Below are positions 1-64,000 of a stretch of DNA of 64,000 nucleotides, piece by piece. Where the stretch lies: the NCBI RefSeq assembly GCF_030013205.1, contig NZ_CP122648.1; one strand, written 5' to 3'. The position numbers and the translations under genes were made by a program. Source of the DNA: Escherichia coli. Lineage in GTDB: Bacteria > Pseudomonadota > Gammaproteobacteria > Enterobacterales > Enterobacteriaceae. Within the stretch, counting starts at the first letter, position 1; the number at the start of each line of letters is the position of its first letter. The notes beneath the pieces are model-generated. The model was not told where the DNA came from. It worked only from the letters and a program-made list of their open reading frames with translations, and did no database searches.

Positions 1-569
1 CTGTCGGTAGCCTGACGCAGGCTGTCATCCGGGCTGGTCACGCTATACAGATATTTTTCCGGATTGGTGACGCGGTACTGCACGTTCATCTCAACGCGCA
101 CTACGTTCTCGTCCGACGTCAGCATCACACCAGAAGCGGCCAGTTCACGCACGGCTTCCACGTTCACCGGTTTGACTTCGTCGATAAACGTCGGTTTCCA
201 GTTCAGACCCGGCTCAACCAGATGGCTGAATTTACCAAAGCGTGTTACCACGCCACGTTCGGCTTCTTTAATGGTATAGAAACCACTGGCCGCCCAGATA
301 ATGACAATCGCTGCCGCTGCGATGGTAACGACACGACCGCCAAGCTGCGGGCGCGGGCCTTGCGATGAACTGCCACCGCCAGATCCGGTGCCTTTACCGC
401 CGCCCAGACCACCGAGCTTTTTGCTCAGTTTGCGGAAGATATCATCTAAATCAGGTGGCCCTTGATCGCGACCGCCTTTGTTTCCATTTCCCTCAGAGTT
501 GCCGCCAGGTTTGCTGCTTCCCCACGGGTCGCGGTCTTGTCCGTTATTACCGGGCTGATTCCACGCCAT
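1..569 (-). CDS. hflK: HflK, FtsH protease modulator (N-terminal part; gene runs off window start)
   Basis: Minus-strand ATG at 569-567; translation begins MAWNQPGNNGQDRDPWGSSKPGG with Gly/Ser-rich linker typical of HflK; sits about 85 bp downstream of hflX as in the hfq-hflX-hflK operon. Confidence 0.9.
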   Translation of the reverse strand, partial: MAWNQPGNNGQDRDPWGSSKPGGNSEGNGNKGGRDQGPPDLDDIFRKLSKKLGGLGGGKGTGSGGGSSSQGPRPQLGGRVVTIAAAAIVIIWAASGFYTIKEAERGVVTRFGKFSHLVEPGLNWKPTFIDEVKPVNVEAVRELAASGVMLTSDENVVRVEMNVQYRVTNPEKYLYSVTSPDDSLRQATD

Positions 570-653
570 GTTTGTGCTCCATATTTGTTATGCGGTGATC
601 CCTGTTGTCTTTCGACGCCAGAGGATAGACTCCACGCTTCAGACGCTACGCCG

Positions 654-1934
654 TTAGATCAAGTAATCGATCAACGCCGGTTCTTGTTTACAGAGGCGAC
701 GCCAGTCAACGATCGGCATACGAACTTGCAGACTTACGCTGCCGTCCTCCTCCATCCACTCTTTTTCTATTGCCTGAAGCTGATAAAAACGACTTCTCAG
801 ACGCCCTTCCTGCGGTGGCAGACGCAATGTATGCTGCGCCACCTCGCCGGAAAGCCGCTCCGTCAAAGCCTGAAAAAGCTGTGGTATCCCCGCTCCGGTC
901 TGTGCGGAAAGCCAGACACGGATCGGTTTGTTCTCTTCGTCCCGATCAATACGCGGTTCGAAATCTTCCAGCATATCGATCTTGTTCATCACCAGCAGGG
1001 TTGGGATCTCGTGAGCGTCGATCTCTTCAAGAACCGTATTTACCGCTTCGATGTTTTCTTGTACACGCACATCCGCCGCATCAATGACGTGCAGCAGCAA
1101 TGTGGCTTGCCGCGTCTCTTGTAACGTGGCTTTAAATGCCGCCACCAGATCGTGCGGCAGGTGGCGAATAAACCCTACGGTATCAGCCAACACGGTTTCA
1201 CCGACATCTGCGACGTCAATACGCCGCAACGTCGGGTCGAGGGTGGCAAACAACTGGTCTGCCGCGTAGACCCGCGCTTCGGTGATGCGATTGAAAAGGG
1301 TAGATTTACCGGCGTTGGTATATCCCACCAGCGAAACAGTAGGAACGTCGGCTTTGATACGCGATTGCCGCCCCTGCTCACGCTGCTTTTCAACTCTTTC
1401 CAGGCGCGACTGTATCTGCACGATGCGATTACGCAACAAACGACGGTCGGTTTCGAGCTGGGTTTCACCCGGACCACGCAAACCTATCCCGCCTTTCTGT
1501 CTTTCAAGGTGGGTCCAGCCACGCACCAGGCGCGTAGCCAGATGGCGCAGCTGCGCCAGCTCAACCTGCAACTTACCCTCATGGGTACGCGCACGTTGGG
1601 CGAAAATATCTAAAATAAGGCCGGTGCGGTCGATGACACGACACTCGCACAAACGCTCCAGGTTACGCTCTTGCGCCGGACTCAGGGCATGGTCAAAAAG
1701 AACGACCGAAGCACCCGTCGCTTTGACAGCTTCCGCAATTTCAACTGCTTTACCTTCACCTACAAAATACTTTGGGTGCGGCGCTTTACGGCTACCGGTA
1801 ATCACCTGCAATGCTTCGACACCGGCGGAAGAGACCAGAGATTCAAACTCCTGGAGGTCTTCCATATCTTTGTCTTGCGTAAAATAGATGTGTACCAGTA
1901 CCGCCTGCTCACCAGCATCATAACGGTCAAACAA
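654..1934 (-). CDS. hflX: GTPase HflX
   Basis: 426-aa ORF; G1 motif [10 protein letters not shown]3 DTVGF, NKID; position between hfq and hflK. Confidence 0.95.
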
Positions 1935-2010
1935 GCGTATAACCCTCTAAATAGATCAGCGGGGAACGCAGGATCGCTGGCTCCCCGTGTAAAAAAAACA
2001 GCCCGAAACC

Positions 2011-2331
<321 letters not shown>

Positions 2332-2404
2332 TTATATGCTTATTTGTACTTTGAACCTTTCGATTCTGAAAAAATTGCGCACGATACGTCTCAATTGTAC
2401 ACAT

Positions 2405-3355
2405 TCAGCCTGCGATAGCACCAACAACCTGTAATACTTCGTCACGCGCTTGTTCTGGTTTTTCACTGTCAAGCCAGTGAACCCCTTCCCAACCACGCAG
2501 CCAGGTTATCTGCCGCTTCGCCAACTGTCTCGTGGCGCAAACACCTCGATAAACCATTTCATCGTATGAGATTTCGCCTTCAAGGTAAGACCACATCTGG
2601 CGATAACCCACGCAACGAATGGAAGGCAAGTCCGTATGCAAATCTCCTCGGGCAAAAAGCGCCCGGACTTCTGCTTCAAAACCTGAAGCCAACATCTGAT
2701 GAAAACGCTGCTCAATTCGTTGATGGAGCAGTTCACGGCTCGCCGGGGCGATGGCGAACTGATGCACCTGATACGGTAGAGCGTCTCCTGACGTTTGCGT
2801 CAGTTCCGTTAAAGTTTTACCCGAAATGAAAAAAACTTCCAGTGCCCGGGAAAGCCTTTGTGGATCATTTGGATGAATCCTTGCTGCCGCAACCGGATCG
2901 ATCTCCTGAAGTTGACGATGCAATGACTCCCAACCTTGCTCTGCCGCCTGTTGCTCAATTCTGGCCCGCACTTCCGGGTCTGCCGACGGTAGCGGCGACA
3001 ACCCTTCCAGCAATGCCTTGAAATACAACATCGTACCGCCCACTAACAGTGGGATCCGCCCCGCCGCGGTGATATCGGCCATTTCCGCCAGCGCATCGCG
3101 GCGAAAATCAGCAGCCGAGTAAGCCTGCGACGGATCGCGAATATCCAGCAATCGGTGCGGCGCGGCGAGTAACTCTTCAGCGTTCGGCTTCGCCGTCCCG
3201 ATATCCATCCCTTTGTAAATAAGGGCAGAATCAACGCTTATCAACTCTACTGGTAAAATTTTACGCAGCTCAATGGCTAACGCCGTTTTACCGGAGGCCG
3301 TCGGCCCCATCAAAAAAATCGCCTTAGGCAGGCTCGCCTTACTGATATCACTCAT
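2405..3355 (-). CDS. miaA: tRNA dimethylallyltransferase MiaA
   Basis: 316-aa ORF with P-loop GPTASGKT; overlaps 3' end of mutL by 8 nt as in the mutL-miaA-hfq operon. Confidence 0.95.
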
Positions 3356-5195
3356 CTTTCAGGGCTTTTATCGCCGGATGTAAATCAACAGATTGTAACA
3401 GACCACCCGGCGGCGTTTTCACAAGTTGCGGACATAACCGTTCCACGTCCGCTAGCAGGGTTATGGCCTGTGCCATTGACCACTGCGCATGTTCGCTCAT
3501 CAGATTTCGTGCAATCCACTGCGCAATATTGCCAGGTTCGAATACGGACTGCTTCGCCAGGTAGCCTATCAGTTCAGGAATCAAGATTTGTAAATTTTGT
3601 TGGCGTAAGGGTAAAGGCACGGCCCTGATGGTCACATGCTGTGCATCTGACTGGAAATCAATACCCAATTCCGCCAGGGCAGACTGCGCTTTTTCTAATG
3701 CCGATTTTTCTTCGCCAGAAACTTTTAGCCGCAACGGAATAAGCAACGGCTGGGCGCAAACTGGCGCTTCACCCGGCGTCAGTTGCGCCTGACGCAGCCA
3801 ACGTTCTGCCACTGGCAAGGCTAAAAGTGAAATGTTGCCGTCGCGCTCCAGCAACGCACAGTCGGAATGAACGATAGTCAGTACCCGACCAAAACTCTGA
3901 CTGTTCGCCGCAAGTGCAGGTTCCTGCGGTTCTGGCGCTTTTGGTTTTTGCATCGGCGCGGGCGTTTGCAAAAGCTGGCGATACACTTCACCTTGCTGTT
4001 TCTGGTAACCTGGCTGCGCATTCGGCCAGGGGGCAGCCGGACGACTGCCTGAGGCGGGCGCAGGAGTGTAACGCGGAGCTACTGGCTCACGAAATGCCGG
4101 TTCAGCAAAATGATTGCGCCCCGCCGCCACGCGGTTTTCCGGGATGGCGCGCGGTGCAGGTTGTGGTTCATCGTCCAGCGGTAGCGGCGTTTCCAGTTGC
4201 TGTTGTAGCACGCTCAGCACGCCCTGATAGATAAAATCATGCACCAGACGCGACTGATGGAAACGCACTTCGTGTTTGGCAGGGTGCACGTTGACGTCCA
4301 CCTGATGTGGGTCGATCTCCAGATACAGCACAAATGCCGGTTGCTGATCGGCCCCCAGTTTGTCTTCACAGGCCTGGCGGATCGCGTGATTGATCAGGCG
4401 ATCGCGCATCATGCGACCATTCACATAGCAATACTGAATTTCCGCCAGTGCGGGCGTGGTGTGATTCGGATCTGCCACCCAGCCGCGCAGCGTAAGATCG
4501 CCGTGTTGCCATTCAATCGCCAGCGCTTGTTCGAGAAAAGCGGTACCGCAAATCGCGCCTAAGCGCCGTTCTTTTTGCCCGCCTTCCGGCACTGCGCGGT
4601 ACTGACGCACAATTTTACCGTTATGCGACAGGTTGATCGTGACGTCGAAACGCGCCAGCGCAATGCGGCGGATGATCTCATCAATGTGGTTAAATTCGGT
4701 TTTCTCGGTGCGCAGGAATTTGCGCCGCGCCGGGGTGTTGTAGAACAGATCCAGCACCTCCAGCGTCGTTCCCACAGGATGCGCCGCCGGTTTTACCGTC
4801 ACGTCCATATCGCGCCCTTCGGCATAGGCCTGCCAGGCTTCCTGCTGTTCTGCGGTACGTGAAGTGAGCGTCAGGCGGGAAACCGAACTGATACTCGCCA
4901 GAGCCTCACCGCGAAAGCCCAGGCTGATAATGGCTTCGAGATCGTCCAGAGAGGCGATTTTACTGGTGGCATGACGAGCCAGCGCCAGCGCCAGCTCATC
5001 TTTTTTGATACCGCAGCCGTTATCACGAATGCGGATAAGTTTCGCCCCACCGCGTTCGATATCAATATCGATACGCGTCGCACCTGCATCGAGGCTGTTT
5101 TCCACCAGTTCTTTGACTACCGACGCAGGTCGCTCGACCACCTCACCTGCGGCAATCTGGTTCGCCAGTTGTGGCGGTAAGACCTGAATTGGCAT
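3348..5195 (-). CDS. mutL: DNA mismatch repair protein MutL
   Basis: 615 aa from second Met ([38 protein letters not shown]), GHKL ATPase motifs. Confidence 0.95.
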
Positions 5196-5204
5196 CAATA
5201 ATCC

Positions 5205-6542
5205 TTAGTTTGGCAGCGTGCGATCTGGCGTCGTCACCGTACTGGCCGTTTGTGCCGCTGTACCCTGCGGCGCAGATTGCATCGGATGCGCAAGGAAATA
5301 ATTACGCAGGCCTTTGTAAATGGCTTCTGCCAGCTGTTGTTGGTAATCGTCGCTCGCCAGCAAACGTTCTTCGCTGTTGTTGCTGATAAAACCGGTTTCG
5401 ACCAGTACTGATGGGATATCCGGCGAGCGCAGAACGCCAAGGCTGGCGTGTTCTGGTCGACGTTTATGAATTTCGCCAATGCGTTGCAACTGACTGATCA
5501 TACTGGTCGCTACATCATACCCTACCCGCTGGGAATGACCGAACTGTAAATCCAGCACCGCCTGGCTTAAATAGGGGTCAGACTGACTGTTCGCCAGCAC
5601 ATCGCCCGCTCCGCCCAATAGCTCCGACTGTTTCTCATGCTGTTCCAGCCAGCTTGCCATCTCGCTGTTTGCACGACGGTTAGAGAGCACCCATACGGAA
5701 GCGCCAGTCGCACTGCGGTTTGGTGCGGCATCAGCGTGAATCGACACGAGGAAATTGGCGTTTTGCTTACGTGCCACATCGCTGCGCCCCATCACCGAAA
5801 TAAAGTAATCCCCATCACGAGTTAAAACGCCTTTAAACATCGGATCGTCATTGAGCAAAGTACGCAATTTACGCGCGATGGCGATGGTGACATTTTTCTC
5901 CCGCGTACCACCGGGGCCGATAGCGCCAGGATCCTGACCGCCGTGTCCGGCATCAATAGCGATGATAATTTTATCGCCTGTGTTAGCCGTCGCACGCGCT
6001 GCCGGACGCGTTACCGTATTACTGCTGATAACACCCGTAGTGCGGTTACTTTCCGTTTTAAACGGATTGCGCGCCGGTTCGCTGACGCGCGGTGCGACAA
6101 CCGCAGGCGTTTCAACGCGTTTCGCAACCACAGGCGGCGGAGGAGGCGGTGGCGGCGCATCGGCGTTAATCGTAAAGACGACAGTGTAATTGCTGCCATT
6201 CTGCCGCTTCACCGCTTCGGTTTTACCATTTTCGGTAAGATCGACCACCAGCCGTAGCGTTTGTGCATCTTTAGGCGTTCCAGAGCGAATCGCCTTCACC
6301 AGATTATTGCCGCTGAACAACAACGGCAGTCCCTGAATCACGCCCGTTTGTTTGATATCGAGCGCCACGGTGCGTTTGCTTTGATGGCTAAACGCATAAT
6401 CAGGATCGCCAATAAAACTCAACGTTATCCGCGCCTGTTGGTTGCCGTTAGAAACCTGAATATCAGAGAGCGTCGCGGCACCCACCGGCGCGCACAGCAG
6501 CAGCAACGTCGCTACCAACCAATTTCTGATGCGATACATCAT
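5205..6542 (-). CDS. amiB: N-acetylmuramoyl-L-alanine amidase AmiB
   Basis: 445 aa from internal Met ([16 protein letters not shown] signal peptide); amidase_3 core; contains an 8-proline run. Confidence 0.93.
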
Positions 6543-6560
6543 CCCGCCACCTTTCAAAGG

Positions 6561-8526
<1,966 letters not shown>

Positions 8527-8539
8527 TGTATGGTCCGTC

Positions 8540-9679
8540 ATGTCAGAGCCCCTCGATCTCAATCAGTTAGCGCAAAAAATTAAACAGTGGGGGCTGGAAC
8601 TGGGCTTTCAGCAGGTAGGTATTACCGATACCGATCTCAGCGCGTCCGAGCCCAAACTGCAAGCATGGCTGGACAAACAATACCACGGCGAAATGGACTG
8701 GATGGCGCGTCACGGTATGCTGCGTGCTCGTCCTCACGAATTATTGCCCGGTACGCTGCGCGTGATCAGCGTGCGGATGAATTACCTTCCTGCTAACGCC
8801 GCATTTGCCAGCACGCTGAAAAATCCCAAACTCGGCTATGTTAGCCGTTATGCGCTGGGCCGTGACTATCACAAGCTTCTGCGCAACCGACTCAAAAAGC
8901 TGGGCGAGATGATTCAGCAACATTGTGTTTCGCTGAATTTTAGACCGTTTGTCGATTCTGCGCCTATTCTCGAGCGCCCGTTAGCTGAAAAAGCAGGACT
9001 TGGCTGGACAGGTAAGCACTCACTTATCCTCAATCGCGAAGCCGGTTCGTTCTTCTTTTTAGGCGAATTGCTGGTCGATATTCCGCTGCCCGTGGATCAA
9101 CCAGTCGAGGAAAGATGCGGTAAATGCGTGGCCTGTATGACGATTTGCCCGACCGGTGCCATCGTCGAGCCATATACCGTAGATGCTCGCCGCTGCATTT
9201 CTTATCTGACGATAGAACTGGAAGGGGCGATCCCGGAAGAGTTACGCCCGTTAATGGGAAACCGTATTTACGGTTGCGATGACTGCCAGCTTATCTGCCC
9301 GTGGAATCGCTATTCACAACTCACTACAGAAGACGATTTCAGCCCGCGTAAGCCGCTACACGCACCGGAACTCATTGAGTTATTCGCCTGGAGCGAAGAG
9401 AAGTTTTTAAAAGTCACGGAAGGATCGGCGATTCGCCGTATAGGTCACCTGCGCTGGCTGCGTAATATCGCCGTGGCATTAGGCAATGCCCCCTGGGATG
9501 AAACGATTCTGGCGGCGCTGGAGAGTCGCAAAGGTGAGCACCCACTTCTTGATGAGCACATAGCGTGGGCGATTGCGCAGCAAATAGAGAGACGAAATGC
9601 GTGCGTGGTCGAAGTGCAATTGCCGAAAAAACAGCGTCTGGTTCGGGTGATTGAAAAAGGGTTACCGCGTGACGCCTGA
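8540..9679 (+). CDS. queG: epoxyqueuosine reductase QueG
   Basis: 379 aa from internal ATG at 8540 (MSEPLDLNQLAQKIKQWGLELGF); two 4Fe-4S cysteine motifs CGKCVACMTICP and CDDCQLICP. Confidence 0.9.
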   Translation: MSEPLDLNQLAQKIKQWGLELGFQQVGITDTDLSASEPKLQAWLDKQYHGEMDWMARHGMLRARPHELLPGTLRVISVRMNYLPANAAFASTLKNPKLGYVSRYALGRDYHKLLRNRLKKLGEMIQQHCVSLNFRPFVDSAPILERPLAEKAGLGWTGKHSLILNREAGSFFFLGELLVDIPLPVDQPVEERCGKCVACMTICPTGAIVEPYTVDARRCISYLTIELEGAIPEELRPLMGNRIYGCDDCQLICPWNRYSQLTTEDDFSPRKPLHAPELIELFAWSEEKFLKVTEGSAIRRIGHLRWLRNIAVALGNAPWDETILAALESRKGEHPLLDEHIAWAIAQQIERRNACVVEVQLPKKQRLVRVIEKGLPRDA

Positions 9680-9948
9680 TTCATCCACAGCTTGTGAATA
9701 AAAATAAAAACGCATTGCAATTCAAGACGAATAAAATCGTCAAGTGATCGACTCAACAAAACGAAATCTTAATTTTTAACTTATCTATCAATAGATTAAA
9801 AAAATACTATTCACCGTGCGAAGTTTCTTTGAAATTAAGATTACGGCCTGAGGCTGTGGATAACTCTGTTTACAAGAGTTTGTCAGAGACAACAAAAACC
9901 AGCAATAACGCATCGCGTCGCTGTGGATATTTTATTGAGAGAAGAATT

Positions 9949-10024
<76 letters not shown>

Positions 10025-10181
10025 TTAATCTTCGTCTTTCGAACCGCTACTGCCTTGGCTGCCTTCACTCACCTTAGTCACTTACTTTTGTAAGCTCCCA
10101 AGGATTCGTTCAGTTGCCGCCTTGTCGCAATTCGAAATACTGCGATTGGGTGGTCTGTGCTTTGCAGCACTTTTCAAATTT

Positions 10182-10257
<76 letters not shown>

Positions 10258-10467
10258 GTACTACTTAATTTTGCTTTCGTAATTTTCGCATTTCTGCGTC
10301 GTTACGGGAGGCGCATTATACGAGAAATCTTTCCCTCTGCAACCCCCCTAAAAAATTTTTTTTGAGTTTTTATCTCAAGTGCTGAAATTATCAGCAAGAC
10401 GTTCAATTTAGCGTCAAAATCACGCCGCCGCAAGTGGATTCCGGCGCTTACGTGACCAGGAAAAATT

Positions 10468-11013
10468 TTACAGCTTGATAAAATGCTCGCGGTAGTAAGC
10501 CAGCTCCGCCACCGACTCACGGATATCATCCATCGCCTGATGCGTCCCCTGCTTGGTAAAACCATCAAGAATTGCCGGCTTCCAGCGGCGCGCCAGCTCT
10601 TTCAGTGTGCTGACATCGAGATAACGGTAGTGAAAGTAGGCTTCCAGCTCCGGCATGTATTTAAACAGGAAGCGACGATCCTGGCCGATGCTGTTACCGC
10701 AAATCGGCGATTTTCCCGCAGGCACCCACTGTTTTAAGAATTCGAGCGTTGCCAGTTCAGCTTCACGATCGCCCATTGTGCTCGCTTTCACGCGCTCCAC
10801 CAGCCCGCTGGCGGTATGGGTGCGCACGTTCCAGTCATCCATCAGCGCCAGCTGTTCATCAGACTGGTGTACTGCAATGGTCGGCCCTTCTGCCAGAATA
10901 TTCAGGTTGGCATCGGTCACCAGCGTGGCAATCTCAATAATGCGATCGCGCTCGGGATCCAGACCGGTCATCTCAAGATCGATCCAAATCAGGTTGTTTT
11001 CATTGGCACTCAT
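10468..11013 (-). CDS. orn: oligoribonuclease Orn
   Basis: 181 aa from internal Met [29 protein letters not shown] (DEDDh exonuclease motif). Confidence 0.93.
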
Positions 11014-11107
11014 GCTATTTTCCACCCATTCACAGTGACTATATTGATCCACAATTGCGTGTATCATAGATGTTTTGCCCATCAGGGGCGACCAGGAGTC
11101 TGTACGA

Positions 11108-12160
11108 TTGAGTAAAAATAAACTCTCCAAAGGCCAGCAGCGCCGCGTGAACGCCAATCACCAGCGTCGTCTTAAAACGTCTAAGGAGAAGCCCGACTAC
11201 GACGACAATCTGTTTGGCGAGCCTGATGAAGGTATCGTCATCAGCCGCTTTGGTATGCACGCTGATGTGGAATCCGCCGATGGCGACGTTCACCGCTGCA
11301 ATATTCGCCGTACCATCCGTTCGCTGGTGACCGGCGACCGCGTAGTCTGGCGTCCGGGTAAACCGGCGGCGGAAGGCGTAAATGTCAAAGGGATCGTGGA
11401 AGCGGTGCATGAGCGCACCTCGGTGTTGACGCGCCCGGACTTCTACGACGGCGTGAAACCTATTGCCGCCAACATCGACCAGATTGTTATTGTCTCCGCC
11501 ATTTTGCCGGAGCTGTCGCTCAATATTATCGACCGTTACCTGGTGGCCTGCGAAACCTTGCTGATTGAGCCGATTATTGTGCTCAACAAGATAGACCTGC
11601 TGGACGACGAAGGCATGGAGTTCGTCAACGAACAGATGGATATCTACCGCAACATTGGTTATCGCGTATTGATGGTTTCCAGTCATACTCAGGATGGGCT
11701 GAAACCGCTGGAAGAGGCGTTGACCGGACGCATCAGCATTTTTGCCGGGCAGTCTGGCGTTGGCAAATCCAGCCTGCTTAACACGTTGCTGGGGCTGCAA
11801 AAAGAGATCCTGACCAACGATGTTTCTGACAACTCGGGTCTCGGTCAGCACACCACGACCGCCGCTCGGCTGTATCACTTCCCGCACGGCGGTGATGTGA
11901 TTGACTCCCCAGGTGTGCGTGAGTTCGGCCTCTGGCACCTGGAGCCGGAACAAATCACTCAGGGCTTTGTCGAATTCCATGACTACTTAGGTCTGTGTAA
12001 ATATCGCGATTGCAAACACGATACCGATCCGGGCTGCGCTATCCGGGAAGCGGTTGAGGAAGGGAAAATCGCGGAAACCCGTTTCGAAAACTATCACCGT
12101 ATTCTGGAAAGCATGGCGCAGGTAAAAACGCGTAAAAACTTTTCTGATACGGATGACTGA
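11108..12160 (+). CDS. rsgA: ribosome small subunit biogenesis GTPase RsgA (YjeQ)
   Basis: 350 aa from TTG at 11108 giving [20 protein letters not shown]; circularly permuted GTPase motifs NKIDLL and [12 protein letters not shown]; C-terminal zinc-finger cysteines. Confidence 0.9.
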
Positions 12161-12202
12161 CAATTAAGCTAACCGTCGTTAGAATCGTCCCCTTTTTTTC
12201 AG

Positions 12203-12224
12203 GATCCGGCATGTAGGCCGGATC
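12203..12224. repeat. REP-like palindromic hairpin in rsgA-psd intergenic region
   Basis: gatccggc-atgtag-gccggatc perfect 8-bp inverted repeat; no downstream T-tract. Confidence 0.3.
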
Positions 12225-12256
12225 AGGAACGACAAAACAATGGCCTGGAGGCTACC

Positions 12257-13225
12257 TTGTTAAATTCATTTAAACTTTCGCTACAGTACATTCTGCCGAA
12301 ACTATGGCTTACTCGCCTGGCGGGTTGGGGCGCAAGCAAGCGGGCAGGATGGTTGACAAAACTGGTTATCGATCTGTTCGTTAAATACTACAAGGTCGAC
12401 ATGAAAGAGGCGCAAAAGCCGGACACCGCCAGCTACCGCACCTTTAACGAATTCTTTGTCCGTCCGCTGCGTGACGAAGTACGCCCAATCGATACCGATC
12501 CGAATGTCCTGGTTATGCCTGCCGATGGCGTTATCAGCCAGTTGGGTAAAATCGAAGAAGATAAAATCCTGCAAGCCAAAGGCCACAACTACAGCCTCGA
12601 AGCCCTGCTGGCAGGCAACTATCTGATGGCGGACCTGTTCCGCAACGGTACGTTTGTGACCACTTACCTCTCCCCGCGTGACTACCACCGCGTACACATG
12701 CCGTGCAACGGTATTCTGCGTGAGATGATCTACGTGCCAGGCGATCTCTTCTCCGTTAACCATCTCACCGCTCAGAACGTGCCGAATCTGTTTGCCCGTA
12801 ACGAACGCGTGATCTGCCTGTTCGATACCGAATTTGGCCCAATGGCGCAGATTCTGGTCGGGGCGACGATTGTTGGCAGCATTGAGACGGTCTGGGCGGG
12901 CACCATTACGCCGCCGCGCGAAGGTATCATCAAGCGCTGGACCTGGCCTGCCGGGGAAAACGACGGTTCTGTGGCACTGCTGAAAGGCCAGGAAATGGGT
13001 CGCTTTAAACTCGGTTCCACCGTTATCAACCTGTTTGCACCGGGTAAAGTGAATCTGGTTGAGCAACTGGAAAGCCTGTCTGTCACGAAAATTGGCCAGC
13101 CGCTGGCAGTATCTACCGAAACCTTTGTTACGCCAGACGCTGAACCCGCCCCGCTTCCTGCTGAAGAGATCGAAGCAGAACACGACGCCAGCCCATTGGT
13201 TGACGATAAAAAAGACCAGGTCTAA
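12257..13225 (+). CDS. psd: phosphatidylserine decarboxylase proenzyme
   Basis: 322-aa [27 protein letters not shown], full-length match to Psd by recall. Confidence 0.95.
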
Positions 13226-13246
13226 TCCATCAAAGGAAACGCTGAC

Positions 13247-16200
13247 GTGCGCCTGATTATCACTTTTCTGATGGCCTGGTGCCTCAGTTGGGGGGCGTAC
13301 GCCGCGACGGCCCCCGATAGCAAACAAATCTCACAAGAACTGGAGCAGGCAAAAGCGGCGAAACCCGCGCAACCGGAAGTCGTAGAGGCGCTCCAGTCTG
13401 CCTTAAATGCGCTTGAGGAACGGAAAGGTTCCCTTGAGCGCATCAAGCAATATCAAGAAGTCATTGATAATTATCCGAAACTCTCCGCTACTCTGCGCGC
13501 GCAATTAAACAACATGCGTGACGAGCCGCGCAGCGTGTCACCGGGAATGTCTACCGACGCGCTGAATCAGGAAATTCTCCAGGTCAGTAGCCAGTTGCTG
13601 GATAAAAGCCGTCAGGCCCAGCAAGAGCAGGAACGCGCCCGCGAGATTGCCGATTCGCTGAATCAACTGCCGCAACAGCAAACCGATGCCCGCCGTCAGT
13701 TAAATGAAATCGAGCGCCGCCTGGGGACGCTTACCGGCAATTCCCCGCTCAATCAGGCACAAAATTTCGCGTTGCAGTCTGACTCCGCACGCCTGAAAGC
13801 GCTCGTCGATGAACTGGAACTCGCGCAGCTGTCCGCCAATAACCGCCAGGAATTAGCGCGCTTACGCTCAGAGCTGGCGGAAAAAGAGAGCCAGCAACTG
13901 GATGCGTATTTGCAGGCCTTACGTAATCAGTTGAACAGCCAACGTCAGCTTGAGGCGGAGCGGGCGCTGGAAAGTACCGAATTACTGGCAGAAAACAGTG
14001 CCGATTTGCCGAAAGATATCGTCGCGCAATTCAAAATTAACCGCGAACTATCGGCAGCGCTGAATCAACAGGCGCAGCGGATGGATCTCGTTGCCTCGCA
14101 ACAGCGTCAGGCTGCCAGCCAGACGTTACAGGTCCGGCAGGCGTTGAATACGCTGCGTGAACAGTCGCAATGGCTGGGCTCGTCCAACCTGCTCGGCGAA
14201 GCGTTGCGGGCGCAGGTGGCACGGCTACCGGAAATGCCAAAACCACAACAGCTTGATACCGAAATGGCGCAGTTACGTGTGCAACGGTTACGTTATGAGG
14301 ATCTGCTTAATAAACAGCCGCTGCTACGGCAAATCCATCAGGCCGACGGTCAGCCGCTGACCGCTGAGCAAAACCGTATTCTGGAAGCACAGCTACGCAC
14401 TCAGCGTGAGTTGCTGAACTCATTGTTGCAGGGTGGCGACACGCTACTGCTGGAGCTGACCAAGCTGAAAGTCTCCAACGGGCAACTGGAGGATGCGCTG
14501 AAAGAGGTGAATGAAGCGACGCACCGCTATCTGTTCTGGACCTCTGACGTGCGCCCGATGACCATCGCCTGGCCGCTGGAAATCGCCCAGGATCTGCGTC
14601 GTCTCATTTCGCTGGACACCTTCAGTCAGTTGGGCAAAGCCAGTGTGATGATGCTGACCAGCAAAGAGACAATTTTGCCGCTGTTTGGCGCGTTGATTCT
14701 GGTCGGTTGCAGTATTTACTCGCGCCGCTATTTCACCCGTTTTCTTGAACGTTCGGCGGCGAAAGTCGGCAAAGTGACTCAGGATCACTTCTGGCTGACG
14801 TTACGCACTCTTTTCTGGTCGATTCTCGTCGCGTCACCGCTCCCGGTGCTGTGGATGACGCTGGGTTACGGCTTGCGCGAGGCGTGGCCTTATCCGCTGG
14901 CGGTCGCGATTGGTGATGGCGTAACAGCCACCGTGCCGCTGCTGTGGGTAGTGATGATTTGCGCCACCTTTGCTCGCCCGAACGGCTTGTTTATCGCTCA
15001 TTTTGGCTGGCCGCGCGAACGGGTTTCCCGTGGGATGCGCTACTACCTGATGAGCATCGGGCTTATTGTGCCGCTGATTATGGCGCTGATGATGTTCGAT
15101 AACCTCGACGACCGTGAATTCTCCGGTTCGCTGGGACGGCTTTGCTTTATCCTCATTTGCGGTGCGCTGGCGGTGGTCACTCTCAGTCTGAAAAAGGCCG
15201 GGATCCCGCTGTATCTCAACAAAGAGGGCAGCGGTGACAACATTACCAACCATATGCTGTGGAACATGATGATTGGCGCACCGTTGGTTGCCATTCTGGC
15301 GTCGGCGGTGGGTTATCTGGCAACGGCACAGGCGCTGTTAGCGAGGCTTGAAACCTCGGTTGCCATCTGGTTTTTGCTACTGGTGGTTTATCACGTTATC
15401 CGCCGCTGGATGCTGATCCAGCGCCGCAGGCTGGCGTTTGACCGGGCGAAGCATCGCCGGGCAGAGATGTTAGCGCAACGTGCGCGTGGCGAAGAGGAAG
15501 CGCATCATCACAGTAGCCCGGAAGGGGCAATTGAAGTCGATGAAAGCGAAGTCGATCTCGATGCCATCAGTGCGCAGTCCTTGCGGCTGGTGCGCTCAAT
15601 TTTGATGTTGATCGCCCTGCTTTCGGTCATTGTGCTGTGGTCAGAAATCCATTCCGCTTTCGGCTTCCTCGAAAATATTTCGCTGTGGGATGTCACTTCC
15701 ACGGTACAGGGCGTAGAAAGCCTGGAGCCAATTACCCTCGGTGCGGTGCTGATTGCCATTCTGGTGTTTATCATCACCACGCAGCTGGTGCGCAACCTGC
15801 CCGCGCTGCTGGAACTGGCGATTTTGCAGCACCTGGATTTAACGCCGGGTACGGGCTACGCCATCACCACCATCACCAAATATCTGCTGATGCTGATTGG
15901 CGGGCTGGTCGGCTTCTCAATGATTGGTATTGAGTGGTCGAAATTGCAGTGGCTGGTTGCCGCGCTCGGTGTTGGTCTCGGTTTTGGTTTGCAGGAAATT
16001 TTCGCCAACTTTATCTCTGGCCTGATCATCCTGTTCGAAAAACCGATTCGCATTGGCGATACGGTAACGATCCGCGATCTTACTGGTAGCGTGACGAAAA
16101 TTAACACCCGTGCCACCACCATCAGCGACTGGGACCGTAAAGAGATAATCGTGCCGAACAAGGCATTTATTACCGAGCAGTTTATCAACTGGTCGCTCTC

Positions 16201-16570
16201 TGACTCGGTCACGCGCGTGGTGTTGACGATTCCGGCCCCTGCCGATGCCAACAGTGAAGAAGTGACGGAAATCCTGCTCACCGCAGCGCGTCGCTGCTCG
16301 CTGGTGATCGACAACCCGGCACCGGAAGTCTTCCTGGTGGATCTGCAACAGGGGATTCAGATTTTCGAGCTGCGTATTTACGCCGCTGAGATGGGTCACC
16401 GTATGCCGCTACGCCATGAGATCCACCAGCTAATTCTGGCAGGCTTCCACGCCCACGGTATCGATATGCCATTCCCGCCCTTCCAGATGCGTCTGGAAAG
16501 CCTCAACGGTAAACAAACGGGGAGAACGCTGACGTCTGCGGGCAAAGGTCGTCAGGCGGGAAGTTTGTAA
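13247..16570 (+). CDS. mscM: miniconductance mechanosensitive channel MscM (YjeP)
   Basis: 1107-aa ORF from GTG; signal peptide, long coiled-coil periplasmic region, multiple TM helices, C-terminal MscS-like domain. Confidence 0.92.
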   Translation: MRLIITFLMAWCLSWGAYAATAPDSKQISQELEQAKAAKPAQPEVVEALQSALNALEERKGSLERIKQYQEVIDNYPKLSATLRAQLNNMRDEPRSVSPGMSTDALNQEILQVSSQLLDKSRQAQQEQERAREIADSLNQLPQQQTDARRQLNEIERRLGTLTGNSPLNQAQNFALQSDSARLKALVDELELAQLSANNRQELARLRSELAEKESQQLDAYLQALRNQLNSQRQLEAERALESTELLAENSADLPKDIVAQFKINRELSAALNQQAQRMDLVASQQRQAASQTLQVRQALNTLREQSQWLGSSNLLGEALRAQVARLPEMPKPQQLDTEMAQLRVQRLRYEDLLNKQPLLRQIHQADGQPLTAEQNRILEAQLRTQRELLNSLLQGGDTLLLELTKLKVSNGQLEDALKEVNEATHRYLFWTSDVRPMTIAWPLEIAQDLRRLISLDTFSQLGKASVMMLTSKETILPLFGALILVGCSIYSRRYFTRFLERSAAKVGKVTQDHFWLTLRTLFWSILVASPLPVLWMTLGYGLREAWPYPLAVAIGDGVTATVPLLWVVMICATFARPNGLFIAHFGWPRERVSRGMRYYLMSIGLIVPLIMALMMFDNLDDREFSGSLGRLCFILICGALAVVTLSLKKAGIPLYLNKEGSGDNITNHMLWNMMIGAPLVAILASAVGYLATAQALLARLETSVAIWFLLLVVYHVIRRWMLIQRRRLAFDRAKHRRAEMLAQRARGEEEAHHHSSPEGAIEVDESEVDLDAISAQSLRLVRSILMLIALLSVIVLWSEIHSAFGFLENISLWDVTSTVQGVESLEPITLGAVLIAILVFIITTQLVRNLPALLELAILQHLDLTPGTGYAITTITKYLLMLIGGLVGFSMIGIEWSKLQWLVAALGVGLGFGLQEIFANFISGLIILFEKPIRIGDTVTIRDLTGSVTKINTRATTISDWDRKEIIVPNKAFITEQFINWSLSDSVTRVVLTIPAPADANSEEVTEILLTAARRCSLVIDNPAPEVFLVDLQQGIQIFELRIYAAEMGHRMPLRHEIHQLILAGFHAHGIDMPFPPFQMRLESLNGKQTGRTLTSAGKGRQAGSL

Positions 16571-16720
16571 TGCATGAAGCTGCCAAATGATGTCAACGTG
16601 GCTCATTTAGCAGCTTAACATCATCTTCAGTTATCACCGGCCCTGGAGAGTATCATCCATACGCATTACTTCCTGACAACTCATCGTCGGAGAGACGATG
16701 AGTTGCAGGATTTCATAGGA

Positions 16721-18223
16721 TCAGTCGAGAGCTAACTCAGGTTTATTCGCCATGCGACTGCAATAGTTCTGGTAAATCGCCATCGCTAACAGCGAGAAGA
16801 AGACAGGGCCGCCAATCATCCACAATGTGCTGTCCCAGTCTCCGGCTTCAACCACAGGCTGAATAATGGTGAAGACGTTCGCAAATGTCACCACCAGAAC
16901 GACAACCACCGTCGCAATCATTGCCGACATACGCGTTTTGAAAATCACAAACGGTCTGTCGAGATCCTGACGTGCTTTAAAGAATGGGAAAGCCAGCGCG
17001 AGGAACAAGTAAGGAAGCGTCATAGACACGTTCGCCATCAGCGTCAGCTTGTTAAAGAACGCCGATGCGGTACCGCCACCAAACGAAACCAGCAGGATGA
17101 AGACAGTAACCAGCCCGCACTGCATCCACATGGCGATAGACGGCATCCCCATCGCATTCAGGCGCGTCATCGGTTCCGGCCACAATGCTTTCGGCGTTCC
17201 CTGGATGATGGCTTTCAGCGGTGAATAGCAAAGCGTAAAGAACGCACCGGTATAAGCGAGGAACATCGAAAGTCCGGTAATACGCGCAAACCATACGCCC
17301 AGCGACAATGACGCTTCTGGTGACAAATGCAGTGCGTTACCCAGCGTCACCCCGAGGCTCTTCATCAGCACATAGGTAATATTGCCGAGGTTAACGGAAC
17401 CATTACTTAATACCTGCTGCCAGTTTGTGCTGACGCCCCATAAAAATATTGCCAGCGAATAACCGATTGAAATAACAATAGCGGCAAAAACAATACCTTT
17501 GGCAAAGTTCTTTTCTGGATTTTCTGTTTTATCGACCAGACCACCAACCGCTTCAATTCCGCCATAGGCAAAAATAGCAAATACCACAAACGATAGCATT
17601 GCCAGACCGGACTGATAACCTGGGTTCGGTGATGCAAGGAAATTAATATCCTGCGCGAAATGCCCACCATTTAATAACAAAATAGTAATGCTTACTAACA
17701 GCAATACTAAATTCAGACACATTACTGCAATACCGCCCACCGCAGTAATGCGGGCAATTTTATTAATCCCCTTTGAAGCAACGACGGTGGCCAGAATCAT
17801 CCATGCCACTGCCAGCAGACCAACCACCTGCGTAGGCTCCAGTCCGGCAATACGCCAGTGCTGGGTCATGTCGCTACCATAGAGGAATGTTGAGAACGGT
17901 ACCCAAACTTTCGCGGAGGTACTCACCATCCAGATGATATAAGAGGAAAACCACATAAATGTGCCAATGAAGGCAAAACGTGGTCCGACACTATTATTCA
18001 TCCAGGAATAGATACCGCCTTCTTCTTTGCGATAAGCAGCTCCCATTTCAGCCATCATTAAGGCGAATGGAATAAAGAATAACAATGCAGAAAATATATA
18101 AAAGGGAATCGCACTATAACCCATTAAGTAATAAGCCGATGGGCTATTGGCAAATCCAAATACGGAAGTAAAGATCATCAATATGAGTCCTATCAGACTC
18201 ATCTTTTTTATCGTGTGAGGCAT
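16721..18223 (-). CDS. yjeM: putative amino-acid/polyamine transporter YjeM
   Basis: Polytopic membrane ORF; start placed at MPHTIKKMSLIGLILMIF for a ~500-aa product; exact start uncertain. Confidence 0.85.
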   Translation of the reverse strand: MPHTIKKMSLIGLILMIFTSVFGFANSPSAYYLMGYSAIPFYIFSALLFFIPFALMMAEMGAAYRKEEGGIYSWMNNSVGPRFAFIGTFMWFSSYIIWMVSTSAKVWVPFSTFLYGSDMTQHWRIAGLEPTQVVGLLAVAWMILATVVASKGINKIARITAVGGIAVMCLNLVLLLVSITILLLNGGHFAQDINFLASPNPGYQSGLAMLSFVVFAIFAYGGIEAVGGLVDKTENPEKNFAKGIVFAAIVISIGYSLAIFLWGVSTNWQQVLSNGSVNLGNITYVLMKSLGVTLGNALHLSPEASLSLGVWFARITGLSMFLAYTGAFFTLCYSPLKAIIQGTPKALWPEPMTRLNAMGMPSIAMWMQCGLVTVFILLVSFGGGTASAFFNKLTLMANVSMTLPYLFLALAFPFFKARQDLDRPFVIFKTRMSAMIATVVVVLVVTFANVFTIIQPVVEAGDWDSTLWMIGGPVFFSLLAMAIYQNYCSRMANKPELALD

Positions 18224-18441
18224 GAAACCATCCTTCATTTCAGCGCGTGTATAAAACGCGCCCACTGAACTGCACTGCCCAACATTGAGCGGGCAGCGTA
18301 AAAACCAATACAGAATTGATACCTGGATGATATCAAATATCCAGTCTTAAATTGTGGCCTTTAGCGGAAAAATGAAAACATATGCTACAGAATGGCGCTT
18401 ATCACGCCATTCTTCGCGGTTAATTCAGTAATTTTTCAGAA

Positions 18442-19419
18442 TTATGCCCGGTCAACGCTAAAGGCGATGACTTCAGCCAGTGTCTCCGCGCCCAGCGCCA
18501 ACATCACCAGACGATCAACACCTAATGCCACGCCGGAACAGTCAGGCATACCGACTTTCAAGGCTTCAATCAGATTCTGGTCAATGGGGTGCTGCGGCAA
18601 ACCGCGCGCCGCGCGCTTACGGTTATCTTGTTCAAAGCGTTGTTGCTGCTCACGGGCATCCGTCAATTCATGGAAACCATTCGCCAGCTCAATACCTTTA
18701 TAATAAACCTCAAAGCGTTCAGCGACCCGATGATCTTCGGTACTGATTTGCGCCAGTGATGCCTGGCTGGCTGGAAAGTGGTACACAAAGGTCGGTTTTT
18801 CTTTGCCAATATTTGGCTCTACGCCAAAGGTAAACAGCAATTGTAGCAACGTGTCGCGGTCTTCTTCGGTATCAGCAACGTTGCTTAAATCCAGTTTCGC
18901 TGCCACTTCCCGCAGTTGCGTTTTGTCGGCAGAGAGCGGGTCAATTTCCAGATAACGCAAGAAAGCTTGTTGATAAGAAAGGCTTTCTGCTGCCGGGCAG
19001 TCCAGCACTTGTTGTAAGAGATCGTCCACCTCGTTCATCAACCGGTACATATCATAGTGCGGTCGATACCACTCAAGCATAGTGAACTCAGGGTTGTGAT
19101 AACGCCCCATCTCTTCATTACGGAAGCTGCGGCACAGCTGGAATACCGGCCCACAACCGGCAACCAGCAGGCGCTTCATATGGTATTCCGGGCTGGTCAT
19201 TAACCAGAGATTCATCCCCTGCGAATGCCCAGGGCCAACGAAACGTGTCTCAAACGGGACCAAATGAATATCGGTTACCGTCGCCTGGCTCATACAAGGC
19301 GTCTCCACCTCCAGCACTCCACGATCGGCAAAGAAACGACGGATCTCCGCCATAATCGCCGCGCGTTTTAATAAGTTAGGAATGGATGCGCTCGGCTGCC
19401 AGGATGCCGTTTCGCTCAT
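18442..19419 (-). CDS. epmA: EF-P lysine-34 beta-lysyltransferase EpmA (PoxA/GenX)
   Basis: 325 aa from [30 protein letters not shown]; class II lysyl-tRNA synthetase-like catalytic core. Confidence 0.92.
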
Positions 19420-19743
19420 AGTTAAATCTCCAGTTTTTGACAAGGGCACGAAGTCTACTCGCAACGCGACGGCGAGACAAATTTTACGCAGGAATCAAAC
19501 AAGGGTGGGCAGTGACTAAAAAAAGCACGATCTGATGGTTTAGTAATTAAATTAATCATCTTCAGTGATAATTTAGCCCTCTTGCGCACTAAAAAAATCG
19601 ATCTCGTCAAATTTCAGACTTATCCATCAGACTATACTGTTGTACCTATAAAGGAGCAGTGGAATAGCGTTCGCAGACCGTAACTTTCAGGCACTTACCC
19701 TGAAGTACGGGGCTGTGGGATAAAAACAATCTGGAGGAATGTC

Positions 19744-21544
19744 GTGCAAACCTTTCAAGCCGATCTTGCCATTGTAGGCGCCGGTGGCGCGGGATTACGT
19801 GCTGCAATTGCTGCCGCGCAGGCAAATCCAAATGCAAAAATCGCACTAATCTCAAAAGTATACCCGATGCGTAGCCATACCGTTGCTGCAGAAGGGGGCT
19901 CCGCCGCTGTCGCGCAGGATCATGACAGCTTCGAATATCACTTTCACGATACAGTAGCGGGTGGCGACTGGTTGTGTGAGCAGGATGTCGTGGATTATTT
20001 CGTCCACCACTGCCCAACCGAAATGACCCAACTGGAACTGTGGGGATGCCCATGGAGCCGTCGCCCGGATGGTAGCGTCAACGTACGTCGCTTCGGCGGC
20101 ATGAAAATCGAGCGTACCTGGTTCGCCGCCGATAAGACCGGCTTCCATATGCTGCACACGCTGTTCCAGACCTCTCTGCAATTCCCGCAGATCCAGCGTT
20201 TTGACGAACATTTCGTGCTGGATATTCTGGTTGATGATGGTCATGTTCGCGGCCTGGTAGCAATGAACATGATGGAAGGCACGCTGGTGCAGATCCGTGC
20301 TAACGCGGTCGTTATGGCTACCGGCGGTGCGGGTCGCGTTTATCGTTACAACACCAACGGCGGCATCGTTACCGGTGACGGTATGGGTATGGCGCTAAGC
20401 CACGGCGTTCCGCTGCGTGACATGGAATTCGTTCAGTATCACCCAACCGGTCTGCCAGGTTCCGGTATCCTGATGACAGAAGGCTGCCGCGGTGAAGGTG
20501 GTATTCTGGTCAACAAAAATGGCTACCGTTATCTGCAAGATTACGGCATGGGCCCGGAAACTCCGCTGGGCGAGCCGAAAAACAAATATATGGAACTGGG
20601 TCCACGCGACAAAGTTTCTCAGGCCTTCTGGCACGAATGGCGTAAAGGCAACACCATCTCCACGCCGCGTGGCGATGTGGTTTATCTCGACCTGCGTCAC
20701 CTCGGCGAGAAAAAACTGCATGAACGTCTGCCGTTCATCTGCGAACTGGCGAAAGCGTACGTTGGCGTCGATCCGGTTAAAGAACCGATTCCGGTACGTC
20801 CGACCGCACACTACACCATGGGCGGTATCGAAACCGATCAGAACTGTGAAACCCGCATTAAAGGTCTGTTCGCCGTGGGTGAATGTTCCTCTGTTGGTCT
20901 GCACGGTGCAAACCGTCTGGGCTCCAACTCCCTGGCGGAACTGGTGGTCTTCGGCCGTCTGGCCGGTGAACAAGCGACAGAGCGTGCAGCAACTGCCGGT
21001 AATGGCAACGAAGCGGCAATTGAAGCGCAGGCAGCTGGCGTTGAACAACGTCTGAAAGATCTGGTTAACCAGGATGGCGGCGAAAACTGGGCGAAGATCC
21101 GCGACGAAATGGGCCTGGCTATGGAAGAAGGTTGCGGTATCTACCGTACGCCGGAACTGATGCAGAAAACCATCGACAAGCTGGCAGAGCTGCAGGAACG
21201 CTTCAAGCGCGTGCGCATCACTGACACTTCCAGCGTGTTCAACACCGACCTGCTCTACACCATTGAACTGGGCCACGGTCTGAACGTTGCTGAATGTATG
21301 GCGCACTCCGCAATGGCACGTAAAGAGTCCCGCGGCGCACACCAGCGTCTGGACGAAGGTTGCACCGAGCGTGACGACGTCAACTTCCTCAAACACACCC
21401 TCGCCTTCCGCGATGCTGATGGCACGACTCGCCTGGAGTACAGCGACGTGAAGATTACTACGCTGCCGCCAGCTAAACGTGTTTACGGTGGCGAAGCGGA
21501 TGCAGCCGATAAGGCGGAAGCAGCCAATAAGAAGGAGAAGGCGA

Positions 21545-21552
<8 letters not shown>
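19744..21552 (+). CDS. frdA: fumarate reductase flavoprotein subunit
   Basis: 602-aa ORF from GTG; FAD-binding [13 protein letters not shown] motif and covalent-flavin His region. Confidence 0.96.
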
Positions 21553-22685
<1,133 letters not shown>

Positions 22686-22695
22686 GGAGCCTGAG

Positions 22696-24251
<1,556 letters not shown>

Positions 24252-24339
24252 AATTTCATCGGGTCCGAATTTTTGGACCTTTTCTCCGCTTTTCCTTGCT
24301 GTCATCTACACTTAGAAAAAAACCAGTAAGGAAACATTT

Positions 24340-24873
24340 ATGCGCCTGCGCCCTCTCGTTGCCGCAGCGACAGCTGCATTTCTGGTCGTTGCCTGCAGTT
24401 CTCCTACGCCGCCCCGTGGCGTGACCGTAGTGAATAATTTCGATGCTAAACGCTATCTCGGTACCTGGTATGAGATTGCCCGTTTTGATCACCGCTTTGA
24501 ACGTGGACTGGAAAAAGTCACCGCAACATACAGCCTGAGGGATGATGGCGGCCTGAATGTCATTAATAAAGGCTATAACCCTGACAGAGAAATGTGGCAG
24601 CAGAGTGAAGGGAAAGCGTACTTTACCGGCGCACCAACTCGCGCTGCGCTGAAAGTGTCATTCTTTGGTCCTTTCTATGGCGGTTATAACGTTATTGCAC
24701 TCGATCGGGAATACCGCCATGCGCTGGTTTGCGGCCCGGACCGCGACTACCTGTGGATACTCTCCCGCACGCCAACCATTTCTGACGAAGTGAAACAGGA
24801 GATGCTGGCAGTCGCGACCCGGGAAGGGTTTGATGTCAGTAAGTTTATTTGGGTACAACAGCCCGGTAGTTAG
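24340..24873 (+). CDS. blc: outer membrane lipocalin Blc
   Basis: 177-aa ORF with lipoprotein signal (LVVACSSP) and lipocalin GTWYEIAR motif. Confidence 0.93.
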
Positions 24874-25187
24874 TGAGTGCTGAGTTTCAGACCAATAATC
24901 CCCAATACGATTAACGCCAGACTCGCCAGGCGCATCGGGTTAGCGGACTCGCCGAGCAGCACAATGCCGGTGATGGCCGCGCCGACTGCGCCAATACCCG
25001 TCCACACGGCATAAGCCGTCCCTACTGGTAACGATTTCATCGCCCAGGCAAGTAGCGCCATACTGACAATCATCGCCGTCACGGTAATAACACTTGGCGT
25101 CAAACGACTAAAGCCGTGGGTATATTTCAGGCCAACGGCCCATACCACTTCCAGCAGACCAGCAATAACTAAGATAATCCAGGACAT
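24870..25187 (-). CDS. gdx: guanidinium exporter Gdx (SugE), SMR family
   Basis: 105 aa from internal Met [26 protein letters not shown]; four-TM SMR fold; SD GGAG upstream. Confidence 0.92.
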
Positions 25188-25199
25188 ATCAGGCTCCGG

Positions 25200-25255
25200 A
25201 GAATTGGGGCCGTCCCCGGTGAAAAGAGGCGTTTGCAGGTCGTCCTGCAAAGCTG
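25200..25255 (-). ncRNA. guanidine-II riboswitch (mini-ykkC) in gdx 5' leader
   Basis: On the gdx strand: UGCAGG-ACGA-CCUGCA and GGGG-ACGG-CCCC hairpins (both ACGR tetraloops) separated by a short linker, the second hairpin about 10 nt upstream of the SD. Confidence 0.78.
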
Positions 25256-25361
25256 ATGGTTGAACGGATATTTTGCCAGGTGGCAGGGGAATTTCAACTA
25301 TTACCTTTGTGACTATCGCAAAAAAACAAACGGCACGACATAACTGTCGTACCGTTATTGC

Positions 25362-25508
25362 TTACTGCTGCGCTTTCGTTGCTGCGCCAGAAATCGCGTT
25401 ACCGCCATCAGAAATGTCTTCACCAACGCCACGCGTGGTGTTGCAGGCAGTTAATACTGTTGAAAGCACCAGAACAGAAAAGATCGCTGCAATTGTCTTC
25501 TTCACCAT
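25362..25508 (-). CDS. ecnB: entericidin B lipoprotein
   Basis: 48-codon ORF translated by hand: [48 protein letters not shown]; below the ORF-track size cutoff. Confidence 0.85.
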
Positions 25509-25618
25509 AACGTCTTCCTTTTAGGTAATGTTATTTATGTTTGCCTATAGCAAATTAATAATAGACAACATCACCAAAAATGATGGAAATCTGATGATTT
25601 TTCGGAGGAGAAGAAAAA

Positions 25619-25744
25619 TTAGCTGGCAGCGCGGGAGATGGAATTACCGAGATGTTTAATGTCTTCACCAAAACCGCGAGCGGTGTTACAGCCCGTGAGC
25701 AGCGCACTGGCAAGCAAAACAAGAACGATAAGGCGTTTCATCAT
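25619..25744 (-). CDS. ecnA: entericidin A lipoprotein
   Basis: 41-codon ORF translated by hand: MMKRLIVLVLLASALLTGCNTARGFGEDIKHLGNSISRAAS. Confidence 0.85.
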   Translation of the reverse strand: MMKRLIVLVLLASALLTGCNTARGFGEDIKHLGNSISRAAS

Positions 25745-25795
25745 CTCTGACCTGAATAAGTGATGGTGCAGCCTGCAGGCCGCACCACAACCGCA

Positions 25796-26362
25796 TTACT
25801 TCACGCGAGAGACGTATTCACCAGAGCGGGTATCCACTTTGATGACTTCGCCGATTTGTACAAACAGCGGAACTTTAACCACAGCGCCAGTAGACAGGGT
25901 AGCTGGTTTGCCGCCAGTACCTGCGGTATCACCTTTCAGGCCCGGATCGGTATCAACGATTTCCAGTTCAACGAAGTTCGGCGGAGTAACGGAGATCGGC
26001 TGACCATTCCACAGAGTTACGATACACTCTGCCTGATCAAGCAGCCATTTCGCGTTGTCGCCAATTGCTTTTGCGTCAGCAGACAGCTGCTCGAAAGTTT
26101 CGTTGTTCATGAAGTGCCAGAACTCACCGTCGTTGTACAGGTAAGTCAGGTTCATATCGACAACATCAGCGCCTTCAGCGGAATCAGTAGATTTGAAGGT
26201 TTTTTCTACGCGAGTACCGGTCAGCAGACGACGCAGTTTAACGCGAGCAAATGCCTGGCCTTTACCCGGTTTTACGAATTCACTCGCTTCAACCGCGTAA
26301 GGTTCGCCGTCTAACATGATTTTAAGACCAGCACGAAAATCGTTGCTATAGTACGTTGCCAT
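25796..26362 (-). CDS. efp: translation elongation factor P
   Basis: 188-aa [27 protein letters not shown] with the modified Lys34 loop KPGKGQA. Confidence 0.97.
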
Positions 26363-26403
26363 AAGGCCCTCTGAAATTTGTTAATTGGTAGCTAAGCCAC
26401 AAA

Positions 26404-27432
26404 ATGGCGCATATTGTAACCCTAAATACCCCATCCAGAGAAGATTGGTTAACGCAACTTGCCGATGTTGTGACCGATCCTGATGAACTTCTGCGTCTTT
26501 TGAATATAGACGCGGACGAAAAACTGTTGGCCGGACGCAGCGCCAAAAAGCTTTTTGCCCTGCGTGTGCCCCGCTCATTTATCGATCGCATGGAGAAAGG
26601 CAATCCGAACGATCCGCTTTTGCGTCAGGTAATTACCTCGCAAGATGAGTTTGTCGTCGCGCCCGGATTCTCCACCGACCCGCTGGAAGAACAGCACAGC
26701 GTAGTGCCAGGTTTGTTGCATAAATACCACAACCGGGCGCTTTTGCTGGTCAAAGGCGGCTGCGCGGTAAATTGCCGCTATTGCTTCCGTCGTCACTTCC
26801 CCTATGCCGAAAATCAGGGCAACAAGCGTAACTGGCAGACTGCACTTGAGTATGTTGCTGCGCATCCGGAACTGGACGAGATGATTTTCTCCGGCGGCGA
26901 TCCGCTGATGGCGAAAGATCACGAGCTGGACTGGTTGCTCACACAACTGGAAGCCATCCCGCATATCAAACGTCTGCGGATTCACAGCCGTCTGCCGATT
27001 GTGATCCCGGCACGCATCACAGATGCGCTGGTTGAACGCTTTTCACATTCTACGCTGCAAATCTTGCTGGTGAATCACATCAACCATGCCAATGAGGTAG
27101 ATGAAACATTCCGTCAGGCGATGGCTAAGTTGCGCCGGGTAGGCGTTACTTTGCTCAACCAGAGCGTTCTGTTACGTGGCGTGAACGATAACGCACAAAC
27201 GCTGGCAAACCTGAGTAATGCGTTGTTCGATGCCGGCGTGATGCCGTATTACCTGCATGTGCTCGATAAGGTACAGGGCGCGGCGCATTTTATGGTGAGT
27301 GATGACGAAGCACGGCAGATTATGCGTGAGTTGCTGACACTAGTGTCGGGATATCTGGTGCCTAAACTGGCGCGAGAAATTGGCGGCGAACCCAGCAAAA
27401 CGCCGCTGGATCTCCAGTTACGCCAGCAGTAA
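26404..27432 (+). CDS. epmB: EF-P beta-lysylation protein EpmB (lysine 2,3-aminomutase, YjeK)
   Basis: 342-aa ORF with radical-SAM CxxxCxxC motif (CAVNCRYC); divergent from efp. Confidence 0.93.
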   Translation: MAHIVTLNTPSREDWLTQLADVVTDPDELLRLLNIDADEKLLAGRSAKKLFALRVPRSFIDRMEKGNPNDPLLRQVITSQDEFVVAPGFSTDPLEEQHSVVPGLLHKYHNRALLLVKGGCAVNCRYCFRRHFPYAENQGNKRNWQTALEYVAAHPELDEMIFSGGDPLMAKDHELDWLLTQLEAIPHIKRLRIHSRLPIVIPARITDALVERFSHSTLQILLVNHINHANEVDETFRQAMAKLRRVGVTLLNQSVLLRGVNDNAQTLANLSNALFDAGVMPYYLHVLDKVQGAAHFMVSDDEARQIMRELLTLVSGYLVPKLAREIGGEPSKTPLDLQLRQQ

Positions 27433-27666
27433 CTGATTAAACAGGGAAGTTTAATCTTTGCACGTTGCATAACCTTTAATTATTCATATACATTGCTGTT
27501 ATTACTTTTTATATAACCAACACCAATAATTAACCTTTCTTTTCTGTTTATATAGAGTGAGCACGACTATTTATGTTATTTTAACAACTATTACTACCAA
27601 GCCCATTTATCTGGCTTATAAATTAAAATTAATTATTTAATTGAGAAATGGTTAGGGAGAACCTAC

Positions 27667-28536
27667 ATGGCCATAAGCATCAAGGGTGTTAATACCGGTG
27701 TTATTCGCAAGAGCAATAATTTCATTGCACTGGCGCTGAAAATTAAAGAGCCTCGCAATAAAGAATCGTTGTTCTTTCTGTCTGTCATGGAACTGCGCGA
27801 CCTTCTGATTGCGCTGGAAAGCCGTTTGCATCAAAAGCATAAACTGGATGCTGCTGCACGCCTTCAGTATGAGCAAGCTCGCGATAAAGTCATTAAGAAA
27901 ATGGCAGAAAATATCCCAGAAATTCTGGTTGATGAGCTTAAAAATGCCGATATTAATCGTCGGGTTAACACGCTGGAACTTACCGATAATCAGGGTGAAA
28001 ATCTTACCTTCGTATTAACGCTACATGACGGTAGCAAATGTGAGTTAGTCATCAATGAATTGCAGATTGAAATGCTGGCGCGAGCAATCATTCATGCAAT
28101 TAATAATGCGGAAATGCGTGAACTGGCATTACGTATTACCTCACTGTTAGATTTCCTGCCGTTATACGACGTTGACTGCCAGGACAATGGCAATCTGGAA
28201 TATGACACCTATTCCCAACCGGAATGGAAACATAACTTGTTCAACCATTATCTGGCGGTGCTTTACCGCTTTAAAGATGAAAGTGGCAAAGAACAATTTA
28301 GCGGCGCAGTGGTGAAAACGCGTGAAGCAACGCCGGGTAAAGAAGTGGAGGCGATCACTCGCCGAATGCTTGATTTCAGCCCACGACTGAAAAAACTCGC
28401 GGGTGTACCATGTCAGGTCTATGTTCGCACCGTAGCGGCAAATAACGCCCAACCGCTAACCCAGGATCAATGCTTACGCGCGCTACATCACTTACGTGTT
28501 CAATCCACCAGCAAAACTGCACCACAGGCGAAATAA
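27667..28536 (+). CDS. yjeJ: uncharacterised protein YjeJ
   Basis: 289-aa ORF at the conserved position between epmB and yjeI; AT-rich upstream region. Confidence 0.8.
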   Translation: MAISIKGVNTGVIRKSNNFIALALKIKEPRNKESLFFLSVMELRDLLIALESRLHQKHKLDAAARLQYEQARDKVIKKMAENIPEILVDELKNADINRRVNTLELTDNQGENLTFVLTLHDGSKCELVINELQIEMLARAIIHAINNAEMRELALRITSLLDFLPLYDVDCQDNGNLEYDTYSQPEWKHNLFNHYLAVLYRFKDESGKEQFSGAVVKTREATPGKEVEAITRRMLDFSPRLKKLAGVPCQVYVRTVAANNAQPLTQDQCLRALHHLRVQSTSKTAPQAK

Positions 28537-28585
28537 TCCCATCTGTTTTACTACGAGGCTGGAAGTATCCAGCCTCTGGATCCCA

Positions 28586-28939
28586 TCAGTTCGGGCACTT
28601 ATAAACCTGACCGATAATCTGGCTATCCGTCGGGACAAAACTGGACAACATTCCCTGCGACGGGCTGCTGATGCCATAAATCACGTTACCGCCCATTGCA
28701 GCCGCCTGGTTGCGCAGATCGTTTGCTGCGCCGCGCATAGAACCGCCCTCTTCACCGTGTTGCCCGGAAAGCCAGTTGCTTTGCTTACCTGTCGCAGTAC
28801 CAATCAGCTGGCACTCTGCGCCTGGCTGCTCGTCCACAATGCGTACACTCTGACCGGCAGCACTCAATTCGTTGCTGGAGCTACAACCCGCCATCAGTAG
28901 CGCGGCACCGACAATCCCTGCTAAGTATTTTACGTGCAT
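28586..28939 (-). CDS. yjeI: putative lipoprotein YjeI
   Basis: 117 aa from MHVKYLAGIVGAALLMAGCSS (lipobox LMAGC). Confidence 0.85.
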   Translation of the reverse strand: MHVKYLAGIVGAALLMAGCSSSNELSAAGQSVRIVDEQPGAECQLIGTATGKQSNWLSGQHGEEGGSMRGAANDLRNQAAAMGGNVIYGISSPSQGMLSSFVPTDSQIIGQVYKCPN

Positions 28940-29013
28940 GTTATTCCCCATAATCAATGAGCTGGACGCCACTCGCGTCGTCCGTGTCTGAATCTTATAC
29001 TAGAAAGATGACC

Positions 29014-29047
29014 AAAAGAAAAACCCCCAGACATTTCTGCCTGAGGG
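29014..29047 (-). terminator. groSL operon intrinsic terminator
   Basis: On minus strand CCCUCAG-loop-CUGGGGG hairpin (one G-U pair) followed by UUUUUCUUUU, just downstream of groL stop. Confidence 0.55.
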
Positions 29048-29076
29048 TTTGTTTATTTCTGCGAGGTGCAGGGCAA

Positions 29077-30735
<1,659 letters not shown>

Positions 30736-30766
30736 TTAAATTCGTATGTTCAGTGTCGTGCGCGGA

Positions 30767-31111
<345 letters not shown>

Positions 31112-31140
31112 TTACGTGGTTTCCCGGCTGGTGACCAGAG

Positions 31141-31170
31141 AAATGGGGATGAGGCTTCGCCCCTTCAAGG
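31141..31170 (-). promoter_or_regulatory. sigma-32 heat-shock promoter of groSL
   Basis: On the groS strand CTTGAAG (-35) and CCCCATTT (-10), matching the sigma-32 consensus CTTGAAA / CCCCATNT with appropriate spacing. Confidence 0.65.
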
Positions 31171-31335
31171 GGGAAAAAGAAAAAAAATTCTGATCAGCAC
31201 AAAATCGGGTGAAAACCCTGATTCACCTCACATTTCATCGCAATTTCTTCATCGCCGTCATAAGCGAATCTGATTGTGCTACCATCGAAAATCTACGCAG
31301 TTGCCCATAATTTGGACGCAATCGGACATCAACCC

Positions 31336-32592
31336 ATGAGTGGACTCAAACAAGAACTGGGACTGGCCCAGGGCATTGGCCTGCTATCGACGTCATTATT
31401 AGGCACCGGCGTGTTTGCCGTTCCTGCGTTAGCTGCACTGGTAGCAGGCAATAACAGCCTGTGGGCGTGGCCCGTTTTGATTATCTTAGTGTTCCCGATT
31501 GCGATTGTGTTTGCGATTCTGGGTCGCCACTATCCCAGCGCAGGCGGTGTCGCGCACTTCGTCGGTATGGCGTTTGGTTCGCGGCTTGAGCGAGTCACCG
31601 GCTGGCTGTTTTTATCAGTCATTCCCGTGGGTTTGCCTGCCGCACTACAAATTGCAGCCGGATTCGGCCAGGCAATGTTTGGCTGGCATAGCTGGCAACT
31701 GTTGTTGGCAGAACTCGGTACGCTGGCGCTGGTGTGGTATATCGGTACTCGCGGTGCTAGTTCCAGTGCTAATCTACAAACAGTTATTGCCGGACTTATC
31801 GTCGCGCTGATTGTCGCTATCTGGTGGGCGGGCGATATCAAACCTGCGAATATCCCCTTCCCTGCACCTGGTAATATCGAACTTACCGGGTTATTTGCTG
31901 CGTTATCAGTGATGTTCTGGTGCTTTGTCGGTCTGGAAGCATTTGCCCATCTTGCCTCGGAATTTAAAAATCCAGAGCGTGATTTTCCTCGTGCTTTGAT
32001 GATTGGTCTGCTGCTGGCAGGATTAGTCTACTGGGGCTGTACGGTAGTCGTCTTACACTTCGACGCCTATGGTGAACAAATGGCGGCAGCAGCATCGCTT
32101 CCAAAAATTGTAGTGCAACTGTTCGGTGTAGGAGCGTTATGGATTGCCTGCGTGATTGGCTATCTGGCCTGCTTTGCCAGTCTCAACATTTATATACAGA
32201 GCTTCGCCCGCCTGGTCTGGTCGCAGGCGCAACATAATCCTGACCACTACCTGGCACGCCTCTCTTCTCGTCATATCCCGAATAATGCCCTCAATGCGGT
32301 GCTCGGCTGCTGCGTGGTGAGCACGTTGGTGATTCATGCTTTAGAGATCAATCTGGACGCACTTATCATCTATGCCAATGGCATCTTTATTATGATTTAT
32401 CTGTTATGCATGCTGGCAGGCTGTAAATTATTGCAAGGACGTTATCGACTACTGGCGGTGGCTGGCGGGCTGTTATGCGTTCTGTTACTGGCAATGGTCG
32501 GCTGGAAAAGTCTCTATGCGCTGATCATGCTGGCGGGGTTATGGCTGTTTCTGCCAAAACGAAAAACGCCGGAAAATGGCATAACCACATAA
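31336..32592 (+). CDS. yjeH: APC-family amino-acid exporter YjeH
   Basis: 418 aa from internal ATG at 31336 (MSGLKQELGLAQGIGLLSTS); polytopic membrane protein. Confidence 0.9.
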   Translation: MSGLKQELGLAQGIGLLSTSLLGTGVFAVPALAALVAGNNSLWAWPVLIILVFPIAIVFAILGRHYPSAGGVAHFVGMAFGSRLERVTGWLFLSVIPVGLPAALQIAAGFGQAMFGWHSWQLLLAELGTLALVWYIGTRGASSSANLQTVIAGLIVALIVAIWWAGDIKPANIPFPAPGNIELTGLFAALSVMFWCFVGLEAFAHLASEFKNPERDFPRALMIGLLLAGLVYWGCTVVVLHFDAYGEQMAAAASLPKIVVQLFGVGALWIACVIGYLACFASLNIYIQSFARLVWSQAQHNPDHYLARLSSRHIPNNALNAVLGCCVVSTLVIHALEINLDALIIYANGIFIMIYLLCMLAGCKLLQGRYRLLAVAGGLLCVLLLAMVGWKSLYALIMLAGLWLFLPKRKTPENGITT

Positions 32593-32607
32593 TCCGGCGT
32601 TTCGGCA

Positions 32608-33084
32608 TTAATCCTGGCGATCGTCTTTATGATCAAGGCGGTCGCGGTCATCATCCTTTCGCTGGTACTCACCATCAAAAGTATTACCGCCACCGGTCCC
32701 GGCGCTAAAACCGCCGCCAGGCATACGGGAAAAACGCAAATGCGGCATCAACTTCACTGTCAGATGCTTTTGCACCGGCGGTAATAAAAGCAGAAGACCG
32801 AGGAAGTCGGTGAAAAAGCCCGGTAATAAAAGCAGCAAACCGGCAATGATCAGCGAAACACTTTTAATCATCTCCGCCGCTGGGTTTTCACCTGCCGCCA
32901 TTTTTTGCTGCATCAGCACGAAATTCTTAAAGCCCTGGTTACGTACCAGTGACATACCGATAACTGACGTGAATATAACCAGCACGAGGGTCAGCAATAC
33001 CCCCAATACATGGGCAACCTGAATAAAGATTGAAATCTCAATATAGACATAAAGGAAAATGGCAATAAAAGGTAACCAGCGCAA
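32608..33084 (-). CDS. fxsA: inner membrane protein FxsA
   Basis: 158-aa ORF with N-terminal TM helices and acidic C-terminal tail; between yjeH and aspA. Confidence 0.9.
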   Translation of the reverse strand: MRWLPFIAIFLYVYIEISIFIQVAHVLGVLLTLVLVIFTSVIGMSLVRNQGFKNFVLMQQKMAAGENPAAEMIKSVSLIIAGLLLLLPGFFTDFLGLLLLLPPVQKHLTVKLMPHLRFSRMPGGGFSAGTGGGNTFDGEYQRKDDDRDRLDHKDDRQD

Positions 33085-33420
33085 AGGTTTCTCCTGTAAT
33101 AGCAGCCGGTTAAACCCGGCTACCTGAATGGGTTGCGAATCGCGTTCAGCTTATATTGTGGTCATTAGCAAAATTTCAAGATGTTTGCGCAACTATTTTT
33201 GGTAGTAATCCCAAAGCGGTGATCTATTTCACAAATTAATAATTAAGGGGTAAAAACCGACACTTAAAGTGATCCAGATTACGGTAGAAATCCTCAAGCA
33301 GCATATGATCTCGGGTATTCGGTCGATGCAGGGGATAATCGTCGGTCGAAAAACATTCGAAACCACATATATTCTGTGTGTTTAAAGCAAATCATTGGCA
33401 GCTTGAAAAAGAAGGTTCAC

Positions 33421-34857
33421 ATGTCAAACAACATTCGTATCGAAGAAGATCTGTTGGGTACCAGGGAAGTTCCAGCTGATGCCTACTATGGTGTTCACAC
33501 TCTGAGAGCGATTGAAAACTTCTATATCAGCAACAACAAAATCAGTGATATTCCTGAATTTGTTCGCGGTATGGTAATGGTTAAAAAAGCCGCAGCTATG
33601 GCAAACAAAGAGCTGCAAACCATTCCTAAAAGTGTAGCGAATGCCATCATTGCCGCATGTGATGAAGTCCTGAACAACGGAAAATGCATGGATCAGTTCC
33701 CGGTAGACGTCTACCAGGGCGGCGCAGGTACTTCCGTAAACATGAACACCAACGAAGTGCTGGCCAATATCGGTCTGGAACTGATGGGTCACCAGAAAGG
33801 TGAATATCAGTACCTGAACCCGAACGACCATGTTAACAAATGTCAGTCCACTAACGACGCCTACCCGACCGGTTTCCGTATCGCAGTTTACTCTTCCCTG
33901 ATTAAGCTGGTAGATGCGATTAACCAACTGCGTGAAGGCTTTGAACGTAAAGCTGTCGAATTCCAGGACATCCTGAAAATGGGTCGTACCCAGCTGCAGG
34001 ACGCAGTACCGATGACCCTCGGTCAGGAATTCCGCGCTTTCAGCATCCTGCTGAAAGAAGAAGTGAAAAATATCCAACGTACCGCTGAACTGCTGCTGGA
34101 AGTTAACCTTGGCGCAACAGCAATCGGTACTGGTCTGAACACGCCGAAAGAGTACTCTCCGCTGGCAGTGAAAAAACTGGCTGAAGTCACTGGCTTCCCA
34201 TGCGTACCGGCTGAAGACCTGATCGAAGCGACCTCTGACTGCGGCGCTTATGTAATGGTTCACGGCGCGCTGAAACGCCTGGCTGTGAAGATGTCCAAAA
34301 TCTGTAACGACCTGCGCTTGCTCTCTTCTGGTCCACGTGCCGGCCTGAACGAGATCAACCTGCCGGAACTGCAGGCGGGCTCTTCCATCATGCCAGCTAA
34401 AGTAAACCCGGTTGTTCCGGAAGTGGTTAACCAGGTATGCTTCAAAGTCATCGGTAACGACACCACTGTTACCATGGCAGCAGAAGCAGGTCAGCTGCAG
34501 TTGAACGTTATGGAGCCGGTCATTGGCCAGGCTATGTTCGAATCCGTTCACATTCTGACCAACGCTTGCTACAACCTGCTGGAAAAATGCATTAACGGCA
34601 TCACTGCTAACAAAGAAGTGTGCGAAGGTTACGTTTACAACTCTATCGGTATCGTTACTTACCTGAACCCGTTCATCGGTCACCACAACGGTGACATCGT
34701 GGGTAAAATCTGTGCCGAAACCGGTAAGAGTGTACGTGAAGTCGTTCTGGAACGCGGTCTGTTGACTGAAGCGGAACTTGACGATATTTTCTCCGTACAG
34801 AATCTGATGCACCCGGCTTACAAAGCAAAACGCTATACTGATGAAAGCGAACAGTAA
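33421..34857 (+). CDS. aspA: aspartate ammonia-lyase
   Basis: 478 aa from ATG at 33421 ([24 protein letters not shown]); fumarase/aspartase signature [10 protein letters not shown]. Confidence 0.96.
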
Positions 34858-34883
34858 TCGTACAGGGTAGTACAAATAAAAAA

Positions 34884-34909
34884 GGCACGTCAGATGACGT
34901 GCCTTTTTT
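34884..34909 (+). terminator. aspA intrinsic terminator
   Basis: ggcacgtc-agat-gacgtgcc hairpin followed by TTTTTT. Confidence 0.75.
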
Positions 34910-34974
34910 CTTGTGAGCAGTAACTTAAAAATAACAATCTAATATCAACTTGTTAAAAAACAAGGAAGGCTAAT

Positions 34975-36276
34975 ATGCTAGTTGTAGAACTCATCATAGT
35001 TTTGCTGGCGATCTTCTTGGGCGCCAGATTGGGGGGAATAGGTATTGGTTTTGCAGGCGGATTGGGGGTGCTGGTTCTTGCCGCTATTGGCGTTAAACCC
35101 GGTAACATCCCGTTCGATGTCATTTCCATTATCATGGCGGTTATCGCCGCTATTTCTGCCATGCAGGTTGCTGGCGGTCTGGACTATCTGGTTCATCAGA
35201 CAGAAAAGCTGCTGCGCCGTAACCCGAAATACATCACGATCCTCGCACCGATCGTGACCTATTTCCTGACTATCTTTGCTGGTACTGGCAACATCTCTCT
35301 GGCGACACTGCCAGTTATCGCTGAAGTTGCGAAGGAACAAGGCGTTAAACCTTGCCGTCCGCTGTCTACTGCAGTGGTATCCGCGCAGATTGCGATCACC
35401 GCATCGCCAATCTCAGCGGCAGTGGTTTACATGTCTTCCGTAATGGAAGGTCATGGCATCAGCTACCTCCATCTGCTCTCCGTGGTCATCCCGTCCACCC
35501 TGCTGGCGGTTCTGGTGATGTCCTTCCTGGTCACTATGCTGTTCAACTCCAAACTCTCTGACGATCCGATTTATCGCAAGCGTCTGGAAGAAGGCCTGGT
35601 TGAACTGCGCGGTGAAAAGCAGATTGAAATCAAATCCGGTGCAAAAACGTCCGTCTGGCTGTTCCTGCTGGGCGTAGTTGGCGTTGTTATCTATGCAATC
35701 ATCAACAGCCCAAGCATGGGTCTGGTTGAAAAACCGCTGATGAACACCACCAACGCAATCCTGATCATCATGCTCAGCGTTGCAACTCTGACCACCGTTA
35801 TCTGTAAAGTCGATACCGACAACATCCTCAACTCCAGCACCTTCAAAGCAGGTATGAGCGCCTGTATTTGTATCCTGGGTGTTGCATGGCTGGGCGATAC
35901 TTTCGTTTCCAACAACATCGACTGGATCAAAGATACCGCTGGTGAAGTGATTCAGGGTCATCCGTGGCTGCTGGCCGTCATCTTCTTCTTTGCTTCTGCT
36001 CTGCTGTACTCTCAGGCTGCAACCGCAAAAGCACTGATGCCGATGGCTCTGGCACTGAACGTTTCTCCGCTGACCGCTGTTGCTTCTTTCGCTGCGGTGT
36101 CTGGTCTGTTCATTCTGCCGACCTACCCGACGCTGGTTGCTGCGGTACAGATGGATGACACGGGTACTACCCGTATCGGTAAATTCGTCTTCAACCATCC
36201 GTTCTTCATCCCGGGTACTCTGGGTGTTGCCCTTGCCGTTTGCTTCGGCTTCGTGCTGGGTAGCTTCATGCTGTAA
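34975..36276 (+). CDS. dcuA: anaerobic C4-dicarboxylate transporter DcuA
   Basis: 433-aa polytopic ORF MLVVELIIVLLAIFLGARLGGIGIGFAGG directly downstream of aspA. Confidence 0.95.
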   Translation: MLVVELIIVLLAIFLGARLGGIGIGFAGGLGVLVLAAIGVKPGNIPFDVISIIMAVIAAISAMQVAGGLDYLVHQTEKLLRRNPKYITILAPIVTYFLTIFAGTGNISLATLPVIAEVAKEQGVKPCRPLSTAVVSAQIAITASPISAAVVYMSSVMEGHGISYLHLLSVVIPSTLLAVLVMSFLVTMLFNSKLSDDPIYRKRLEEGLVELRGEKQIEIKSGAKTSVWLFLLGVVGVVIYAIINSPSMGLVEKPLMNTTNAILIIMLSVATLTTVICKVDTDNILNSSTFKAGMSACICILGVAWLGDTFVSNNIDWIKDTAGEVIQGHPWLLAVIFFFASALLYSQAATAKALMPMALALNVSPLTAVASFAAVSGLFILPTYPTLVAAVQMDDTGTTRIGKFVFNHPFFIPGTLGVALAVCFGFVLGSFML

Positions 36277-36285
36277 TGACCAATC

Positions 36286-36311
36286 GCGGGGCTTCAGGCC
36301 CCGCTTTCTTT
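36286..36311 (+). terminator. dcuA intrinsic terminator
   Basis: gcggggc-ttcag-gccccgc hairpin followed by TTTCTTT. Confidence 0.65.
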
Positions 36312-36390
36312 CCCGCCGACTAACATCCTTCCCCCGTCCGTTGTATAGTGACCTCTCTCTTGCGGTTCCATCTGTTCTTGCGAGGTGTTT

Positions 36391-36729
36391 ATGCTTGATG
36401 AAAAAAGTTCGAATACCGCGTCTGTCGTGGTGCTATGTACGGCACCGGATGAAGCGACAGCCCAGGATTTAGCCGCCAAAGTGCTGGCGGAAAAACTGGC
36501 GGCCTGCGCGACCTTGATCCCCGGCGCTACCTCTCTCTATTACTGGGAAGGTAAGCTGGAGCAAGAATACGAAGTGCAGATGATTTTAAAAACTACCGTA
36601 TCTCACCAGCAGGCACTGCTGGAATGCCTGAAGTCTCATCATCCATATCAAACCCCGGAACTTCTGGTTTTACCTGTTACACACGGAGACACAGATTACC
36701 TCTCATGGCTCAACGCATCTTTACGCTGA
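36391..36729 (+). CDS. cutA: divalent-cation tolerance protein CutA
   Basis: 112 aa from [28 protein letters not shown]; overlaps dsbD start. Confidence 0.9.
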
Positions 36730-38402
36730 TCCTGCTACTTTGCAGCACTTCCGTTTTTGCCGGATTATTCGACGCGCCGGGACGTTCACAATTTGTCCCC
36801 GCGGATCAAGCCTTTGCTTTTGATTTTCAGCAAAACCAACATGACCTGAATCTGACCTGGCAGATCAAAGACGGTTACTACCTCTACCGTAAACAGATCC
36901 GCATTACGCCGGAACACGCGAAAATTGCCGACGTGCAGCTGCCGCAAGGCGTCTGGCATGAAGATGAGTTTTACGGCAAAAGCGAGATTTACCGCGATCG
37001 GCTGACGCTTCCCGTCACCATCAACCAGGCGAGTGCGGGAGCGACGTTAACTATCACCTACCAGGGCTGTGCTGATGCCGGTTTCTGTTATCCGCCAGAA
37101 ACCAAAACCGTTCCGTTAAGCGAAGTGGTCGCCAACAACGCAGCGTCACAGCCTGTGTCTGTTCCGCAGCAAGAGCAGCCCACCGCGCAATTGCCCTTTT
37201 CCGCGCTCTGGGCGTTGTTGATCGGTATTGGTATCGCCTTTACGCCATGCGTGCTGCCAATGTACCCACTGATTTCTGGTATCGTGCTGGGCGGTAAACA
37301 GCGGCTCTCCACTGCCAGAGCATTGTTGCTGACCTTTATTTATGTGCAGGGGATGGCGCTGACTTACACGGCACTGGGTCTGGTGGTTGCCGCCGCAGGG
37401 TTACAGTTCCAGGCGGCGCTACAGCACCCATACGTGCTCATTGGCCTCGCTATCGTCTTTACCTTGCTGGCGATGTCAATGTTTGGCTTGTTTACTCTGC
37501 AACTCCCCTCTTCGCTGCAAACACGTCTCACGCTGATGAGCAATCGCCAACAGGGCGGCTCACCTGGCGGTGTGTTTGTTATGGGGGCGATTGCCGGACT
37601 GATCTGTTCACCATGCACCACCGCACCGCTTAGCGCGATTCTGCTGTATATCGCCCAAAGCGGGAACATGTGGCTGGGGGGCGGCACGCTTTATCTCTAT
37701 GCGTTGGGCATGGGCCTGCCGCTGATGCTAATTACCGTCTTTGGTAACCGCTTGCTGCCGAAAAGCGGCCCGTGGATGGAACAAGTCAAAACCGCGTTTG
37801 GTTTTGTGATCCTCGCACTGCCGGTCTTCCTGCTGGAGCGAGTGATTGGTGATATATGGGGATTACGCTTGTGGTCGGCGCTTGGTGTCGCATTCTTTGG
37901 CTGGGCCTTTATCACCAGCCTACAGGCCAAACGCGGCTGGATGCGCGTGGTGCAAATAATCCTGCTGGCAGCGGCATTGGTTAGCGTGCGCCCACTTCAG
38001 GATTGGGCATTTGGTGCGACGCATACCGCGCAAACTCAGACGCATCTCAACTTTACACAAATCAAAACGGTAGATGAGTTAAATCAGGCGCTCGTTGAAG
38101 CCAAAGGCAAACCAGTGATGTTAGATCTCTATGCCGACTGGTGCGTCGCCTGTAAAGAGTTTGAGAAATACACCTTCAGCGACCCGCAGGTGCAAAAAGC
38201 GTTAGCAGACACGGTATTACTTCAGGCCAACGTCACTGCCAACGACGCACAAGATGTGGCGCTGTTAAAGCATCTTAATGTCCTTGGCCTACCGACAATT
38301 CTCTTTTTTGACGGACAAGGCCAGGAGCATCCACAAGCACGCGTCACGGGCTTTATGGATGCTGAAACCTTCAGCGCACATTTGCGCGATCGCCAACCGT
38401 GA
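36705..38402 (+). CDS. dsbD: thiol:disulfide interchange protein DsbD
   Basis: 565 aa from ATG at 36705 ([19 protein letters not shown]); central TM domain, C-terminal thioredoxin-like CVAC motif. Confidence 0.93.
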
Positions 38403-38438
38403 ACGACACTTGCAGTGGGAAAGACGGAGGAAAATAGC

Positions 38439-39014
38439 GTGCAACGTGAAGATGTACTGGGAGAAGCCCTGAAATTATTAGAATTACAAGGGATTGCCAA
38501 CACCACGCTGGAGATGGTTGCTGAACGTGTGGATTATCCACTGGACGAGCTACGCCGCTTCTGGCCAGACAAAGAGGCAATCCTCTACGATGCGCTGCGT
38601 TATCTTAGCCAACAGATAGATGTCTGGCGTCGTCAGCTGATGCTGGACGAAACGCAAACCGCCGAACAAAAGTTGCTGGCACGTTATCAGGCGTTATCGG
38701 AGTGCGTTAAAAACAACCGCTATCCGGGCTGTCTGTTTATCGCTGCCTGTACGTTTTATCCCGATCCTGGCCACCCTATTCATCAACTGGCCGATCAGCA
38801 AAAAAGCGCGGCCTACGATTTCACCCACGAACTGTTAACCACACTGGAAGTTGACGATCCGGCGATGGTAGCAAAGCAGATGGAACTGGTGCTGGAAGGC
38901 TGTTTAAGCCGAATGCTGGTGAATCGTAGCCAGGCGGATGTCGACACCGCACATCGGCTGGCGGAAGATATCCTGCGCTTCGCCCGCTGCCGCCAGGGTG
39001 GTGCTTTGACCTGA
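38439..39014 (+). CDS. yjdC: TetR-family transcriptional regulator YjdC
   Basis: 191 aa from GTG at 38439 ([32 protein letters not shown]-terminal HTH). Confidence 0.85.
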
Positions 39015-39120
39015 CAGAAACACAGAAAAGAAGCGATTTGCCGCAATCTTAAGCAGTTGAATCGCTTTTACTGAAATTAGGTTGACGAGATGTGCAGATT
39101 ACGGTTTAATGCGCCCCGTT

Positions 39121-39196
39121 GCCCGGATAGCTCAGTCGGTAGAGCAGGGGATTGAAAATCCCCGTGTCCTTGGTTCGATTCCGAGTCCGGGCACCA
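39121..39196 (+). tRNA. pheU: tRNA-Phe (GAA)
   Basis: GCCCGGATAGCTCAGTCGGTAGAGCAGGGGATTGAAAATCCCCGTGTCCTTGGTTCGATTCCGAGTCCGGGCACCA, 76 nt with GAA anticodon and CCA end. Confidence 0.97.
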
Positions 39197-39209
39197 AATT
39201 CATATCAAC

Positions 39210-39234
39210 GGACCTCCACGGAGGTCCGTTTTTC
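39210..39234 (+). terminator. pheU intrinsic terminator
   Basis: ggacctcc/ggaggtcc hairpin followed by GTTTTT immediately after the tRNA. Confidence 0.7.
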
Positions 39235-39393
39235 GTTTCAGAACACCATGATTTAAGTGTTCTTCCTCCAAATCAATTCTACCGAACTCAACCAAATTCT
39301 CCCCACATCAACCTCATTGTGTGGGTATAATTGCGGGTATACCCCAGTTCGACAGAATTTATACCCTCTTTAACGCATTCAGAAGGCTGAACT

Positions 39394-40656
39394 ATGGCAC
39401 TGACTGACGCAAAAATCCGGGCTGCAAAGCCCACTGACAAGGCTTATAAACTCACTGACGGGGCCGGCATGTTCCTGCTGGTTCATCCTAATGGTTCCCG
39501 TTACTGGCGTCTCCGCTATCGTATTCTGGGTAAGGAGAAGACTCTGGCACTTGGTGTGTATCCAGAAGTTTCTCTCTCCGAAGCTCGTACAAAACGGGAT
39601 GAGGCCCGAAAACTGATTTCAGAGGGGATTGACCCTTGCGAACAGAAAAGAGCTAAAAAAGTTGTCCCTGATTTACAGCTCTCTTTTGAACATATTGCAC
39701 GACGCTGGCATGCCAGTAATAAACAATGGGCACAATCACACAGCGATAAAGTACTCAAAAGCCTCGAGACACACGTTTTCCCCTTTATCGGCAACCGGGA
39801 TATCACAACACTCAGTACCCCGGACCTGCTTATCCCTGTTCGTGCTGCAGAAGCTAAACAAATTTATGAAATCGCCAGTCGTCTGCAGCAAAGAATATCT
39901 GCTGTAATGCGTTATGCCGTACAGTCTGGCATCATCAGATATAACCCGGCTCTGGATATGGCTGGTGCATTGACCACGGTAAAACGCCAGCATCGCCCTG
40001 CACTGGATCTTTCACGCCTGCCTGAACTTCTGTCGCGTATTGACGGTTATAAAGGCCAGCCTGTCACCCGACTGGCAGTTATGCTGAATTTACTGGTTTT
40101 TATTCGTTCCAGTGAACTCAGATACGCCCGCTGGTCTGAAATTGATATTGACAATGCCATGTGGACTATTCCAGCCGAACGCGAACCTCTGCCTGGCGTA
40201 AAATTCTCACACCGGGGCTCCAAGATGCGAACACCACATCTTGTGCCACTCAGCAAACAGGCTGTAGCCATACTGGCAGAACTACAGACATGGGCTGGTG
40301 AAAATGGTCTGATCTTTACGGGAGCACATGACCCGCATAAACCAATCAGTGAAAATACTGTAAATAAAGCCCTGAGGGTGATGGGGTATGACACAACCCA
40401 GGATGTCTGTGGCCATGGATTCCGTGCGATGGCATGTAGTGCGCTGATCGAATCAGGTTTGTGGTCCCGCGATGCTGTTGAACGTCAGATGAGCCATCAG
40501 GAACGTAACGGTGTACGCGCTGCGTATATCCATAAAGCCGAACATCTGGAAGAACGCCGGCTGATGCTACAGTGGTGGGCAGATTTTCTGAATGCGAACA
40601 GAGAGAAATGTATCAGTCCGTTTGATTATGCAAAGATCAACAATCCATTAAAATAG
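39394..40656 (+). CDS. P4-type tyrosine integrase
   Basis: 420-aa ORF MALTDAKIRAAKPTDKAYKLTDGAGMFLLVHPNGSRYWRLRYR with C-terminal catalytic region (HGFRAMA, Y in RAAYIH); 200 bp downstream of a tRNA gene; SD GAAGG. Confidence 0.92.
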   Translation: MALTDAKIRAAKPTDKAYKLTDGAGMFLLVHPNGSRYWRLRYRILGKEKTLALGVYPEVSLSEARTKRDEARKLISEGIDPCEQKRAKKVVPDLQLSFEHIARRWHASNKQWAQSHSDKVLKSLETHVFPFIGNRDITTLSTPDLLIPVRAAEAKQIYEIASRLQQRISAVMRYAVQSGIIRYNPALDMAGALTTVKRQHRPALDLSRLPELLSRIDGYKGQPVTRLAVMLNLLVFIRSSELRYARWSEIDIDNAMWTIPAEREPLPGVKFSHRGSKMRTPHLVPLSKQAVAILAELQTWAGENGLIFTGAHDPHKPISENTVNKALRVMGYDTTQDVCGHGFRAMACSALIESGLWSRDAVERQMSHQERNGVRAAYIHKAEHLEERRLMLQWWADFLNANREKCISPFDYAKINNPLK

Positions 40657-40819
40657 TAATAATCCCCGGGCAAAATGCCCGGGGTACTTTGAATGACTAT
40701 TTTTCTTTGGGCGTGATGAAGAAGATTGATGGTAAGACAAATTACTCCCGACTCTTACGTATTTTCATGGAAAGAAATCCCCCAATATCATCCATCGGGA
40801 TCGAGTAATAACCTGTAAT

Positions 40820-41005
40820 ATGCTGCAGGTTCCGACAGCGGCGGCAAATATGCAGCACATATTGTGCTCACTGATCGGCACCTGCCGTCTGAACAATGCG
40901 GAGTCAGAAAAATTGCTGCATTACGTCACAGATCATATGCAGGACTGGTCGGCAAACCGGGTACGCGATCTGTTGCCCTGGAAAGTTGATCTGACCTCTC
41001 AGTAA
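40820..41005 (+). pseudogene. IS66-family transposase C-terminal fragment
   Basis: 61-aa ORF LIGTCRLNNAESEKLLHYVTDHMQDWSANRVRDLLPW, paralogous to the C-terminus of the fragment at 41730-42251. Confidence 0.6.
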
Positions 41006-41069
41006 ATATCAATACGGTTCTGGCGAGCCGCTTACAATCGAACTGGGATACAGGGAGATAAAACAGACG

Positions 41070-41429
41070 ATGCAACTGAGCAGGCTGACGCTGAGAAGTA
41101 AAAAGCCGGAGCTTGTGGAGCAAGAGCTGTGGGGTGTCTTACTGGCTTATAATCTGGTGAGATATCAGATGATTAAAATGGCGGAACATCTGAAAGGTTA
41201 CTGGCCGAATCAACTGAGTTTCTCAGAATCATGCGGAATGGTGATGAGAATGCTGATGACATTGCAGGGCGCTTCACCGGGACATATACCGGAGCTGATG
41301 CGCGATCTTGCAAGTATGGGACAACTTGTGAAATTACCGACAATAAGGGAAAGGGCCTTCCCGAGAGTGGTAAAGGAGAGGCCCTGGAAATACCCCACAG
41401 CCCCGAAAAAGAGCCAGTCAGTTGCTTAA
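41070..41429 (+). pseudogene. transposase C-terminal fragment, IS4-like (family uncertain)
   Basis: 119-aa ORF with EQELWGVLLAYNLVRYQM motif recalled from IS4-family transposase C-termini. Confidence 0.45.
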
Positions 41430-41753
41430 CTGACTGGCATTAGGCCGCCGGGGGCGTTTTTTTACCACCGGGACTTCGGACATAACGGTGTTTTCAGTAA
41501 GTACGACAGGTACTGTGGAGGCACTCCCGTAAAGACGGGCATCAAGTTCCCGCTCCGACATACCTGCGGGCAGAGGCCATGAAAGGCCAGCTTTTCGGAA
41601 GCGCACGAACATACCACAAACTGTTGATTTTGGTACGCCCAGGCGACGTCCGGCCACAATCCGTGGTAAATGTTCTTCAAAGTGAAGACGTAAAGCTTCA
41701 GTGATCCAGGTCCGGTATTCCATACGATAGTGTCCATTAAAAATGATGGACAT
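41418..41753 (-). pseudogene. transposase N-terminal HTH fragment (family not assigned)
   Basis: 111-aa ORF with helix-turn-helix-like segment RRLGVPKSTVCGMFVRFRKAG; truncated. Confidence 0.35.
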
Positions 41754-42251
41754 TATTTTTGTGGAGCCGGAGGAAACACACCAGACTGTTTAAATGAGCC
41801 GGTTACCGAAATACGCGGGTTGCCGGTGTCTGAACGCCTGGCGGTCAGGCAAATGCAGAGTAAACCGCTACTGACTTCCCTGTATAAGCTGATGCAGGAG
41901 AAAGAACACACATTATCGAAAAAATGCCGTCTGAGAGATGCGTTCCGGTATATCCGGAAGCACTGGGTTGCGTTGTGCAACTTCTGTGATGATGGTCTGG
42001 CGGAGGCGGATAATAATGCCGCGGAAAGAGCGCTTCGTGCAGTCTGTCTCGGAAAGAAAAACTTTATGTTCTTCGGCAGCGATCACGGCGGCGAGCGAGG
42101 AGCACTGTTGTACGGGCTGATCGGCACCTGCCGACTGAACGGTATCGATCCGGAAGCGTATCTGCGCCATATCCTGAGCGTACTGCCGGAATGGCCTTCC
42201 AACCGAGTTGACGAACTCCTGCCATGGAACGTAGTACTCACCAATAAATAA
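41730..42251 (+). pseudogene. IS66-family transposase (TnpC) C-terminal fragment
   Basis: 173-aa ORF ending NNAAERALRAVCLGKKNFMFFGSDHGGERGALLYGLIGTCRLNGIDPEAYLRHILSVLPEWPSNRVDELLPWN, the conserved IS66 TnpC C-terminal signature; lacks the N-terminal catalytic part. Confidence 0.7.
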
Positions 42252-42385
42252 GCGTCAATACGGCACTCCGTTAACGCTTACGTTTAAGTCATAAAGCCAT
42301 GCAGAACGCTCACCTCCCAAGATCTTGGTTTTTATAAGGTGTAATGATAATGTAAGCTAATGTTTCACATGCCAAAGGAAACACC

Positions 42386-43714
42386 ATGAGCCACAGGGAA
42401 TTGTTCAGCGAATTTCTTGAAAATTTGAATCTTGACCTCAAACAGGCAAAAAAGATCAGCTATCACTATCGAAAAATAACCAAGTCATTAAATCTTGCGT
42501 TCAGAGGAACGAGTTCCCGGGTAGCAAACCGCTTGAAAGTGGGGTCAGTAGGCAGACATACCGCAATAAAAGGCATATCCGATCTGGATATGCTTTATAT
42601 TATGCCCCCCAATCAGTATGAATATTATAACCGTAAGGATAATGGTCAGTCTGCATTGCTTACAGATGTCAGAAACATTCTGGCGGAAGAATATCCTGAC
42701 CAGACTGTGAAAAAGGACAGACTGGTTGTTCAGATCATCTTTAAAAACTTTTATGTCGAGGTTCAACCTGTATTCAGACAGGATGATGACAGCTTTAAAT
42801 TCCCTGAAAGCTATAATGGAGGAGCATGGCGCATTACAAAACCTCTTCACGAAAAGGCGGCCATGACCGCATTTTCGCGAGATAAATCCAATAATCTGCG
42901 CAAGCTGTGTAAAATGATCAGAGCCTGGAAGAACCTGCATGGCGTCAATATGGGTGGCTTACTGATAGACACACTAGCGTATCGCTTTCTTTCATCAACA
43001 TCAGATTATGACAATACCGGAAATGGCAGCCTGGGAGCCCTCGCCAGAGACTTTTTTGAATATCTGTCAAATGAGGAGAGAAAGGAAAGGTATCTCGCGT
43101 TAGGCAGTAATCAGCATGTACGTGTTAAATCTCCCTGGTTTGGCCGGGCAGCGAAACACGCGTATGAATTATGTTGTGATGCCTTAGACGCTGAGGGGGC
43201 TGCCAGTGAAAATGACCGCTGGCGCAAAGTGTTCGGACGAGCCTTCCCCAGACGTAAAGTGGGTATTATGGAAGCCCGTCTTGGTCTGGAATCGCATGCG
43301 GCAGATGCTGTTCCCTGGACCGATACCGAAGAGTTTATAGAGGATAAATATCCGGTGGATATCAGGTACTCACTCAACCTTGACTGTACCGTAACCCAGG
43401 ATGGTTTCCCTCCCAGAAGCCTGAGGGAGATGCTTACCAGAAGATTCCGCCTCTCCGCTCGAAAATCTCTCCTTTTCCGGGCAGACTTGACAGAAATGGA
43501 GGCAGAGGAACCCTACACCGTTATGTGGAAGGTACTGAACGTGGGTGACGAAGCACGCAGAAGAAATATGATCCGGGGACAAATCGTTTCGGACGGCGGC
43601 TACTGTACGAAGAAAGAAACTACCGACTTCCGCGGAGATCACATGGTAGAATGCTATGTGATAAAAAATGAGGTTGTGGTTGCCCGGGCCCAGATTGAAG
43701 TTCCCATAAGCTGA
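42386..43714 (+). CDS. polymerase-beta-superfamily nucleotidyltransferase, SMODS/CD-NTase-like (candidate signalling nucleotide or oligonucleotide synthase)
   Basis: 442-aa ORF with SD AAAGGAA; NTase signature G-S-x10-D-L-D (GSVGRHTAIKGISDLD) near the N-terminus; stop overlaps the SD of the next gene. Confidence 0.6.
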   Translation: MSHRELFSEFLENLNLDLKQAKKISYHYRKITKSLNLAFRGTSSRVANRLKVGSVGRHTAIKGISDLDMLYIMPPNQYEYYNRKDNGQSALLTDVRNILAEEYPDQTVKKDRLVVQIIFKNFYVEVQPVFRQDDDSFKFPESYNGGAWRITKPLHEKAAMTAFSRDKSNNLRKLCKMIRAWKNLHGVNMGGLLIDTLAYRFLSSTSDYDNTGNGSLGALARDFFEYLSNEERKERYLALGSNQHVRVKSPWFGRAAKHAYELCCDALDAEGAASENDRWRKVFGRAFPRRKVGIMEARLGLESHAADAVPWTDTEEFIEDKYPVDIRYSLNLDCTVTQDGFPPRSLREMLTRRFRLSARKSLLFRADLTEMEAEEPYTVMWKVLNVGDEARRRNMIRGQIVSDGGYCTKKETTDFRGDHMVECYVIKNEVVVARAQIEVPIS

Positions 43715-43721
43715 GGTTTTT

Positions 43722-44297
43722 ATGACGCAATCAGAGATGCTGAAATTAATCGCCCGACATGGTTATAACGTTGGATTTGGCGCTAAGAAAAACTTTGCCA
43801 CCTATGATCTGATTTGTAAGGCATCCGGTTGGATTAGCTTTATTTCTCTTGCTGTCGGTGTGTTCGCCCTTTTTATTCCTGAGCTGGCCACAAACGTCAT
43901 TTCCGCGATATTAATTATATTTGGTGTTGCTACAATGTACATTCAGTTTTATGACTCGGAAAAGCAGAGTTATGAAAGTGCGGGGATTGAGCAGACCAAA
44001 ATTTTTAATGAACTTGAAGTCATCTACCGCAACGTAAAAAGCGATGCAAACTTTGACTATCAGCGTACACAACAATCCATCGACGCTATCATGTCCCGGT
44101 TTTACGGCACGGTCATCAGCAAACAGATCTTCGGAAGTAACTGGTACGCACATTATAAATTTTACTGTGAATTTGAAAAAGCATGGGTTGAAGAAGAGCT
44201 GAACCTGACACTGAAGGACAAAATCCCGCTTTCGCTCTGCTTTCTCGCCGGTCTGGCGATCATTTTTACTATAGCTGTCATCTGGAAAACGCCCTGA
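43722..44297 (+). CDS. 2-TM membrane protein, SLATT-like candidate effector
   Basis: 191-aa ORF starting 8 nt after the NTase stop; two adjacent hydrophobic helices (ISFISLAVGVFALFIPELATNVISAILIIFGVATMYI) plus a C-terminal hydrophobic segment. Confidence 0.6.
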   Translation: MTQSEMLKLIARHGYNVGFGAKKNFATYDLICKASGWISFISLAVGVFALFIPELATNVISAILIIFGVATMYIQFYDSEKQSYESAGIEQTKIFNELEVIYRNVKSDANFDYQRTQQSIDAIMSRFYGTVISKQIFGSNWYAHYKFYCEFEKAWVEEELNLTLKDKIPLSLCFLAGLAIIFTIAVIWKTP

Positions 44298-44848
44298 TGC
44301 TGCAGCCAATGAAAAATTCAGCAAGCTGACTGTCAAATATGCGATGTATAGCCGGTATCACCATCCAGTGTACGTTCTATAAGGGGGGCGCTTGGAAAAC
44401 GGGTAGAGTCAAGATGTGGCGCGGTAATTTTACAGGTCAGGCATATCTGTTGCCGCCTCTTTCGATTGGCGGTGCCTTACTGTCCTGACCATAAATCCTG
44501 TTTCCACACCCCGCTCATCGAAGCGGACATGCGCTTCTAACACATCCGGCTCTCGGACAGAATCATGCCTTCGCCCACGGAAACCTCTGCGGGAGCTTCG
44601 GTGCATATTTTCATGGAAGGGGATCACCCAATAACTTCCATCGAGATCGGGTCATAACGGCCAATCCGTGATCGAATAGAGCGGAATACGCACTCTGACG
44701 AACTGCTTACATTTAAACTAATTACAAACTATATAAATCCGCCTTGCTCATTCACAGGGTAGATATATTCTTACTTTTAATTTTATGTGTAATTAACTGA
44801 TGACGAAAAATGAATTGAACTGTAAATGCATATCTAAGTTTTTCATTC

Positions 44849-45574
44849 TTATGATGTACATAATACCTTAAAATTATCAACTAGCTGAGCATTAACCTCC
44901 ATCTGACTAATCCCCCATAATGCGGCTAACTGTTTCTCTGCAATCCCACTATCCCATGGCATTAGTGGGTCATTACGAAACTTAGCAAATGGCCCATCTG
45001 TTTCTGTAAGAATGCGTGATTTGGGTATTTTCAAAACTAAGGCCTTACCCTTTATTGTATCGAGCATAGCAGGCCCCACTGAGAACCAGCATCCTAAATC
45101 AATTGCCCTTTCAAGCTGCTTAGGTGTTCCAGTGAACCAATGCAATATTGCCACCCCATCGATATTTTCAATCTCATCAAGCACCGCTGATGCACTTCCC
45201 CGACTATGGATAGTCATAATCTTGCCACCAGCCCGATTTACACTGTTGAGAATGTGTCGGAACACTTTCAATTGAATATCCCAATGTTCTTTAAATCCCT
45301 GTCCACCATCAAGCCCTATTTCCCCTACATACTTAGTTTCCGAAAGCAATGAATCAAACAGGTCTAACTCATGCGATCTTTGATGCGCGATTTGAGGATG
45401 TAGCCCAAGAGCAGTTCGGATTCGTTGACTTTCTTTAGCCAATAAAGAAGTACCATGCCATGCTTTAGGTGTTGTTGTCACCGACAGAATATAAGTCCCT
45501 CGACGTTTACTTTCTTCAGCCACGAGGTCTGGCCGAGGATATAAGTCTAGATGACAGTGCATATCGATGCTCAT
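44849..45574 (-). CDS. qatD: QatD-like TatD-family metal-dependent hydrolase
   Basis: 241-aa ORF beginning MSIDMHCHLDLYP (TatD HxH motif); ATGA overlap with upstream qatC. Confidence 0.8.
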   Translation of the reverse strand: MSIDMHCHLDLYPRPDLVAEESKRRGTYILSVTTTPKAWHGTSLLAKESQRIRTALGLHPQIAHQRSHELDLFDSLLSETKYVGEIGLDGGQGFKEHWDIQLKVFRHILNSVNRAGGKIMTIHSRGSASAVLDEIENIDGVAILHWFTGTPKQLERAIDLGCWFSVGPAMLDTIKGKALVLKIPKSRILTETDGPFAKFRNDPLMPWDSGIAEKQLAALWGISQMEVNAQLVDNFKVLCTS

Positions 45575-46890
45575 ACTATGTTCTCACTCAGTAAATAGCT
45601 TTCAACCTCATCCAGGCCATCCTTAAATACTTGCTTGAAATTATCAAATTCTGCCGTAGGCAAAGGGCCACTTTTGGCAATCCATGTACCTATTTTCAAA
45701 GTCGATTTCTGCGTGATCGCAATCCTAAGGGCGATCAGGTCGTCCCTGCGATCTATTTCATTCATTACTTTAGCTAAGGACTGGAAAATATATTCAACAT
45801 CTCTACTAATTCCCCCTGCATGAAGTGATGCTCGTCGAATGATACACGGTATACATACCCCACATTGCTGCCCCATTCGTTTCCAATGACTGCAGGATAC
45901 TGTACTTTCCACAATTTTAGATAAGAGCTGCTTATTTGAACATTCGGAGATCATTTTTCCTTTTGTCTTAAACTGATATGGATTGATTATTTGACAAGAA
46001 ATACCGAGCGCATCAAAGATCTTTTGTATGCTCGTAATAAAATGTGGATGTGTTGTTCGTGTGCTCAGCGAACCTATCCGCCGTGGAGTAAGTGGTGCAT
46101 TTAATGAGATAAATCCATTTTCAGGTACGAACAAATCAATCTTTTCTTGTTGAGATATCTCTTGTACGGCACAAGCACCTACGGCCGCAAAGGCAAGAAA
46201 ATTGAGGCTACGAGTTCGCATCGTAATATCAGTCACGCCTTGATAAATGTGTGGGTCAGCATTAATCTCAAAGCGCGAAAATTGGCCACTTAATTTTTCA
46301 GCAATCTGATCTTGACGAGACTTATCCCCCTTATAAGCATGACTAACCAAAAGTGGAGCGCGCCCTGCAGCCAGAAGATCTATTGCACCAATAGCTGAAT
46401 CCAGACCTCCTGAAAATAGGCTGACACAGTCAAGCCCTTTTAGCTTAATCAGACGATGCCTTGAATGCTGGCTATAAGGCTCTGGCGGTGCATAACCATC
46501 GTCACAAAATTCGAAATCCCAGATGTCTCCACTAAGAAAATGCAAAGCACTCTCAAGTTCTTTCTTTAGACTAATCCATCTGGATGGTTCATGAAGGGGG
46601 AGTCGTAACGACAATTGGCGGGTCCAACCATCCTCGGAACTTTCACGCTGAACGAAAGTATCTGCTGCAGTTACTGCTAATGCAACACTCAGAAAATCCA
46701 TGACCTTAGCTGGAAGCTGTACTCCCAAACGTCTGATCCGATCAATCGCAGGATTCCCGATAACAGATATATCTCCGCGCCTCTGACCACTTAATCCATA
46801 TAGCTGAACAGGTAACACTTTCTCACTTGCTGGCGGCAAATGGTGATGTTTATGATGGAAAACTAATTGTGTCACTGGTATGCCTCCCAT
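45571..46890 (-). CDS. qatC: QatC-like QueC-family PP-loop ATPase
   Basis: 439-aa ORF with PP-loop SGGLDS (DCVSLFSGGLDSAIGAIDLL); overlaps qatB by 19 nt. Confidence 0.8.
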   Translation of the reverse strand: MGGIPVTQLVFHHKHHHLPPASEKVLPVQLYGLSGQRRGDISVIGNPAIDRIRRLGVQLPAKVMDFLSVALAVTAADTFVQRESSEDGWTRQLSLRLPLHEPSRWISLKKELESALHFLSGDIWDFEFCDDGYAPPEPYSQHSRHRLIKLKGLDCVSLFSGGLDSAIGAIDLLAAGRAPLLVSHAYKGDKSRQDQIAEKLSGQFSRFEINADPHIYQGVTDITMRTRSLNFLAFAAVGACAVQEISQQEKIDLFVPENGFISLNAPLTPRRIGSLSTRTTHPHFITSIQKIFDALGISCQIINPYQFKTKGKMISECSNKQLLSKIVESTVSCSHWKRMGQQCGVCIPCIIRRASLHAGGISRDVEYIFQSLAKVMNEIDRRDDLIALRIAITQKSTLKIGTWIAKSGPLPTAEFDNFKQVFKDGLDEVESYLLSENIV

Positions 46891-47624
46891 TCTTGCCAGG
46901 CCTCAATAATGGCCTGACGTTCAATTTTTACCATTTGGTTTCGTGTGAACGATCTTATGTTACCGGCAAGTTTTGGTGCCATATGTTTATCAACAACAAC
47001 TTTAATCAATTCCCGGAGTTCAATTTCTGCATGAATTGCCTTTGAAGGTGTATCTGCTTTGTTCCATGCCCTATTAGAATCCATTACCATCTGAAGGAAA
47101 ATACTTTCCGCTAGATAACCAATCATTGTGTCAACAATCACACCATCAGTTATTTTTTGAGGATCGAAAATTTCTACGCCATCAAGAGCCTCCACTAAAG
47201 CATGGTTCATGGCCGCACAGATCTTTTCTGAGTCACCATCCTGTGATGTTAAAGCTTGAGCAATAGTTGATATTGCTATTTCGCATGGAAGGCCTGCCAA
47301 ACTGCCCAAATCGATGCTTGGTTCTCCGGGAGCCGAAGGCATTCCCACTAAAGCCCCAAATAATTCGGCCCCAGCTTGCGTGACACTCCCTAATCGCCGA
47401 GCAGCGTTACTGCTCCCTCCGGAGGCTTTTCGCGCGTAGTGCCCTATGGCTTTTCTGAAATCTGCTCGATTTCCATTTGATACCGCATTTCCCAACGATT
47501 CTCGAAATGGCGCAAACCTCCTTTCTTGCGGCGAGGGTAACGGTTGCTGTGGCTGATCATCAGCCCATGGTGGAACCAGCGGAGAGCCACCTCCTGGACC
47601 TTTACTTGATTGTGATGTTCCCAT
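46872..47624 (-). CDS. qatB: QatB-like protein (no recognisable domain)
   Basis: 250-aa ORF whose ATG overlaps the qatA stop (TAATG); position between KAP NTPase and QueC-like genes. Confidence 0.7.
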   Translation of the reverse strand: MGTSQSSKGPGGGSPLVPPWADDQPQQPLPSPQERRFAPFRESLGNAVSNGNRADFRKAIGHYARKASGGSSNAARRLGSVTQAGAELFGALVGMPSAPGEPSIDLGSLAGLPCEIAISTIAQALTSQDGDSEKICAAMNHALVEALDGVEIFDPQKITDGVIVDTMIGYLAESIFLQMVMDSNRAWNKADTPSKAIHAEIELRELIKVVVDKHMAPKLAGNIRSFTRNQMVKIERQAIIEAWQEWEAYQ

Positions 47625-49408
47625 TAAGCGTCCTTATTCCATTGTTCATCTTTTAATGCTGCAGTCATCCACGCTGGTCGTTTCATCCCCAACTGTAATT
47701 CCTGTAGATAACGAATTAATATGCTGGCTGCATCTGTTGAGTAGCGGGCCAACAGACATGCGCCGGAAAAGCCTCTGGGCTTACGATCCCAATCTGATAC
47801 CTGCCGTAACTGGTTAATTAAACCTTCCATTACAGGTATTTGCTCCTCACGAGGAAGTGCTTTCAAAAGGTTTTCTGCTGTAGGAGAACTAGTGTTTTTC
47901 AATTCAATTAGTGCATTTAGTACTTCCCGTCCAGATGGCGATAAACCAACCACATATGCACCTATTGGCATAGTTTCTCGGGACAGATATATGGCGGCCC
48001 TTAAGTCAATCCCACCAAGACGAGGTTCAAGTTGGGCCCATTGACTGATGAAAGATTTAGTCGTTGGACTATCAGTCCATGTCTTTGGTGCATCAGTAGG
48101 TATTTGACCGCCATTATCGTCAAGCTGTTTAAGTATCTGGGGAACACCTTGTTCAATATCCACGAGATGATATAAATCAGCGGTGCCATCCACTCCAACA
48201 CAGCGTTCAAAAATTACTAGCTTAGTAATAATTGCTTCATCCAAAGGCATTGCTCGTCGCTTCGCAATTTGAGATCGCATTTTCACAACATTCAACAAGC
48301 GTTTAACGATCCTGGGATTACCATGAATAATTGGAGAGTTGGCTAAAATGGGAGCAATACGGTCAGCACGCGCAAACGCCAGCGCGAGGTTGCTATCATC
48401 CGCTTCACCAGTCATTTTTAAGGCCTCCTGACGTGAGATTGGTTCATCTTTCCAGGATTGCTGTAACGCCTTCTCTAAGCCCTCACGGAGCATAGTTATT
48501 TTTTCGCCTTCTAAGCCATGTTCAATGGCATAAAGCATGAACAGATACGAACGGATCTCACGGACCCCAGCCTTAGGCACCCGAATAGGAACCTGGATTA
48601 GCTTATCCAGATAATCTATTTGATGGCGCTGTGATGCCCCTTTGAAGTAATCAGCCACAGAAGAGCGAATCATGTCCTCATCTGCTGCAATAATAAAGGC
48701 TGTATTAGTCAAGAAAAGGAATAGCCTGATAGCTTCAAGTGTATGGATAGCATTGGCAGGGAGACAGCGGTCTAGGTTATCTATTACCACAATGAGTGGC
48801 TTTCCAAGTTCTTCTAGAATTTCCCCATATTCCTTACGAAAGGCATCAATCTGCTGAGGGGGGCTTTTTTTTGTTTGTGGTTTAATCAAACCACAAGCAG
48901 TTTCTTTACCTTCTTTAGCTATATTGCCTAAAGCCTCATACTCTTCCTGACTCTGGATGCCATCGGTGATATTTCTTAATGCACCAATCCCCCTAGAAAG
49001 CAAACCGCCAGTAGGTAATCCTGCCATTAAAGCTGTACCCTCAGCTAGTAATCCCATAGCTCTAAAACCATCAACTCGACTAAGGAGTCTCTTAGTTTTT
49101 GATATAAGGGTAGAATTACCTTCAGCAGCTTTTGTCAATTCTGTAGCGATGACTTCAAGAAGTGCGGCACGGGCGTCGTCGTACCCCTGATAGAGCCAAG
49201 AGTCAAAATTGATAACAATCCAATCTTTGTCGTCTTGCTCAAGTTTTTGCTCTATCAGTTTTAACAGAGAGGATTTACCTGCCCCCCAGTTTCCAAAAAT
49301 TCCGATAGATACTGGTAACATATCTTTCGTGGTAAGTACATCCACGGCTAACTGAGATACTTCACCAAAATTTAGGTAGTCTTCTGATGACTCTTTGTCT
49401 GACCACAT
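47624..49408 (-). CDS. qatA: QatA-like KAP-family P-loop NTPase
   Basis: 594-aa ORF with Walker A GNWGAGKSS near the N-terminus and Walker B-like VVIDNLDRC; SD AAGGA upstream of ATG at 49408. Confidence 0.8.
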   Translation of the reverse strand: MWSDKESSEDYLNFGEVSQLAVDVLTTKDMLPVSIGIFGNWGAGKSSLLKLIEQKLEQDDKDWIVINFDSWLYQGYDDARAALLEVIATELTKAAEGNSTLISKTKRLLSRVDGFRAMGLLAEGTALMAGLPTGGLLSRGIGALRNITDGIQSQEEYEALGNIAKEGKETACGLIKPQTKKSPPQQIDAFRKEYGEILEELGKPLIVVIDNLDRCLPANAIHTLEAIRLFLFLTNTAFIIAADEDMIRSSVADYFKGASQRHQIDYLDKLIQVPIRVPKAGVREIRSYLFMLYAIEHGLEGEKITMLREGLEKALQQSWKDEPISRQEALKMTGEADDSNLALAFARADRIAPILANSPIIHGNPRIVKRLLNVVKMRSQIAKRRAMPLDEAIITKLVIFERCVGVDGTADLYHLVDIEQGVPQILKQLDDNGGQIPTDAPKTWTDSPTTKSFISQWAQLEPRLGGIDLRAAIYLSRETMPIGAYVVGLSPSGREVLNALIELKNTSSPTAENLLKALPREEQIPVMEGLINQLRQVSDWDRKPRGFSGACLLARYSTDAASILIRYLQELQLGMKRPAWMTAALKDEQWNKDA

Positions 49409-49539
49409 TTTTATATCCTTTACATCACCAATTTTTACGTCATTGAGTAAACTACAGGTTTGATAAAACCAACTCTGTTCAGGTGGGCAAATTCAGTGTA
49501 CCACTTCATCAATAATCCAATATGATGACTGCTATAGAT

Positions 49540-50742
49540 CTATTTTTTAAAGAATGAAATAAGCTTTCTTATCCCAGTCCATATTTTCCTATCAGAATCC
49601 GAAGGGTTAAATTCGCTCTTGTCAAAATCAGCAACCTCAGCAACCTCAGCAACCTCAGCAACCTCAGCAACCTCAGCAACCTCAGCAACCTCAGCAACCT
49701 CAGCAACCTCAGCAACCTCAGCAACCTCAGCAACCTCAGCAACCTCAGCAACCTCAGCAAGGTTTATTCTATTTTGATGAGCTGTCAAATGTTCTTTGTT
49801 AATTTCATCTCTAATTAGCTGTTCTTTTTCTATGCTGTAGTTTTTGTCATTATAAGTCACATCAAAATCATCTAAGAAAACGATATAAATCAATTTAAAA
49901 AAACTAGTCTTAAATAAAAAACTATCGCACTCATCAGGAAAACCAAAAAAGAAAACATTAAGATATTTGGTTGCTTTGCGCTTGTCTTTTAGTCCATTAT
50001 AATACTTATTTGCTTCTGCTCTTTGTTTTTCATACTCACTACAGAAAAAACTCTTTTTACTTTCATCCCATTCTGAAGCATCAATTTCAAGTTTATATGC
50101 TTGTTTGGTACCTTTCTTTCTGGCTAAAAAAGTAAGGTAATATCTATTCGAATTTATCTCCAGCCGTATATTAGATTGAATTTTACCAAAATAAATTGCT
50201 GGCTTATTATATCTAATTCCTTCTTTATAGATGATTAGTTGAAAAGTATCTTTATAAGTTCTAACTCCATAAGGGGGAATTGATAATGGTTCATAGAGAT
50301 TATCTCCATTAATGTAGTAGTCTACTACCGGTTTGATGCTTGAAGATGACACAGGGTGTACTTTACCTCCCAAATCTTTTTCATCATCTCGCGTCTGTTT
50401 GATAATTCTTCTGCCAGAAGAGTCGTAATTTCTTTCAGACACATCAAGTTTCAGAAGAGATATAGCTAATGCCGGTGGTGAATTATGCTTTTTATTATTC
50501 TTTGAGTTACACTTATTTTTACTCTTAGGATCATGAATCTTACATCCCGGCCTATGAGTCTCTTTATATCGAAAGTATGATTGATTTAAATTTATTTCTT
50601 TGAAGCTACATGGAGTAGCGGGTATCCTACATTTGTCATACGGGCATTCAAAAGTGGTTGTTCGTATATAAAGATCATCCATTTCCCGAAGATCATGACC
50701 ATGAACAATTTCACCACTAACAGAATCTCTTGCTATTGTCAC
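49540..50742 (-). CDS. uncharacterised cysteine-rich protein with C-terminal (AEV)n repeat
   Basis: 400-aa ORF from GTG at 50742 preceded by a perfect SD (AAGGAG, 5-nt spacer); N-terminal CPYDKC...C...C cysteine cluster; AT-rich; ends 131 bp upstream of qatA on the same strand. Confidence 0.7.
   Translation of the reverse strand: MTIARDSVSGEIVHGHDLREMDDLYIRTTTFECPYDKCRIPATPCSFKEINLNQSYFRYKETHRPGCKIHDPKSKNKCNSKNNKKHNSPPALAISLLKLDVSERNYDSSGRRIIKQTRDDEKDLGGKVHPVSSSSIKPVVDYYINGDNLYEPLSIPPYGVRTYKDTFQLIIYKEGIRYNKPAIYFGKIQSNIRLEINSNRYYLTFLARKKGTKQAYKLEIDASEWDESKKSFFCSEYEKQRAEANKYYNGLKDKRKATKYLNVFFFGFPDECDSFLFKTSFFKLIYIVFLDDFDVTYNDKNYSIEKEQLIRDEINKEHLTAHQNRINLAEVAEVAEVAEVAEVAEVAEVAEVAEVAEVAEVAEVAEVAEVADFDKSEFNPSDSDRKIWTGIRKLISFFKK
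49629..49760. repeat. perfect 9-bp tandem repeat, about 14.7 copies (unit AGCAACCTC on + strand)
   Basis: Uninterrupted identical units read directly; in-frame within the 400-aa ORF, encoding Ala-Glu-Val repeats. Confidence 0.97.
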
Positions 50743-50980
50743 ACAATCTCCTTTGATAAAAATTAATAGATTCTAATTTCATACCAAGGCTAATTTAAAT
50801 AAAGGCTATTTAAGAGAAAAACAAGTCAGCCTGACAGACATATCCCCTCCCATGGCAATATGCCGCTATTTCGCGTTTTTTTTCACGCCATAATGCGTTT
50901 CAAGGTAGCGAATATCTTCGATTGCCCATGGTGTGCGCATTCTTTTGGGTTTATTTTCCATTACCATGTTTTATCAGCCA

Positions 50981-51235
50981 TCATGGCAGCCTCTCCGGTT
51001 TGCCAGCGTGTTCCACCTGATAACGATTAATCAGCTGATTCAGTGCCATTTCAGCCTGTTTTTGCTGCTGTTCACTGCCATTCTGGTTACGGGCTTCATC
51101 ATAGCGACGTAACTGCTCTTCCGCCGGGATATGCCGGTTAAAAGCCTGCATGATGCCAAACACCTCTGTTTTCAGTTCACTGACCGTCATGTATTTTCCC
51201 CGCTGTTCATCCAGACGGTTCAGGCGCTCAGCCAT
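50981..51235 (-). CDS. hypothetical small protein
   Basis: 84-aa ORF, Gln/Glu-rich helical; no family recognised. Confidence 0.4.
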   Translation of the reverse strand: MAERLNRLDEQRGKYMTVSELKTEVFGIMQAFNRHIPAEEQLRRYDEARNQNGSEQQQKQAEMALNQLINRYQVEHAGKPERLP

Positions 51236-51950
51236 CCGCGGCCTGAAGAGATAAAGGCGATAATAAAACAGACATCAGTGTCAGTGACAGCAAGGACGGA
51301 CAGCGCCGGAATAAGCTTTGTTCCTCAGCCCTCACGTTCCTGCAACATAATTTTCCAGCCAAACGAAAAACCTTTTATTCATGCCATACCAATAATCGCC
51401 AGCCTCCTGGCGATGCCTCCCACCATGTTTTGCAGTGGTACGCTACCGCCCTTCCGGTATTTACCCGCATCAACCGGTACCAGAATGCTGAGTAACAAAC
51501 CAGCTCAGAACTGACTGAATTTTGATCATTATAGAATAATGATCTGAACTGCAGCAATATAACAGATTTATCGATCGATATAACGCAAATGAACAGATCT
51601 TTATTCTGTCATATATCGCAAAAACAGCACATTACAAAATTTATAACCATAATTAATGGAAAAGTGCAGAAAATTATTCCACTGAATGCTTTTAATACAG
51701 TTAGTTAGCTAAAAAAATAGCAATTTTTGATTTCAGTCATTGAAAATTGCAATGCGTGACGATTCAACAGCATTTAAGTGAGTTTCAGGATATGGGAAGG
51801 ACATGAAAGGAGGAGCGCAATAAAATATACAGGAAGAAGGGGAAAATGTTTCGTAAAAACAGAAAATTAACAGCGCACATCAGGAAACTCAGTCTCCTGA
51901 TTCAGTGCTACCACATGAAAATTTAGTTAACTGTTACCGTACTAAAATTT

Positions 51951-52142
51951 ATGTCAGAAGATGTTCCATTACCGAAAGTCAATCAGCGATACAAAGACGA
52001 TCATGGTGCGCTTGTCACCGTGACCAGTGTTGAGGAAACCCGGGTGGTGTTTATGCGGGACGGCTATCCGCATCCCTGCATGCGACCGATGTACAACTTT
52101 CTGGGAAAATTCAAACCCGAACCCCGGGAAGAAACAGAATAA
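51951..52142 (+). CDS. hypothetical small protein
   Basis: 63-aa ORF following a roughly 450-bp AT-rich non-coding region. Confidence 0.3.
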   Translation: MSEDVPLPKVNQRYKDDHGALVTVTSVEETRVVFMRDGYPHPCMRPMYNFLGKFKPEPREETE

Positions 52143-52194
52143 AACGAAATCCCTGCCGGCAATCACACTGCCTGATGGCAGCATAATCCACTTA

Positions 52195-52428
52195 TTAATT
52201 CTCATCCCCGGAGACAAGCCCAGAAAACCACTCCGGGTGTTCACTGTATGCCGTGTTCAGCGCATCCCAGGAAACGTTTATATAAAAGCTGTCCTGCAAT
52301 TTCCGGGTAACCACCTCTGCCAGGCGGTTCCGGTTATCCGCCAGTCCGGCATAACCTCTCTCTGTCAGCCACTCATTCAGTTCATGTTTCAGAGACAGAT
52401 TAATAATCTCATAATCGGACCTTGCCAT
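52195..52428 (-). CDS. hypothetical small protein
   Basis: ORF 52195-52503; start placed at internal MARSDYEIINLSLKHELNEWL; start uncertain. Confidence 0.4.
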   Translation of the reverse strand: MARSDYEIINLSLKHELNEWLTERGYAGLADNRNRLAEVVTRKLQDSFYINVSWDALNTAYSEHPEWFSGLVSGDEN

Positions 52429-52523
52429 TCCCGTTTCCTTAGCACATATTTTCAGGCACGGGGATAAAGTATAAAGAATGTCGTACTGCTGCTGCCAGAG
52501 CAATATTCCCCCTGATGGTTGTA

Positions 52524-53183
52524 TCAGAGATGGTATGCCGGTACTTTGCGGGTTGTTCCTGTCAGGTTATCGTGCACCTCCACGGTCGTGGTCACCACCG
52601 GCATTCCGGCCTTTCTCAGCCTCAGAACATCAGCCGCAATACGCTGACTGCCAAACCAGAACAGGCCGTCCAGTGCAGTCACCAGTAAACCCGCCTCCAG
52701 TGCATACTTCAGCCGTTCACGGGGCGCTTTCACTTCCCGGGCAACCTGCTGATATGGCAATGATGTGTTTTCATTCCCAACCACGCGACGAATACGGTGA
52801 GACAGATGATACCGGAATGTATCCGGCACACCAGAAAGGCTGGCCTTCAGGCTGTACACGCAACCAAACCGTTTATCGTTAAACACCACATTTTTCTGGC
52901 TGATGCCCCATTCTTCACGCAGCGCGGCAATCAGTTGTGGTGTCCGGGTAAGCAGCAAGCGAAAAGGCAGTTCAAAACTGGTGACGTAATCCACATTCAG
53001 CAGTGCAATACGCAGCCGTTCTTCTGGCCCGGCCTCTGTCTGCCGGCACTCCTCCAGAACATCCTGCCACTGCTGGCGAAGACGGGGCGATTCGCTCCGT
53101 TCTGTAAAACAGTATTTATCCGCCAGATAGTCAATTTGTGTACGCATACTGAAGAGCATTCCGTATAAAGATTCAGCTGACAA
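52524..53183 (-). CDS. hypothetical protein
   Basis: 219-aa ORF with core-like codon usage; no family recognised by eye. Confidence 0.55.
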   Translation of the reverse strand: MSAESLYGMLFSMRTQIDYLADKYCFTERSESPRLRQQWQDVLEECRQTEAGPEERLRIALLNVDYVTSFELPFRLLLTRTPQLIAALREEWGISQKNVVFNDKRFGCVYSLKASLSGVPDTFRYHLSHRIRRVVGNENTSLPYQQVAREVKAPRERLKYALEAGLLVTALDGLFWFGSQRIAADVLRLRKAGMPVVTTTVEVHDNLTGTTRKVPAYHL

Positions 53184-53456
53184 AACTTTATCAGTCCATA
53201 AGAATCAACGGAAGCACCGATGGTTCACTTGGTCATCGCCAAGTTTTGCCATAACCGGTAGCAATGATCATTCTGTGTAACTATTTGGCCCACAGATGAT
53301 GATGTTTATCGATGTCTCCTCTGTCTGAATGTCGCATAAAGAGGATCATCAGCAGACACAGCCAGTGAACCACCGTCCGCGGAACAAAGCGCCGGACCAC
53401 ATCCGGATCCGGCAGGGACATGACTGGCATGATCAAGTAATTATGTCGCATCTCCC

Positions 53457-53870
53457 TCACTCCTGGTCCCGGAGCAAATCTGGCTGGTATCTGTAAACAT
53501 ACTTCGTACATGCCGCTCTGCAATAAATCCCCGTATCACAGGTTTCACAGAACTTCTTCCCATGAAAAAGCCTCTCGCACATCACGCAATGCCACTCCAG
53601 CACGACAGGTAATGGCGATAAAAACATCGCCATATCATCAATGTAAGGATGGGATTTTTCCGGATTCAGCACCACGCAGGCCGCCTTCTGTTGCGCGCTC
53701 AGGGCATGTAAATCATGCTCAAACCACGCCCCCTGAGCATCTGTCTGCAAAATCAACCGGCCACGACAGGAAAGGCAGAAACACTGCCGGATATTTCTGC
53801 TGAGCGCAGAGTTGGCACTGATAATGTGCTCACCCGGCGTGATCCCCAGCCCCATTTTTATGCCGTTCAT
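53457..53870 (-). CDS. hypothetical cysteine-rich (zinc-ribbon-like) protein
   Basis: 137-aa ORF with CxxC pairs (CFCLSC, CVMCERL, CETCDTGIYCRAAC); ATGA-type 4-nt overlap with upstream gene. Confidence 0.5.
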   Translation of the reverse strand: MNGIKMGLGITPGEHIISANSALSRNIRQCFCLSCRGRLILQTDAQGAWFEHDLHALSAQQKAACVVLNPEKSHPYIDDMAMFLSPLPVVLEWHCVMCERLFHGKKFCETCDTGIYCRAACTKYVYRYQPDLLRDQE

Positions 53871-54256
53871 CCTGCTACCACCTCCTCACTGAAGCGCCCG
53901 GTCTGGCAGTGTGTGCAGTACTGCTCCCCATAATAATCGTGGTGACATTGTCTGCAGTACCAGCTGGCTTTACGTACTACGGGTAAGGCATCCGGTACGA
54001 ATTGCTGCAGACGTTTAATCAAACGTATTTCTCTGCGTTCCGGTCTGACATAAGGGCACTCATGACCGTGCTCAGTCAGCCCATCGTCAGTGTGTTCAAA
54101 CCAGGGACGTTCAGTGTCGTATTGCGGGTGGTATCTGAGTGCACTGCCACAAAGATGACAGGTATAACGATCATATGGCGCAGTCTGTGCGGTACGGGCA
54201 CCGGTCAGACGTCCGTTGCCATCAAATGCGAGAAAAGATTTTGCGTACATAGTCAT
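53867..54256 (-). CDS. hypothetical cysteine/histidine-rich (zinc-ribbon-like) protein
   Basis: 129-aa ORF with CHLCGS, HECPY, CRQCHHDYYGEQYCTHCQTG motifs. Confidence 0.5.
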   Translation of the reverse strand: MTMYAKSFLAFDGNGRLTGARTAQTAPYDRYTCHLCGSALRYHPQYDTERPWFEHTDDGLTEHGHECPYVRPERREIRLIKRLQQFVPDALPVVRKASWYCRQCHHDYYGEQYCTHCQTGRFSEEVVAG

Positions 54257-54509
54257 ATTCCTCAGCCGCCAGACGACACGCAGGCAACAGCCGTCCCGGT
54301 ACGGGCAGCGTGGTCAGGGTGTGAATGGCGGTTCAGTTAAAATCTGGACTGGAGTTTGGGTAAAGCAGGCTGGTTGCTGTTACAGCACTGTGGTTGTCAC
54401 ACAATGGAACACTGACGTAAAAAACAGTCCGTGGGCGAGTGGATACATCGTTGCTGCCAGACAACAACCCATACTTTTGGTTTGCCGGGTATTGGCGCGC
54501 CAGTCGTGC

Positions 54510-55079
54510 TCAACTCCGGCTACAGCCAAAATTACGCTCACCGGTACCGTTGACTTTGGTGTACTCTTTCGCGAGATAGTCAGCACGGTTCAGCATATCC
54601 CGTAAACCAGCATCATCATCGCGTTCCAGCCACACCACCGGCCTGGCCGGAAAATGCACCAGCGTGGCATAGCATCCGGCATCCACCCCCAGGGCACTGC
54701 ACCACGCCTGTTTAATCATCCCGGCCAGTGACCCCGGATCGCGGTAATCGCCCGCACCACACCAGGTATCACGGTTGACCAGCAGTATCAGGTGATAGTG
54801 TTTTTTACCCCTGAGCACCCCGAATTCCCGGGCCCAGACGTAATGCAGCCTTGTGGTATGTACGCGTTTACCTTCACGGCGCTTACGCTTCTGGTAAGCA
54901 TCGATTCGGGCTTTCAGGGCATTGATGAAGCGGGATATCACTGCTGCGTCAGTTGCTGCCGGTACATCCGGGAGACGCAGGTCAACCCGCAATGCCGTCA
55001 GACGGGGATGAACATCAAGTGCGCGCAGCACCGTCTCACGGATACGTTGTTGCCAGAAGGGTTTGTACTCGTGTGTCAT
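54510..55079 (-). CDS. YfjJ/YagK-family (inovirus Gp2-like) protein
   Basis: 189-aa ORF; sequence and length recalled as matching the YagK/YfjJ family of CP4-type cryptic prophages. Confidence 0.7.
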   Translation of the reverse strand: MTHEYKPFWQQRIRETVLRALDVHPRLTALRVDLRLPDVPAATDAAVISRFINALKARIDAYQKRKRREGKRVHTTRLHYVWAREFGVLRGKKHYHLILLVNRDTWCGAGDYRDPGSLAGMIKQAWCSALGVDAGCYATLVHFPARPVVWLERDDDAGLRDMLNRADYLAKEYTKVNGTGERNFGCSRS

Positions 55080-55818
55080 GGTTAAATCTCCGTATGGTTT
55101 CGTTCATACGGAATAACCACGCCGTTAAAAATGCGCAGAGTCCCTGAAGTGATCGCCAACCAGGCAATATCTCAGGCACCCGGTGATAACCCGACAGTCG
55201 TCTCCGGACTGACGGCTGAATTTTCAGCGTTGTTTTTTTAATGCAAAAAGCCGGTTACGGGGAAGGTTGTGAGGAGGACGTGATGGTGATACGCCAAACG
55301 GTGTGCAGGGATTGTGATAACGCCATCCCTCATAATACGGAATGTTGCCCGAGCTGCGCGTCAACAGCTTCCTCAGGCTATTACCGAAATACCGATCGTC
55401 TGCTCTTTCTACTGACGTTACTGTCTGTGCTGATTCTGGCTGTCGTTTCAGGCGTCAGTGTATTTGTACTGTTGCGGTAGGTTACAGGGGAGGAATTATC
55501 CGGAATCAACGGGGCAGAACGCCCCGCCGCCTCTGCGTTTGCTGTGCCAGACAGTAACGCGCCGGATCCCCGGTAAATACGAGAAAACCTCAGCATATAC
55601 AGGCCGGTAATGCCCGAAAATCAGCCCATGACCACCCACACCTCCGGATACCATTCCCTTTTGATTTCGAATTCTTCGCTATACCGCTTAACGTTCCCGG
55701 TATTATCCTGGTTCCCGACAACAGGAACATATTCAGCTTTTAACAACCTGAGAAAACCCAAAAAGAATCACACAGAGCAGATAACACCTGGCGCAATACC
55801 GCTGTGATTGCCAAACGT

Positions 55819-56031
55819 TCAGGTGACATATTTCCAGACGGAAGCCGGCACGCGATCATAAAGTTTGTTCATCGTCAGTTCTGCCAGCCGGTGATCGACC
55901 GCAGAGTTGAAAGCTTCCAGCTCCGCAGGGGTAAGTTTATAACGCGTGTGGGAAATCACTTTTTCCAGTGTCTCCCGGGATGAACAACGACGGAACTGAT
56001 ACAGCCAGTCTTCTTTGGTTTTAACTTCCAT
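55819..56031 (-). CDS. hypothetical small protein
   Basis: 70-aa ORF with SD GAGAGG 3 nt upstream of ATG. Confidence 0.45.
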   Translation of the reverse strand: MEVKTKEDWLYQFRRCSSRETLEKVISHTRYKLTPAELEAFNSAVDHRLAELTMNKLYDRVPASVWKYVT

Positions 56032-56733
56032 TAGCCTCTCATTACTTTATGCTGCAATTAACGTGATACTGTCAGCATGCCGCACCAGACCGGCATTCTG
56101 GTACCCTCCCCAAACTTATTACTCCCGTGCCACCACTTAACCGGTATCTCAGACTGACACTCACCAGGTCGGATACGTTTACCGCTCAAATACACTCTGT
56201 TCACGTGTGTTGCAGGTACGTTTTATATACGCAGGTTATACGCCAGCTATCAGAGATAGCCCTGTGGGTACAACGCAATCTGTTGTTACTGCGTTCTCAT
56301 ACCCACTGATCACACTCACAGTGTTTATTTCACATATATGAACTCATGTATTTGATCTCATGTGTTTGCTCTCTCTTATATATTTAATACCAATCAGACA
56401 GTCTTATCCCATCGGTGATACCTGTCGCCTGCCCGCCGGACACGGGCTGCCCCACCGTAACCGCCCCGTAAATAACTCTGCAATTATCAGAACGACGGCT
56501 CTTCCCCTCATCCTCCCGAAAAGCATCCCTTCTCTGTCGTGCGTACGCGCGGGAAGCATCGTTTCGCGGTAGCCACCGGGTATCTCAGCATCATGCCCCC
56601 TGTTTATCTCTCGGCAGGAATATTCCCCTACTCATTTTTTACGTTTCTCCCCGGTTGTTATGCCGGTGAAGGTGGTGCGTTGTTTTTATCACCAATGCCG
56701 GTTGAGATTAACAACATCCGAAGGAACATTTTC

Positions 56734-56940
56734 ATGAATATCCCAGTTTCACTGATGGATGACCAGATGGTCGACATGGCGTTTATCACTCAACTGACCG
56801 GCTTAACCGATAAGTGGTTTTACAAGCTCATCAAGGATGGTGCCTTTCCAGCCCCCATCAAACTCGGCCGCAGCTCCCGATGGCTGAAAAGTGAAGTGGA
56901 AGCCTGGTTGCAGGCGCGTATTGCTCAGTCCCGTCCGTAA
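56734..56940 (+). CDS. AlpA-family prophage transcriptional regulator
   Basis: 68 aa from internal ATG at 56734 with SD AAGGAA; HTH region FITQLTGLTDKWFYKLIKDGAFPAPIKLGRSSRWLKSEVEAWL typical of AlpA/Xis-like regulators. Confidence 0.75.
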   Translation: MNIPVSLMDDQMVDMAFITQLTGLTDKWFYKLIKDGAFPAPIKLGRSSRWLKSEVEAWLQARIAQSRP

Positions 56941-57025
56941 TTCCTGACCGTTATCCGTTCAACCGCAGCGAATACACTATCCGGCCTCCGGAGGCATTCT
57001 GCTGCGTGCTAAAGGAGAAAATATT

Positions 57026-57598
57026 ATGCAAAAACTTGAAAACCGGTGTGATCTGCTGCTCATCCAGCATCAGAAATGGATGGCAAGTGTAACCCGGTTT
57101 ATTGTCGCTCATGGAATGGGCTCTCCGCATCTTCATGGTTATCACCGCCTGACCCTGGCCCACTTTTTTCTGCCGGAAAAAGGCACCATTATCTCGGTGG
57201 CACCACAGGGACTCTATCAGGTCGTCAACCCGGGAACGCCACCGTTCCTTCCTGCCATTCAGGAAGGGTTAATGACCAGCATTCAGACGCATGAAATCAT
57301 GCTGCTTACACATTTTAACCTGGGTGGTGTTTTACTCAGTGAACTACATCGTCTGGGCGAAAGCCGGCTGGCAAACAGGCTGAACAGTCTGCTCCGGCGT
57401 TTTGACGATCGCGATCTCTACCACACCCTGATATGGCTGTGCTGGTATGATCTGATGTGCGCCCGCTCCATGCAGCCCTGGACTGAAGAGTTAAAGCATA
57501 AATCACACGCAGAACTTGAACGCTGGGCTGTGGCACGCAAACGGGAAAAGCGCGAGCTTGAACTGATGATTGACGAGTATCTGCTATACGCCTGTTGA
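57026..57598 (+). CDS. hypothetical protein
   Basis: 190-aa ORF with strong SD AAGGAG upstream of ATG. Confidence 0.6.
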   Translation: MQKLENRCDLLLIQHQKWMASVTRFIVAHGMGSPHLHGYHRLTLAHFFLPEKGTIISVAPQGLYQVVNPGTPPFLPAIQEGLMTSIQTHEIMLLTHFNLGGVLLSELHRLGESRLANRLNSLLRRFDDRDLYHTLIWLCWYDLMCARSMQPWTEELKHKSHAELERWAVARKREKRELELMIDEYLLYAC

Positions 57599-57712
57599 TT
57601 CATAACATTCCCGGGCCTGCGCGCATTCACTTTTCTTCCGTCACCATCATACAAAAGCTGGTGGTGACGAACATACGGCAATACAGCCTGAATAATCAGT
57701 CTCAGTGAGGCA

Positions 57713-59287
57713 TTATGACCGAAAGAATTGCTCTTTCCATTCTCTCAGTTTCTGGCTGTGATAGCCCTGCTCGTAACACGCCTTCAACTCAGAGAACGTG
57801 ATATTGTTTACTCTGGAAAGCAGGACATAGGTTGTTTTACCTTCTCTCTCAAAGGAAAGCTTTAACTGAGACGCAAGAATGTTCAACAGTGCGTTCAGTT
57901 TTTTTCTGTTTCTGAAACGCCCCGGGCCACACTGGAGAATATAATTTTTCCTGACACGAGGCGGGCATTCTCCGCGGCACTCCTCAATGAGCCAGTCGAG
58001 CAGCTCCTGTGCGTCCTGCAGCTGCAGTTCAGATTCATCAGGTAACGCAAATAATTTTTTATATTCATCTGTGTACCACGAACTTATTACGACAGCAGAC
58101 GTCATGATATCGGCAGTAATTTTCCCTTCCCCCTGACTGAAATACTGCAATAATGCAGCAATTCTCGCAATGTTTTCTGTTTTTTTTGAAACATGTCCCC
58201 GAAACGCACTTAACGGACCGGAAGGAGATAAATCCTGCTCAAGAACATTATAGTGCTCAATAAATATTTTTTGCGCTTCAGGCGAAAAATGCAGACAATA
58301 CCGTTCATCCTTACTGGATTTTTCAATACTGGCTCTGGCCAGTTCCATTAATCGTTCATGAAATGCCGTTAACGATCCTCCCGGGGTCACAGCTCCGTTA
58401 ATAAAGCGTTTCCCCTGCGTGCTTGCAGGTTTACTGATAAGGCAACGGGCAAGAAAACCACTGTCTCTGGCAACAGCACCTTTTCGCTCCATATATCGGT
58501 CAAAAAGACCGGGTTGCACCATGAGGGATAACGTCATTCTGGCATTTTCAATCATCTGTTCGGGTTCATTCTTTCTGTCCACAGACAACACTGAGCCATC
58601 CCACATTTTGTTAATAAAAGGCAACTCAGACAGGGTATATCCATCAAATATAATACCAGCTTCATCTGACATAATACCAACTGAACGCCATTTACCACAA
58701 AGCTGATTCTTAATTGCCGCAGTCGTGGCATCATTAACAATGAATTTATACCTCACAGGTTCTTCCGCACTGTTTTTCTGAAGTACTTCCAGTTGTCTGA
58801 GGGTTTCTGACTCATCCGCGCCTTTGCGGAGTTCTTTATTCAGTTTTGACAACAATGCTTTTTTCTGAGCCTTTAAAAGCTCTTCCTTGTTTTTCCAGAC
58901 AGCCAGTTCACTTTTGTATCTGGAATATAACTGCATCTCCTGCTGGTACAGGGGCTTCATTAATAATTTGTCCACTGCGGTTTTTCGTTCTCCGGACTCG
59001 GCAAGCGTCAGGAAAAAAAGAGAAACCGGCCCCCGCAGTGTATTCAGTCTGCAGACATCAATCAGATTCTGGCAGACAAGTGAAACAGCGCCCAGTGCAG
59101 ATGCTGCCACAAGCCCAAGGGGAGCCTGCGTAATTTGCTGAGCTTCAATAACGGCATCACGAATGAGTGGAGGCAGCGAACTCAGGGGGAACTCATCACA
59201 AGGCTGACCGAATGACATAGTAACCTCACTACATACAGATATAAAAGCACTGCAATTTTGGCTATTAATAGCAAAAATAGCAGTCAA
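57713..59287 (-). CDS. YfjI-like protein of CP4-57-type prophages (DUF3987-like)
   Basis: 524-aa ORF; family assignment from recall, start codon uncertain (alternative Met 23 codons in). Confidence 0.55.
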   Translation of the reverse strand: MTAIFAINSQNCSAFISVCSEVTMSFGQPCDEFPLSSLPPLIRDAVIEAQQITQAPLGLVAASALGAVSLVCQNLIDVCRLNTLRGPVSLFFLTLAESGERKTAVDKLLMKPLYQQEMQLYSRYKSELAVWKNKEELLKAQKKALLSKLNKELRKGADESETLRQLEVLQKNSAEEPVRYKFIVNDATTAAIKNQLCGKWRSVGIMSDEAGIIFDGYTLSELPFINKMWDGSVLSVDRKNEPEQMIENARMTLSLMVQPGLFDRYMERKGAVARDSGFLARCLISKPASTQGKRFINGAVTPGGSLTAFHERLMELARASIEKSSKDERYCLHFSPEAQKIFIEHYNVLEQDLSPSGPLSAFRGHVSKKTENIARIAALLQYFSQGEGKITADIMTSAVVISSWYTDEYKKLFALPDESELQLQDAQELLDWLIEECRGECPPRVRKNYILQCGPGRFRNRKKLNALLNILASQLKLSFEREGKTTYVLLSRVNNITFSELKACYEQGYHSQKLREWKEQFFRS

Positions 59288-60402
59288 ATCAATATGAGGT
59301 AAAAATTTTTGTTGATTTAATGGTTAAATAATAACCACAGTGTGTTTTGCTGCTGAAGAAAGACAAAATGAATCTGTGTGTCCCCTCCTTCCCTTCGGAG
59401 CATATCTACTGTTCAAATTTTACACAATCACGTACAAACAAAAAGCATCATCCCGGGTATTGCAGATACCGGTTTCCTGCCGGGAAGAATCATAAACAGA
59501 AAACCCGGAATAACACCTTCAGAAAGCGACTTCCCTCCTGAAGAATAATAAAGAAGACGATAATTCCTGTCCTGAATTCGATATTTCATGGATATGACGC
59601 CATTTTTATAAATGACAAAAAAGCATTTAATGCTGACACATCAGGAAAAACAAAATAATACCCCCCTGCCGATACAGATAAAACACACCAATTTTCTTTG
59701 AATGCTCCCGCATAATTGTCAGACAGTGATAAAAATGGGTTATGACAATCTTTCTTCAACAAAAACCTGTCTTCTGTTTTTTTACATCAGCATCCTGCTT
59801 AAATTAAACGTAAACGAGCACAGCATTTCTGTACCAGAACTAAAAATCAGCTATTATTCAGCACCCTCAATCAATAAAATCTCAACAATATTATCCGGAA
59901 CAGCATGGTACCTCTATCAAAGGTTTTTAACAGGACAATTAACATTACTGAACAGCCTTCCTGCAGAACCACTGCAAATATAAAACCAGGGCGCAGGATA
60001 AATAATCACACCCTGAAAAATGCTGTCACACAAAAAAAAATTAATCACTGCACATAATCCGGAAGCGAAATACCAAACAACCCGGTATCAACAGGTATCA
60101 TTGCGTGCGCCACTCTTATAAAAAACACACAGCAGAAGTAAGATAATTATAAACGTAATTTTAATATCTCTCTGCCCCCCACAAAAAAACACTGAAAAAA
60201 AAATACTCACATCAGTAAACATGAGCACACCTGATAATCAGGCTGTCAGAGGAATGATATTTCCCTTTTACGGGATAGTCAGCCCGCCATTGAACAATGT
60301 TCAAATCGATTCAAAATAATTTCAGACAGATATTATCGTTGTGAGTCCCCCGCCACCTTTCCGGTACGCGGGATTTTGTCTTTTTTCACCGGGAATACAT
60401 GT

Positions 60403-61275
60403 ATGAATCCGTCTGATGCCATTGAGGCAATTGAAAAACCGCTCTCCTCCCTGCCTTATTCGCTTTCCCGTCACATCCTGGAACATCTGCGTAAACTCAC
60501 CAGCCACGAACCCATGATTGGCATTATGGGGAAAAGCGGGGCCGGTAAATCCTCACTCTGTAATGCGCTGTTTCAGGGGGAGGTCACCCCGGTCAGTGAT
60601 GTTCACGCCGGCACCCGGGAAGTGCGGCGCTTCCGTCTGAGTGGCCACGGTCACAGCATGATTATCACTGACCTGCCCGGGGTGGGCGAGAGCCGGGACA
60701 GGGATGCAGAGTATGAAGCCCTGTACCGTGACATTCTGCCTGAACTTGACCTGGTACTGTGGCTGATTAAAGCCGATGACCGTGCCCTGTCTGTGGATGA
60801 GTATTTCTGGCGACACATCCTGCACCGGGGACATCAGCGGGTACTGTTTGTGGTGACGCAGGCCGATAAAACGGAGCCCTGCCATGAATGGGATATGGCC
60901 GGTATTCAGCCTTCTCCCGCACAGGCACAGAACATTCGCGAAAAAACGGAGGCGGTATTCCGTCTGTTCCGGCCCGTACATCCGGTTGTGGCCGTATCGG
61001 CCCGCACCGGCTGGGAACTGGATACGCTGGTCAGCGCGCTCATGACAGCACTTCCCGACCATGCCGCCAGTCCCCTGATGACCCGCCTGCAGGACGAGCT
61101 GTGCACGGAATCTGTCCGGGGGCAGGCCCGTGAACAGTTTACCGGTGCGGTGGACCGGATATTTGACACGGCGGAGAGCGTCTGTGTTGCCTCTGTTGCA
61201 CGCACGGTTCTGCGTGCCGTCCGTGACACGGTGGTCTCTGTTGCCCGCGCGGTATGGAACTGGATTTTCTTCTGA
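60403..61275 (+). CDS. YeeP/YkfA/YfjP-family GTPase
   Basis: Start at MNPSDAIEAIEKPLSSLPYSLSRHILEHLR; P-loop GIMGKSGAGKSSLCNALF, DLPGVGE G3 motif; immediately upstream of antigen 43 as in CP4-44. Confidence 0.8.
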   Translation: MNPSDAIEAIEKPLSSLPYSLSRHILEHLRKLTSHEPMIGIMGKSGAGKSSLCNALFQGEVTPVSDVHAGTREVRRFRLSGHGHSMIITDLPGVGESRDRDAEYEALYRDILPELDLVLWLIKADDRALSVDEYFWRHILHRGHQRVLFVVTQADKTEPCHEWDMAGIQPSPAQAQNIREKTEAVFRLFRPVHPVVAVSARTGWELDTLVSALMTALPDHAASPLMTRLQDELCTESVRGQAREQFTGAVDRIFDTAESVCVASVARTVLRAVRDTVVSVARAVWNWIFF

Positions 61276-61393
61276 ACAGTCTGCCAGGGAAATGCCTGAT
61301 TACATTACGTTAACCAACTGAAAACATGACACAAACACCTCATACTCCTCCTGTTTCTCTTGCATGACTGCCTCGTCATTAATAGAATAAAAC

Positions 61394-61429
61394 GATCGAT
61401 AAAACAGGTATCGATCGCCATCATCGATC
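61394..61429 (+). promoter_or_regulatory. antigen 43 phase-variation switch (three GATC Dam sites in the OxyR-binding region)
   Basis: GATC at 61394, 61413 and 61426, each within CGATCG, about 220 bp upstream of the flu start codon. Confidence 0.75.
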
Positions 61430-61646
61430 GTTTATAGTGGTTAATGACCTGCGAAAAGGCAGTTGATTCTCTTCATCATGCAGAACGGAATTGCACACAA
61501 CGGACTGATGCTTCTCTGGCGGATGAGAGAGGGGAAGCATTTATGTCCGAGAAAAACCACTTTATCTGACCATGCTGTTTTGTACCTGCCGGTATCCACA
61601 TTTGTGGGTACCGGCTTTTTTATTCACCCTCTGTAAGGAAAAGCTG

Positions 61647-64000
61647 ATGAAACGACATCTGAACACCAGCTACAGGCTGGTATGGAATCACATTACGGGC
61701 ACCCTGGTGGTGGCTTCCGAACTGGCCCGCTCACGGGGGAAACGTACTGGCGTGGCGCTGGCGCTGTCTCTTGCCACCGCCACTTCAGTCCCGGCCCTGG
61801 CTGCTGACAGTGTTGTACAGGCAGGGGAAATCGTGAACGGCGGGACACTGGTAAATCATGACAACCAGATTGTCTTCGGTACGACCAACGGAATGACCAT
61901 CAGTACCGGGCTGGAGTATGGGCCGGATAACGAGGCCAATACCGGCGGGCAATGGGTACAGGATGGCGGCACAGCCAGTAATACCACCATCAGCAACGGC
62001 GGGCTCCAGTTTGTAGGTGCCGGGGGAAAGGCTACAGACACAATAATCAATGAAGGAGGCGGACAAAGTCTGAAGGGACTGGCACTGAACACCACGCTGA
62101 ATGGTGGCGAGCAGTGGATGCATGAAGGTGCGATAGCCACAGGAACCGTCATTAATGATAAGGGCTGGCAGGTCGTCAAACCCGGCGCAGTGGCAACAGA
62201 CACCGTTGTGAATACCGGCGCAGAAGGAGGACCGGATGCAGAAAATGGTGATACCGGGCAGTTTGTTCGCGGAAATGCCGTACGTACCACTATCAATAAA
62301 AATGGTCGTCAGATTGTGGTAGCCACCGGAGTGGCAAACACCACGGTGGTTTATGCCGGCGGCGACCAGACGGTACATGGCCACGCACTGGATACCACGC
62401 TGAATGGCGGTAACCAGTATGTGCACAACGGCGGTACAACGTCTGACACTGTTGTGAACAGTGACGGCTGGCAGATTATCAAGGAAGGTGGTCTGGCGGA
62501 TTTCACCACCGTTAACCAGAAAGGCAAACTGCAGGTGAACGCCGGTGGTACAGCCACGAATGTCACCCTGAAGCAGGGCGGCGCACTGGTCACCAGTACT
62601 GCTGCAACGGTTCTTGGCAGCAACCGTCTGGGGAATTTCACGGTGGAAAACGGTAAGGCTGACGGCGTTGTTCTGGAGTCCGGCGGTCGCCTGGATGTAC
62701 TGGAGGGCCATTCAGCGCAGAATACCCTGGTGGATGACGGCGGTACCCTGGCAGTGTCTGCCGGTGGTAAGGCAACAGATGTCACCATGACATCCGGTGG
62801 TGCCCTGATTGCAGACAGTGGTGCCACTGTTGAGGGGACCAATGCCAGCGGTAAGTTCAGTATTGATGGCATATCCGGTCAGGCCAGCGGCCTGCTGCTG
62901 GAAAATGGCGGCAGCTTTACGGTTAATGCCGGGGGACAGGCCGGTAACACCACTGTCGGATATCGTGGAACACTGACGCTGGCTGCCGGGGGAAGTCTGA
63001 GTGGCAGAACACAGCTCAGTAAAGGTGCCAGCATGGTACTGAATGGCGATGTGGTCAGTACCGGCGATATTGTTAACGCAGGGGAGATTCGCTTTGATAA
63101 TCAGACAACACCGGATGCCGCGCTGAGCCGTGCTGTTGCAAAAAGTAACTCCCCGGTAACGTTCCATAAACTGACCACCAGTAACCTCACCGGCCAGGGC
63201 GGCACCATCAATATGCGTGTCAGCCTTGATGGCAGTAATGCCTCAGACCAGCTGGTAATTAATGGTGGTCAGGCAACCGGCAAAACCTGGCTTGCGTTCA
63301 CAAATGTCGGAAACAGCAATCTCGGGGTGGCAACCTCCGGACAGGGTATCAGGGTTGTGGATGCACAGAATGGCGCCACCACAGAAGAAGGTGCGTTTGC
63401 CCTGAGTCGCCCGCTTCAGGCCGGCGCCTTTAACTACACCCTGAACCGTGACAGCGATGAAGACTGGTACCTGCGCAGTGAAAATACTTATCGTGCTGAA
63501 GTCCCCCTGTATGCCTCCATGCTGACACAGGCAATGGACTATGACCGGATTCTGGCAGGCTCCCGCAGCCATCAGACCGGTGTAAGCGGTGAAAATAACA
63601 GCGTCCGTCTCAGCATTCAGGGCGGTCATCTCGGGCACGATAACAACGGTGGTATTGCCCGTGGGGCCACGCCGGAAAGCAGCGGCAGCTATGGCTTCGT
63701 CCGTCTGGAGGGTGACCTGCTCAGAACAGAGGTTGCCGGTATGTCTCTGACGACAGGGGTGTATGGTGCTGCAGGCCATTCTTCCGTTGAAGTTAAGGAT
63801 GATGACGGCTCCCGCGCCGGCACGGTCCGGGATGATGCCGGCAGCCTGGGCGGATACCTGAATCTGGTACACACATCCTCCGGCCTGTGGGCTGACATTG
63901 TGGCACAGGGAACCCGCCACAGCATGAAAGCGTCATCGGACAATAACGACTTCCGCGCCCGGGGCTGGGGCTGGCTGGGCTCACTGGAAACCGGTCTGCC
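61647..64000 (+). CDS. flu: antigen 43 autotransporter adhesin (N-terminal 784 codons; continues beyond window)
   Basis: ATG at 61647 with SD AAGGAA; MKRHLNTSYRLVWNHITGTLVVASELARSRGKR extended signal peptide, repetitive beta-helical passenger (GG/TxT repeats), autochaperone region RAEVPLYASMLTQAMDYDR; no stop before window end. Confidence 0.92.
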   Translation, partial: MKRHLNTSYRLVWNHITGTLVVASELARSRGKRTGVALALSLATATSVPALAADSVVQAGEIVNGGTLVNHDNQIVFGTTNGMTISTGLEYGPDNEANTGGQWVQDGGTASNTTISNGGLQFVGAGGKATDTIINEGGGQSLKGLALNTTLNGGEQWMHEGAIATGTVINDKGWQVVKPGAVATDTVVNTGAEGGPDAENGDTGQFVRGNAVRTTINKNGRQIVVATGVANTTVVYAGGDQTVHGHALDTTLNGGNQYVHNGGTTSDTVVNSDGWQIIKEGGLADFTTVNQKGKLQVNAGGTATNVTLKQGGALVTSTAATVLGSNRLGNFTVENGKADGVVLESGGRLDVLEGHSAQNTLVDDGGTLAVSAGGKATDVTMTSGGALIADSGATVEGTNASGKFSIDGISGQASGLLLENGGSFTVNAGGQAGNTTVGYRGTLTLAAGGSLSGRTQLSKGASMVLNGDVVSTGDIVNAGEIRFDNQTTPDAALSRAVAKSNSPVTFHKLTTSNLTGQGGTINMRVSLDGSNASDQLVINGGQATGKTWLAFTNVGNSNLGVATSGQGIRVVDAQNGATTEEGAFALSRPLQAGAFNYTLNRDSDEDWYLRSENTYRAEVPLYASMLTQAMDYDRILAGSRSHQTGVSGENNSVRLSIQGGHLGHDNNGGIARGATPESSGSYGFVRLEGDLLRTEVAGMSLTTGVYGAAGHSSVEVKDDDGSRAGTVRDDAGSLGGYLNLVHTSSGLWADIVAQGTRHSMKASSDNNDFRARGWGWLGSLETGL

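Follow-up and report, generated by a model that had tools for sequence, protein, structure and literature searches.

The two adjacent genes at positions 42386 to 44297 of the window, the whole 64,000-nucleotide stretch of E. coli DNA analysed here, encode a cGAS/DncV-like nucleotidyltransferase and a SLATT_6 membrane protein. With a probability of roughly 85%, they make up a two-gene Type I CBASS system that causes abortive infection or growth arrest. The initial annotation proposed a minimal CBASS-like module, and full-length matches to the PADLOC Cyclase and 2TM Effector models bear this out. The locus belongs to Type I of the Millman classification because it comprises only a cyclase and an effector. 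Genes for Cap2/Cap3 (E1/E2/JAB) or HORMA/TRIP13 are absent near the pair, which has insertion sequence remnants upstream and Qat downstream. The locus is an intact copy of an already known anti-phage system, and is real but ordinary. It contains no new biology, as HMM libraries recognise both proteins and cloned E. coli operons built in the same way have been shown to restrict phages.

Domains and active site of the cyclase

The cyclase gene (cdn) lies at 42386..43714 on the + strand, starts with ATG, and encodes a 442-residue CD-NTase fused to AGS-C. The protein matches the PADLOC Cyclase model PDLC00796 at 586.7 bits (E 9e-177), with residues 1-442 on profile positions 1-430 of 432. The NTase core, residues 1-290 (42386..43255, + strand), consists of the SMODS domain and a helical lobe. 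It is defined by Pfam SMODS (residues 1-161, E 1.3e-39) and by a family-profile match to P. aeruginosa CdnD (PaCdnD) over positions 2-288 (E 1.5e-28). A flexible interdomain linker follows at residues 291-312 (43256..43321, + strand), with low pLDDT, and its length and sequence differ among 54 homologues. Residues 313-442 (43322..43711, + strand) comprise a predicted beta-rich AGS-C domain, matched by Pfam AGS_C PF18134 over model positions 2-129 of 129 (E 7.2e-45). This fills in the C-terminal extra domain that had been left unassigned. The AGS-C residues F364, K382, N385, A390, R397, G398, and H419 are invariant in the 54 homologues. In a 2020 review (PMC7288161), the name 'AGS-C' refers to the helical lobe of DncV, not to the beta-rich domain of the present cyclase.

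The active site is intact and consists of G53, S54, D66, D68, and E125. The NTase signature GSVGRHTAIKGISDLD described earlier is present (G53 S54 ... D66 L67 D68), but eleven residues and not ten separate GS from DxD (GS-x11-DxD). In an alignment with PaCdnD, D66 and D68 fall on the catalytic residues D62 and D64. All of 54 family members carry S54, D66, and D68, and nearly all carry the third acidic residue, E125. A 19-residue Kyte-Doolittle scan shows no hydrophobic transmembrane-like segment in the cyclase.

The AF2 model of the cyclase has a pLDDT of 93.2 and a pTM of 0.91, and AGS-C is modelled with strands. Its only low-confidence stretch is the linker 291-312, where residues 300-307 have a pLDDT below 50. 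The best Foldseek match of the model is PaCdnD (E 5.8e-16, TM 0.74-0.78 normalised to the target), and all of the best 50 PDB matches are CD-NTases or cGAS. Together with the SMODS match, this establishes the expected NTase fold, and the 442-residue protein is a cGAS/DncV-like nucleotidyltransferase with a SMODS core and AGS-C. A central activation loop cleaved by protease, known from clades A, D, and G, is rejected for this enzyme because the modelled NTase core contains no long disordered loop.

The enzyme could also be an antibiotic-resistance or housekeeping nucleotidyltransferase of the ANT/Lnu type, with an unrelated membrane protein next to it. A weak match to Pfam NTP_transf_2 (E 0.032) is the one result in line with this, and no NCBIfam family of that kind is found at E < 0.01. 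The strong matches are all to CBASS cyclases and CD-NTase structures, and SLATT_6 accompanies the enzyme across phyla, so that this explanation is rejected as extremely improbable. One result counts against the CBASS reading: the NCBIfam CBASS cyclase equivalogs give the enzyme 100 bits, which is under their cut-off of 200 bits.

The SLATT_6 effector and the operon

The effector gene (43722..44297, + strand) starts with ATG and encodes 191 residues. Its product matches the PADLOC Effector '2TM' model PDLC00695 from end to end at 273.6 bits (E 2e-82). Pfam SLATT_6 PF18169 (E 5.6e-63, 1-173 of 176) and NCBIfam SLATT_6 NF033630 (223.8 bits, cut-off 100) both match as well, while the match to Pfam SLATT_5 is weak (E 7.9e-4). 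The hydrophobic segments lie at about 36-56, 59-77, and 169-189, with means of up to 2.5 in the 19-residue Kyte-Doolittle scan. The two adjacent transmembrane helices and the C-terminal hydrophobic segment noted earlier are thus seen at 36-77 and 169-189. The predicted layout is TM1 (36-56), TM2 (59-77), a cytoplasmic helical domain (79-168), and TM3 (169-189). The protein combines a full-length, above-threshold profile match with a two-TM hairpin and has a third helix besides, and by these features of its sequence it is a SLATT_6 membrane protein with three predicted helices. Its conserved motifs are GYNVGFGAKKxFATYD and SKQIxxSNWYAHYKF. The AF2 model is all helical with a pLDDT of 90. Sequence and profile searches of the effector against the PDB return nothing meaningful, and no informative structural relative of the model is found. 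For the latter reason, the formation of a pore or channel by SLATT6 is a prediction only.

Both open reading frames have the positions and lengths first reported and share the + strand. The intergenic gap is 7 nt, and the effector ATG begins 8 nt past the last base of the cyclase stop codon, in keeping with the "8 nt later" of the initial annotation. As that annotation also recognised, the cyclase stop TGA (43712-43714) shares bases with the GAGG ribosome-binding site of the effector gene (43713-43716, + strand). This overlap suggests that the two genes are co-transcribed, and their translation is possibly coupled. The only terminator-like site on the + strand, at 44245-44259, falls inside the coding sequence of the effector and is likely a chance match.

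The cyclase DNA matches, at 100% identity, a locus with the RefSeq product WP_000019626.1, and the effector product at the matching locus is WP_000194394.1. A full-text literature search finds no mention of WP_000019626 or WP_000194394.

Genomic island, distribution, and selection

The pair lies in an integrase-borne island, as first described. The island begins at its integration site, a tRNA-Phe gene (39121..39196, + strand; ARAGORN, Rfam tRNA 68.3 bits), followed by a tyrosine integrase (39394..40656, + strand) identified as an open reading frame and from the RefSeq annotation of an identical locus. Remnants of IS4 and IS66 transposases (40820..42251), annotated as pseudogenes in identical RefSeq loci, lie directly upstream of the operon. 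Downstream, the QatDCBA anti-phage operon (44849..49408, - strand) is convergent with the pair, and its PADLOC scores are 322 bits for QatD, 467 for QatC, 429 for QatB, and 1129 for QatA. The pair and the qatD stop (44849) are 551 bp apart, matching the 550 bp given before. An Rfam search over 39-51 kb finds tRNA only and no sign of a DRT9/DRT10-type ncRNA.

The same DNA occurs in 271 of 5,426 complete E. coli genomes (about 5%), and for this reason the locus is considered ordinary. These genomes include CFT073, a reference uropathogen. Two allele groups exist in E. coli, the chromosomal group found here and an IncFII-plasmid group, and their enzymes are 83% identical. Against the 83%-identical plasmid allele, purifying selection is strong on both genes (pN 0.09, pS 0.66-0.78). 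The dN/dS is 0.04 in the NTase core, 0.07 in AGS-C, and 0.58 in the linker, where the value is based on few sites. The HMM E-values of the two proteins and the strong selection on both genes indicate that the observation is not due to chance.

The pairing of cyclase and SLATT_6 is kept across phyla in all five of the unrelated contexts sampled, which are Brevundimonas, Acinetobacter, the E. coli IncFII plasmid, a deltaproteobacterial MAG, and the present island. The homologous loci show the pair alone. In the MAG, the pair adjoins a type I restriction gene. A phage genome collection contains just three distant partial matches to the cyclase, which suggests that the cyclase is not a typical phage-borne gene. 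PHROGs includes families for both the cyclase and the effector.

The IS4 and IS66 insertions may have removed the promoter, which would make the intact pair a silent passenger of the island. In identical RefSeq loci, the stretch from the integrase to the operon contains four transposase pseudogene fragments, and a promoter scan finds no sigma-70 consensus promoter on the + strand in the 134 bp upstream of the operon. The promoter and terminator scan as a whole gives background levels only. A weak or non-sigma-70 promoter is still possible, as a consensus scan detects neither, and the sequence TTGGTT-15 nt-GATAAT is read at 42325-42351. Both frames are intact and under the selection described above, and 254 complete-genome records carry the locus DNA at 99% identity or more, among them genomes such as CFT073 in which the upstream context is different. 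Silence of the pair is thus very unlikely.

Of all CBASS branches, this one is the least understood, and the locus is a useful, well-conserved example of it on the chromosome. The pair is contiguous with Qat in 239 of 257 complete E. coli genomes, and this near-obligate linkage makes the island a reasonable place to ask about cooperation between CBASS and Qat.

Proposed signalling and comparison with known systems

As a Type I CBASS, the system would work as follows. The enzyme would stay inactive until it senses a late-infection cue, with AGS-C probably contributing, and the cue may be related to the prohead protease or to capsid assembly. The activated enzyme would then make a nucleotide second messenger, which would bind SLATT6 on its cytoplasmic face, rich in Lys and aromatic residues. 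SLATT6 would then oligomerise or open in the inner membrane and collapse its integrity or potential, and phage production would stop. In the literature, operons of this type restrict many dsDNA phages, escape mutations map to virion-assembly proteins and not to nucleases or sponges, and prohead-protease escape mutants show at least 10-fold cross-resistance to AGS-C-bearing operons (bioRxiv 10.1101/2023.05.21.541620).

It is conceivable, if rather unlikely, that CD-NTase-AGS-C/SLATT6 systems of the clade F type use no canonical activating cyclic oligonucleotide. In one version, the variable, disordered linker at residues 291-312, which includes I294-M295-E296, or AGS-C may be a tripwire for the prohead protease or capsid assembly, and release of AGS-C may turn the enzyme on. 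In another version, a non-cyclic or inhibitory nucleotide may gate SLATT6 as a channel by a guard logic. Either version would account for a clade in which no product has been found in vitro.

Hailong (HalA/HalB): The locus resembles Hailong in its two-gene layout of an NTase and a membrane effector in a defence island. Hailong reportedly uses a constitutive inhibitory oligo-dA signal, and HalB is said to have a priming tyrosine on a flexible tail. In contrast, the present enzyme belongs to the cyclase family, and in the AF2 model it ends in the structured AGS-C beta-domain (...VPIS) and not in a tail of that kind. Its listed PDB matches (profile E <= 10, Foldseek best 50) are CD-NTases, cGAS, and OAS, with no HalB-named chain among them, although the PDB set may not contain HalB entries. 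PDB sequence, profile, and fold searches return no HalA-named chain for the effector. By these searches, the enzyme does not classify as a HalB-type NTase (protein-primed oligo-dA synthase), nor the effector as HalA-type (ion-channel domain and DNA-binding crown domain). The Hailong-like alternative in the initial annotation is thus not supported, with no sequence or fold match to a HalA- or HalB-named chain, and the best structural matches of the enzyme are all CD-NTases or cGAS.

A related explanation, similar to Hailong or Panoptes, is that the NTase constitutively makes a nucleotide or oligonucleotide to keep SLATT6 closed, and that a phage nuclease or nucleotide sponge removes this signal and frees the toxic membrane protein. 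In Hailong (review PMC13276650) and Panoptes (PMC12657218), nucleotides are established as inhibitors that control membrane effectors, and no in vitro cyclic product is known in clade F. Reverse transcriptases that synthesise DNA are further partners of SLATT proteins, and a neutralising role of the DNA product has been proposed for DRT10 (PMC12632851). The enzyme's matches and structured C-terminus described above, and the published escape mutations in virion-assembly proteins, argue against this explanation and make it distinctly unlikely. The activating CBASS reading is preferred.

Solved CD-NTases: PaCdnD (6P82/6P8U), B. cereus CdnD (probably entry 9SA4), E. cloacae CdnD02, and E. coli CdnC have the same bilobed cGAS/DncV-like fold as the present cyclase. 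The catalytic GS, DxD, and acidic triad is common to the present enzyme and to CdnD, CdnD02, and CdnC. However, the solved enzymes have about 20% sequence identity to it and carry no AGS-C, and several of them depend on partner regulators (HORMA/TRIP13 or Cap2/Cap3), none of which are at this locus. The protease-cleaved loops of clades A, D, and G (PMC12991175) have no obvious counterpart here, as no large central loop is modelled.

Cap15, Cap14, and DRT partners: Like Cap15 (S-2TM-beta) and Cap14 (2TM-SAVED), SLATT6 is a small inner-membrane protein encoded right after the cyclase, and presumably follows the same logic, in which a part that senses the ligand in the cytoplasm is linked to a TM hairpin. 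Unlike them, it is all helical, has a third C-terminal TM helix, and lacks a beta-barrel or SAVED sensor. The partner proteins of DRT9 and DRT10 are also of the SLATT superfamily and are predicted membrane pores (PMC12632851, PMC12483538). The subfamily used for DRT9 is PF18160/SLATT_5, a different one from the present SLATT_6, and in DRT9 and DRT10 the SLATT protein is partnered by a reverse transcriptase and ncRNA, not a CD-NTase.

EcCdnF04-SLATT6 and EcCdnF05-SLATT6: These E. coli operons consist of AGS-C-fused CD-NTases with SLATT6 (bioRxiv 10.1101/2023.05.21.541620). We infer from architecture and species only that the present enzyme belongs to CD-NTase clade F (F04/F05), since CdnF04 and CdnF05 are the only E. 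coli AGS-C and SLATT6 operons in the published panel. The two E. coli allele groups fit the two named subclusters, and this allele may be F04, F05, or a close sibling. EcCdnF04-SLATT6, described as from E. coli BIDMC103 (Richmond-Buccola et al., bioRxiv 10.1101/2023.05.21.541620; Cell Host Microbe 2024), restricts phages of five families at least 10,000-fold (bioRxiv 10.1101/2023.05.21.541620). By analogy with these operons, the present allele would be expected to confer phage resistance. It shares with them the species, the two-gene layout, the CD-NTase-AGS-C enzyme, and SLATT6, and in this likeness by architecture and species, not by sequence, there is no demonstrable difference between them.

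Layout and identity of the gene pair

The pair consists of a cyclase gene (42386..43714, + strand, ATG start, 442 aa) and an effector gene (43722..44297, + strand, ATG start, 191 aa), both lying where the initial annotation had placed them. Direct reading finds AAGGA seven bases ahead of the cyclase ATG. As described earlier, the cyclase stop TGA (43712-43714) overlaps the ribosome-binding sequence of the second gene, GAGG (43713-43716), six bases 5′ of the effector ATG, and the two genes lie close together, with a gap of 7 nt rather than 8 nt. The nucleotidyltransferase motif GSVGRHTAIKGISDLD is present, although its spacing is by count GS-x11-DxD (G53 S54, eleven residues, D66 L67 D68) and not GS-x10-DxD.

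The pair is very probably a Type I CBASS defence operon with nucleotide signalling from a CD-NTase to a SLATT6 membrane effector (probability about 0.85). The architecture and the family memberships of both proteins are direct observations, and the defence phenotype would carry over from operons in the literature that share this architecture. A late-infection cue would trigger the enzyme, which would send what is presumably a nucleotide signal to SLATT6, and SLATT6 would then disrupt the membrane.

PADLOC, Pfam SMODS and SLATT_6 models match the respective proteins. The enzyme aligns end to end with the PADLOC-DB CBASS 'Cyclase' model PDLC00796 (586.7 bits, residues 1-442 on profile 1-430/432), and the effector aligns with the CBASS 'Effector, 2TM' model PDLC00695 (273.6 bits, 1-189 on 1-191/195), which bears out the earlier leading reading of a CBASS-type module. 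The enzyme comprises SMODS (1-161, E 1.3e-39) and AGS_C (313-442, E 7.2e-45), and the latter accounts for the C-terminal extension that had been left unassigned. Two NCBIfam CBASS-cyclase equivalogs match under the cut-off (100 vs 200 bits), as is expected if the clade differs.

The nearest solved structure by sequence is P. aeruginosa CdnD (E 4e-8), with D66 and D68 aligned to its catalytic D62 and D64. A profile built on 54 full-length homologues, 28-48% identical, improves this match to 1.5e-28, and also reaches BcCdnD (probably entry 9SA4), E. cloacae CdnD02, EcCdnC, OAS and cGAS in the PDB. The confident AlphaFold2 model (pLDDT 93.2, pTM 0.91) shows the NTase core and, at the C-terminus, a beta-rich domain, with disorder at 300-307. 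The best 50 Foldseek matches in the PDB are all CD-NTases or cGAS, with PaCdnD at the top (E 5.8e-16, TM 0.74-0.78 on target). The family alignment shows no variation at S54, D66 and D68 and almost none at E125. The densely set invariant residues of AGS-C (F364, K382, N385, A390, R397, G398, and H419) suggest a conserved binding surface. A 19-residue Kyte-Doolittle scan finds no hydrophobic segments in this protein.

In the 191-aa effector the same scan detects the two adjacent hydrophobic segments and the C-terminal one noted previously, at about 36-56, 59-77, and 169-189 (maximum 2.53). The protein matches Pfam SLATT_6 (1-173 of 176, E 5.6e-63) and NCBIfam SLATT_6 (223.8 bits, cut-off 100), and all 854 of its homologues carry the SLATT_6 annotation. 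Its model is all-helical and confident (pLDDT 90). The N-terminus is rich in Lys/Arg, which suggests an N-in topology. With N-in, the TM1-TM2 hairpin and a helical domain of ~90 residues (79-168) would put the conserved parts on the cytoplasmic side. Conservation peaks in two putatively cytoplasmic motifs: GYNVGFGAKKxFATYD precedes TM1, and SKQIxxSNWYAHYKF follows the helical domain. Both are Lys- and aromatic-rich, a composition that would suit a nucleotide-binding site. [quoted passage not shown]

Pairing, selection and distribution

Four contexts of SLATT_6 homologues were sampled: one genome each of Brevundimonas and Acinetobacter, an IncFII plasmid contig of E. coli, and a deltaproteobacterial MAG. 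In all four the SLATT_6 gene lies directly 3′ of an SMODS+AGS_C gene, with unrelated flanks each time, and Cap2/Cap3 and HORMA/TRIP13 genes are absent from these loci. The plasmid contig (NOHK01000060.1) carries at 2665-4654 a second E. coli allele with an 83% identical enzyme, which may represent the other of the two published subclusters, F04 and F05. This allele lies amid toxin-antitoxin genes (ParE-family and others) and adjoins an IS110 transposase, and its effector has a C-terminus 26 residues longer. Between the alleles, dN/dS is 0.04 in the NTase core, 0.07 in AGS-C, and 0.58 in the 22-residue linker (291-312), whose length and sequence differ widely across the enzyme family. The effectors show pN 0.09 and pS 0.78 (saturated).

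The 2.1-kb pair occurs in 271 of the 5,426 RefSeq complete E. coli genomes, and 254 matching records, CFT073 included, are ≥99% identical. The exact proteins, WP_000019626.1 ('nucleotide-binding domain-containing protein') and WP_000194394.1 ('SLATT domain-containing protein'), are each present on at least 1,000 contigs. The system is already known and common, and the earlier suggestion of a divergent or unclassified variant is not supported. In NZ_CP091029.1 (strain STEC384) an IS2 element interrupts the pair, which is therefore probably inactivated there.

The island and its linkage to Qat

The island starts at tRNA-Phe (39121-39196), beside cutA-dsbD-dicD, followed by a tyrosine integrase (39394..40656). 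Between the integrase and the CBASS operon lie four truncated transposase remnants of the IS4 and IS66 families (40820-42251), which may have displaced the original promoter of the operon. A 33-nt repeat encoding the C-terminal transposase motif LIGTCRLN occurs in two of them (40862-40894, 42108-42140). A 53-nt direct repeat, 83% identical (40760-40812 and 44606-44658), brackets a 3.85-kb segment of IS remnants and the CBASS pair, and may be a trace of the module's insertion or recombination into the island.

The PADLOC-detected QatDCBA operon (44849-49408) is convergent with the pair, at a measured distance of 551 bp that agrees with the ~550 bp noted initially. Of the complete E. coli genomes, 239 carry both systems contiguously, vs 257 with the pair at ≥80% coverage. 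In strain MFDS1001074 the same island occupies the other tRNA-Phe locus, next to yqgA, and CFT073 keeps the block behind different IS elements. CBASS-Qat is a fixed two-system block, not a chance neighbourhood. The block (42300-49450) moves together between pheU, pheV, and the IS-rich CFT073 context. A 35-bp stretch between CBASS and Qat (about 44659-44695) is matched at 100% on E. coli plasmids and chromosomes that are otherwise unrelated, and one of these matches falls under an IS110-family transposase annotation. The stretch may be an end or a target sequence of a mobile element.

Directly downstream of qatA lies a 400-aa ORF (49540-50742, − strand) with a perfect 9-bp tandem repeat (14.8 copies, 49628-49760) encoding (AEV)n. 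Its product has 508 aa in ETEC4090, 445 aa in MFDS1001074, and 430 aa in CFT073, and Pfam, NCBIfam, and PADLOC give no match. At all three further loci examined the ORF accompanies the CBASS-Qat block, and it could therefore be an accessory or defence gene that has escaped recognition and carries a repeat of variable length.

Comparison with published systems

In Hailong, HalB-made DNA keeps the HalA ion channel closed, according to reviews. The main rival to CBASS signalling here, though an improbable one, would be an inhibitory logic of the guard type. PDB searches detect no relationship of the enzyme or effector to a Hailong component, and the family profile has no match named HalB, which speaks against the Hailong alternative raised initially.

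The CBASS operons nearest in architecture are EcCdnF04-SLATT6 and EcCdnF05-SLATT6, among 17 Type I operons cloned by Richmond-Buccola et al. (bioRxiv 10.1101/2023.05.21.541620; Cell Host Microbe 2024). In that study the CD-NTase-AGS-C fusion occurs in about 40% of Type I operons, EcCdnF04-SLATT6 restricts phages of five families at least 10,000-fold, and AGS-C-bearing operons give broader defence against T1-like phages. Prohead-protease scaffold mutants that were selected on another AGS-C operon gain at least 10-fold resistance to the F04/F05 operons, and an in vitro product was seen for none of the clade F enzymes. It is conceivable but unlikely that AGS-C or the linker acts as a tripwire for a protease or the capsid, or that signalling in this clade is non-canonical. 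In clade A, D, and G CD-NTases, phage prohead proteases cut a central surface loop and thereby activate the enzyme (2026 preprint, PMC12991175). The AlphaFold2 model of the present enzyme has no such loop, and its sole disordered element is the linker between the core and AGS-C.

What the first reader, a model, noticed from the sequence alone, without database searches (positions are those of the whole stretch)
44849..49408. QatABCD-like four-gene defence operon
Seen: four same-strand genes with overlapping or coupled junctions (TAATG, 19-nt overlap, ATGA) encoding, in order, a KAP-type P-loop NTPase (GNWGAGKSS), a 250-aa protein with no recognisable motif, a QueC-like PP-loop ATPase (SGGLDS) and a TatD-like hydrolase (N-terminal HCH). 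Established: this domain order is that of the Qat (QueC-like associated with ATPase and TatD) anti-phage system. Inference: the operon is a functional Qat system; its mechanism remains poorly understood, so a clean E. coli copy is a useful experimental handle.
Basis: partly seen in the sequence, partly recalled or inferred. Interest (0 to 1): 0.6.

Follow-up and report, generated by a model that had tools for sequence, protein, structure and literature searches.

The report
Known QatABCD anti-phage operon
This is an intact copy of the already described QatABCD anti-phage defence operon, found in about 4% of complete E. coli genomes (including strain CFT073) and already cloned and tested by others, so it is correct but ordinary.

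Summary
Four tightly coupled minus-strand genes at 44849-49408 encode QatA (KAP P-loop NTPase), QatB, QatC (QueC-like PP-loop enzyme) and QatD (TatD nuclease). The same DNA (>=99% identical) is in 242 of 5,426 complete E. coli genomes, including CFT073, and RefSeq already names qatC and qatD. The published primers used to clone qatABCD from E. coli 46-1 match the window exactly on both sides of the operon. That clone gave about 10-fold protection against cytosine-containing T4, which QatD H59A or D193A abolished. E. coli Qat (strain NCTC9009) is also the original and structurally studied system, so a "clean E. coli handle" already exists.

Small additions:
- This is a separate Qat lineage: QatC is about 37% and QatB about 27% identical to the crystallised proteins. 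NCBIfam therefore misses its QatA and QatB.
- qatC most likely starts at a conserved GTG (GTGA overlap), not at the ATG that gives the 19-nt overlap.
- The cassette lies on a tRNA-Phe island next to a type I CBASS, a pairing already reported.

The likely mechanism is ATP-dependent modification of the QatB N-terminal glycine by QatC. The chemistry of that step remains unknown.

The parts
47624..49408 (-). qatA: KAP-family P-loop NTPase, 594 aa. Walker A is GNWGAGKS at residues 39-46 and Walker B is IVVID at 206-210. A C-terminal domain of unknown fold follows.
   Evidence: PADLOC QatA PDLC02210 scores 1133 bits over 1-593/593. Pfam KAP_NTPase PF07693 has E 1.8e-54. The NCBIfam QatA equivalog scores 386 bits, below its 600 cut-off, so RefSeq names the gene only 'KAP family P-loop NTPase fold protein'. 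Orthologues in three other genera are 78-79% identical and also 594-595 aa.
46872..47624 (-). qatB: 250-aa putative protein substrate of QatC. Its N-terminus is MGTSQSSKGPGGGSPLVPPWADDQPQQPLP, carrying the MGTS motif and the LVPxW motif. The start overlaps the qatA stop by 1 nt (TAATG).
   Evidence: PADLOC QatB PDLC02212 scores 433 bits over 1-249/248. NCBIfam QatB scores 74.6 bits, below its 100 cut-off. It is weakly similar to crystallised QatB (9VLL_A, E 1.2e-8, about 27% identity). The N-terminal 30 residues are nearly invariant across four genera. The precomputed annotations assign PF28083 (QatB) to the 78%-identical orthologues. The Pfam copy available here has no match.
45571..46890 (-). 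qatC: QueC-like PP-loop ATP pyrophosphatase. It is 439 aa from the ATG at 46890, but the likely true start is the GTG at 46875 (434 aa, GTGA overlap with the qatB stop). The PP-loop is SGGLDS at 160-165. T277 and T279 replace the Tyr and Asp with which QueC binds CDG (7-carboxy-7-deazaguanine). The zinc site is C333/C343/C346/C349.
   Evidence: PADLOC QatC scores 467 bits. NCBIfam QatC scores 413 bits against a 280 cut-off, while the QueC equivalog TIGR00364 scores only 21 bits against 150. PDB QatC matches are 9ZEE_B at E 3e-63 and 9VLK_A at E 7e-54, about 37-38% identity. Pfam QueC is weak at E 3e-4.
44849..45574 (-). qatD: TatD-family metal-dependent nuclease, 241 aa. Conserved residues are H6, H8, H59, H123, H145 and D193. 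The start overlaps the qatC stop (ATGA).
   Evidence: PADLOC QatD scores 322 bits. NCBIfam QatD scores 331.5 bits against a 230 cut-off. Pfam TatD_DNase has E 3e-43. H59 and D193, the residues mutated by Wang et al., fall exactly on the conserved His and Asp in this protein's numbering.
49409..49539 (-). 131-bp region upstream of qatA, the presumed promoter and 5' UTR. Nothing could be assigned to it.
   Evidence: The consensus scan found no sigma-70-like site on the minus strand here. Apart from the start-codon region there is no sequence conservation with the upstream regions of orthologous cassettes in other genera. The functional clone of Wang et al. begins at 49799 and so includes this region.

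Best explanation
The locus is an intact, functional QatABCD anti-phage defence operon of a gammaproteobacterial lineage distinct from the structurally studied one. It sits on a tRNA-Phe (pheU) genomic island next to a type I CBASS.

Most likely mechanism:
1. QatB and QatC form a 1:1 complex. After removal of Met1, the flexible N-terminal tail of QatB places Gly2 in the QatC active site.
2. QatC is a PP-loop ATP pyrophosphatase. It uses ATP to adenylate a still unidentified carboxylate first substrate and transfers it to the Gly2 amine of QatB. This is analogous to Cap9 deazaguanylation of the CD-NTase in type IV CBASS. The substrate is probably different, because the two residues that bind CDG (7-carboxy-7-deazaguanine) are replaced by threonines.
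3. Modified QatB then drives restriction. QatD (a TatD DNase that binds the QatB tail) and QatA (an oligomeric, DNA-binding KAP NTPase) act as effector or range-extending modules on phage DNA.

What is shown and what is inferred:
- Shown here: gene content, motifs, conservation and the identity of the locus.
- Shown by others on homologues: the QatBC complex, the essentiality of G2, the tail and the PP-loop, QatD nuclease activity, and protection by this very locus.
- Inferred: the covalent modification itself, its chemistry, and how it leads to phage restriction.
For: Identity of the system:
- Full-length PADLOC hits for all four proteins.
- NCBIfam QatC and QatD above their curated cut-offs.
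- Pfam KAP_NTPase and TatD_DNase.
- Similarity to solved QatC and QatB structures.

Motifs required by the model are all present: QatB MGTS and LVPPW; QatC SGGLDS, T277/T279 and the four zinc cysteines; QatD H59 and D193.

The operon is a selected unit:
- Stop and start codons overlap at all three junctions.
- The same four genes, with near-identical lengths, occur in P. aeruginosa, Shewanella and Aeromonas in unrelated flanks.
- pN is 0.12-0.24 while synonymous sites are saturated at pS 0.74-0.85.

Function of this exact locus:
- The Wang et al. primers match at 49779-49799 (minus strand) and 44194-44213 (plus strand) with no mismatches.
- Their clone gave about 10-fold protection against T4(C), abolished by QatD H59A or D193A, and purified QatD degraded DNA.

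Mechanism from the literature:
- QatBC is the minimal defence unit, and G2D, tail deletion and PP-loop mutations abolish defence.
- Met1 is removed from QatB, shown by Edman sequencing.
- QatB binds QatD through its N-terminal tail.
- QatA binds DNA and is heptameric or octameric.
Against: - No modification of QatB has ever been detected. QatC shows no ATP pyrophosphatase activity in vitro with or without CDG, so the central chemical step is a hypothesis.
- All structural and mutational work on QatB and QatC used a lineage only about 37% (QatC) and about 27% (QatB) identical to this one. Transfer of the mechanism rests on motif conservation.
- For this lineage the only phenotype on record is weak (about 10-fold, and only against T4 lacking cytosine modification) and depends on QatD. 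In the other lineage QatBC alone suffices against lambda-vir.
- The promoter and the transcript structure are not established.
Confidence: 0.9

Rival explanations
1. Nuclease-centred restriction. QatD is the true effector and directly degrades unmodified phage DNA, with QatA as the ATP-driven DNA sensor or motor. QatBC only regulates or licenses it.
For: For this lineage, QatD H59A and D193A abolished defence against T4(C), purified QatD degraded DNA, and growth curves suggested direct targeting rather than abortive infection. QatA binds single- and double-stranded DNA. QatB binds QatD through its tail.
Against: Operons truncated to qatBC, from P. aeruginosa and from E. coli, fully protect against lambda-vir, and deleting or mutating QatA or QatD leaves partial defence. 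Purified QatD cut modified and unmodified T4 DNA equally in vitro.
Confidence: 0.25
2. RexAB-like abortive infection. QatB depolarises the membrane on infection, while QatC modifies host DNA to protect it from QatD. This is the PhageMaP proposal.
For: Bas63 genes g84 and g85, which are homologues of RIIA and RIIB, counter qatABCD by 10^4 to 10^5-fold.
Against: Crystal structures show QatB as a soluble globular all-helical protein in a 1:1 complex with QatC, with no membrane segment. QatC lacks the deazaguanine-binding residues, does not complement a queC deletion, and has no transglycosylase partner in the operon.
Confidence: 0.05
3. A 7-deazaguanine (queuosine, preQ0 or Dpd-type) nucleic-acid modification pathway rather than a protein-modifying defence system.
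For: QatC has weak Pfam and PHROG QueC similarity, and many database entries name homologues '7-cyano-7-deazaguanine synthase'.
Against: The QueC equivalog TIGR00364 scores 21 bits against a cut-off of 150. The Tyr and Asp that bind CDG are replaced by T277 and T279. No queD, queE, folE or TGT/DpdA genes lie nearby. QatC fails to restore Q modification in a queC deletion strain.
Confidence: 0.03
4. An inactive or decaying remnant carried passively on the island.
For: The island around it is littered with IS fragments and pseudogenes. A few E. coli genomes carry partial or frameshifted copies (16 of 258 genomes have under 80% coverage, and qatA is split in strain ETEC1703).
Against: In the window all four ORFs are full length, with every catalytic motif. 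They are under strong purifying selection and identical to copies in many strains. The same locus was active when cloned.
Confidence: 0.03

Closest known systems
QatABCD cloned from E. coli 46-1 (Wang et al., bioRxiv 10.1101/2022.06.16.496414; J Virol 2023)
   Same: It appears to be the same locus and lineage. Both cloning primers match the window with no mismatches and bracket the operon. The QatD H59 and D193 numbering fits. The amplicon is 5,606 bp here against 5,635 bp reported.
   Different: The 29-bp length difference is expected, because the amplicon spans the polymorphic 9-bp repeat in the upstream gene. The sequence of the 46-1 clone is not available, so allele identity cannot be checked.
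QatABCD of E. coli NCTC9009 (Gao et al. 2020; structures 9VLK and 9VLL) and of P. aeruginosa (9ZEE and 9ZEF)
   Same: Same four-gene order and same domain set. Also shared are the QatB MGTS and P-x-W tail motifs, the QatC SGGxDS loop, the T-x-T replacement of the CDG-binding residues, the Cys4 zinc site, the N- and C-terminal extensions of QatC, and the TatD catalytic residues.
   Different: This is a different lineage. QatC is about 37-38% identical and QatB about 27%. QatB is shorter (250 aa against about 280), and so is QatC (434 aa against about 460). The zinc loop lacks a roughly 10-residue insertion, giving C(x)9CxxCxxC here against C(x)19. PADLOC keeps separate QatA and QatB models for the two lineages. 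The NCBIfam QatA and QatB equivalogs miss this one.
Type IV CBASS Cap9 with its CD-NTase (N-terminal deazaguanylation)
   Same: A QueC-fold PP-loop enzyme binds a partner protein whose flexible N-terminus, with Gly2 exposed after Met removal, enters the active site.
   Different: The operon has no CD-NTase and no Cap10 (TGT-like) partner. QatB is structurally unrelated to CD-NTases. The CDG-binding Tyr and Asp are replaced by Thr. No NDG (N-terminal 7-amido-7-deazaguanine) adduct has been detected on QatB.
Canonical QueC (7-cyano-7-deazaguanine synthase)
   Same: Rossmann-like PP-loop core, the SGGxDS motif and a Cys4 zinc site.
   Different: It scores far below the QueC equivalog cut-off. It has extra N- and C-terminal domains and a remodelled substrate pocket. 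It does not complement a queC deletion.

Membership tests
QatABCD anti-phage system | Four co-directional, tightly coupled genes in the order A-B-C-D | tested here: met
   ORFs and junctions are shown. The same order and gene lengths occur in three other genera.
QatABCD anti-phage system | QatA is a KAP-family P-loop NTPase with Walker A and B motifs | tested here: met
   Pfam PF07693 has E 1.8e-54. PADLOC QatA scores 1133 bits. The NCBIfam equivalog is below its cut-off (386 against 600), which reflects lineage divergence.
QatABCD anti-phage system | QatB carries the conserved N-terminal MGTS motif and the P-x-W tail motif | tested here: met
   The N-terminus reads MGTSQ...LVPPW and is invariant across four genera. 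PADLOC QatB scores 433 bits. NCBIfam is below its cut-off (74.6 against 100).
QatABCD anti-phage system | QatB folds as a globular all-helical domain with a disordered N-terminal tail | not tested
   No structure prediction was run. The only evidence is weak sequence similarity to 9VLL_A (E 1.2e-8).
QatABCD anti-phage system | QatC is a QueC-like PP-loop enzyme with SGGxDS, a Cys4 zinc site, T-x-T in place of Tyr/Asp, and N- and C-terminal extensions | tested here: met
   NCBIfam QatC scores 413 bits against a 280 cut-off. PDB QatC matches have E 3e-63 and 7e-54 over residues 46-434.
QatABCD anti-phage system | QatD is a TatD-family nuclease with its catalytic His and Asp residues | tested here: met
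   NCBIfam QatD scores 331.5 bits against a 230 cut-off. Pfam TatD_DNase has E 3e-43. H6, H8, H59, H123, H145 and D193 are present.
QatABCD anti-phage system | Confers phage resistance when expressed | not testable with these tools
   The literature reports that the clone made with primers matching this locus gave about 10-fold protection against T4(C).
QatABCD anti-phage system | QatB and QatC form a 1:1 complex and QatB Gly2 is modified | not testable with these tools
   The complex has been shown only for the other lineage. The modification has never been observed.
Canonical QueC / preQ0 biosynthesis | Matches the QueC equivalog model and keeps the CDG-binding Tyr and Asp | tested here: not met
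   TIGR00364 scores 21 bits against a 150 cut-off. The positions are T277 and T279.
Type IV CBASS (Cap9/Cap10/CD-NTase) | A CD-NTase and a TGT-like Cap10 are encoded with the QueC-like gene | tested here: not met
   The operon holds only the KAP NTPase, QatB and TatD partners. The neighbouring cyclase belongs to a separate, convergently oriented type I CBASS with a SLATT effector.

The most novel reading that the evidence does not exclude
This short-QatB lineage is about 37% (QatC) and about 27% (QatB) identical to every Qat studied structurally. It has a shorter zinc loop, and its one reported phenotype depends on QatD. It might use a different first substrate, or couple QatB modification to the QatD nuclease more strictly than the NCTC9009 and P. 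aeruginosa lineage does. If so, it could be the version in which the elusive QatC reaction can finally be reconstituted. It is natively present in the tractable strain CFT073, fixed next to a type I CBASS with which it might cooperate.
Probability: 0.12. Interest if true: 0.45.

Novelty: already known. Interest (0 to 1): 0.18.

Why it matters
It matters little as a discovery. The system, this lineage, its E. coli distribution, its co-localisation with CBASS I and even a functional clone of this locus are all in the literature or in databases.

Its practical value is modest:
- It flags that RefSeq and NCBIfam under-annotate QatA and QatB of this lineage, naming them 'KAP family P-loop NTPase' and 'hypothetical protein'.
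- It shows that qatC is commonly called 5 codons too long.
- It shows that a second, divergent Qat lineage is available in CFT073 for comparative biochemistry on the still unsolved QatC reaction.

Tried and rejected
- I looked for a promoter and terminator to test co-transcription. The consensus scan found fewer sites than shuffled controls and none upstream of qatA on the minus strand. The qatD/SLATT spacer has no hairpin. The upstream regions of orthologous cassettes share nothing beyond the start-codon region. Co-transcription therefore stays an inference from the overlapping junctions.
- I asked whether the 400-aa gene upstream (49540-50742) is a fifth operon member and rejected it. It lies 131 bp away, has much lower GC (0.32-0.37 against 0.43-0.47), has no Pfam match and is absent from Qat loci in other genera. 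It is, however, linked to Qat in E. coli.
- I looked for known RNA families across 41500-52000 and found none.
- I tried to read the J Virol version of Wang et al. (PMC10308915), which is not held, and used the preprint and its supplement instead.
- dN/dS could not be computed as a ratio because synonymous sites are saturated between genera, so pN and pS are reported instead.
- Pfam gave no hit for QatB, because the local Pfam copy lacks PF28083. This is not evidence against QatB.
- A search for papers linking Qat and CFT073 found nothing.
Full report
**Observation**

- 47624-49408, 594 aa
- 46872-47624, 250 aa
- 45571-46890, 439 aa
- 44849-45574, 241 aa

Read on the coding strand, the junctions are as follows:
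- A/B is TAATG, a 1-nt overlap.
- B/C is either a 19-nt overlap (ATG at 46890) or a 4-nt GTGA overlap (GTG at 46875).
- C/D is ATGA, a 4-nt overlap.

The quoted motifs are all present: GNWGAGKS in the first protein, SGGLDS in the third and HCH at residues 6-8 of the fourth.

**Identity**

Against PADLOC the four proteins match as follows, each essentially end to end:
- QatA: PDLC02210, 1133 bits, residues 1-593 of 593
- QatB: PDLC02212, 433 bits
- QatC: 467 bits
- QatD: 322 bits

NCBIfam places QatC (413 bits against a 280 cut-off) and QatD (331.5 against 230) above the curated equivalog thresholds. QatA (386 against 600) and QatB (74.6 against 100) fall below them.

Pfam gives KAP_NTPase for QatA (E 1.8e-54) and TatD_DNase for QatD (E 3e-43). 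It gives only a weak QueC match for QatC (E 3e-4). It gives nothing for QatB in the local copy. The newer family PF28083 (QatB) is, however, recorded on 78%-identical orthologues.

**Motifs needed for function**
- QatB begins MGTSQSSKGPGGGSPLVPPWADD. This contains the MGTS motif and the P-x-W tail motif shown to be essential in homologues.
- QatC has the PP-loop S160-GGLD-S165.
- QatC has T277 and T279 at the positions where QueC and Cap9 have the Tyr and Asp that bind CDG (7-carboxy-7-deazaguanine).
- QatC has the four zinc cysteines C333, C343, C346 and C349.
- QatD has H6, H8, H59, H123, H145 and D193.
- QatA has Walker A (K45) and Walker B (D210).

**Already known and already tested**

The 4.56-kb operon is present at 99% identity or more in 242 of 5,426 complete E. 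coli genomes, with qatC and qatD named as such by RefSeq. Carriers include the archetypal uropathogenic strain CFT073, whose QatB and QatD have the same protein accessions as in a 100%-identical hit.

Qat was discovered in E. coli NCTC9009 and shown to protect against P1, lambda and T3. Three recent structural papers describe QatBC complexes from NCTC9009 and P. aeruginosa.

Wang et al. cloned 'qatABCD' from E. coli strain 46-1 with primers ACAAAGAACATTTGACAGCTC and AAGAGCTGAACCTGACACTG. Both match the window with no mismatches, at 49779-49799 (minus strand) and 44194-44213 (plus strand), bracketing the operon. The amplicon is 5,606 bp here against 5,635 bp reported. It spans a polymorphic 9-bp repeat, so a small difference is expected.

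Their QatD mutations H59A and D193A fall exactly on the conserved His and Asp of the window's QatD. That clone gave about 10-fold protection against T4 with unmodified cytosine only. The QatD mutations abolished this protection, and purified QatD degraded DNA.

**What is slightly different**

The window's proteins belong to a lineage distinct from the crystallised ones. QatC is about 37-38% identical to 9VLK (NCTC9009) and 9ZEE (P. aeruginosa), and QatB is about 27% identical to 9VLL. The lineage has a shorter QatB (250 aa) and QatC (434 aa). Its zinc loop lacks a roughly 10-residue insertion. PADLOC holds separate QatA and QatB models for the two lineages. The NCBIfam equivalogs miss this lineage's QatA and QatB, which explains the RefSeq names 'KAP family P-loop NTPase fold protein' and 'hypothetical protein'.

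The lineage is widespread in Gammaproteobacteria. It occurs in Yersinia, Photorhabdus, Klebsiella, Enterobacter, Pantoea, Marinobacter, Shewanella, Halomonas, Pseudomonas and Aeromonas.

**Evidence that the cassette is a selected unit**

In P. aeruginosa, on a Shewanella sp. ANA-3 plasmid and in Aeromonas, the same four genes (594-595, 250, 434-439 and 237-241 aa) occur with the same overlaps but in wholly unrelated flanks. Amino-acid identity to the window is 67-79%. Nonsynonymous differences (pN 0.12-0.24) are far below saturated synonymous differences (pS 0.74-0.85) for every gene. This argues for purifying selection on all four proteins and for mobility of the cassette as a unit.

**qatC start codon**

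Several lines point to the GTG at 46875 rather than the ATG at 46890:
- Most homologues are called at 434 aa, beginning MTQLVFHH.
- The corresponding codon is GTG in the window, P. aeruginosa, Shewanella and Aeromonas, and ATG in Yersinia.
- The GTG overlaps the qatB stop as GTGA and is preceded at 7 nt by GGGAGG.
- The upstream ATG is created by the conserved Glu-Trp codons near the C-terminus of QatB.

The '19-nt overlap' is therefore most likely an over-extended ORF call.

**Transcription**

Co-transcription is inferred from the overlapping junctions and conserved synteny. The consensus promoter and terminator scan found fewer sites than shuffled controls and none upstream of qatA on the minus strand. 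There is no conserved upstream element across genera, no hairpin downstream of qatD and no Rfam family in 41500-52000.

**Mechanism**

The best-supported model comes from the homologous systems:
1. QatB and QatC form a 1:1 complex, and Met1 of QatB is removed.
2. The Gly2 amine sits in the QatC PP-loop active site.
3. QatC is proposed to adenylate an unknown carboxylate and ligate it to Gly2, by analogy with Cap9 deazaguanylation in type IV CBASS.
4. QatD binds the QatB tail.
5. QatA is an oligomeric DNA-binding NTPase.
6. QatBC alone protects against lambda-vir, while QatA and QatD widen the range.

No adduct on QatB and no in vitro QatC activity has yet been observed. The replacement of Tyr and Asp by Thr suggests a substrate other than CDG. 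QatC also does not complement a queC deletion.

For this lineage the single published phenotype depends on QatD. A nuclease-centred reading therefore remains a live rival for how phage are finally restricted. Reported phage counter-measures are the Bas63 RIIA/B-like proteins and the JSS1 kinase.

**Context**

The operon lies on an island integrated at tRNA-Phe (39121-39196). The island has a tyrosine integrase (39394-40656) and IS fragments. A type I CBASS lies convergently downstream of qatD. It consists of a cyclase (42386-43714, PADLOC 587 bits) and a SLATT 2TM effector (43722-44297, 274 bits). The co-occurrence and co-localisation of CBASS I and qatABCD in E. coli has already been reported. 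It is visible here as near-equal genome counts: 257 genomes with the CBASS against 242 with Qat.

**Verdict**

Interest is low (0.18). The residual novelty is only that this is a second, less-studied Qat lineage that may be useful for comparative biochemistry.

Noticed in passing
window 49540-50742 (minus strand); repeat at 49628-49760: A 400-aa ORF lies immediately upstream of qatA. It has no Pfam match, low GC (0.32-0.37) and only a weak PADLOC hit to PD-Lambda-4_B (E 4e-6). It contains a perfect 9-bp tandem repeat of 14.8 copies that encodes (AEV)n. The matched span varies between E. coli strains, mostly in multiples of 9 bp (+90 to +414 bp), so the repeat is a hypervariable VNTR. The gene is linked to Qat in E. 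coli (245 against 242 genomes) but absent from Qat loci in other genera. It could be an uncharacterised defence-island gene.
   Followed up: partly
window 42386-43714 and 43722-44297 (plus strand): A type I CBASS lies convergently to qatD. It consists of an oligonucleotide cyclase (PADLOC PDLC00796, 587 bits) and a SLATT-domain 2TM effector (274 bits; NCBIfam SLATT_6, 224 bits). RefSeq names them only 'nucleotide-binding domain-containing protein' and 'SLATT domain-containing protein'. The pairing with qatABCD is conserved in E. coli, including CFT073, and has already been reported as non-random co-localisation.
   Followed up: partly
window 39121-39196 (tRNA-Phe), 39394-40656 (integrase), 41730-42251 (IS66 fragment): The defence genes sit at the integrase-proximal end of a genomic island inserted at a tRNA-Phe gene (by synteny the pheU site, between dsbD/dicD and cadC). 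Truncated IS66, IS4 and other transposase fragments lie between the integrase and the CBASS.
   Followed up: partly
window about 44659-44696, in the 550-bp spacer between qatD and the SLATT gene: A segment of about 35 bp matches hundreds of places on E. coli chromosomes and plasmids, up to 33 per genome, with no annotated feature. It is probably the terminal fragment of an IS or another mobile repeat. A 65-aa ORF (44430-44627, minus strand) of odd composition lies beside it.
   Followed up: no
RefSeq annotation of the same locus (L001 20001-22537; L009 10663-13199): QatA and QatB of this lineage fall below the NCBIfam equivalog cut-offs (386 against 600 bits, and 74.6 against 100). They are therefore annotated as 'KAP family P-loop NTPase fold protein' and 'hypothetical protein' in nearly all E. 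coli genomes, and qatC is annotated from the upstream ATG. This is a systematic annotation gap for this Qat lineage.
   Followed up: yes
window 9949-10024 and 10182-10257 (minus strand): Two tandem tRNA-Gly(GCC) genes lie far from the finding. They are ordinary chromosomal tRNA genes and were noted only from the whole-window tRNA scan.
   Followed up: no

What the first reader, a model, noticed from the sequence alone, without database searches (positions are those of the whole stretch)
49540..50742. AT-rich cysteine-rich protein with a perfect (AEV)n tandem repeat immediately upstream of the Qat operon
Seen: a 400-aa ORF on the same strand as qatA and 131 bp upstream of it, with a perfect SD, an N-terminal Cys cluster, markedly AT-rich composition, and about 14.7 identical copies of a 9-bp unit encoding Ala-Glu-Val. 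Perfect identity of all units implies recent expansion or ongoing slipped-strand variation; because the unit is 9 bp, copy-number change alters protein length without frameshifting. Inference: a defence-associated or accessory gene with a length-variable spacer or linker region; no family recognised, so it may be undescribed.
Basis: partly seen in the sequence, partly recalled or inferred. Interest (0 to 1): 0.7.

Follow-up and report, generated by a model that had tools for sequence, protein, structure and literature searches.

The report
Variable-length tether in an Avs8B-family protein
The gene upstream of the Qat defence operon encodes a long form of the little-known Avs8B (PD-λ-4B) protein family, and its perfect 9-base repeat, which differs in copy number between E. 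coli strains from about 9 to 66, codes for a flexible spacer between a zinc-and-barrel core and a probable membrane-binding tail; the gene does not appear to be part of Qat.

Summary
There is a 400-aa ORF at 49540..50742 on the minus strand, 131 bp upstream of qatA. It has 32-37% GC, a Cys cluster and 14.8 perfect copies of a 9-bp unit encoding (AEV)14.

The length-variable linker idea is supported. In 77 of 83 complete E. coli genomes the locus differs from the window only by multiples of 9 bp. Copy number ranges from 8.8 to 65.8, with 41 alleles. The five intact alleles read base by base keep perfect units and the tail.

"No family" is only partly right. Pfam and NCBIfam find nothing, but profile comparison places the core in the PADLOC family PD-Lambda-4_B, also called Avs8B (hhalign E 3.7e-38). 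A preprint reports that family as dispensable for Avs8 defence.

Qat linkage is confined to one E. coli island lineage. Elsewhere the gene sits beside Hachiman, a DO-GTPase system or type I R-M, or in the backbone of an integrative mobilizable element. Its function is still inferred.

The parts
49540..50742 (-). Complete CDS, 400 aa, GTG start. A long-form member of the PD-Lambda-4_B / Avs8B family.
   Evidence: ORF list and translation. Annotated as hypothetical protein WP_000150684.1 in ETEC1748. hhalign against short Avs8B-like proteins gives probability 100%, E 3.7e-38. dN/dS between diverged alleles is 0.12-0.15.
50746..50751 (-). Shine-Dalgarno-like AAGGAG, 3 nt before the GTG start.
   Evidence: Read directly from the sequence.
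50533..50742 (-). Residues 1-70: N-terminal zinc-ribbon-like domain with a CCHC site (C33, C38, H63, C67).
   Evidence: The four residues are invariant in 53 members and align with C31, C34, H61, C65 of the short forms. pLDDT is about 94. One member gives a weak CoiA_N match at 7e-3.
50356..50532 (-). Residues 71-129: basic, low-confidence inter-domain segment containing the conserved NSPPAxxISLL motif.
   Evidence: pLDDT 56-72. Net positive charge in 44 of 53 members. Motif seen in alignment A2.
49831..50355 (-). Residues 130-304: beta-rich core with OB-fold-like topology (three strands, a long helix, two strands).
49759..49830 (-). Residues 305-328: helix leading from the core into the repeat.
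   Evidence: DSSP assigns helix 305-336 in the model.
49628..49760 (-). Perfect 9-bp VNTR, (GCTGAGGTT)14.8, encoding (AEV)14. It forms the acidic disordered spacer.
   Evidence: Tandem Repeats Finder. pLDDT below 50. Copy number is 8.8-65.8 in 77 complete E. coli genomes. All units are identical in alleles with n = 14, 23, 24, 36 and 61.
49546..49599 (-). Residues 382-399, RKIWTGIRKLISFFKK: C-terminal cationic amphipathic helix, proposed to target the membrane.
   Evidence: Predicted helix 382-399. Hydrophobic moment is 0.86 with net charge +4. All 25 long-form members whose true C-terminus is present share this kind of tail.
49409..49539 (-). 131-bp gap between this gene and qatA. No terminator-like site was found.
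   Evidence: Terminator scan found none, and promoter-like hits were at chance level. The fold of this segment is no more stable than shuffled sequence, z = +1.55.
44849..49408 (-). qatA-qatB-qatC-qatD. This is context, not part of the feature.
   Evidence: PADLOC matches to QatA, QatB, QatC and QatD with E from 0 to 6e-97.

Best explanation
**What is shown**
- The ORF is a real gene under purifying selection.
- It belongs to the Avs8B (PD-lambda-4B) family. The conserved core of about 300 aa is a CCHC zinc-ribbon domain followed by a basic, OB-fold-like barrel.
- It is a 'long form'. After the core come a disordered spacer and a short cationic amphipathic helix at the very C-terminus.
- The (AEV)n tract is that spacer.
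- The spacer is encoded by a perfect 9-bp microsatellite, so copy number changes in whole units. This alters spacer length from about 27 to about 198 residues among sequenced E. coli without ever breaking the frame or losing the tail.

**What is inferred**
- Replication slippage is the likely cause of the copy-number changes.
- The core binds nucleic acid.
- The tail holds the protein on the cytoplasmic face of the inner membrane, in the way the MinD and FtsA tails do.
- The protein therefore acts on DNA close to the membrane, meaning DNA that is entering or leaving the cell (mobilised or conjugative DNA, or injected phage DNA).
- The spacer sets how far the core can reach from the membrane.

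**Relation to Qat**
- The gene is an independent cargo or backbone gene of mobile islands, not a component of Qat. Its position next to qatA reflects one island lineage.

**Why spacer length varies**
- Most likely the length is loosely constrained and the variation is driven by mutation. It is less likely to be a tuned switch.
For: **Gene reality and selection**
- The ORF and tail are intact in all five alleles read base by base (n = 14-61).
- 77 of 83 records differ from the window by exact multiples of 9 bp.
- dN/dS of the core is 0.12-0.15.

**Family**
- The query's own hmmscan hit to PD-Lambda-4_B is weak (E 4e-6).
- Distant family members match that model over its full length, with E from 2e-28 to 3e-92.
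- Profile-profile comparison gives probability 100%, E 3.7e-38, over residues 1-289.

**Core fold**
- C33, C38, H63 and C67 are invariant.
- AlphaFold models have pLDDT 82 for the whole protein and 94.8 for the core.
- The core and the inter-domain segment carry net positive charge in 48 and 44 of 53 members.

**Long-form architecture**
- 25 long-form members with a true C-terminus have linkers of 54-207 aa with no sequence conservation.
- Their last 22 residues have net charge +1 to +8 and a hydrophobic moment of 0.52-0.93. By the same measure the FtsA tail scores 0.78 and the MinD tail 0.38; those two sequences were entered from memory.

**Repeat variation**
- Copy number spans 8.8-65.8 with 41 alleles.
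- Pig ETEC strains with 100% identical flanks differ, from 14.8 to 59.8 copies.
- Linked isolates share alleles: 32F4, 33F4 and 33E all have 44.8, and ETEC4070 and ETEC4071 both have 22.8.
- The same linker position holds (PE)n from a perfect GCCAGA repeat in O157:H7, with roughly 12-51 copies across complete genomes. (PE)n also occurs in Xenorhabdus, Yersinia and Pectobacterium.
- Aliivibrio has (AEV)n from GCTGAAGTT units.

**Independence from Qat**
-.
- Avs8B is dispensable for Avs8 defence (bioRxiv 10.1101/2025.07.02.662641).
Against: - No experiment shows DNA binding, zinc binding or membrane association for any family member.
- The tail helix has low model confidence (pLDDT about 52-55). 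It could instead be a protein-docking peptide like the SSB C-terminal tip.
- About half of the family, the short forms including canonical Avs8B, have no tail. Membrane tethering therefore cannot be the family's core function.
- Within E. coli almost every AEV-type copy does sit next to qatA on the same strand with no terminator between them. Co-transcription and a lineage-specific functional link are not excluded.
- Six of 83 records carry 1-bp indels. They may be real pseudogenes or assembly errors.
Confidence: 0.55

Rival explanations
1. The gene is a fifth, accessory or regulatory component of this Qat operon. On this reading it would be a sensor or repressor co-transcribed with qatABCD, and the repeat would modulate Qat activity.
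For: - The gene is on the same strand as qatA, 131 bp upstream, with no terminator-like site in the gap.
- About 95% of the E. coli records listed have the KAP NTPase gene directly adjacent.
- Other family members also sit beside P-loop NTPase conflict systems: Avs8A (a STAND NTPase) and a DO-GTPase/GAP1 cluster.
- Avs8B being dispensable is what one would expect of a repressor.
Against: - No Qat gene lies within 7-10 kb in 11 loci outside the E. coli AEV-type island, ten of them from other genera or metagenomes.
- The gene stays with the island backbone when Qat is replaced or interrupted (L007, L008, L009).
- It matches none of the PADLOC Qat models.
- Orientation and distance to the neighbouring system differ in every context.
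- No helix-turn-helix or known regulator domain was detected.
Confidence: 0.1
2. The gene is a stand-alone anti-phage or exclusion gene, and its repeat is a true contingency locus. Populations would keep a mix of spacer lengths because different lengths work against different invaders, so the variation would be selected for.
For: - The gene repeatedly lies in defence islands, beside Qat with CBASS, Hachiman, type I R-M, and Avs8A.
- Perfect repeats at the same position recur with different units, 9-bp AEV and 6-bp PE.
- AEV appears again in a homologue only 30% identical, which hints at selection for a repetitive acidic spacer.
- No allele with fewer than about 9 units was seen among the 77 in-frame records.
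Against: - Avs8B alone gave no protection against lambda.
- The protein has no effector domain.
- Linker length and sequence are unconstrained across the family, at 54-207 aa. This fits tolerance better than tuning.
- A high slippage rate alone explains the polymorphism. If the PE repeat is O157-10, its measured rate is 1.8e-3 per generation (PMC3777172).
- Epidemiologically linked isolates share alleles.
Confidence: 0.15
3. The gene is a maintenance or transfer gene of integrative mobilizable elements, for example a membrane-proximal single-strand-DNA-binding helper for mobilisation or establishment. On this reading it is a passenger remnant in the pheU island and has no role in defence.
For: - Six loci share one module: E. 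coli O157:H7, an IMG/VR contig, two Enterobacter, Pantoea and Erwinia.
- In that module the gene is the last of a conserved set: two tyrosine recombinases, a 510-611-aa protein and one or two small proteins.
- In the three fully flanked loci a MobP-type relaxase follows on the opposite strand.
- The OB-like fold and zinc site recall single-strand-DNA binders.
- Only 1 of 2.9 million viral contigs carries the gene, so it is not a phage gene.
Against: - Other contexts have no recombinase or relaxase nearby (L005, L012).
- The window island shares no other gene with that module.
- The relaxase matches are below the curated cut-offs.
- No functional data exist.
Confidence: 0.2

Closest known systems
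PD-lambda-4B, also called Avs8B (PADLOC model PDLC03992; Vassallo et al. 2022; Nagy et al. preprint 2025)
   Same: The core is homologous over about 290 residues, including the CCHC site. Both lie in E. coli defence islands next to a P-loop NTPase gene. Neither has a known function.
   Different: The window protein is only about 20-25% identical to the short forms. It adds an approximately 100-aa extension made of the VNTR spacer and an amphipathic tail. Its neighbour is QatA (a KAP NTPase), not Avs8A (Mrr-STAND). Its own hmmscan hit to the PADLOC model is weak and partial (E 4e-6).
MLVA locus O157-10 / TR2 / Vhec1 of E. coli O157:H7
   Same: The O157:H7 homologue has a perfect 6-bp repeat with about 12-51 copies at the equivalent linker position. 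This matches what is published for O157-10: a 6-bp unit, the only locus with alleles above 22 units, 21-45 repeats in one survey, and the most mutable locus (PMC3777172, PMC3519732, PMC3768571). The PulseNet VNTR-9 primers map 1.1 kb away.
   Different: Identity is not proven, because the primer sequences for O157-10 were not available. The window gene carries a 9-bp AEV unit, for which no typing scheme or paper was found.
SSB and T4 gp32 type proteins: OB fold, disordered linker, short conserved C-terminal tip
   Same: The order of parts is the same: a nucleic-acid-binding-like barrel, a low-complexity linker whose length varies between species, and a short conserved terminal peptide. gp32 also has a Cys3-His zinc site (established knowledge).
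FtsA and MinD membrane-targeting sequences
   Same: Both have a C-terminal amphipathic, positively charged helix of about 11-18 residues, joined to a globular domain by a flexible linker. The hydrophobic moment is comparable to that of the FtsA tail.
   Different: The globular domains are unrelated. Membrane binding has not been tested here. The linker is far longer and more variable.
In-frame tandem repeats and contingency loci of bacterial surface proteins (for example GBS alpha C protein, simple-sequence contingency loci)
   Same: A perfect short tandem repeat inside a coding region produces protein size variants by slippage or recombination.
   Different: There is no signal peptide and no transmembrane segment, so the protein is cytoplasmic. 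The unit is a multiple of three, so there is no on/off phase switching. There is no evidence of immune or phage selection on length.

Membership tests
PD-Lambda-4_B / Avs8B protein family | Sequence homology to the family profile across the core of about 300 aa | tested here: met
   hhalign of the ORF's subfamily against short Avs8B-like proteins gives probability 100%, E 3.7e-38, over residues 1-289. Family members found with the ORF as query match PDLC03992 over its full length with E 2e-28 to 3e-92. The direct hit of the ORF itself is weak (E 4e-6, residues 209-288).
PD-Lambda-4_B / Avs8B protein family | Conserved Cys-Cys-His-Cys site near the N-terminus | tested here: met
   C33, C38, H63 and C67 are invariant in 53 sequences. 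They align with the invariant C31, C34, H61 and C65 of the short forms.
PD-lambda-4 / Avs8 two-gene system | Adjacent Avs8A gene (Mrr nuclease plus STAND NTPase) | tested here: not met
   The neighbours are QatA-D and a VasL pseudogene. There is no STAND or Mrr gene.
Qat system (QatABCD) | Match to one of the four Qat component models | tested here: not met
   The ORF's only PADLOC match is PD-Lambda-4_B. The four downstream genes match QatA-D.
Qat system (QatABCD) | Co-occurrence with Qat genes across taxa | tested here: not met
   tblastn with QatA-D finds nothing in 11 loci outside the E. coli AEV-type island that have 7-10 kb flanks. Some E. coli copies lack an adjacent qatA.
Qat system (QatABCD) | Co-transcription with, or functional requirement for, Qat | not testable with these tools
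   Only a negative terminator scan and chance-level promoter hits are available.
OB-fold nucleic-acid-binding proteins | Five-stranded barrel with a helix between strands 3 and 4, and significant structural similarity to known OB folds | tested here: inconclusive
OB-fold nucleic-acid-binding proteins | Binding of single- or double-stranded nucleic acid | not testable with these tools
   The only support is indirect: net positive charge of the core and the inter-domain segment.
Proteins with a C-terminal amphipathic membrane-targeting helix (MinD/FtsA type) | Terminal cationic amphipathic helix after a flexible linker | tested here: met
   Predicted helix 382-399. Hydrophobic moment 0.86 and net charge +4. 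The same type of tail occurs in all 25 long forms with a true C-terminus.
Proteins with a C-terminal amphipathic membrane-targeting helix (MinD/FtsA type) | Actual membrane association that depends on the helix | not testable with these tools
   No localisation data are available.
Hypervariable coding VNTR | Perfect tandem repeat with copy-number polymorphism between otherwise near-identical strains | tested here: met
   Tandem Repeats Finder reports 100% identity. 41 alleles span 8.8-65.8 copies. Strains with 100% identical flanks differ.
Phase-variable contingency locus | Repeat changes switch expression on and off by frameshift or promoter spacing | tested here: not met
   The unit is 9 bp, so all whole-unit changes stay in frame. 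The frameshifted copies result from 1-bp indels, not unit changes.
MLVA locus O157-10 / TR2 / Vhec1 (applies to the O157:H7 homologue, not to the window gene) | Amplified by the published O157-10 primers | not tested
Unit size and allele range fit.

The most novel reading that the evidence does not exclude
The repeat is an evolvable molecular ruler. A DNA-binding sensor is anchored to the inner membrane by its tail, and slippage continually generates subpopulations whose sensor reaches different distances (a contour length of about 10 to 70 nm) from the membrane. Selection by incoming phage or plasmid DNA maintains this diversity. This would make it a contingency locus that tunes geometry rather than switching expression. 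The repeated independent appearance of perfect acidic repeats (AEV, PE) at the same site in this family would be the signature of that selection.
Probability: 0.1. Interest if true: 0.75.

Novelty: new variant of a known kind. Interest (0 to 1): 0.45.

Why it matters
- **Annotation of Qat loci.** The gene upstream of qatA in about 250 complete E. coli genomes, including CFT073, should not be counted as part of Qat.
- **A first structural picture of Avs8B/PD-lambda-4B.** This orphan family currently rides along in defence-system catalogues. The analysis gives it a zinc-ribbon plus OB-like core, and identifies an undescribed long form with a spacer and a probable membrane-binding tail.
- **A protein-level reading of a typing marker.** The family's spacer has repeatedly become a perfect microsatellite. 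In O157:H7 this is probably the notoriously unstable MLVA marker O157-10. If so, a typing artefact known for 20 years corresponds to length changes in a tether.
- **A practical assembly problem.** Short-read assemblies break at this repeat, so most database copies are 'partial'. Long-read assemblies introduce 1-bp errors that turn the gene into an annotated pseudogene.
- **Clear experiments.** The model makes localisation, DNA binding and repeat-number series directly testable.

Tried and rejected
**Searches that found nothing useful**
- Pfam on the protein and on 53 family members found nothing, apart from one weak CoiA_N hit at 7e-3.
- NCBIfam found nothing.
- PHROGs gave only low-complexity matches to the repeat region.
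- A profile search of PDB sequences found nothing.
- Literature searches for the 9-mer unit and for the AEVAEVAEV peptide found nothing relevant.

**Fold searches**
- Foldseek against AFDB50 returned only uncharacterised relatives. Some are auto-named 'procyclic acidic repetitive protein' because of PE repeats, and one is labelled WYL. The WYL label was not pursued.

**Ideas tested and dropped**
- *Phage-encoded gene.* Only 1 hit in 2.9 million viral contigs, and that one is the O157-type element beside a prophage.
- *The O157 PE repeat is PulseNet VNTR-9.* The VNTR-9 primers map 1.1 kb downstream. Attempts to obtain O157-10 primers failed.
- *The two 'zinc ribbon' genes further along the island share the N-terminal domain.* BLASTP shows no similarity.
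- *The window island is a remnant of the recombinase/relaxase element.* No shared genes were found.
- *Secreted or surface protein with antigenic size variation.* The N-terminus is hydrophilic and there is no hydrophobic segment.
- *The family alignment A1 as a query for locus scans.* It was too diverse to use. The narrower A2 recovered only 5 species-representative genomes, so the context survey remains small.
Full report
**1. The observation**

- A 400-codon ORF runs from 50742 to 49540 on the minus strand and starts with GTG.
- It ends 131 bp before the next gene on the same strand. That gene and the three after it match the PADLOC models QatA, QatB, QatC and QatD, with E-values from 0 to 6e-97.
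- Tandem Repeats Finder reports one array at 49628-49760 with period 9, 14.8 copies, 100% matches and no indels. On the coding strand this is (GCTGAGGTT)14, which encodes (AEV)14.
- GC content is 0.32-0.37 across the ORF, 0.41-0.47 in Qat and about 0.50 in the flanks.
- The ribosome-binding motif AAGGAG is present but lies only 3 nt from the GTG.
- Homologues in other genera begin with the same MT(I/V)A(K/R)D, which supports the start codon.
- The window is identical across the 1.5-kb stretch compared to the chromosome of pig ETEC strain ETEC1748. There the gene is annotated as hypothetical protein WP_000150684.1. It lies in an island at a tRNA-Phe gene, together with a P4-type integrase and a CBASS pair.

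**2. The repeat varies between strains**

A 1.5-kb query around the gene matches 254 of 5,426 complete E. coli genomes, nearly all at 99% identity or more.
- I took the span of the match in 83 records that cover the whole query. In 77 of them the span differs from the window by an exact multiple of 9 bp.
- This corresponds to 8.8-65.8 copies, with a median of 34.8 and 41 different alleles.
- Pig ETEC strains whose flanks are 100% identical to the window carry 14.8, 21.8, 22.8, 25.8, 27.8, 31.8, 40.8, 50.8 and 59.8 copies.
- Isolates from one farm (32F4, 33F4, 33E) share 44.8 copies. ETEC4070 and ETEC4071 share 22.8. The tract therefore changes quickly between strains but not within a clone over short times.
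- I read five alleles base by base, with n = 14, 23, 24, 36 and 61. Two of them have flanks diverged by about 3%. Every unit is the identical 9-mer, the frame is kept and the C-terminal tail is intact.
- The six records that are not multiples of 9 were examined in three cases. All three carry 1-bp indels: two in the T run inside a unit and one upstream. RefSeq marks two of them as frameshifted. These are either sequencing errors or real pseudogenes.
- The core is under purifying selection. dN/dS is 0.12-0.15 between diverged E. coli and E. albertii alleles.

**3. The protein family**

Pfam, NCBIfam and a PDB sequence search find nothing. PADLOC gives one weak hit to PD-Lambda-4_B (E 4e-6, residues 209-288).
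- An exhaustive phmmer search with residues 1-328 finds only 68 cluster representatives among 1.84 billion proteins. Some of the shortest or weakest hits are fragments or chance matches.
- Nine of the distant members of about 300 aa, and one longer member, match PD-Lambda-4_B over its whole length with E from 2e-28 to 3e-92.
- A profile-profile comparison of the ORF's own subfamily with those short proteins gives probability 100%, E 3.7e-38, over residues 1-289. The ORF is therefore a divergent member of the PD-lambda-4B family, recently renamed Avs8B.
- Nagy et al. (bioRxiv 10.1101/2025.07.02.662641) state that Avs8B has no similarity to described proteins. They also report that Avs8A alone protects against lambda as well as the full operon does, and that Avs8B gives no protection without Avs8A.

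**4. Anatomy**

In an alignment of 53 members, four residues are invariant: C33, C38, H63 and C67. This pattern is typical of a zinc site.
- AlphaFold2 with this alignment gives mean pLDDT 82. Residues 1-70 and 130-330 score above 90. The basic segment 71-129 scores 56-72, apart from a short stretch around the conserved NSPPAxxISLL motif (residues 91-100) that scores 92. The repeat scores below 50. A terminal helix at 382-399 scores about 52-55.
- A model of residues 128-304 alone reaches pLDDT 94.8.
- The core and the inter-domain segment carry net positive charge in 48 and 44 of the 53 members.
- Nucleic-acid binding is an inference from the zinc-ribbon-plus-OB combination and this charge. 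It has not been shown.

**5. Long and short forms**

The family splits into two forms.
- Short forms of about 290-320 aa end just after the core. Canonical Avs8B is of this type.
- Long forms continue with a non-conserved, low-complexity stretch of 54-207 aa and end in a short basic, hydrophobic helix.
- In all 25 long forms whose true C-terminus is present, the last 22 residues have net charge +1 to +8 and an 11-residue hydrophobic moment of 0.52-0.93. Examples are KKGFWARLAARLGIW, GMRKIISWLRKFIRK and, in the window protein, RKIWTGIRKLISFFKK (0.86, charge +4).
- By the same measure the E. coli FtsA tail scores 0.78 and the MinD tail 0.38. I entered those two sequences from memory.
- The (AEV)n tract lies exactly in this spacer.
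- The most economical reading is a globular core joined by a disordered tether to a membrane-binding helix. A protein-docking peptide, as in SSB, is the alternative.

**6. Other repeats at the same site**

- Homologues 50-58% identical from O157:H7, Xenorhabdus, Yersinia and Pectobacterium carry (PE)n at the same position.
- In O157:H7 strain E32511 this is a perfect (GCCAGA)21.7.
- Among the O157:H7 and other complete E. coli genomes listed, the span changes in steps of 6 bp, which gives about 12 to 51 copies.
- Published MLVA work describes one O157:H7 locus with this behaviour, called O157-10, TR2 or Vhec1. It has a 6-bp unit, is the only locus with alleles above 22 units, showed 21-45 repeats in one survey, and has the highest mutation rate at 1.8e-3 per generation. 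PulseNet dropped it for excess variability (PMC3777172, PMC3768571, PMC3519732).
- The PulseNet VNTR-9 primers map 1.1 kb downstream of the gene.
- I could not obtain the O157-10 primers, so the identification is probable but unverified.
- A 30%-identical homologue in Aliivibrio fischeri again has (AEV)n, from GCTGAAGTT units. The unit differs from the E. coli unit by one synonymous base and is followed by its own amphipathic tail.
- Repeat type therefore does not follow core phylogeny. I cannot explain this.

**7. Relation to Qat**

Within E. coli the AEV-type gene is nearly always next to qatA. The exceptions are informative.
- In CU42ET-1, an IS3 element follows the gene.
- In strain 2D, an IS5 element has replaced qatA and qatB.
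- In 95_0274, the downstream cargo is a small ORF, a Bro-N protein and a methyltransferase-helicase pair.
- In the first two of these strains the other side keeps the VasL pseudogene, and 2D and 95_0274 keep the DUF4222 gene of the island backbone.

Outside this island lineage the neighbours differ each time:
- nothing relevant in Xenorhabdus;
- type I R-M in Providencia;
- Hachiman, divergently oriented, in a 6.9-Mb genome;
- a GASH/DO-GTPase/GAP1 cluster in a metagenome contig.

Six loci share a conserved module: O157:H7, an IMG/VR contig, two Enterobacter, Pantoea and Erwinia. The module consists of two tyrosine recombinases, a 510-611-aa protein and one or two small proteins, followed by this gene. 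In the three fully flanked loci a MobP-type relaxase follows on the opposite strand, although its matches fall below the curated cut-offs.

tblastn with QatA-D finds no Qat gene in any of these 11 loci. The window island shares no other gene with the recombinase module. No terminator-like site lies in the 131-bp gap, and promoter-like matches are at chance level. Read-through into qatA is therefore possible, but there is no comparative support for a functional unit.

**8. Conclusion**

*Shown*
- The ORF is a functional gene of the Avs8B family, in a long form.
- Its 9-bp repeat encodes the spacer between the core and the terminal helix.
- The spacer length varies widely between strains in whole units.
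- The gene's association with Qat is lineage-specific.

*Inferred*
- The protein binds zinc and nucleic acid.
- The tail tethers it to the membrane.
- It acts on DNA at the membrane.
- Variation in spacer length is largely mutation-driven and tolerated.

The main alternatives are a Qat accessory or regulator, a stand-alone defence gene with a selected contingency repeat, and a mobile-element transfer or establishment function.

I rate it a new variant of a known (but uncharacterised) kind, of moderate interest.

Noticed in passing
L011:7001-8245 (E. coli O157:H7 E32511); Sakai NC_002695.2 about 3,491,673-3,492,490: The O157:H7 homologue (about 58% identical) carries a perfect 6-bp repeat, GCCAGA x21.7, encoding (PE)21, at the same linker position. 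Copy number ranges from about 12 to 51 across complete genomes. It is probably the hypervariable MLVA locus O157-10/TR2/Vhec1. The PulseNet VNTR-9 primers map 1.1 kb downstream.
   Followed up: partly
L020:70-1200 (Aliivibrio fischeri): A homologue only 30% identical again has (AEV)n, from GCTGAAGTT units that differ from the E. coli unit by one synonymous base. The tract is unresolved in the assembly. Repeat type does not follow core phylogeny.
   Followed up: partly
L022, L023, L024, L011, L003, L015: A conserved module appears in six loci: two tyrosine recombinases, a 510-611-aa protein and one or two small proteins, followed by the Avs8B-like gene. In the three fully flanked loci a MobP-type relaxase follows on the opposite strand. 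It looks like an integrative mobilizable element. Its cargo includes weak DS1-like anti-phage matches (L022) and HxsB/HxsC radical-SAM genes (L024).
   Followed up: partly
window 42386-44297 (+): A type I CBASS pair lies between the integrase and Qat. It consists of an oligonucleotide cyclase (442 aa, PADLOC E 9e-177) and a 2TM/SLATT effector (191 aa).
   Followed up: no
window 39121-40656: A tRNA-Phe gene is followed by a P4-type tyrosine integrase, which marks the island boundary. IS4 and IS66 fragments follow at about 40.8-42.3 kb.
   Followed up: no
window 50981-51235 (-): An 84-aa ORF is the remnant of a VasL-domain (type VI secretion) gene. It stays linked to the Avs8B-like gene in E. 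coli strains CU42ET-1 and 2D, where Qat has been lost or interrupted; strain 95_0274 carries a different type VI remnant at that position.
   Followed up: partly
L016, L017, L018 (E. coli 300709, CREC-629, FCI23): These copies carry 1-bp indels, two in the T run of a repeat unit and one upstream. The gene is annotated as frameshifted in two of the three 'complete' genomes. The cause is likely long-read error, but real pseudogenes are possible. Short-read assemblies break at the repeat, so most database copies of the protein are 'partial'.
   Followed up: partly
window 53457-54256 (-): Two adjacent genes annotated 'putative zinc ribbon protein' (137 and 129 aa) lie in the island backbone. The 137-aa protein, the only one compared, shows no BLASTP similarity to the zinc domain of the ORF.
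   Followed up: yes
L012:1179-6421: A metagenome contig has a GASH / DO-GTPase2 / DO-GTPase1 / GAP1-N1 conflict-system cluster directly upstream of a long-form family member. This is the third context in which the family sits next to a P-loop NTPase system.
   Followed up: no

What the first reader, a model, noticed from the sequence alone, without database searches (positions are those of the whole stretch)
50743..54256. Run of uncharacterised small genes between the defence operon and the CP4-57-like module
Seen: several ORFs with no recognisable family (84, 63, about 77, 219, 137 and 129 aa), including an overlapping pair of Cys/His-rich proteins, located between Qat and a YfjJ-like gene, flanked by AT-rich non-coding DNA. 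Inference by guilt-by-association: genes embedded in defence islands are enriched for undescribed defence or anti-defence functions, so these are candidates; equally they may be prophage regulatory or replication remnants.
Basis: inference. Interest (0 to 1): 0.5.

Follow-up and report, generated by a model that had tools for sequence, protein, structure and literature searches.

The report
Island backbone genes plus T6SS scar
These small genes are ordinary, already catalogued but functionally untested core and regulatory genes of a very common E. coli genomic island, mixed with leftovers of a deleted secretion-system cluster; nothing ties them to the phage-defence operon next door.

Summary
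The ORFs are real and sit at the stated coordinates, but "no recognisable family" is wrong for most of them.

- **84 aa:** a pseudogene fragment, the C-terminus of a type VI secretion (T6SS) VasL/TagA-like gene.
- **63 aa:** DUF4222, the family of the regulator RgdR.
- **219/207 aa:** NCBIfam ECs1377 family, with an unmatched N-terminal domain plus a winged helix.
- **137 and 129 aa:** paralogous DUF7828 + Zn_ribbon_11 proteins.
- **56 aa (annotated in RefSeq):** a truncated remnant.
- **77 aa:** the only true orphan.

The window is a tRNA-Phe island of porcine ETEC/STEC. Parts of the block occur in 4286 of 5426 complete E. coli genomes, often in several copies.

The zinc-ribbon pair follows the YagK/YfjJ ("inovirus Gp2") gene in all nine E. 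coli islands inspected. The cargo beyond it varies: LEE, BREX, fec, sialate, pectin or Qat.

The ECs1377/77-aa/DUF4222 trio is O157 Sakai ECs1377/ECs1378/ECs5415. In related islands it lies directly upstream of a Sci-1-type T6SS or a CDI operon. The AT-rich DNA is the remnant upstream region of tssB and cdiB.

The defence/anti-defence reading has no support (no PADLOC hit, cargo-independent linkage). Interest is low.

The parts
50981..51238 (-). Pseudogene fragment: C-terminal end of a T6SS VasL/TagA-like gene (the '84 aa ORF')
   Evidence: Pfam VasL 1.1e-15, model positions 72-144 of 147. RefSeq marks it 'VasL domain-containing protein, incomplete, missing N-terminus'. It is 90.7% identical to the VasL fragment at the far end of a decayed T6SS in strain E1624. 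In strain SY038 a VasL fragment lies after tssE at the distal end of a largely intact T6SS cluster.
51234..51509 (.). Remnant of the 5' end and upstream region of a cdiB (POTRA/ShlB-type) gene; deletion junction at about 51234
   Evidence: Strain MS10860 carries the same Qat island with an extra 524 bp here, giving a longer VasL fragment plus a POTRA pseudogene. This segment is annotated as a POTRA-domain protein in many genomes.
51510..51950 (.). AT-rich non-coding DNA homologous to the intergenic region upstream of tssB of a Sci-1-type T6SS cluster
   Evidence: blastn gives 82%, 81% and 72% identity to the tssB-upstream regions in strains C9 (L014), E1624 (L018) and SY038 (L017). GC is 0.32.
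51951..52142 (+). 63-aa DUF4222 protein (equivalent to O157 Sakai ECs5415); putative small regulator
   Evidence: Pfam DUF4222 3e-21. PHROG 1343 and 285. It is 36% identical to RgdR/ECs1581 and 96.8% identical to ECs5415.
52195..52428 (-). 77-aa orphan protein (equivalent to ECs1378), always next to the ECs1377 gene in Escherichia
   Evidence: No hit in Pfam, NCBIfam, PHROGs, PADLOC or PDB. 119 protein clusters, almost all from Escherichia. dN/dS 0.07-0.43. 93.5% identical to ECs1378.
52524..53147 (-). ECs1377-family protein (207 aa from ATG; the ORF extends to a TTG at 53183): unmatched N-terminal alpha/beta domain plus C-terminal winged helix-turn-helix
53281..53451 (-). 56-aa ORF: truncated N-terminal remnant of a roughly 182-aa island backbone protein
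   Evidence: 35-44% identity to residues 8-58 of the 182-aa protein of L013/L014, whose E1624 counterpart RefSeq calls 'UCP030791 family putative phage-derived protein'; the ORF then ends. A similar 60-aa ORF is present in FORC_043.
53457..53870 (-). Zinc-ribbon protein 2 (137 aa): DUF7828 + Zn_ribbon_11
   Evidence: Pfam 1.2e-20 and 4e-13. Cys/His ligands are conserved among diverged copies and dN/dS is 0.10-0.31. It overlaps the upstream paralog by 4 nt.
53867..54256 (-). Zinc-ribbon protein 1 (129 aa; 127 aa in RefSeq): DUF7828 + Zn_ribbon_11
   Evidence: Pfam 4.8e-29 and 3e-07. dN/dS 0.08-0.13. A query spanning both zinc-ribbon genes and the YagK/YfjJ gene matches 3828 genomes, and sampled rows show this gene contiguous with YagK/YfjJ. 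H54, C66, C100, C103 and C116 are invariant in a 70-sequence alignment.
54510..55079 (-). Neighbouring backbone gene: YagK/YfjJ ('inovirus Gp2') protein with HUH-like motifs; likely functional partner of the zinc-ribbon pair
   Evidence: Pfam YagK_YfjJ_C 2.1e-45 and REP_ORF2-G2P 5e-5. The motifs LRVDL, HYHLIL and YLAK are conserved in alignment A3.

Best explanation
The interval is a mosaic of three ordinary things inside a tRNA-Phe genomic island of the CP4-57 / SpLE1 / LEE-PAI / EAEC pheU-PAI type.

**(1) Zinc-ribbon pair, 53457-54256.** The two overlapping paralogous zinc-ribbon genes are the last genes of the island's conserved backbone (GTPase/Ag43 ... YfjI ... AlpA-like HTH ... Hha ... 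YagK/YfjJ, then ZnR1, then ZnR2). The variable cargo begins right after them.
- *Inferred mechanism:* they are small DNA-binding accessory proteins that work with the adjacent YagK/YfjJ protein. That protein carries the motif pattern of an HUH rolling-circle Rep/relaxase. Together they would recognise or process island DNA for replication or mobilisation after excision, or regulate that step.

**(2) The trio ECs1377-family winged-helix protein / 77-aa protein / DUF4222 protein, 51951-53147.** This is the same trio as Sakai ECs1377/ECs1378/ECs5415. In related islands it sits directly upstream of a Sci-1-type T6SS cluster or a cdiBA operon.
- *Inferred mechanism:* these are local transcription regulators of that cargo, left as orphans here.

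**(3) Scar DNA.** The AT-rich DNA (51234-51950), the VasL fragment (50981-51238) and the 56-aa ORF are scars. They are the tssB/cdiB upstream region, the distal end of the deleted T6SS, and a truncated backbone gene.

The Qat/CBASS-like defence genes lie beyond the scar, in the cargo part of the island.

**Shown:** family assignments, synteny, homology of the scar DNA, and purifying selection.
**Inferred:** DNA binding, partnership with YagK/YfjJ, and a regulatory role over T6SS/CDI.
For: **Identity and context.**
- The window is 100% identical to porcine ETEC/STEC chromosomes, with tRNA-Phe, a P4-type integrase and the RefSeq annotation.

**Families.**

**Backbone linkage of the zinc-ribbon pair.**
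- A query spanning ZnR2, ZnR1 and YagK/YfjJ matches 3828 of 5426 genomes. Nearly all sampled rows cover both ZnR1 and the Gp2 gene.
- Nine inspected E. coli islands keep ZnR2-ZnR1-Gp2-(hha)-HTH while the DNA beyond ZnR2 differs: sialate/IS66, fec/IS66, BREX, pectin, LEE, unknown, IS100, Sci-1 remnant (FORC_043), and the window itself.

**Fusion.**
- In Serratia oryzae one 508-aa ORF joins DUF7828 + Zn_ribbon_11 to a YagK/YfjJ-like domain.

**HUH-like motifs and Rep hits.**

**Trio next to T6SS or CDI.**
- Strains C9, E1624 and FORC_043 have the trio followed by tssB, with or without tssC.
- Strain CH436 has the trio followed by cdiBA.
- Sakai SpLE1 has the trio followed by IS629 and a HecB-like gene.
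- Serratia oryzae, Kosakonia and Citrobacter have an ECs1377 homolog followed by a T6SS.

**Scar.**
- DNA homologies are, the 524-bp difference from MS10860, and the distal VasL fragment of the SY038 T6SS.

**Fold and selection.**
- Winged-helix fold.
- RgdR homology: with PMC10877973.
- Purifying selection.

**Literature.**
- The EAEC pheU PAI carries Sci-1 and Sci-2 (PMC6730261).
- Pseudomonas islands with an int + alpA + Gp2-like + HTH + RadC core carry defence cargo (bioRxiv 10.1101/2024.08.29.610337, read; one search lists the published version, PMC12595487).
Against: **No function has been tested for any of these families.**

**Zinc-ribbon/YagK-YfjJ partnership.**
- It rests on adjacency and on a single fusion ORF.
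- The YagK/YfjJ-like part of that fusion lacks the HUH and Tyr motifs.
- The fusion is not among the best 150 of 233 family representatives.
- YagK/YfjJ genes also occur without zinc-ribbon genes: K-12 yfjJ and yagK, and the islands of C9 and CH436.

**ECs1377 as a T6SS/CDI regulator.**
- Across 80 loci from other species, about five have T6SS genes and about four have cdiB within 10 kb. The rest lie among housekeeping genes. A dedicated T6SS/CDI regulator role is therefore far from proven.

**Structure and signals.**
- The zinc-ribbon model is of moderate confidence and has no structural neighbour.
- No promoter, terminator or repeat signal stands out above chance.
Confidence: 0.65

Rival explanations
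1. The genes are undescribed anti-phage defence or anti-defence genes that belong functionally with the neighbouring Qat/CBASS-like defence cargo.
For: They lie within 1-5 kb of Qat in this window. In strain CFS3246 a BREX-1 system abuts the zinc-ribbon pair. Other islands have nucleases or ATPases near the VasL fragment. The families are functionally untested.
Against: There is no meaningful PADLOC hit; the only hit is E = 0.009 on the pseudogene fragment. The same genes flank LEE, fec, sialate and pectin cargo. Parts occur in 4286 genomes against 234 for the Qat block. No enzymatic or effector domain is predicted; only zinc ribbons and a winged helix are found. A T6SS/CDI scar separates them from Qat.
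Confidence: 0.07
2. The whole interval is decaying, functionless DNA: former genes of a degraded island, kept only by hitch-hiking.
For: Two pieces are clearly fragments: VasL' and the 56-aa ORF. Other strains show truncated or frameshifted copies: ZnR2 frameshifted in FORC_043 and truncated in ST131, the 77-aa gene with an internal stop in E1624, and ECs1377 truncated in FDAARGOS_497 and MS10860. Many short variants of the 77-aa protein exist. IS debris is common around the block.
Against: The five intact genes show dN/dS well below 1 in informative pairs, over divergences up to dS of about 2 for ECs1377. The zinc ligands are invariant. ECs1377 keeps its length of about 207-213 aa in most of the homologs listed, across many genera.
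Confidence: 0.15
3. The zinc-ribbon pair acts on its own, independent of YagK/YfjJ. It could be a pair of transcription factors or nucleoid-associated regulators of island or host genes, or a stabilising (addiction-like) pair.
For: The two small genes overlap in an operon-like arrangement. Other regulators cluster nearby: Hha, an AlpA-like HTH, and PerC in related islands. A 254-nt gap separates them from the YagK/YfjJ gene.
Against: The two proteins are paralogs, unlike typical toxin-antitoxin pairs. Adjacency to YagK/YfjJ is near-universal in sampled E. coli hits. A fusion with a YagK/YfjJ-like domain exists.
Confidence: 0.12

Closest known systems
Backbone of E. coli tRNA-associated islands of the CP4-57 / CP4-44 / SpLE1 (O157 Sakai) / LEE-PAI / EAEC pheU-PAI type
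   Same: A P4-type integrase sits at tRNA-Phe. The island also carries an AlpA-like HTH, YfjI (DUF3987), YagK/YfjJ, Hha, the YeeP-type GTPase and Ag43. The ECs1377/ECs1378/ECs5415 trio is 94-98% identical to Sakai SpLE1. FORC_043, which also carries an aaiC T6SS, has the identical order Gp2-ZnR1-ZnR2-small ORF-ECs1377-77aa-DUF4222 followed by tssB.
   Different: K-12 CP4-57 and CP4-6 have YagK/YfjJ but lack the zinc-ribbon pair and the trio. In the window the T6SS/CDI cargo after the trio has been deleted, and Qat plus CBASS-like genes lie beyond the scar.
RgdR (ECs1581), the DUF4222 prophage regulator that activates Ler/LEE type III secretion in EHEC (PMC10877973)
   Same: Same Pfam domain (3e-21). 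36% identity over 58 residues.
   Different: The window's protein is shorter (63 against 99 aa). It lacks the RGD tripeptide highlighted for RgdR. It lies in a different element, and no regulatory activity has been tested.
HUH rolling-circle Rep/relaxase proteins, e.g. inovirus gpII and Pfam REP_ORF2-G2P (for the neighbouring YagK/YfjJ gene), some of which use zinc-binding DNA-recognition modules (own knowledge: IS91-family transposases, Helitron Rep)
   Same: The motif order LRVDL / H-Y-H-hydrophobic / Y-x-x-K is present. There are weak profile hits to REP_ORF2-G2P (5e-5) and to a PHROG replication initiator (1.4e-3). A zinc-ribbon module is encoded alongside and, in one species, fused.
   Different: No nicking activity, origin or hairpin was identified. 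The protein is short (189 aa). In E. coli the zinc-ribbon proteins are separate polypeptides.
Sci-1-type T6SS cluster of the EAEC pheU PAI, with its terminal ImpA_N/VasL (TagA-like) gene
   Same: Window 51510-51950 is homologous to tssB-upstream DNA. Window 50951-51229 is homologous to the VasL fragment at the distal end of such clusters. T6SS clusters on the pheU PAI are documented (PMC6730261).
   Different: The T6SS genes themselves are absent from the window. Only the two ends remain, joined through a cdiB remnant.
Pseudomonas genomic islands with an intY-alpA-Gp2-like-HTH-RadC core and defence cargo (bioRxiv 10.1101/2024.08.29.610337; published version PMC12595487)
   Same: The core has the same logic (tyrosine integrase, AlpA, Gp2-like protein, HTH protein, RadC), with a variable cargo that is often defence systems.
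   Different: Different genus. Zinc-ribbon or ECs1377 homologs were not reported in the passages I read. Phage-mediated transfer of the E. coli islands was not examined here.

Membership tests
Pfam DUF7828 + Zn_ribbon_11 ('putative zinc ribbon protein') | Significant match to both profile HMMs in the order DUF7828 then Zn_ribbon_11 | tested here: met
   129-aa protein: 4.8e-29 and 3e-07. 137-aa protein: 1.2e-20 and 4e-13.
Pfam DUF7828 + Zn_ribbon_11 ('putative zinc ribbon protein') | Conserved Cys/His metal ligands (CxxC...WFEH...C and CxxC...CxxC) | tested here: met
   H54, C66, C100, C103 and C116 are invariant, and C32, C35 and C113 are at least 90% conserved, in 70 sequences. The ligands are also conserved in diverged ZnR2 copies. 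Metal binding itself was not tested.
NCBIfam NF052300 ECs1377 family (equivalog) | Whole-protein score above the curated cut-off of 190 bits | tested here: met
   327.2 bits, E 2.5e-98, covering model positions 1-190 of 190. 97.6% identical to Sakai ECs1377.
Winged helix-turn-helix DNA-binding proteins (for ECs1377) | Winged-helix fold | tested here: met
Winged helix-turn-helix DNA-binding proteins (for ECs1377) | Sequence-specific DNA binding and a regulated target | not testable with these tools
   Requires EMSA, ChIP or reporter assays.
DUF4222 / RgdR-like regulators | DUF4222 domain | tested here: met
   Pfam 3e-21. 36% identity to RgdR.
DUF4222 / RgdR-like regulators | RGD tripeptide noted for RgdR (PMC10877973) | tested here: not met
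   RgdR has ...FMRGDIY... The aligned N-terminal part of the 63-aa protein reads ...KVNQRY..., and no RGD occurs anywhere in it.
Known anti-phage defence systems (PADLOC-DB v2) | Match to a component model of a known or candidate system | tested here: not met
   There were no hits for the six intact proteins at E <= 0.01. The only hit was PtuA at E = 0.009 on the VasL pseudogene fragment.
T6SS VasL/TagA-like accessory protein | Intact ORF with the full VasL domain (and ImpA_N) inside a T6SS cluster | tested here: not met
   Only model positions 72-144 of 147 are present. RefSeq marks it as a pseudogene. No T6SS genes are adjacent.
HUH endonuclease (Rep/relaxase) superfamily, for the adjacent YagK/YfjJ gene | HUH motif and catalytic Tyr motif in the canonical order | tested here: met
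   HYHLIL and YLAK are conserved across YfjJ, YagK and island copies. REP_ORF2-G2P 5e-5.
HUH endonuclease (Rep/relaxase) superfamily, for the adjacent YagK/YfjJ gene | Site-specific ssDNA nicking with a covalent 5'-phosphotyrosine intermediate | not testable with these tools
   Needs biochemistry. No candidate nick-site hairpin was found.
Toxin-antitoxin pair (considered for the two overlapping small genes) | Two unrelated proteins, one toxic and one neutralising | tested here: not met
   The two proteins are paralogs with the same domain architecture. Toxicity was not tested.

The most novel reading that the evidence does not exclude
The zinc-ribbon pair and the YagK/YfjJ HUH-like protein together form a previously unrecognised initiator (a Rep- or relaxase-like complex with separate zinc-ribbon DNA-recognition subunits). 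This complex would drive replication or mobilisation of the commonest family of E. coli tRNA-associated islands (LEE, SpLE1, pheU/pheV PAIs, CP4-57-like). That would explain how these apparently non-conjugative islands and their defence or virulence cargo move. In parallel, ECs1377/DUF4222 would be dedicated regulators of the Sci-1 T6SS and CDI cargo.
Probability: 0.2. Interest if true: 0.45.

Novelty: already known. Interest (0 to 1): 0.15.

Why it matters
As it stands, the result mainly corrects an over-reading. Proximity to a defence operon inside a genomic island is weak evidence when the genes belong to the island's conserved backbone. It also explains the AT-rich 'non-coding' DNA as the orphaned upstream region of a deleted T6SS/CDI locus.

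There is a modest positive lead. The zinc-ribbon pair marks the backbone-cargo boundary of a very widespread island family, and may be useful as an anchor for cataloguing cargo and defence hotspots. Its linkage to an HUH-like YagK/YfjJ protein suggests a testable replication or mobilisation module for islands that carry LEE, T6SS, CDI and defence systems.

Tried and rejected
- **Defence models.** PADLOC gave nothing for the intact genes.
- **K-12 homologs.** tblastn against CP4-57 and CP4-6 found only YagK/YfjJ.
- **ECs1377 N-terminal domain.** AFDB50 Foldseek returned only the protein's own family and generic winged helices, so the N-terminal domain stays unassigned.
- **'ECs1377 is a T6SS regulator' as a general rule.** I rejected this after fetching 80 loci from other species. 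Neighbours are highly diverse and mostly housekeeping genes, and no neighbour family occurs in more than 10 loci.
- **More fusions.** The representative search of 1.84 billion clusters listed almost only stand-alone proteins of 40-170 aa; the longest listed are 203 and 238 aa.
- **RNA and signals.** The Rfam scan gave one chance-level hit. Promoter and terminator scans were at chance level. The repeat search found no convincing origin-like hairpins or iterons.
- **Fur box.** The best match in the tssB-upstream homolog was 12 of 19 positions, reached by 373 of 500 shuffles.
- **Phage relatives.** Only one weak phage hit was found for the DUF4222 protein.

Full report
**Observation**

- 84 aa, 50981-51235 (-)
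- 63 aa, 51951-52142 (+)
- 77 aa, 52195-52428 (-)
- 219 aa, 52524-53183 (-); 207 aa from the ATG that RefSeq uses
- 137 aa, 53457-53870 (-)
- 129 aa, 53867-54256 (-)

The last two overlap by 4 nt (ATGA) and are Cys/His-rich. RefSeq also annotates a 56-aa ORF at 53281-53451 (-). The flanking DNA is AT-rich: GC is 0.32-0.39 against about 0.50-0.53 in the genes.

The statement that the ORFs have no recognisable family does not hold.
- The 84-aa ORF matches Pfam VasL (1.1e-15, C-terminal half only). RefSeq marks it as a pseudogene.
- The 63-aa ORF is DUF4222 (3e-21).
- The 219-aa ORF is NCBIfam ECs1377_fam (327 bits, cut-off 190).
- Both Cys/His proteins are DUF7828 + Zn_ribbon_11, and they are paralogs at 30% identity.
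- Only the 77-aa protein is an orphan.

**Where the window comes from**

The interval is 100% identical to chromosomes of porcine ETEC/STEC strains such as K_EC180. It lies in an island inserted at tRNA-Phe (window 39121-39196). The gene order, from the K_EC180 annotation, is:
- a P4-type integrase and IS debris;
- a nucleotide-binding/SLATT gene pair;
- QatABCD and a roughly 400-aa hypothetical gene;
- the interval under study;
- YagK/YfjJ ('inovirus Gp2'), Hha, an AlpA-like HTH gene, YfjI, the YeeP-type GTPase and Ag43.

**Are they real genes?**

I compared each ORF with diverged copies.
- Pairwise dN/dS is 0.08-0.13 for ZnR1 and 0.10-0.31 for ZnR2.
- It is 0.08-0.40 for ECs1377 in informative pairs, including pairs with dS above 1 against Kosakonia, Citrobacter and Serratia.
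- It is 0.07-0.43 for the 77-aa gene.
- For DUF4222 only one pair is informative, at 0.06. Its other pairs have 6 or fewer substitutions and give 0.55-1.14 or no estimate.
- The zinc ligands are invariant or nearly so.

So five ORFs are, or recently were, functional genes. Two are not.
- The 84-aa ORF is a fragment.
- The 56-aa ORF matches only residues 8-58 of a 182-aa backbone protein of related islands and then stops.

**Distribution: backbone, not cargo**

- Parts of 51234-54256 occur in 4286 of 5426 complete E. coli genomes, with a median of 2 and up to 11 places per genome.
- The block is mosaic. One sub-block, about 51234-53250, holds DUF4222, the 77-aa gene and ECs1377. The other, 53466-54256, holds the zinc-ribbon pair. 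The two are distributed independently; both together, at 80% coverage or more, occur in 180 genomes.
- A query spanning both zinc-ribbon genes and YagK/YfjJ matches 3828 genomes. Sampled rows show ZnR1 contiguous with the YagK/YfjJ gene.
- The adjoining Qat/400-aa/VasL' block is present at 80% coverage or more in 234 genomes.

I inspected nine E. coli islands. The order ZnR2-ZnR1-Gp2-(hha)-HTH-hypothetical is constant in all of them. The DNA beyond ZnR2 varies:

| Strain | DNA beyond ZnR2 |
|---|---|
| ST131 | sialate catabolism / IS66 |
| LSN03-016011/A | fec operon / IS66 |
| CFS3246 | BREX-1 |
| Res13-Lact-EA06-22 | pectin genes plus a second YagK module |
| FORC_042 | LEE (ler, escE ...) |
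| TO148 | unknown cargo |
| EC43 | IS100 / helicase |
| FORC_043 | 60-aa ORF, trio, Sci-1 T6SS remnant |
| window | 56-aa ORF, trio, scar, Qat |

The zinc-ribbon pair is therefore the last conserved backbone element before the cargo region. Guilt by association with Qat has no statistical footing.

**The trio and the T6SS/CDI scar**

The ECs1377/77-aa/DUF4222 trio is 94-98% identical to ECs1377/ECs1378/ECs5415 of O157 Sakai SpLE1. In related islands it is followed directly by one of two cargo types.
- *A Sci-1-type T6SS.* Strain C9 has a lone tssB. E1624 has tssB-tssC-tssK'-tssE' and then VasL fragments. FORC_043, which also carries the aai T6SS, has exactly the window's order Gp2-ZnR1-ZnR2-small ORF-ECs1377-77aa-DUF4222 followed by tssB-tssC'.
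- *A cdiBA operon.* This is seen in CH436. In Sakai a HecB-like remnant lies beyond an IS629.

The scar DNA maps onto these arrangements.
- Window 51510-51950 is 72-82% identical to the tssB-upstream intergenic region of C9, E1624 and SY038.
- Window 50951-51229 is 90.7% identical to the VasL fragment at the other end of the decayed T6SS in E1624.
- In SY038, which keeps a largely intact T6SS, the cluster ends tssE - ImpA_N' - POTRA' - VasL'.
- Strain MS10860 carries the same Qat island with 524 extra bp at the junction, giving a longer VasL' plus a cdiB/POTRA fragment.

The AT-rich 'non-coding' DNA is therefore the orphaned upstream region of tssB and cdiB. The 84-aa ORF is the distal end of the deleted cluster, and the Qat cargo lies beyond that scar. 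T6SS clusters on the EAEC pheU PAI are documented (PMC6730261).

**What the proteins probably do**

*ECs1377.* AF2 gives a confident model (pLDDT 87) with an N-terminal alpha/beta domain of about 125 residues and a C-terminal winged helix.
- AFDB50 returns only the protein's own family, annotated 'DNA-binding protein'.
- In Kosakonia, Citrobacter and Serratia oryzae a 70%-identical homolog heads a T6SS cluster.
- Across 80 loci from other species the neighbours are very diverse and mostly housekeeping genes.
- I therefore treat 'local regulator of the adjacent T6SS/CDI cargo' as an inference, not a finding.

*DUF4222.* The protein is 36% identical to RgdR (ECs1581), the one characterised member, which activates Ler/LEE. 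It lacks RgdR's RGD tripeptide.

*Zinc-ribbon proteins.* The AF2 model is of moderate confidence (pLDDT 75) and has no structural neighbour. The family is small, with 233 representative clusters among 1.84 billion. The named hits are almost all Enterobacterales.

*The neighbour YagK/YfjJ.* It matches YagK_YfjJ_C (2e-45) and, weakly, REP_ORF2-G2P (5e-5) and a PHROG replication initiator. An alignment of eleven homologs shows LRVDL / H-Y-H-hydrophobic / Y-x-x-K, the motif pattern of HUH Rep/relaxases.

*A fusion.* In Serratia oryzae one 508-aa ORF fuses DUF7828 + Zn_ribbon_11 to a YagK/YfjJ-like domain. That copy has lost the HUH and Tyr motifs.

My best mechanistic guess is that the zinc-ribbon proteins are DNA-recognition or accessory partners of the HUH-like protein, in island replication, mobilisation or its control. 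It rests on adjacency, a single fusion and motif reading, so it remains speculative.

**Comparison with the known**

Everything here belongs to catalogued, though uncharacterised, families. It also belongs to a long-known island architecture: CP4-57-like elements, SpLE1, the LEE PAI and the pheU PAI. Pseudomonas islands with an int/alpA/Gp2-like/HTH/RadC core and defence cargo show the same logic. K-12 CP4-57 and CP4-6 lack the zinc-ribbon pair and the trio.

**Verdict**

- The defence/anti-defence interpretation is not supported.
- Novelty: already known.
- Interest: low, about 0.15.
- The residual lead is the possible zinc-ribbon/HUH initiator module of this island family.

Noticed in passing
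window 49540-50742 (-), tandem repeat 49628-49760: The 400-aa hypothetical gene between QatA and the VasL fragment contains a perfect 9-bp x 14.8 tandem repeat encoding (AEV)n. Its annotated length varies between strains: 400 aa here, a 1293-nt CDS (about 430 aa) in K_EC180 and a 1446-nt CDS (about 481 aa) in MS10860. It has a weak PADLOC hit to PD-Lambda-4_B (4e-6) and travels with the Qat block in 234 genomes. It may be an accessory or separate defence gene with a contingency-type repeat.
   Followed up: partly
L086 (Serratia oryzae NZ_MOXD01000003.1) 8327-9853: A single 508-aa ORF fuses DUF7828 + Zn_ribbon_11 to a YagK/YfjJ-like domain that has lost the HUH and Tyr motifs. It sits after two tandem 348-aa YagK/YfjJ paralogs and before an ECs1377 homolog and a T6SS cluster.
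   Followed up: partly
L007-L012, L026 (Kosakonia, Citrobacter): ECs1377 homologs (about 70% identity) sit at the head of a T6SS cluster, with different outer flanks in the two genera. In several other species a homolog lies among alaA/ypdAB and yfdC/mlaA/fadL/fadI-type housekeeping genes with no T6SS within 10 kb.
   Followed up: partly
window 51524-51596: Four GATC sites cluster within 75 bp of the tssB-upstream homolog. The EAEC Sci-1 (T6SS1) cluster is reported to be under Fur control (PMC6730261); from my own knowledge its promoter is also Dam-regulated. No significant Fur box was found here (12 of 19 positions, at chance level).
   Followed up: partly
window 42386-44297 (+): A nucleotide-binding-domain protein and a SLATT-domain protein (191 aa, 43722-44297) form a two-gene pair between IS debris and Qat. 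It looks like a second, separate defence-type module in the same cargo region.
   Followed up: no
window 55283-55480 (+): A small Cys-rich ORF with a hydrophobic tail (RefSeq 65-aa hypothetical; 79 aa from an upstream ATG) is annotated at the same position between the YagK/YfjJ gene and hha in several related islands. No family was found.
   Followed up: no
L104 (E. coli SY038) 29412-30788: The terminal ImpA_N/VasL (TagA-like) gene of a largely intact T6SS is itself interrupted by a POTRA (cdiB) fragment. This suggests that recombination between cdiB copies generated the VasL'-POTRA' junction seen in the Qat islands.
   Followed up: no
L099 (E. coli CFS3246) 1-7405: A complete BREX-1 system (pglX, pglZ, brxL) ends 265 bp from the stop of ZnR2. 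The position immediately after the zinc-ribbon pair can therefore hold defence cargo.
   Followed up: no

Follow-up and report, generated by a model that had tools for sequence, protein, structure and literature searches.

In Escherichia coli, few carriers of defence and virulence cargo are as common as islands of the CP4-57/CP4-6 type, whose induction, replication and movement are poorly understood. One of the most constant features of their backbone is a pair of small genes named only 'putative zinc ribbon protein', and the question raised by the locus described here is what such a pair contributes to the island that carries it. The pair lies in a stretch of 64,000 nucleotides from E. coli (contig NZ_CP122648.1 of assembly GCF_030013205.1), the whole of which is called the window below. 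The upstream gene of this minus-strand pair is named zrA (product ZrA) and the downstream gene zrB (product ZrB).

Organization of the gene pair

The pair and its immediate upstream region contain the following features.

53867..54250, minus strand: zrA, 127 amino acids, with DUF7828 (predicted CCHC, CoiA_N-like) and Zn_ribbon_11 (predicted C4) domains; the conserved first gene
53457..53870, minus strand: zrB, 137 amino acids, with the same two domains as ZrA; the variable second gene
53867..53870, minus strand: ATGA overlap, in which the ATG of zrB overlaps the TGA of zrA
54251..54345, minus strand: non-coding leader of about 95 nt, abutting zrA and including its Shine-Dalgarno sequence (consensus TAAGGAG)

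A preliminary description of this DNA had reported two minus-strand open reading frames (ORFs) overlapping by 4 nt, and these were recovered at 53867..54256 and 53457..53870 with the common ATGA at 53867-53870. The longest zrA frame in the ORF listing, 53867..54256, encodes 129 amino acids; the probable start of ZrA is the second ATG, at 54250 (MYAKSF...), because this codon is used by PGAP and by all homologs and has a GAGG 9 nt upstream. Inside zrA, a GGAGG is placed 10 nt 5' of the zrB ATG, the same ATGA junction as in the window is present in three further loci (L034, L035, and L036), and an overlap of either ATGA or 13 nt between the two genes is found again in other genera. The pair is real, overlapping, and co-directional, and the translational coupling suggested earlier is therefore plausible, with zrB probably translated by coupling to zrA at the ATGA overlap. 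Over the 2.8 kb that surround the pair, the DNA is 100% identical to that of O157:H16 98-3133 and of many pig ETEC/STEC chromosomes, and the RefSeq label of both genes is the one quoted above (WP_000270991.1, WP_001013297.1). A search of the surroundings of the pair for repeats, promoters, and terminators gave nothing above chance.

Downstream of the pair, a 56-codon ORF (53281-53451, minus strand) starts 6 nt past the zrB stop and is preceded by AGGAG 8 nt upstream; it is a 'hypothetical protein' in RefSeq and has no family match. A terminator-like hairpin at 53390-53414 falls within this ORF, so that the ORF may instead represent the 3' end of the zrAB transcript. Next follows a gene of the ECs1377 family (52524-53183, minus strand; NCBIfam NF052300, 2.5e-98) with a weak C-terminal winged-helix match, which stands downstream of the pair in this island type, other genes being found there in other islands.

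Family membership and predicted zinc sites

It had been thought at first that no family assignment was possible, which proved too pessimistic, as both proteins score above the curated cut-offs of two Pfam families. DUF7828 (PF25165; cut-off 25.7) matches ZrA over residues 4-89 (105.2 bits, 1.4e-30) and ZrB over residues 4-85 (78 bits, 4.3e-22), and Zn_ribbon_11 (PF11682, formerly DUF3279; cut-off 24) matches ZrA over residues 96-126 (33.8 bits, 2.5e-8) and ZrB over residues 88-123 (52.6 bits, 3.5e-14). ZrA and ZrB are members of this DUF7828 and Zn_ribbon_11 family, which is already annotated and catalogued, so that their novelty is low; the two are also paralogs of each other, with 30% identity over 83 residues. 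NCBIfam has no family match for either protein, and no mention of the ZrA/ZrB family was found in the literature searched.

The cysteine and histidine residues of ZrA fall into two groups (C33, C36, H55, and C67; C101, C104, C114, and C117), as do those of ZrB (C32, C35, H52, and C65; C95, C98, C108, and C111), which has C30, C117, and C121 in addition. In an alignment of 36 sequences that includes relatives down to 20-30% identity, C33, C36, F53, H55, C67, W99, and C101 (ZrA numbering) are invariant, and C104, G110, C114, C117, and G120 are at least 90% conserved. These residues are conserved family-wide, more than chance would give, and two metal sites are therefore predicted in each protein. 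The N-terminal site implied by the alignment is a predicted CCHC finger (CxxC ... WFEH ... C), to which the conserved His55 most plausibly contributes a zinc ligand, and the C-terminal site is a predicted C4 ribbon (WxCxxC-x9-CxxCxTG), so that both proteins are predicted to bind zinc. The spacing of the CxxC motifs had been likened by eye to that of zinc ribbons or fingers, in agreement with the Pfam ribbon (CxxC-x9-CxxC), the N-terminal CCHC, and the conservation of the ligands in the 36 sequences. Neither protein has an enzymatic domain in Pfam, NCBIfam, PADLOC, or PHROG, and no HNH family, as would be expected of an HNH or beta-beta-alpha-metal nuclease, occurs among the Pfam matches of ZrA, ZrB, and their relatives. 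The isoelectric point of ZrA and ZrB is about 7 (7.0), and that of the neighbouring Gp2-like protein is 9.8; the near-neutral value does not favour generic DNA binding by ZrA and ZrB, which according to the preliminary description may be nucleic-acid-binding regulators or effectors.

The finger weakly resembles part of CoiA, whose N-terminal domain (CoiA_N, PF25164) has the same motif order as the Zr family, CxxCG..L ... (aromatic)F-x-H ... C. Sub-threshold CoiA_N matches were obtained for 13 of the 36 family members (best E 6.9e-5), and in the ten members inspected singly they spanned the region from CxxC to WFEH with 12-18 bits, against a cut-off of 26.3 bits; ZrA and ZrB themselves did not match CoiA_N at E <=1. 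CoiA has a PD-(D/E)XK nuclease domain (PMC1189080). This domain is absent from the Zr proteins, which have a length of 127-137 amino acids and carry the C4 zinc ribbon in its place, and the corresponding family (PF06054) has no match in any of the 36 members. CoiA is, moreover, a competence protein of Firmicutes and not an island gene. The homology to CoiA is probably a distant one, and limited to the N-terminal finger.

Predicted fold and likeness to phage activators

The metal-binding fold that the preliminary description looked for is predicted for ZrA, in accordance with the Pfam zinc ribbon. The AlphaFold2 model of ZrA, built from a 31-sequence alignment (pLDDT 88.6, pTM 0.80), is confident and compact and consists of beta-hairpins and one linker helix, with strands at residues 96-101 and 106-111, and the two family-conserved CxxC knuckles on beta-hairpins that define a C4 zinc ribbon are found in ZrA, in the model and in the 36 sequences. 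ZrB folds equally well in a fusion model (blocks 88-94). A ZrA:ZrB heterodimer was considered and is unsupported: in an AlphaFold model of the linker fusion with a partly paired alignment (pTM 0.45), the halves fold and their joint placement is not confident. The ZrA model has no neighbour among solved structures, with fold searches giving generic zinc-ribbon pieces only, and a sequence search of the PDB gave only the eL43/L37Ae and ZRANB2 ribbons, at E ~0.2. Each product would be a small, compact, non-enzymatic protein composed of a CCHC finger, a linker helix, and a C4 ribbon, with two predicted zinc sites.

P2 Ogr and P4 Delta are small zinc-finger proteins that activate the late genes of P2/P4-type elements, and Delta is a tandem duplication. 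The window resembles this arrangement by analogy only, in that tandem small zinc paralogs are present in a P4-type island. By extension, the Zr proteins might be activators that contact RNA polymerase and switch on island or helper-phage genes, a reading that seems to us quite improbable. The presence of small zinc proteins in a P4-type (CP4) island, the tandem paralogs, and a naturally occurring protein in which a partial copy is fused to a full one (P0229) are all compatible with it, and a near-neutral isoelectric point fits a protein-contact role; however, the Ogr_Delta family (PF04606) is absent from the ZrA matches at E <=10 and from the 25 commonest families across the 36 members, tblastn against 50,697 phage and satellite records found no Zr homolog, and the islands show neither a capsid module nor a late-gene module. 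The fusion protein itself (P0229, 238 amino acids) has a partial N-terminal DUF7828 copy followed by a full Zr protein.

A conserved leader upstream of zrA

The leader, with a consensus core of CCGCCATTCAC...GCTGCCCGTACCGGGACGGC...GCCTGCGTGTCGTCTGGCGG, is kept in sequence from Escherichia to Yersinia and Budvicia and is more conserved than the coding region. It is present in one copy per locus, only before ZrA-type genes, and in nearly every ZrA-bearing locus examined. A covariance model of the leader scores 76.8 bits in the window and has no match in the K-12 islands, in the single-copy Zr loci, or in L018, which does have a ZrA-type gene. It may serve in transcription, as an operator or promoter, or in translation, as a leader, or else be recognized by the neighbouring HUH protein; Rfam has no family for it. 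A drawing is possible in which a CCGCCA/UGGCGG helix, ending at the Shine-Dalgarno sequence, encloses a hairpin. The leader was nevertheless retained as a sequence-conserved element and not as a proven RNA structure: the RNAalifold consensus is weak (-4.95 kcal/mol), the minimum free energy z-score is -0.55, and covariation is modest, the helices drawn by hand showing 82.5% pairing and 5 pairs changed on both sides for a structure that was derived from the window sequence itself. In one metagenomic contig (L004, 191-773), the leader and a 20-codon zrA remnant stand directly before an intact ZrB-type gene (P0262).

Island setting and synteny

The island in the window is inserted at a tRNA-Phe gene (39121..39196), with its integrase at 39394..40656. 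On the minus strand, its backbone has the order Gp2-like gene, zrA, zrB, the 56-codon ORF, and the ECs1377-family winged-helix gene, and hha, an AlpA-like gene, and a YfjI (DUF3987) gene are found further up. Three of these genes are referred to below.

54510..55079, minus strand: Gp2-like gene of the inovirus-Gp2 / YagK-YfjJ family (PF11726, 1.8e-45; REP_ORF2-G2P, 2.7e-5)
55819..56031, minus strand: hha, between the Gp2-like block and the AlpA-like gene
56539..56940, plus strand: AlpA-like helix-turn-helix (HTH) gene, displaced and inverted in E. coli islands

The Gp2-like protein of the window has the HUH-type motifs HYH and YLAK, and the HxH and YxxK (YLAK) motifs are kept in 32 of 43 Gp2-like sequences, which is consistent with these proteins being predicted nicking enzymes of the HUH type.

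The comparison drew on 23 loci representing different GTDB species, a Klebsiella plasmid, four further variants from E. coli, and three distant relatives with a single copy; the 23 genome loci were gathered with a ZrA-only alignment and are consequently biased to ZrA-type genes. According to an iterated HMM, every locus whose upstream flank extends for at least 1 kb has a co-oriented Gp2-like gene there. This synteny spans E. coli, Salmonella, Serratia, Yersinia, Budvicia, and the Klebsiella plasmid, and it holds at 26-27% identity in L005-L007 (a protein cluster named from Proteus/Providencia) and in a metagenomic contig, which have one Zr gene each. The usual order outside E. coli, seen in most of those loci, is Gp2-like, AlpA, zrA, zrB, with AlpA directly upstream of zrA and on the same strand. 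That the spacer between the Gp2-like gene and zrA in E. coli might be a degraded alpA was rejected, as tblastn gave no match. The region 3' of zrB holds variable cargo, and a second Gp2-like gene is found downstream in 11 loci; it is a divergent copy, 3' of zrB and on the same strand, in L014, L015, L016, L019, L032, L036, L011, L013, and L024-L026. The Zr pair would thus often stand between two genes of the HUH type. On the reading favoured here, zrA and zrB would make up an operon of two genes that belongs to the conserved backbone of the CP4-57-type integrative islands in Enterobacterales, and its transcription, passing through the conserved leader, would accompany or directly follow that of the Gp2-like (HUH Rep-like) gene. 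Gp2-like genes without Zr genes are found in the K-12 yagK and yfjJ islands, and Zr genes are therefore not obligatory for a Gp2-like gene; likewise, a single Zr gene is found in the distant relatives, and the pair itself is therefore not essential to the family.

A related backbone has been described in Pseudomonas, where defence-carrying islands that are transduced by jumbo phages have a likely core of integrase (intY), alpA, and an inovirus-Gp2-like gene (bioRxiv 10.1101/2024.08.29.610337). Like them, the island in the window has an integrase by a tRNA gene, an AlpA-like gene, a Gp2-like gene, and defence cargo. The Zr genes set the two apart, being found only in Enterobacterales, and the word 'zinc' has 0 occurrences in the paper on the Pseudomonas islands (bioRxiv 10.1101/2024.08.29.610337). 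Islands related to that of the window have backbone genes of the RadC/antirestriction type. The defence cargo, as named in an identical RefSeq record, consists of genes for a nucleotide-binding-domain protein and a SLATT-domain protein (42386-44297, plus strand) and of Qat system genes with a KAP-family NTPase gene (44849-49408, minus strand).

Distribution of the family

When 1.84 billion representative proteins were searched exhaustively with a profile, only 269 matched at E <=0.001, and all named family members are from Enterobacterales and have the same uninformative name. The genera represented are Escherichia, Salmonella, Citrobacter, Klebsiella, Enterobacter, Serratia, Yersinia, Pectobacterium, Proteus, Providencia, and others. 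Among complete E. coli genomes, 3816 of 5426 (70%) have matches to the pair, at a median of 2 and up to 6 places per genome, and at least 80% of the pair is present in 1410 of the complete genomes. The K-12 islands CP4-6, CP4-57, and CP4-44 have no Zr genes, and hence there is no K-12 name for them. Zr homologs also occur in 33 plasmid records, several of which are mis-assigned chromosomes.

Two small overlapping genes on a mobile element, with many copies per genome, could also be a toxin-antitoxin-like addiction pair that stabilizes the island. This is extremely unlikely, because the Zr proteins are paralogs with the same fold, unlike known pairs, and differ from the two unrelated proteins of a type II system; neither ZrA nor ZrB matches a toxin or antitoxin family; single-gene relatives exist; and either copy has been lost by frameshift without loss of the other.

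Selection and the asymmetry between ZrA and ZrB

Among E. coli island variants, dN/dS is 0.11-0.37 for ZrA (<=0.23 in nine of ten comparisons) and, within one allelic type, 0.18-0.47 for ZrB, and zrA and zrB are real genes under purifying selection. The two differ in how far they diverge between loci, the median identity of ZrA being 62% and that of ZrB 34%; in 33 of 36 comparisons ZrA is the better conserved of the two. An allelic replacement of zrB within E. coli is seen in L037, where the ZrB-type protein (MRILNC...; 4540-4974) is about 30% identical to that of the window (53457-53870), although ZrA is 88-92% identical and the Gp2-like protein 89% identical to those of the window. The single-copy distant relatives resemble ZrB-type proteins. 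The concern voiced in the preliminary description, that the ORFs might be frameshifted or non-conserved in related islands, was justified in part: the ORFs are conserved, but ZrB is frameshifted or truncated in islands L011, L012, and L018, and there are many truncated ZrB clusters.

The many truncated or frameshifted copies, especially of ZrB (the same three islands), together with the fact that such islands are called cryptic prophages in K-12, raise the question of whether the genes are decaying selfish remnants with no present function. We regard this as very unlikely, since dN/dS is well below 1 for both zrA and zrB, the ligand residues are invariant across orders of divergence, and the synteny and the leader are kept across families of Enterobacterales.

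The allelic replacement and frequent decay of ZrB beside a constant ZrA can also be read as the trace of an arms race, in a conflict module that would serve anti-phage defence, anti-defence, or competition between islands, the zinc proteins detecting some foreign factor or blocking it. The position of the pair at the border between conserved backbone and variable cargo, which here includes Qat and other defence genes, and the presence of several copies per genome (median of 2 places, up to 6) are in keeping with this reading, which nonetheless appears unlikely. The pair has no PADLOC match and no effector or enzymatic domain, it is linked to the backbone (Gp2-like, AlpA) and not to particular cargo, and the within-type dN/dS of ZrB is <0.5 throughout, which gives no indication of positive selection within a type. 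Searches of PADLOC-DB 2.0 with ZrA, ZrB, and the Gp2-like, ECs1377-family, and small-ORF proteins returned 0 families at E <=1, and PHROG gave no match for ZrA or ZrB and only scattered weak matches among their relatives. The suggestion of a phage-defence phenotype made in the preliminary description thus found no support in PADLOC, PHROG, or phage genomes.

Proposed role of the pair

The role that we tentatively favour, while allowing it somewhat less than an even chance, is that ZrA and ZrB are non-enzymatic zinc adaptors or regulators of the Gp2-like/AlpA module of the island, produced from coupled genes under control of the leader, with ZrA constant and ZrB diversifying. The gene structure, the domains, the conserved ligand residues, the purifying selection, the synteny, the conservation of the leader, and the asymmetry between ZrA and ZrB are observations, and it is from these that we infer zinc binding, translational coupling, a partner, and a biological role. 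ZrA and ZrB would act as adaptor or regulatory factors for replication, excision, or mobilization by the Gp2/AlpA module, through binding to a particular protein partner or to a particular site on nucleic acid; ZrB, which diversifies rapidly, would confer specificity, and ZrA would stay constant. Counting against this role are the lack of support for a heterodimer, the near-neutral isoelectric points, the K-12 islands in which Gp2-like genes occur without Zr genes, the distant relatives with one Zr gene, and the frameshifted ZrB copies. For the four alternatives discussed above, positive support does not extend beyond the variability of ZrB and the island setting.

A more far-reaching version of the adaptor reading, and one with only a slim chance of being correct, is that the leader, a constant ZrA, and a swappable ZrB make up an undescribed switch for excision of CP4-57-type islands, for Gp2-like HUH replication, or for phage hitch-hiking, in which the ZrB alleles would set the signal or the co-resident island that is recognized. 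If the pair does regulate the Gp2-like/AlpA module, it would provide a direct handle on island mobility; if it does not, it is a well-catalogued pair with a domain of unknown function. As they stand, these are ordinary annotated genes, and the points possibly worth experiment are only the linkage to the Gp2-like gene, the asymmetry between ZrA and ZrB, and the conserved leader.

Other RNA matches in the window

Two matches to Rfam families were noted elsewhere in the window. A Guanidine-II riboswitch (mini-ykkC) match at 25205-25251 (minus strand, 50.4 bits) is located outside the island. An IS102 RNA match at 61392-61628 (plus strand, 68.2 bits) follows the GTPase gene of the island and, as the matching RefSeq record suggests, precedes the Ag43/Cah autotransporter gene, which is similar to the placement of isrC ahead of flu in K-12 CP4-44.
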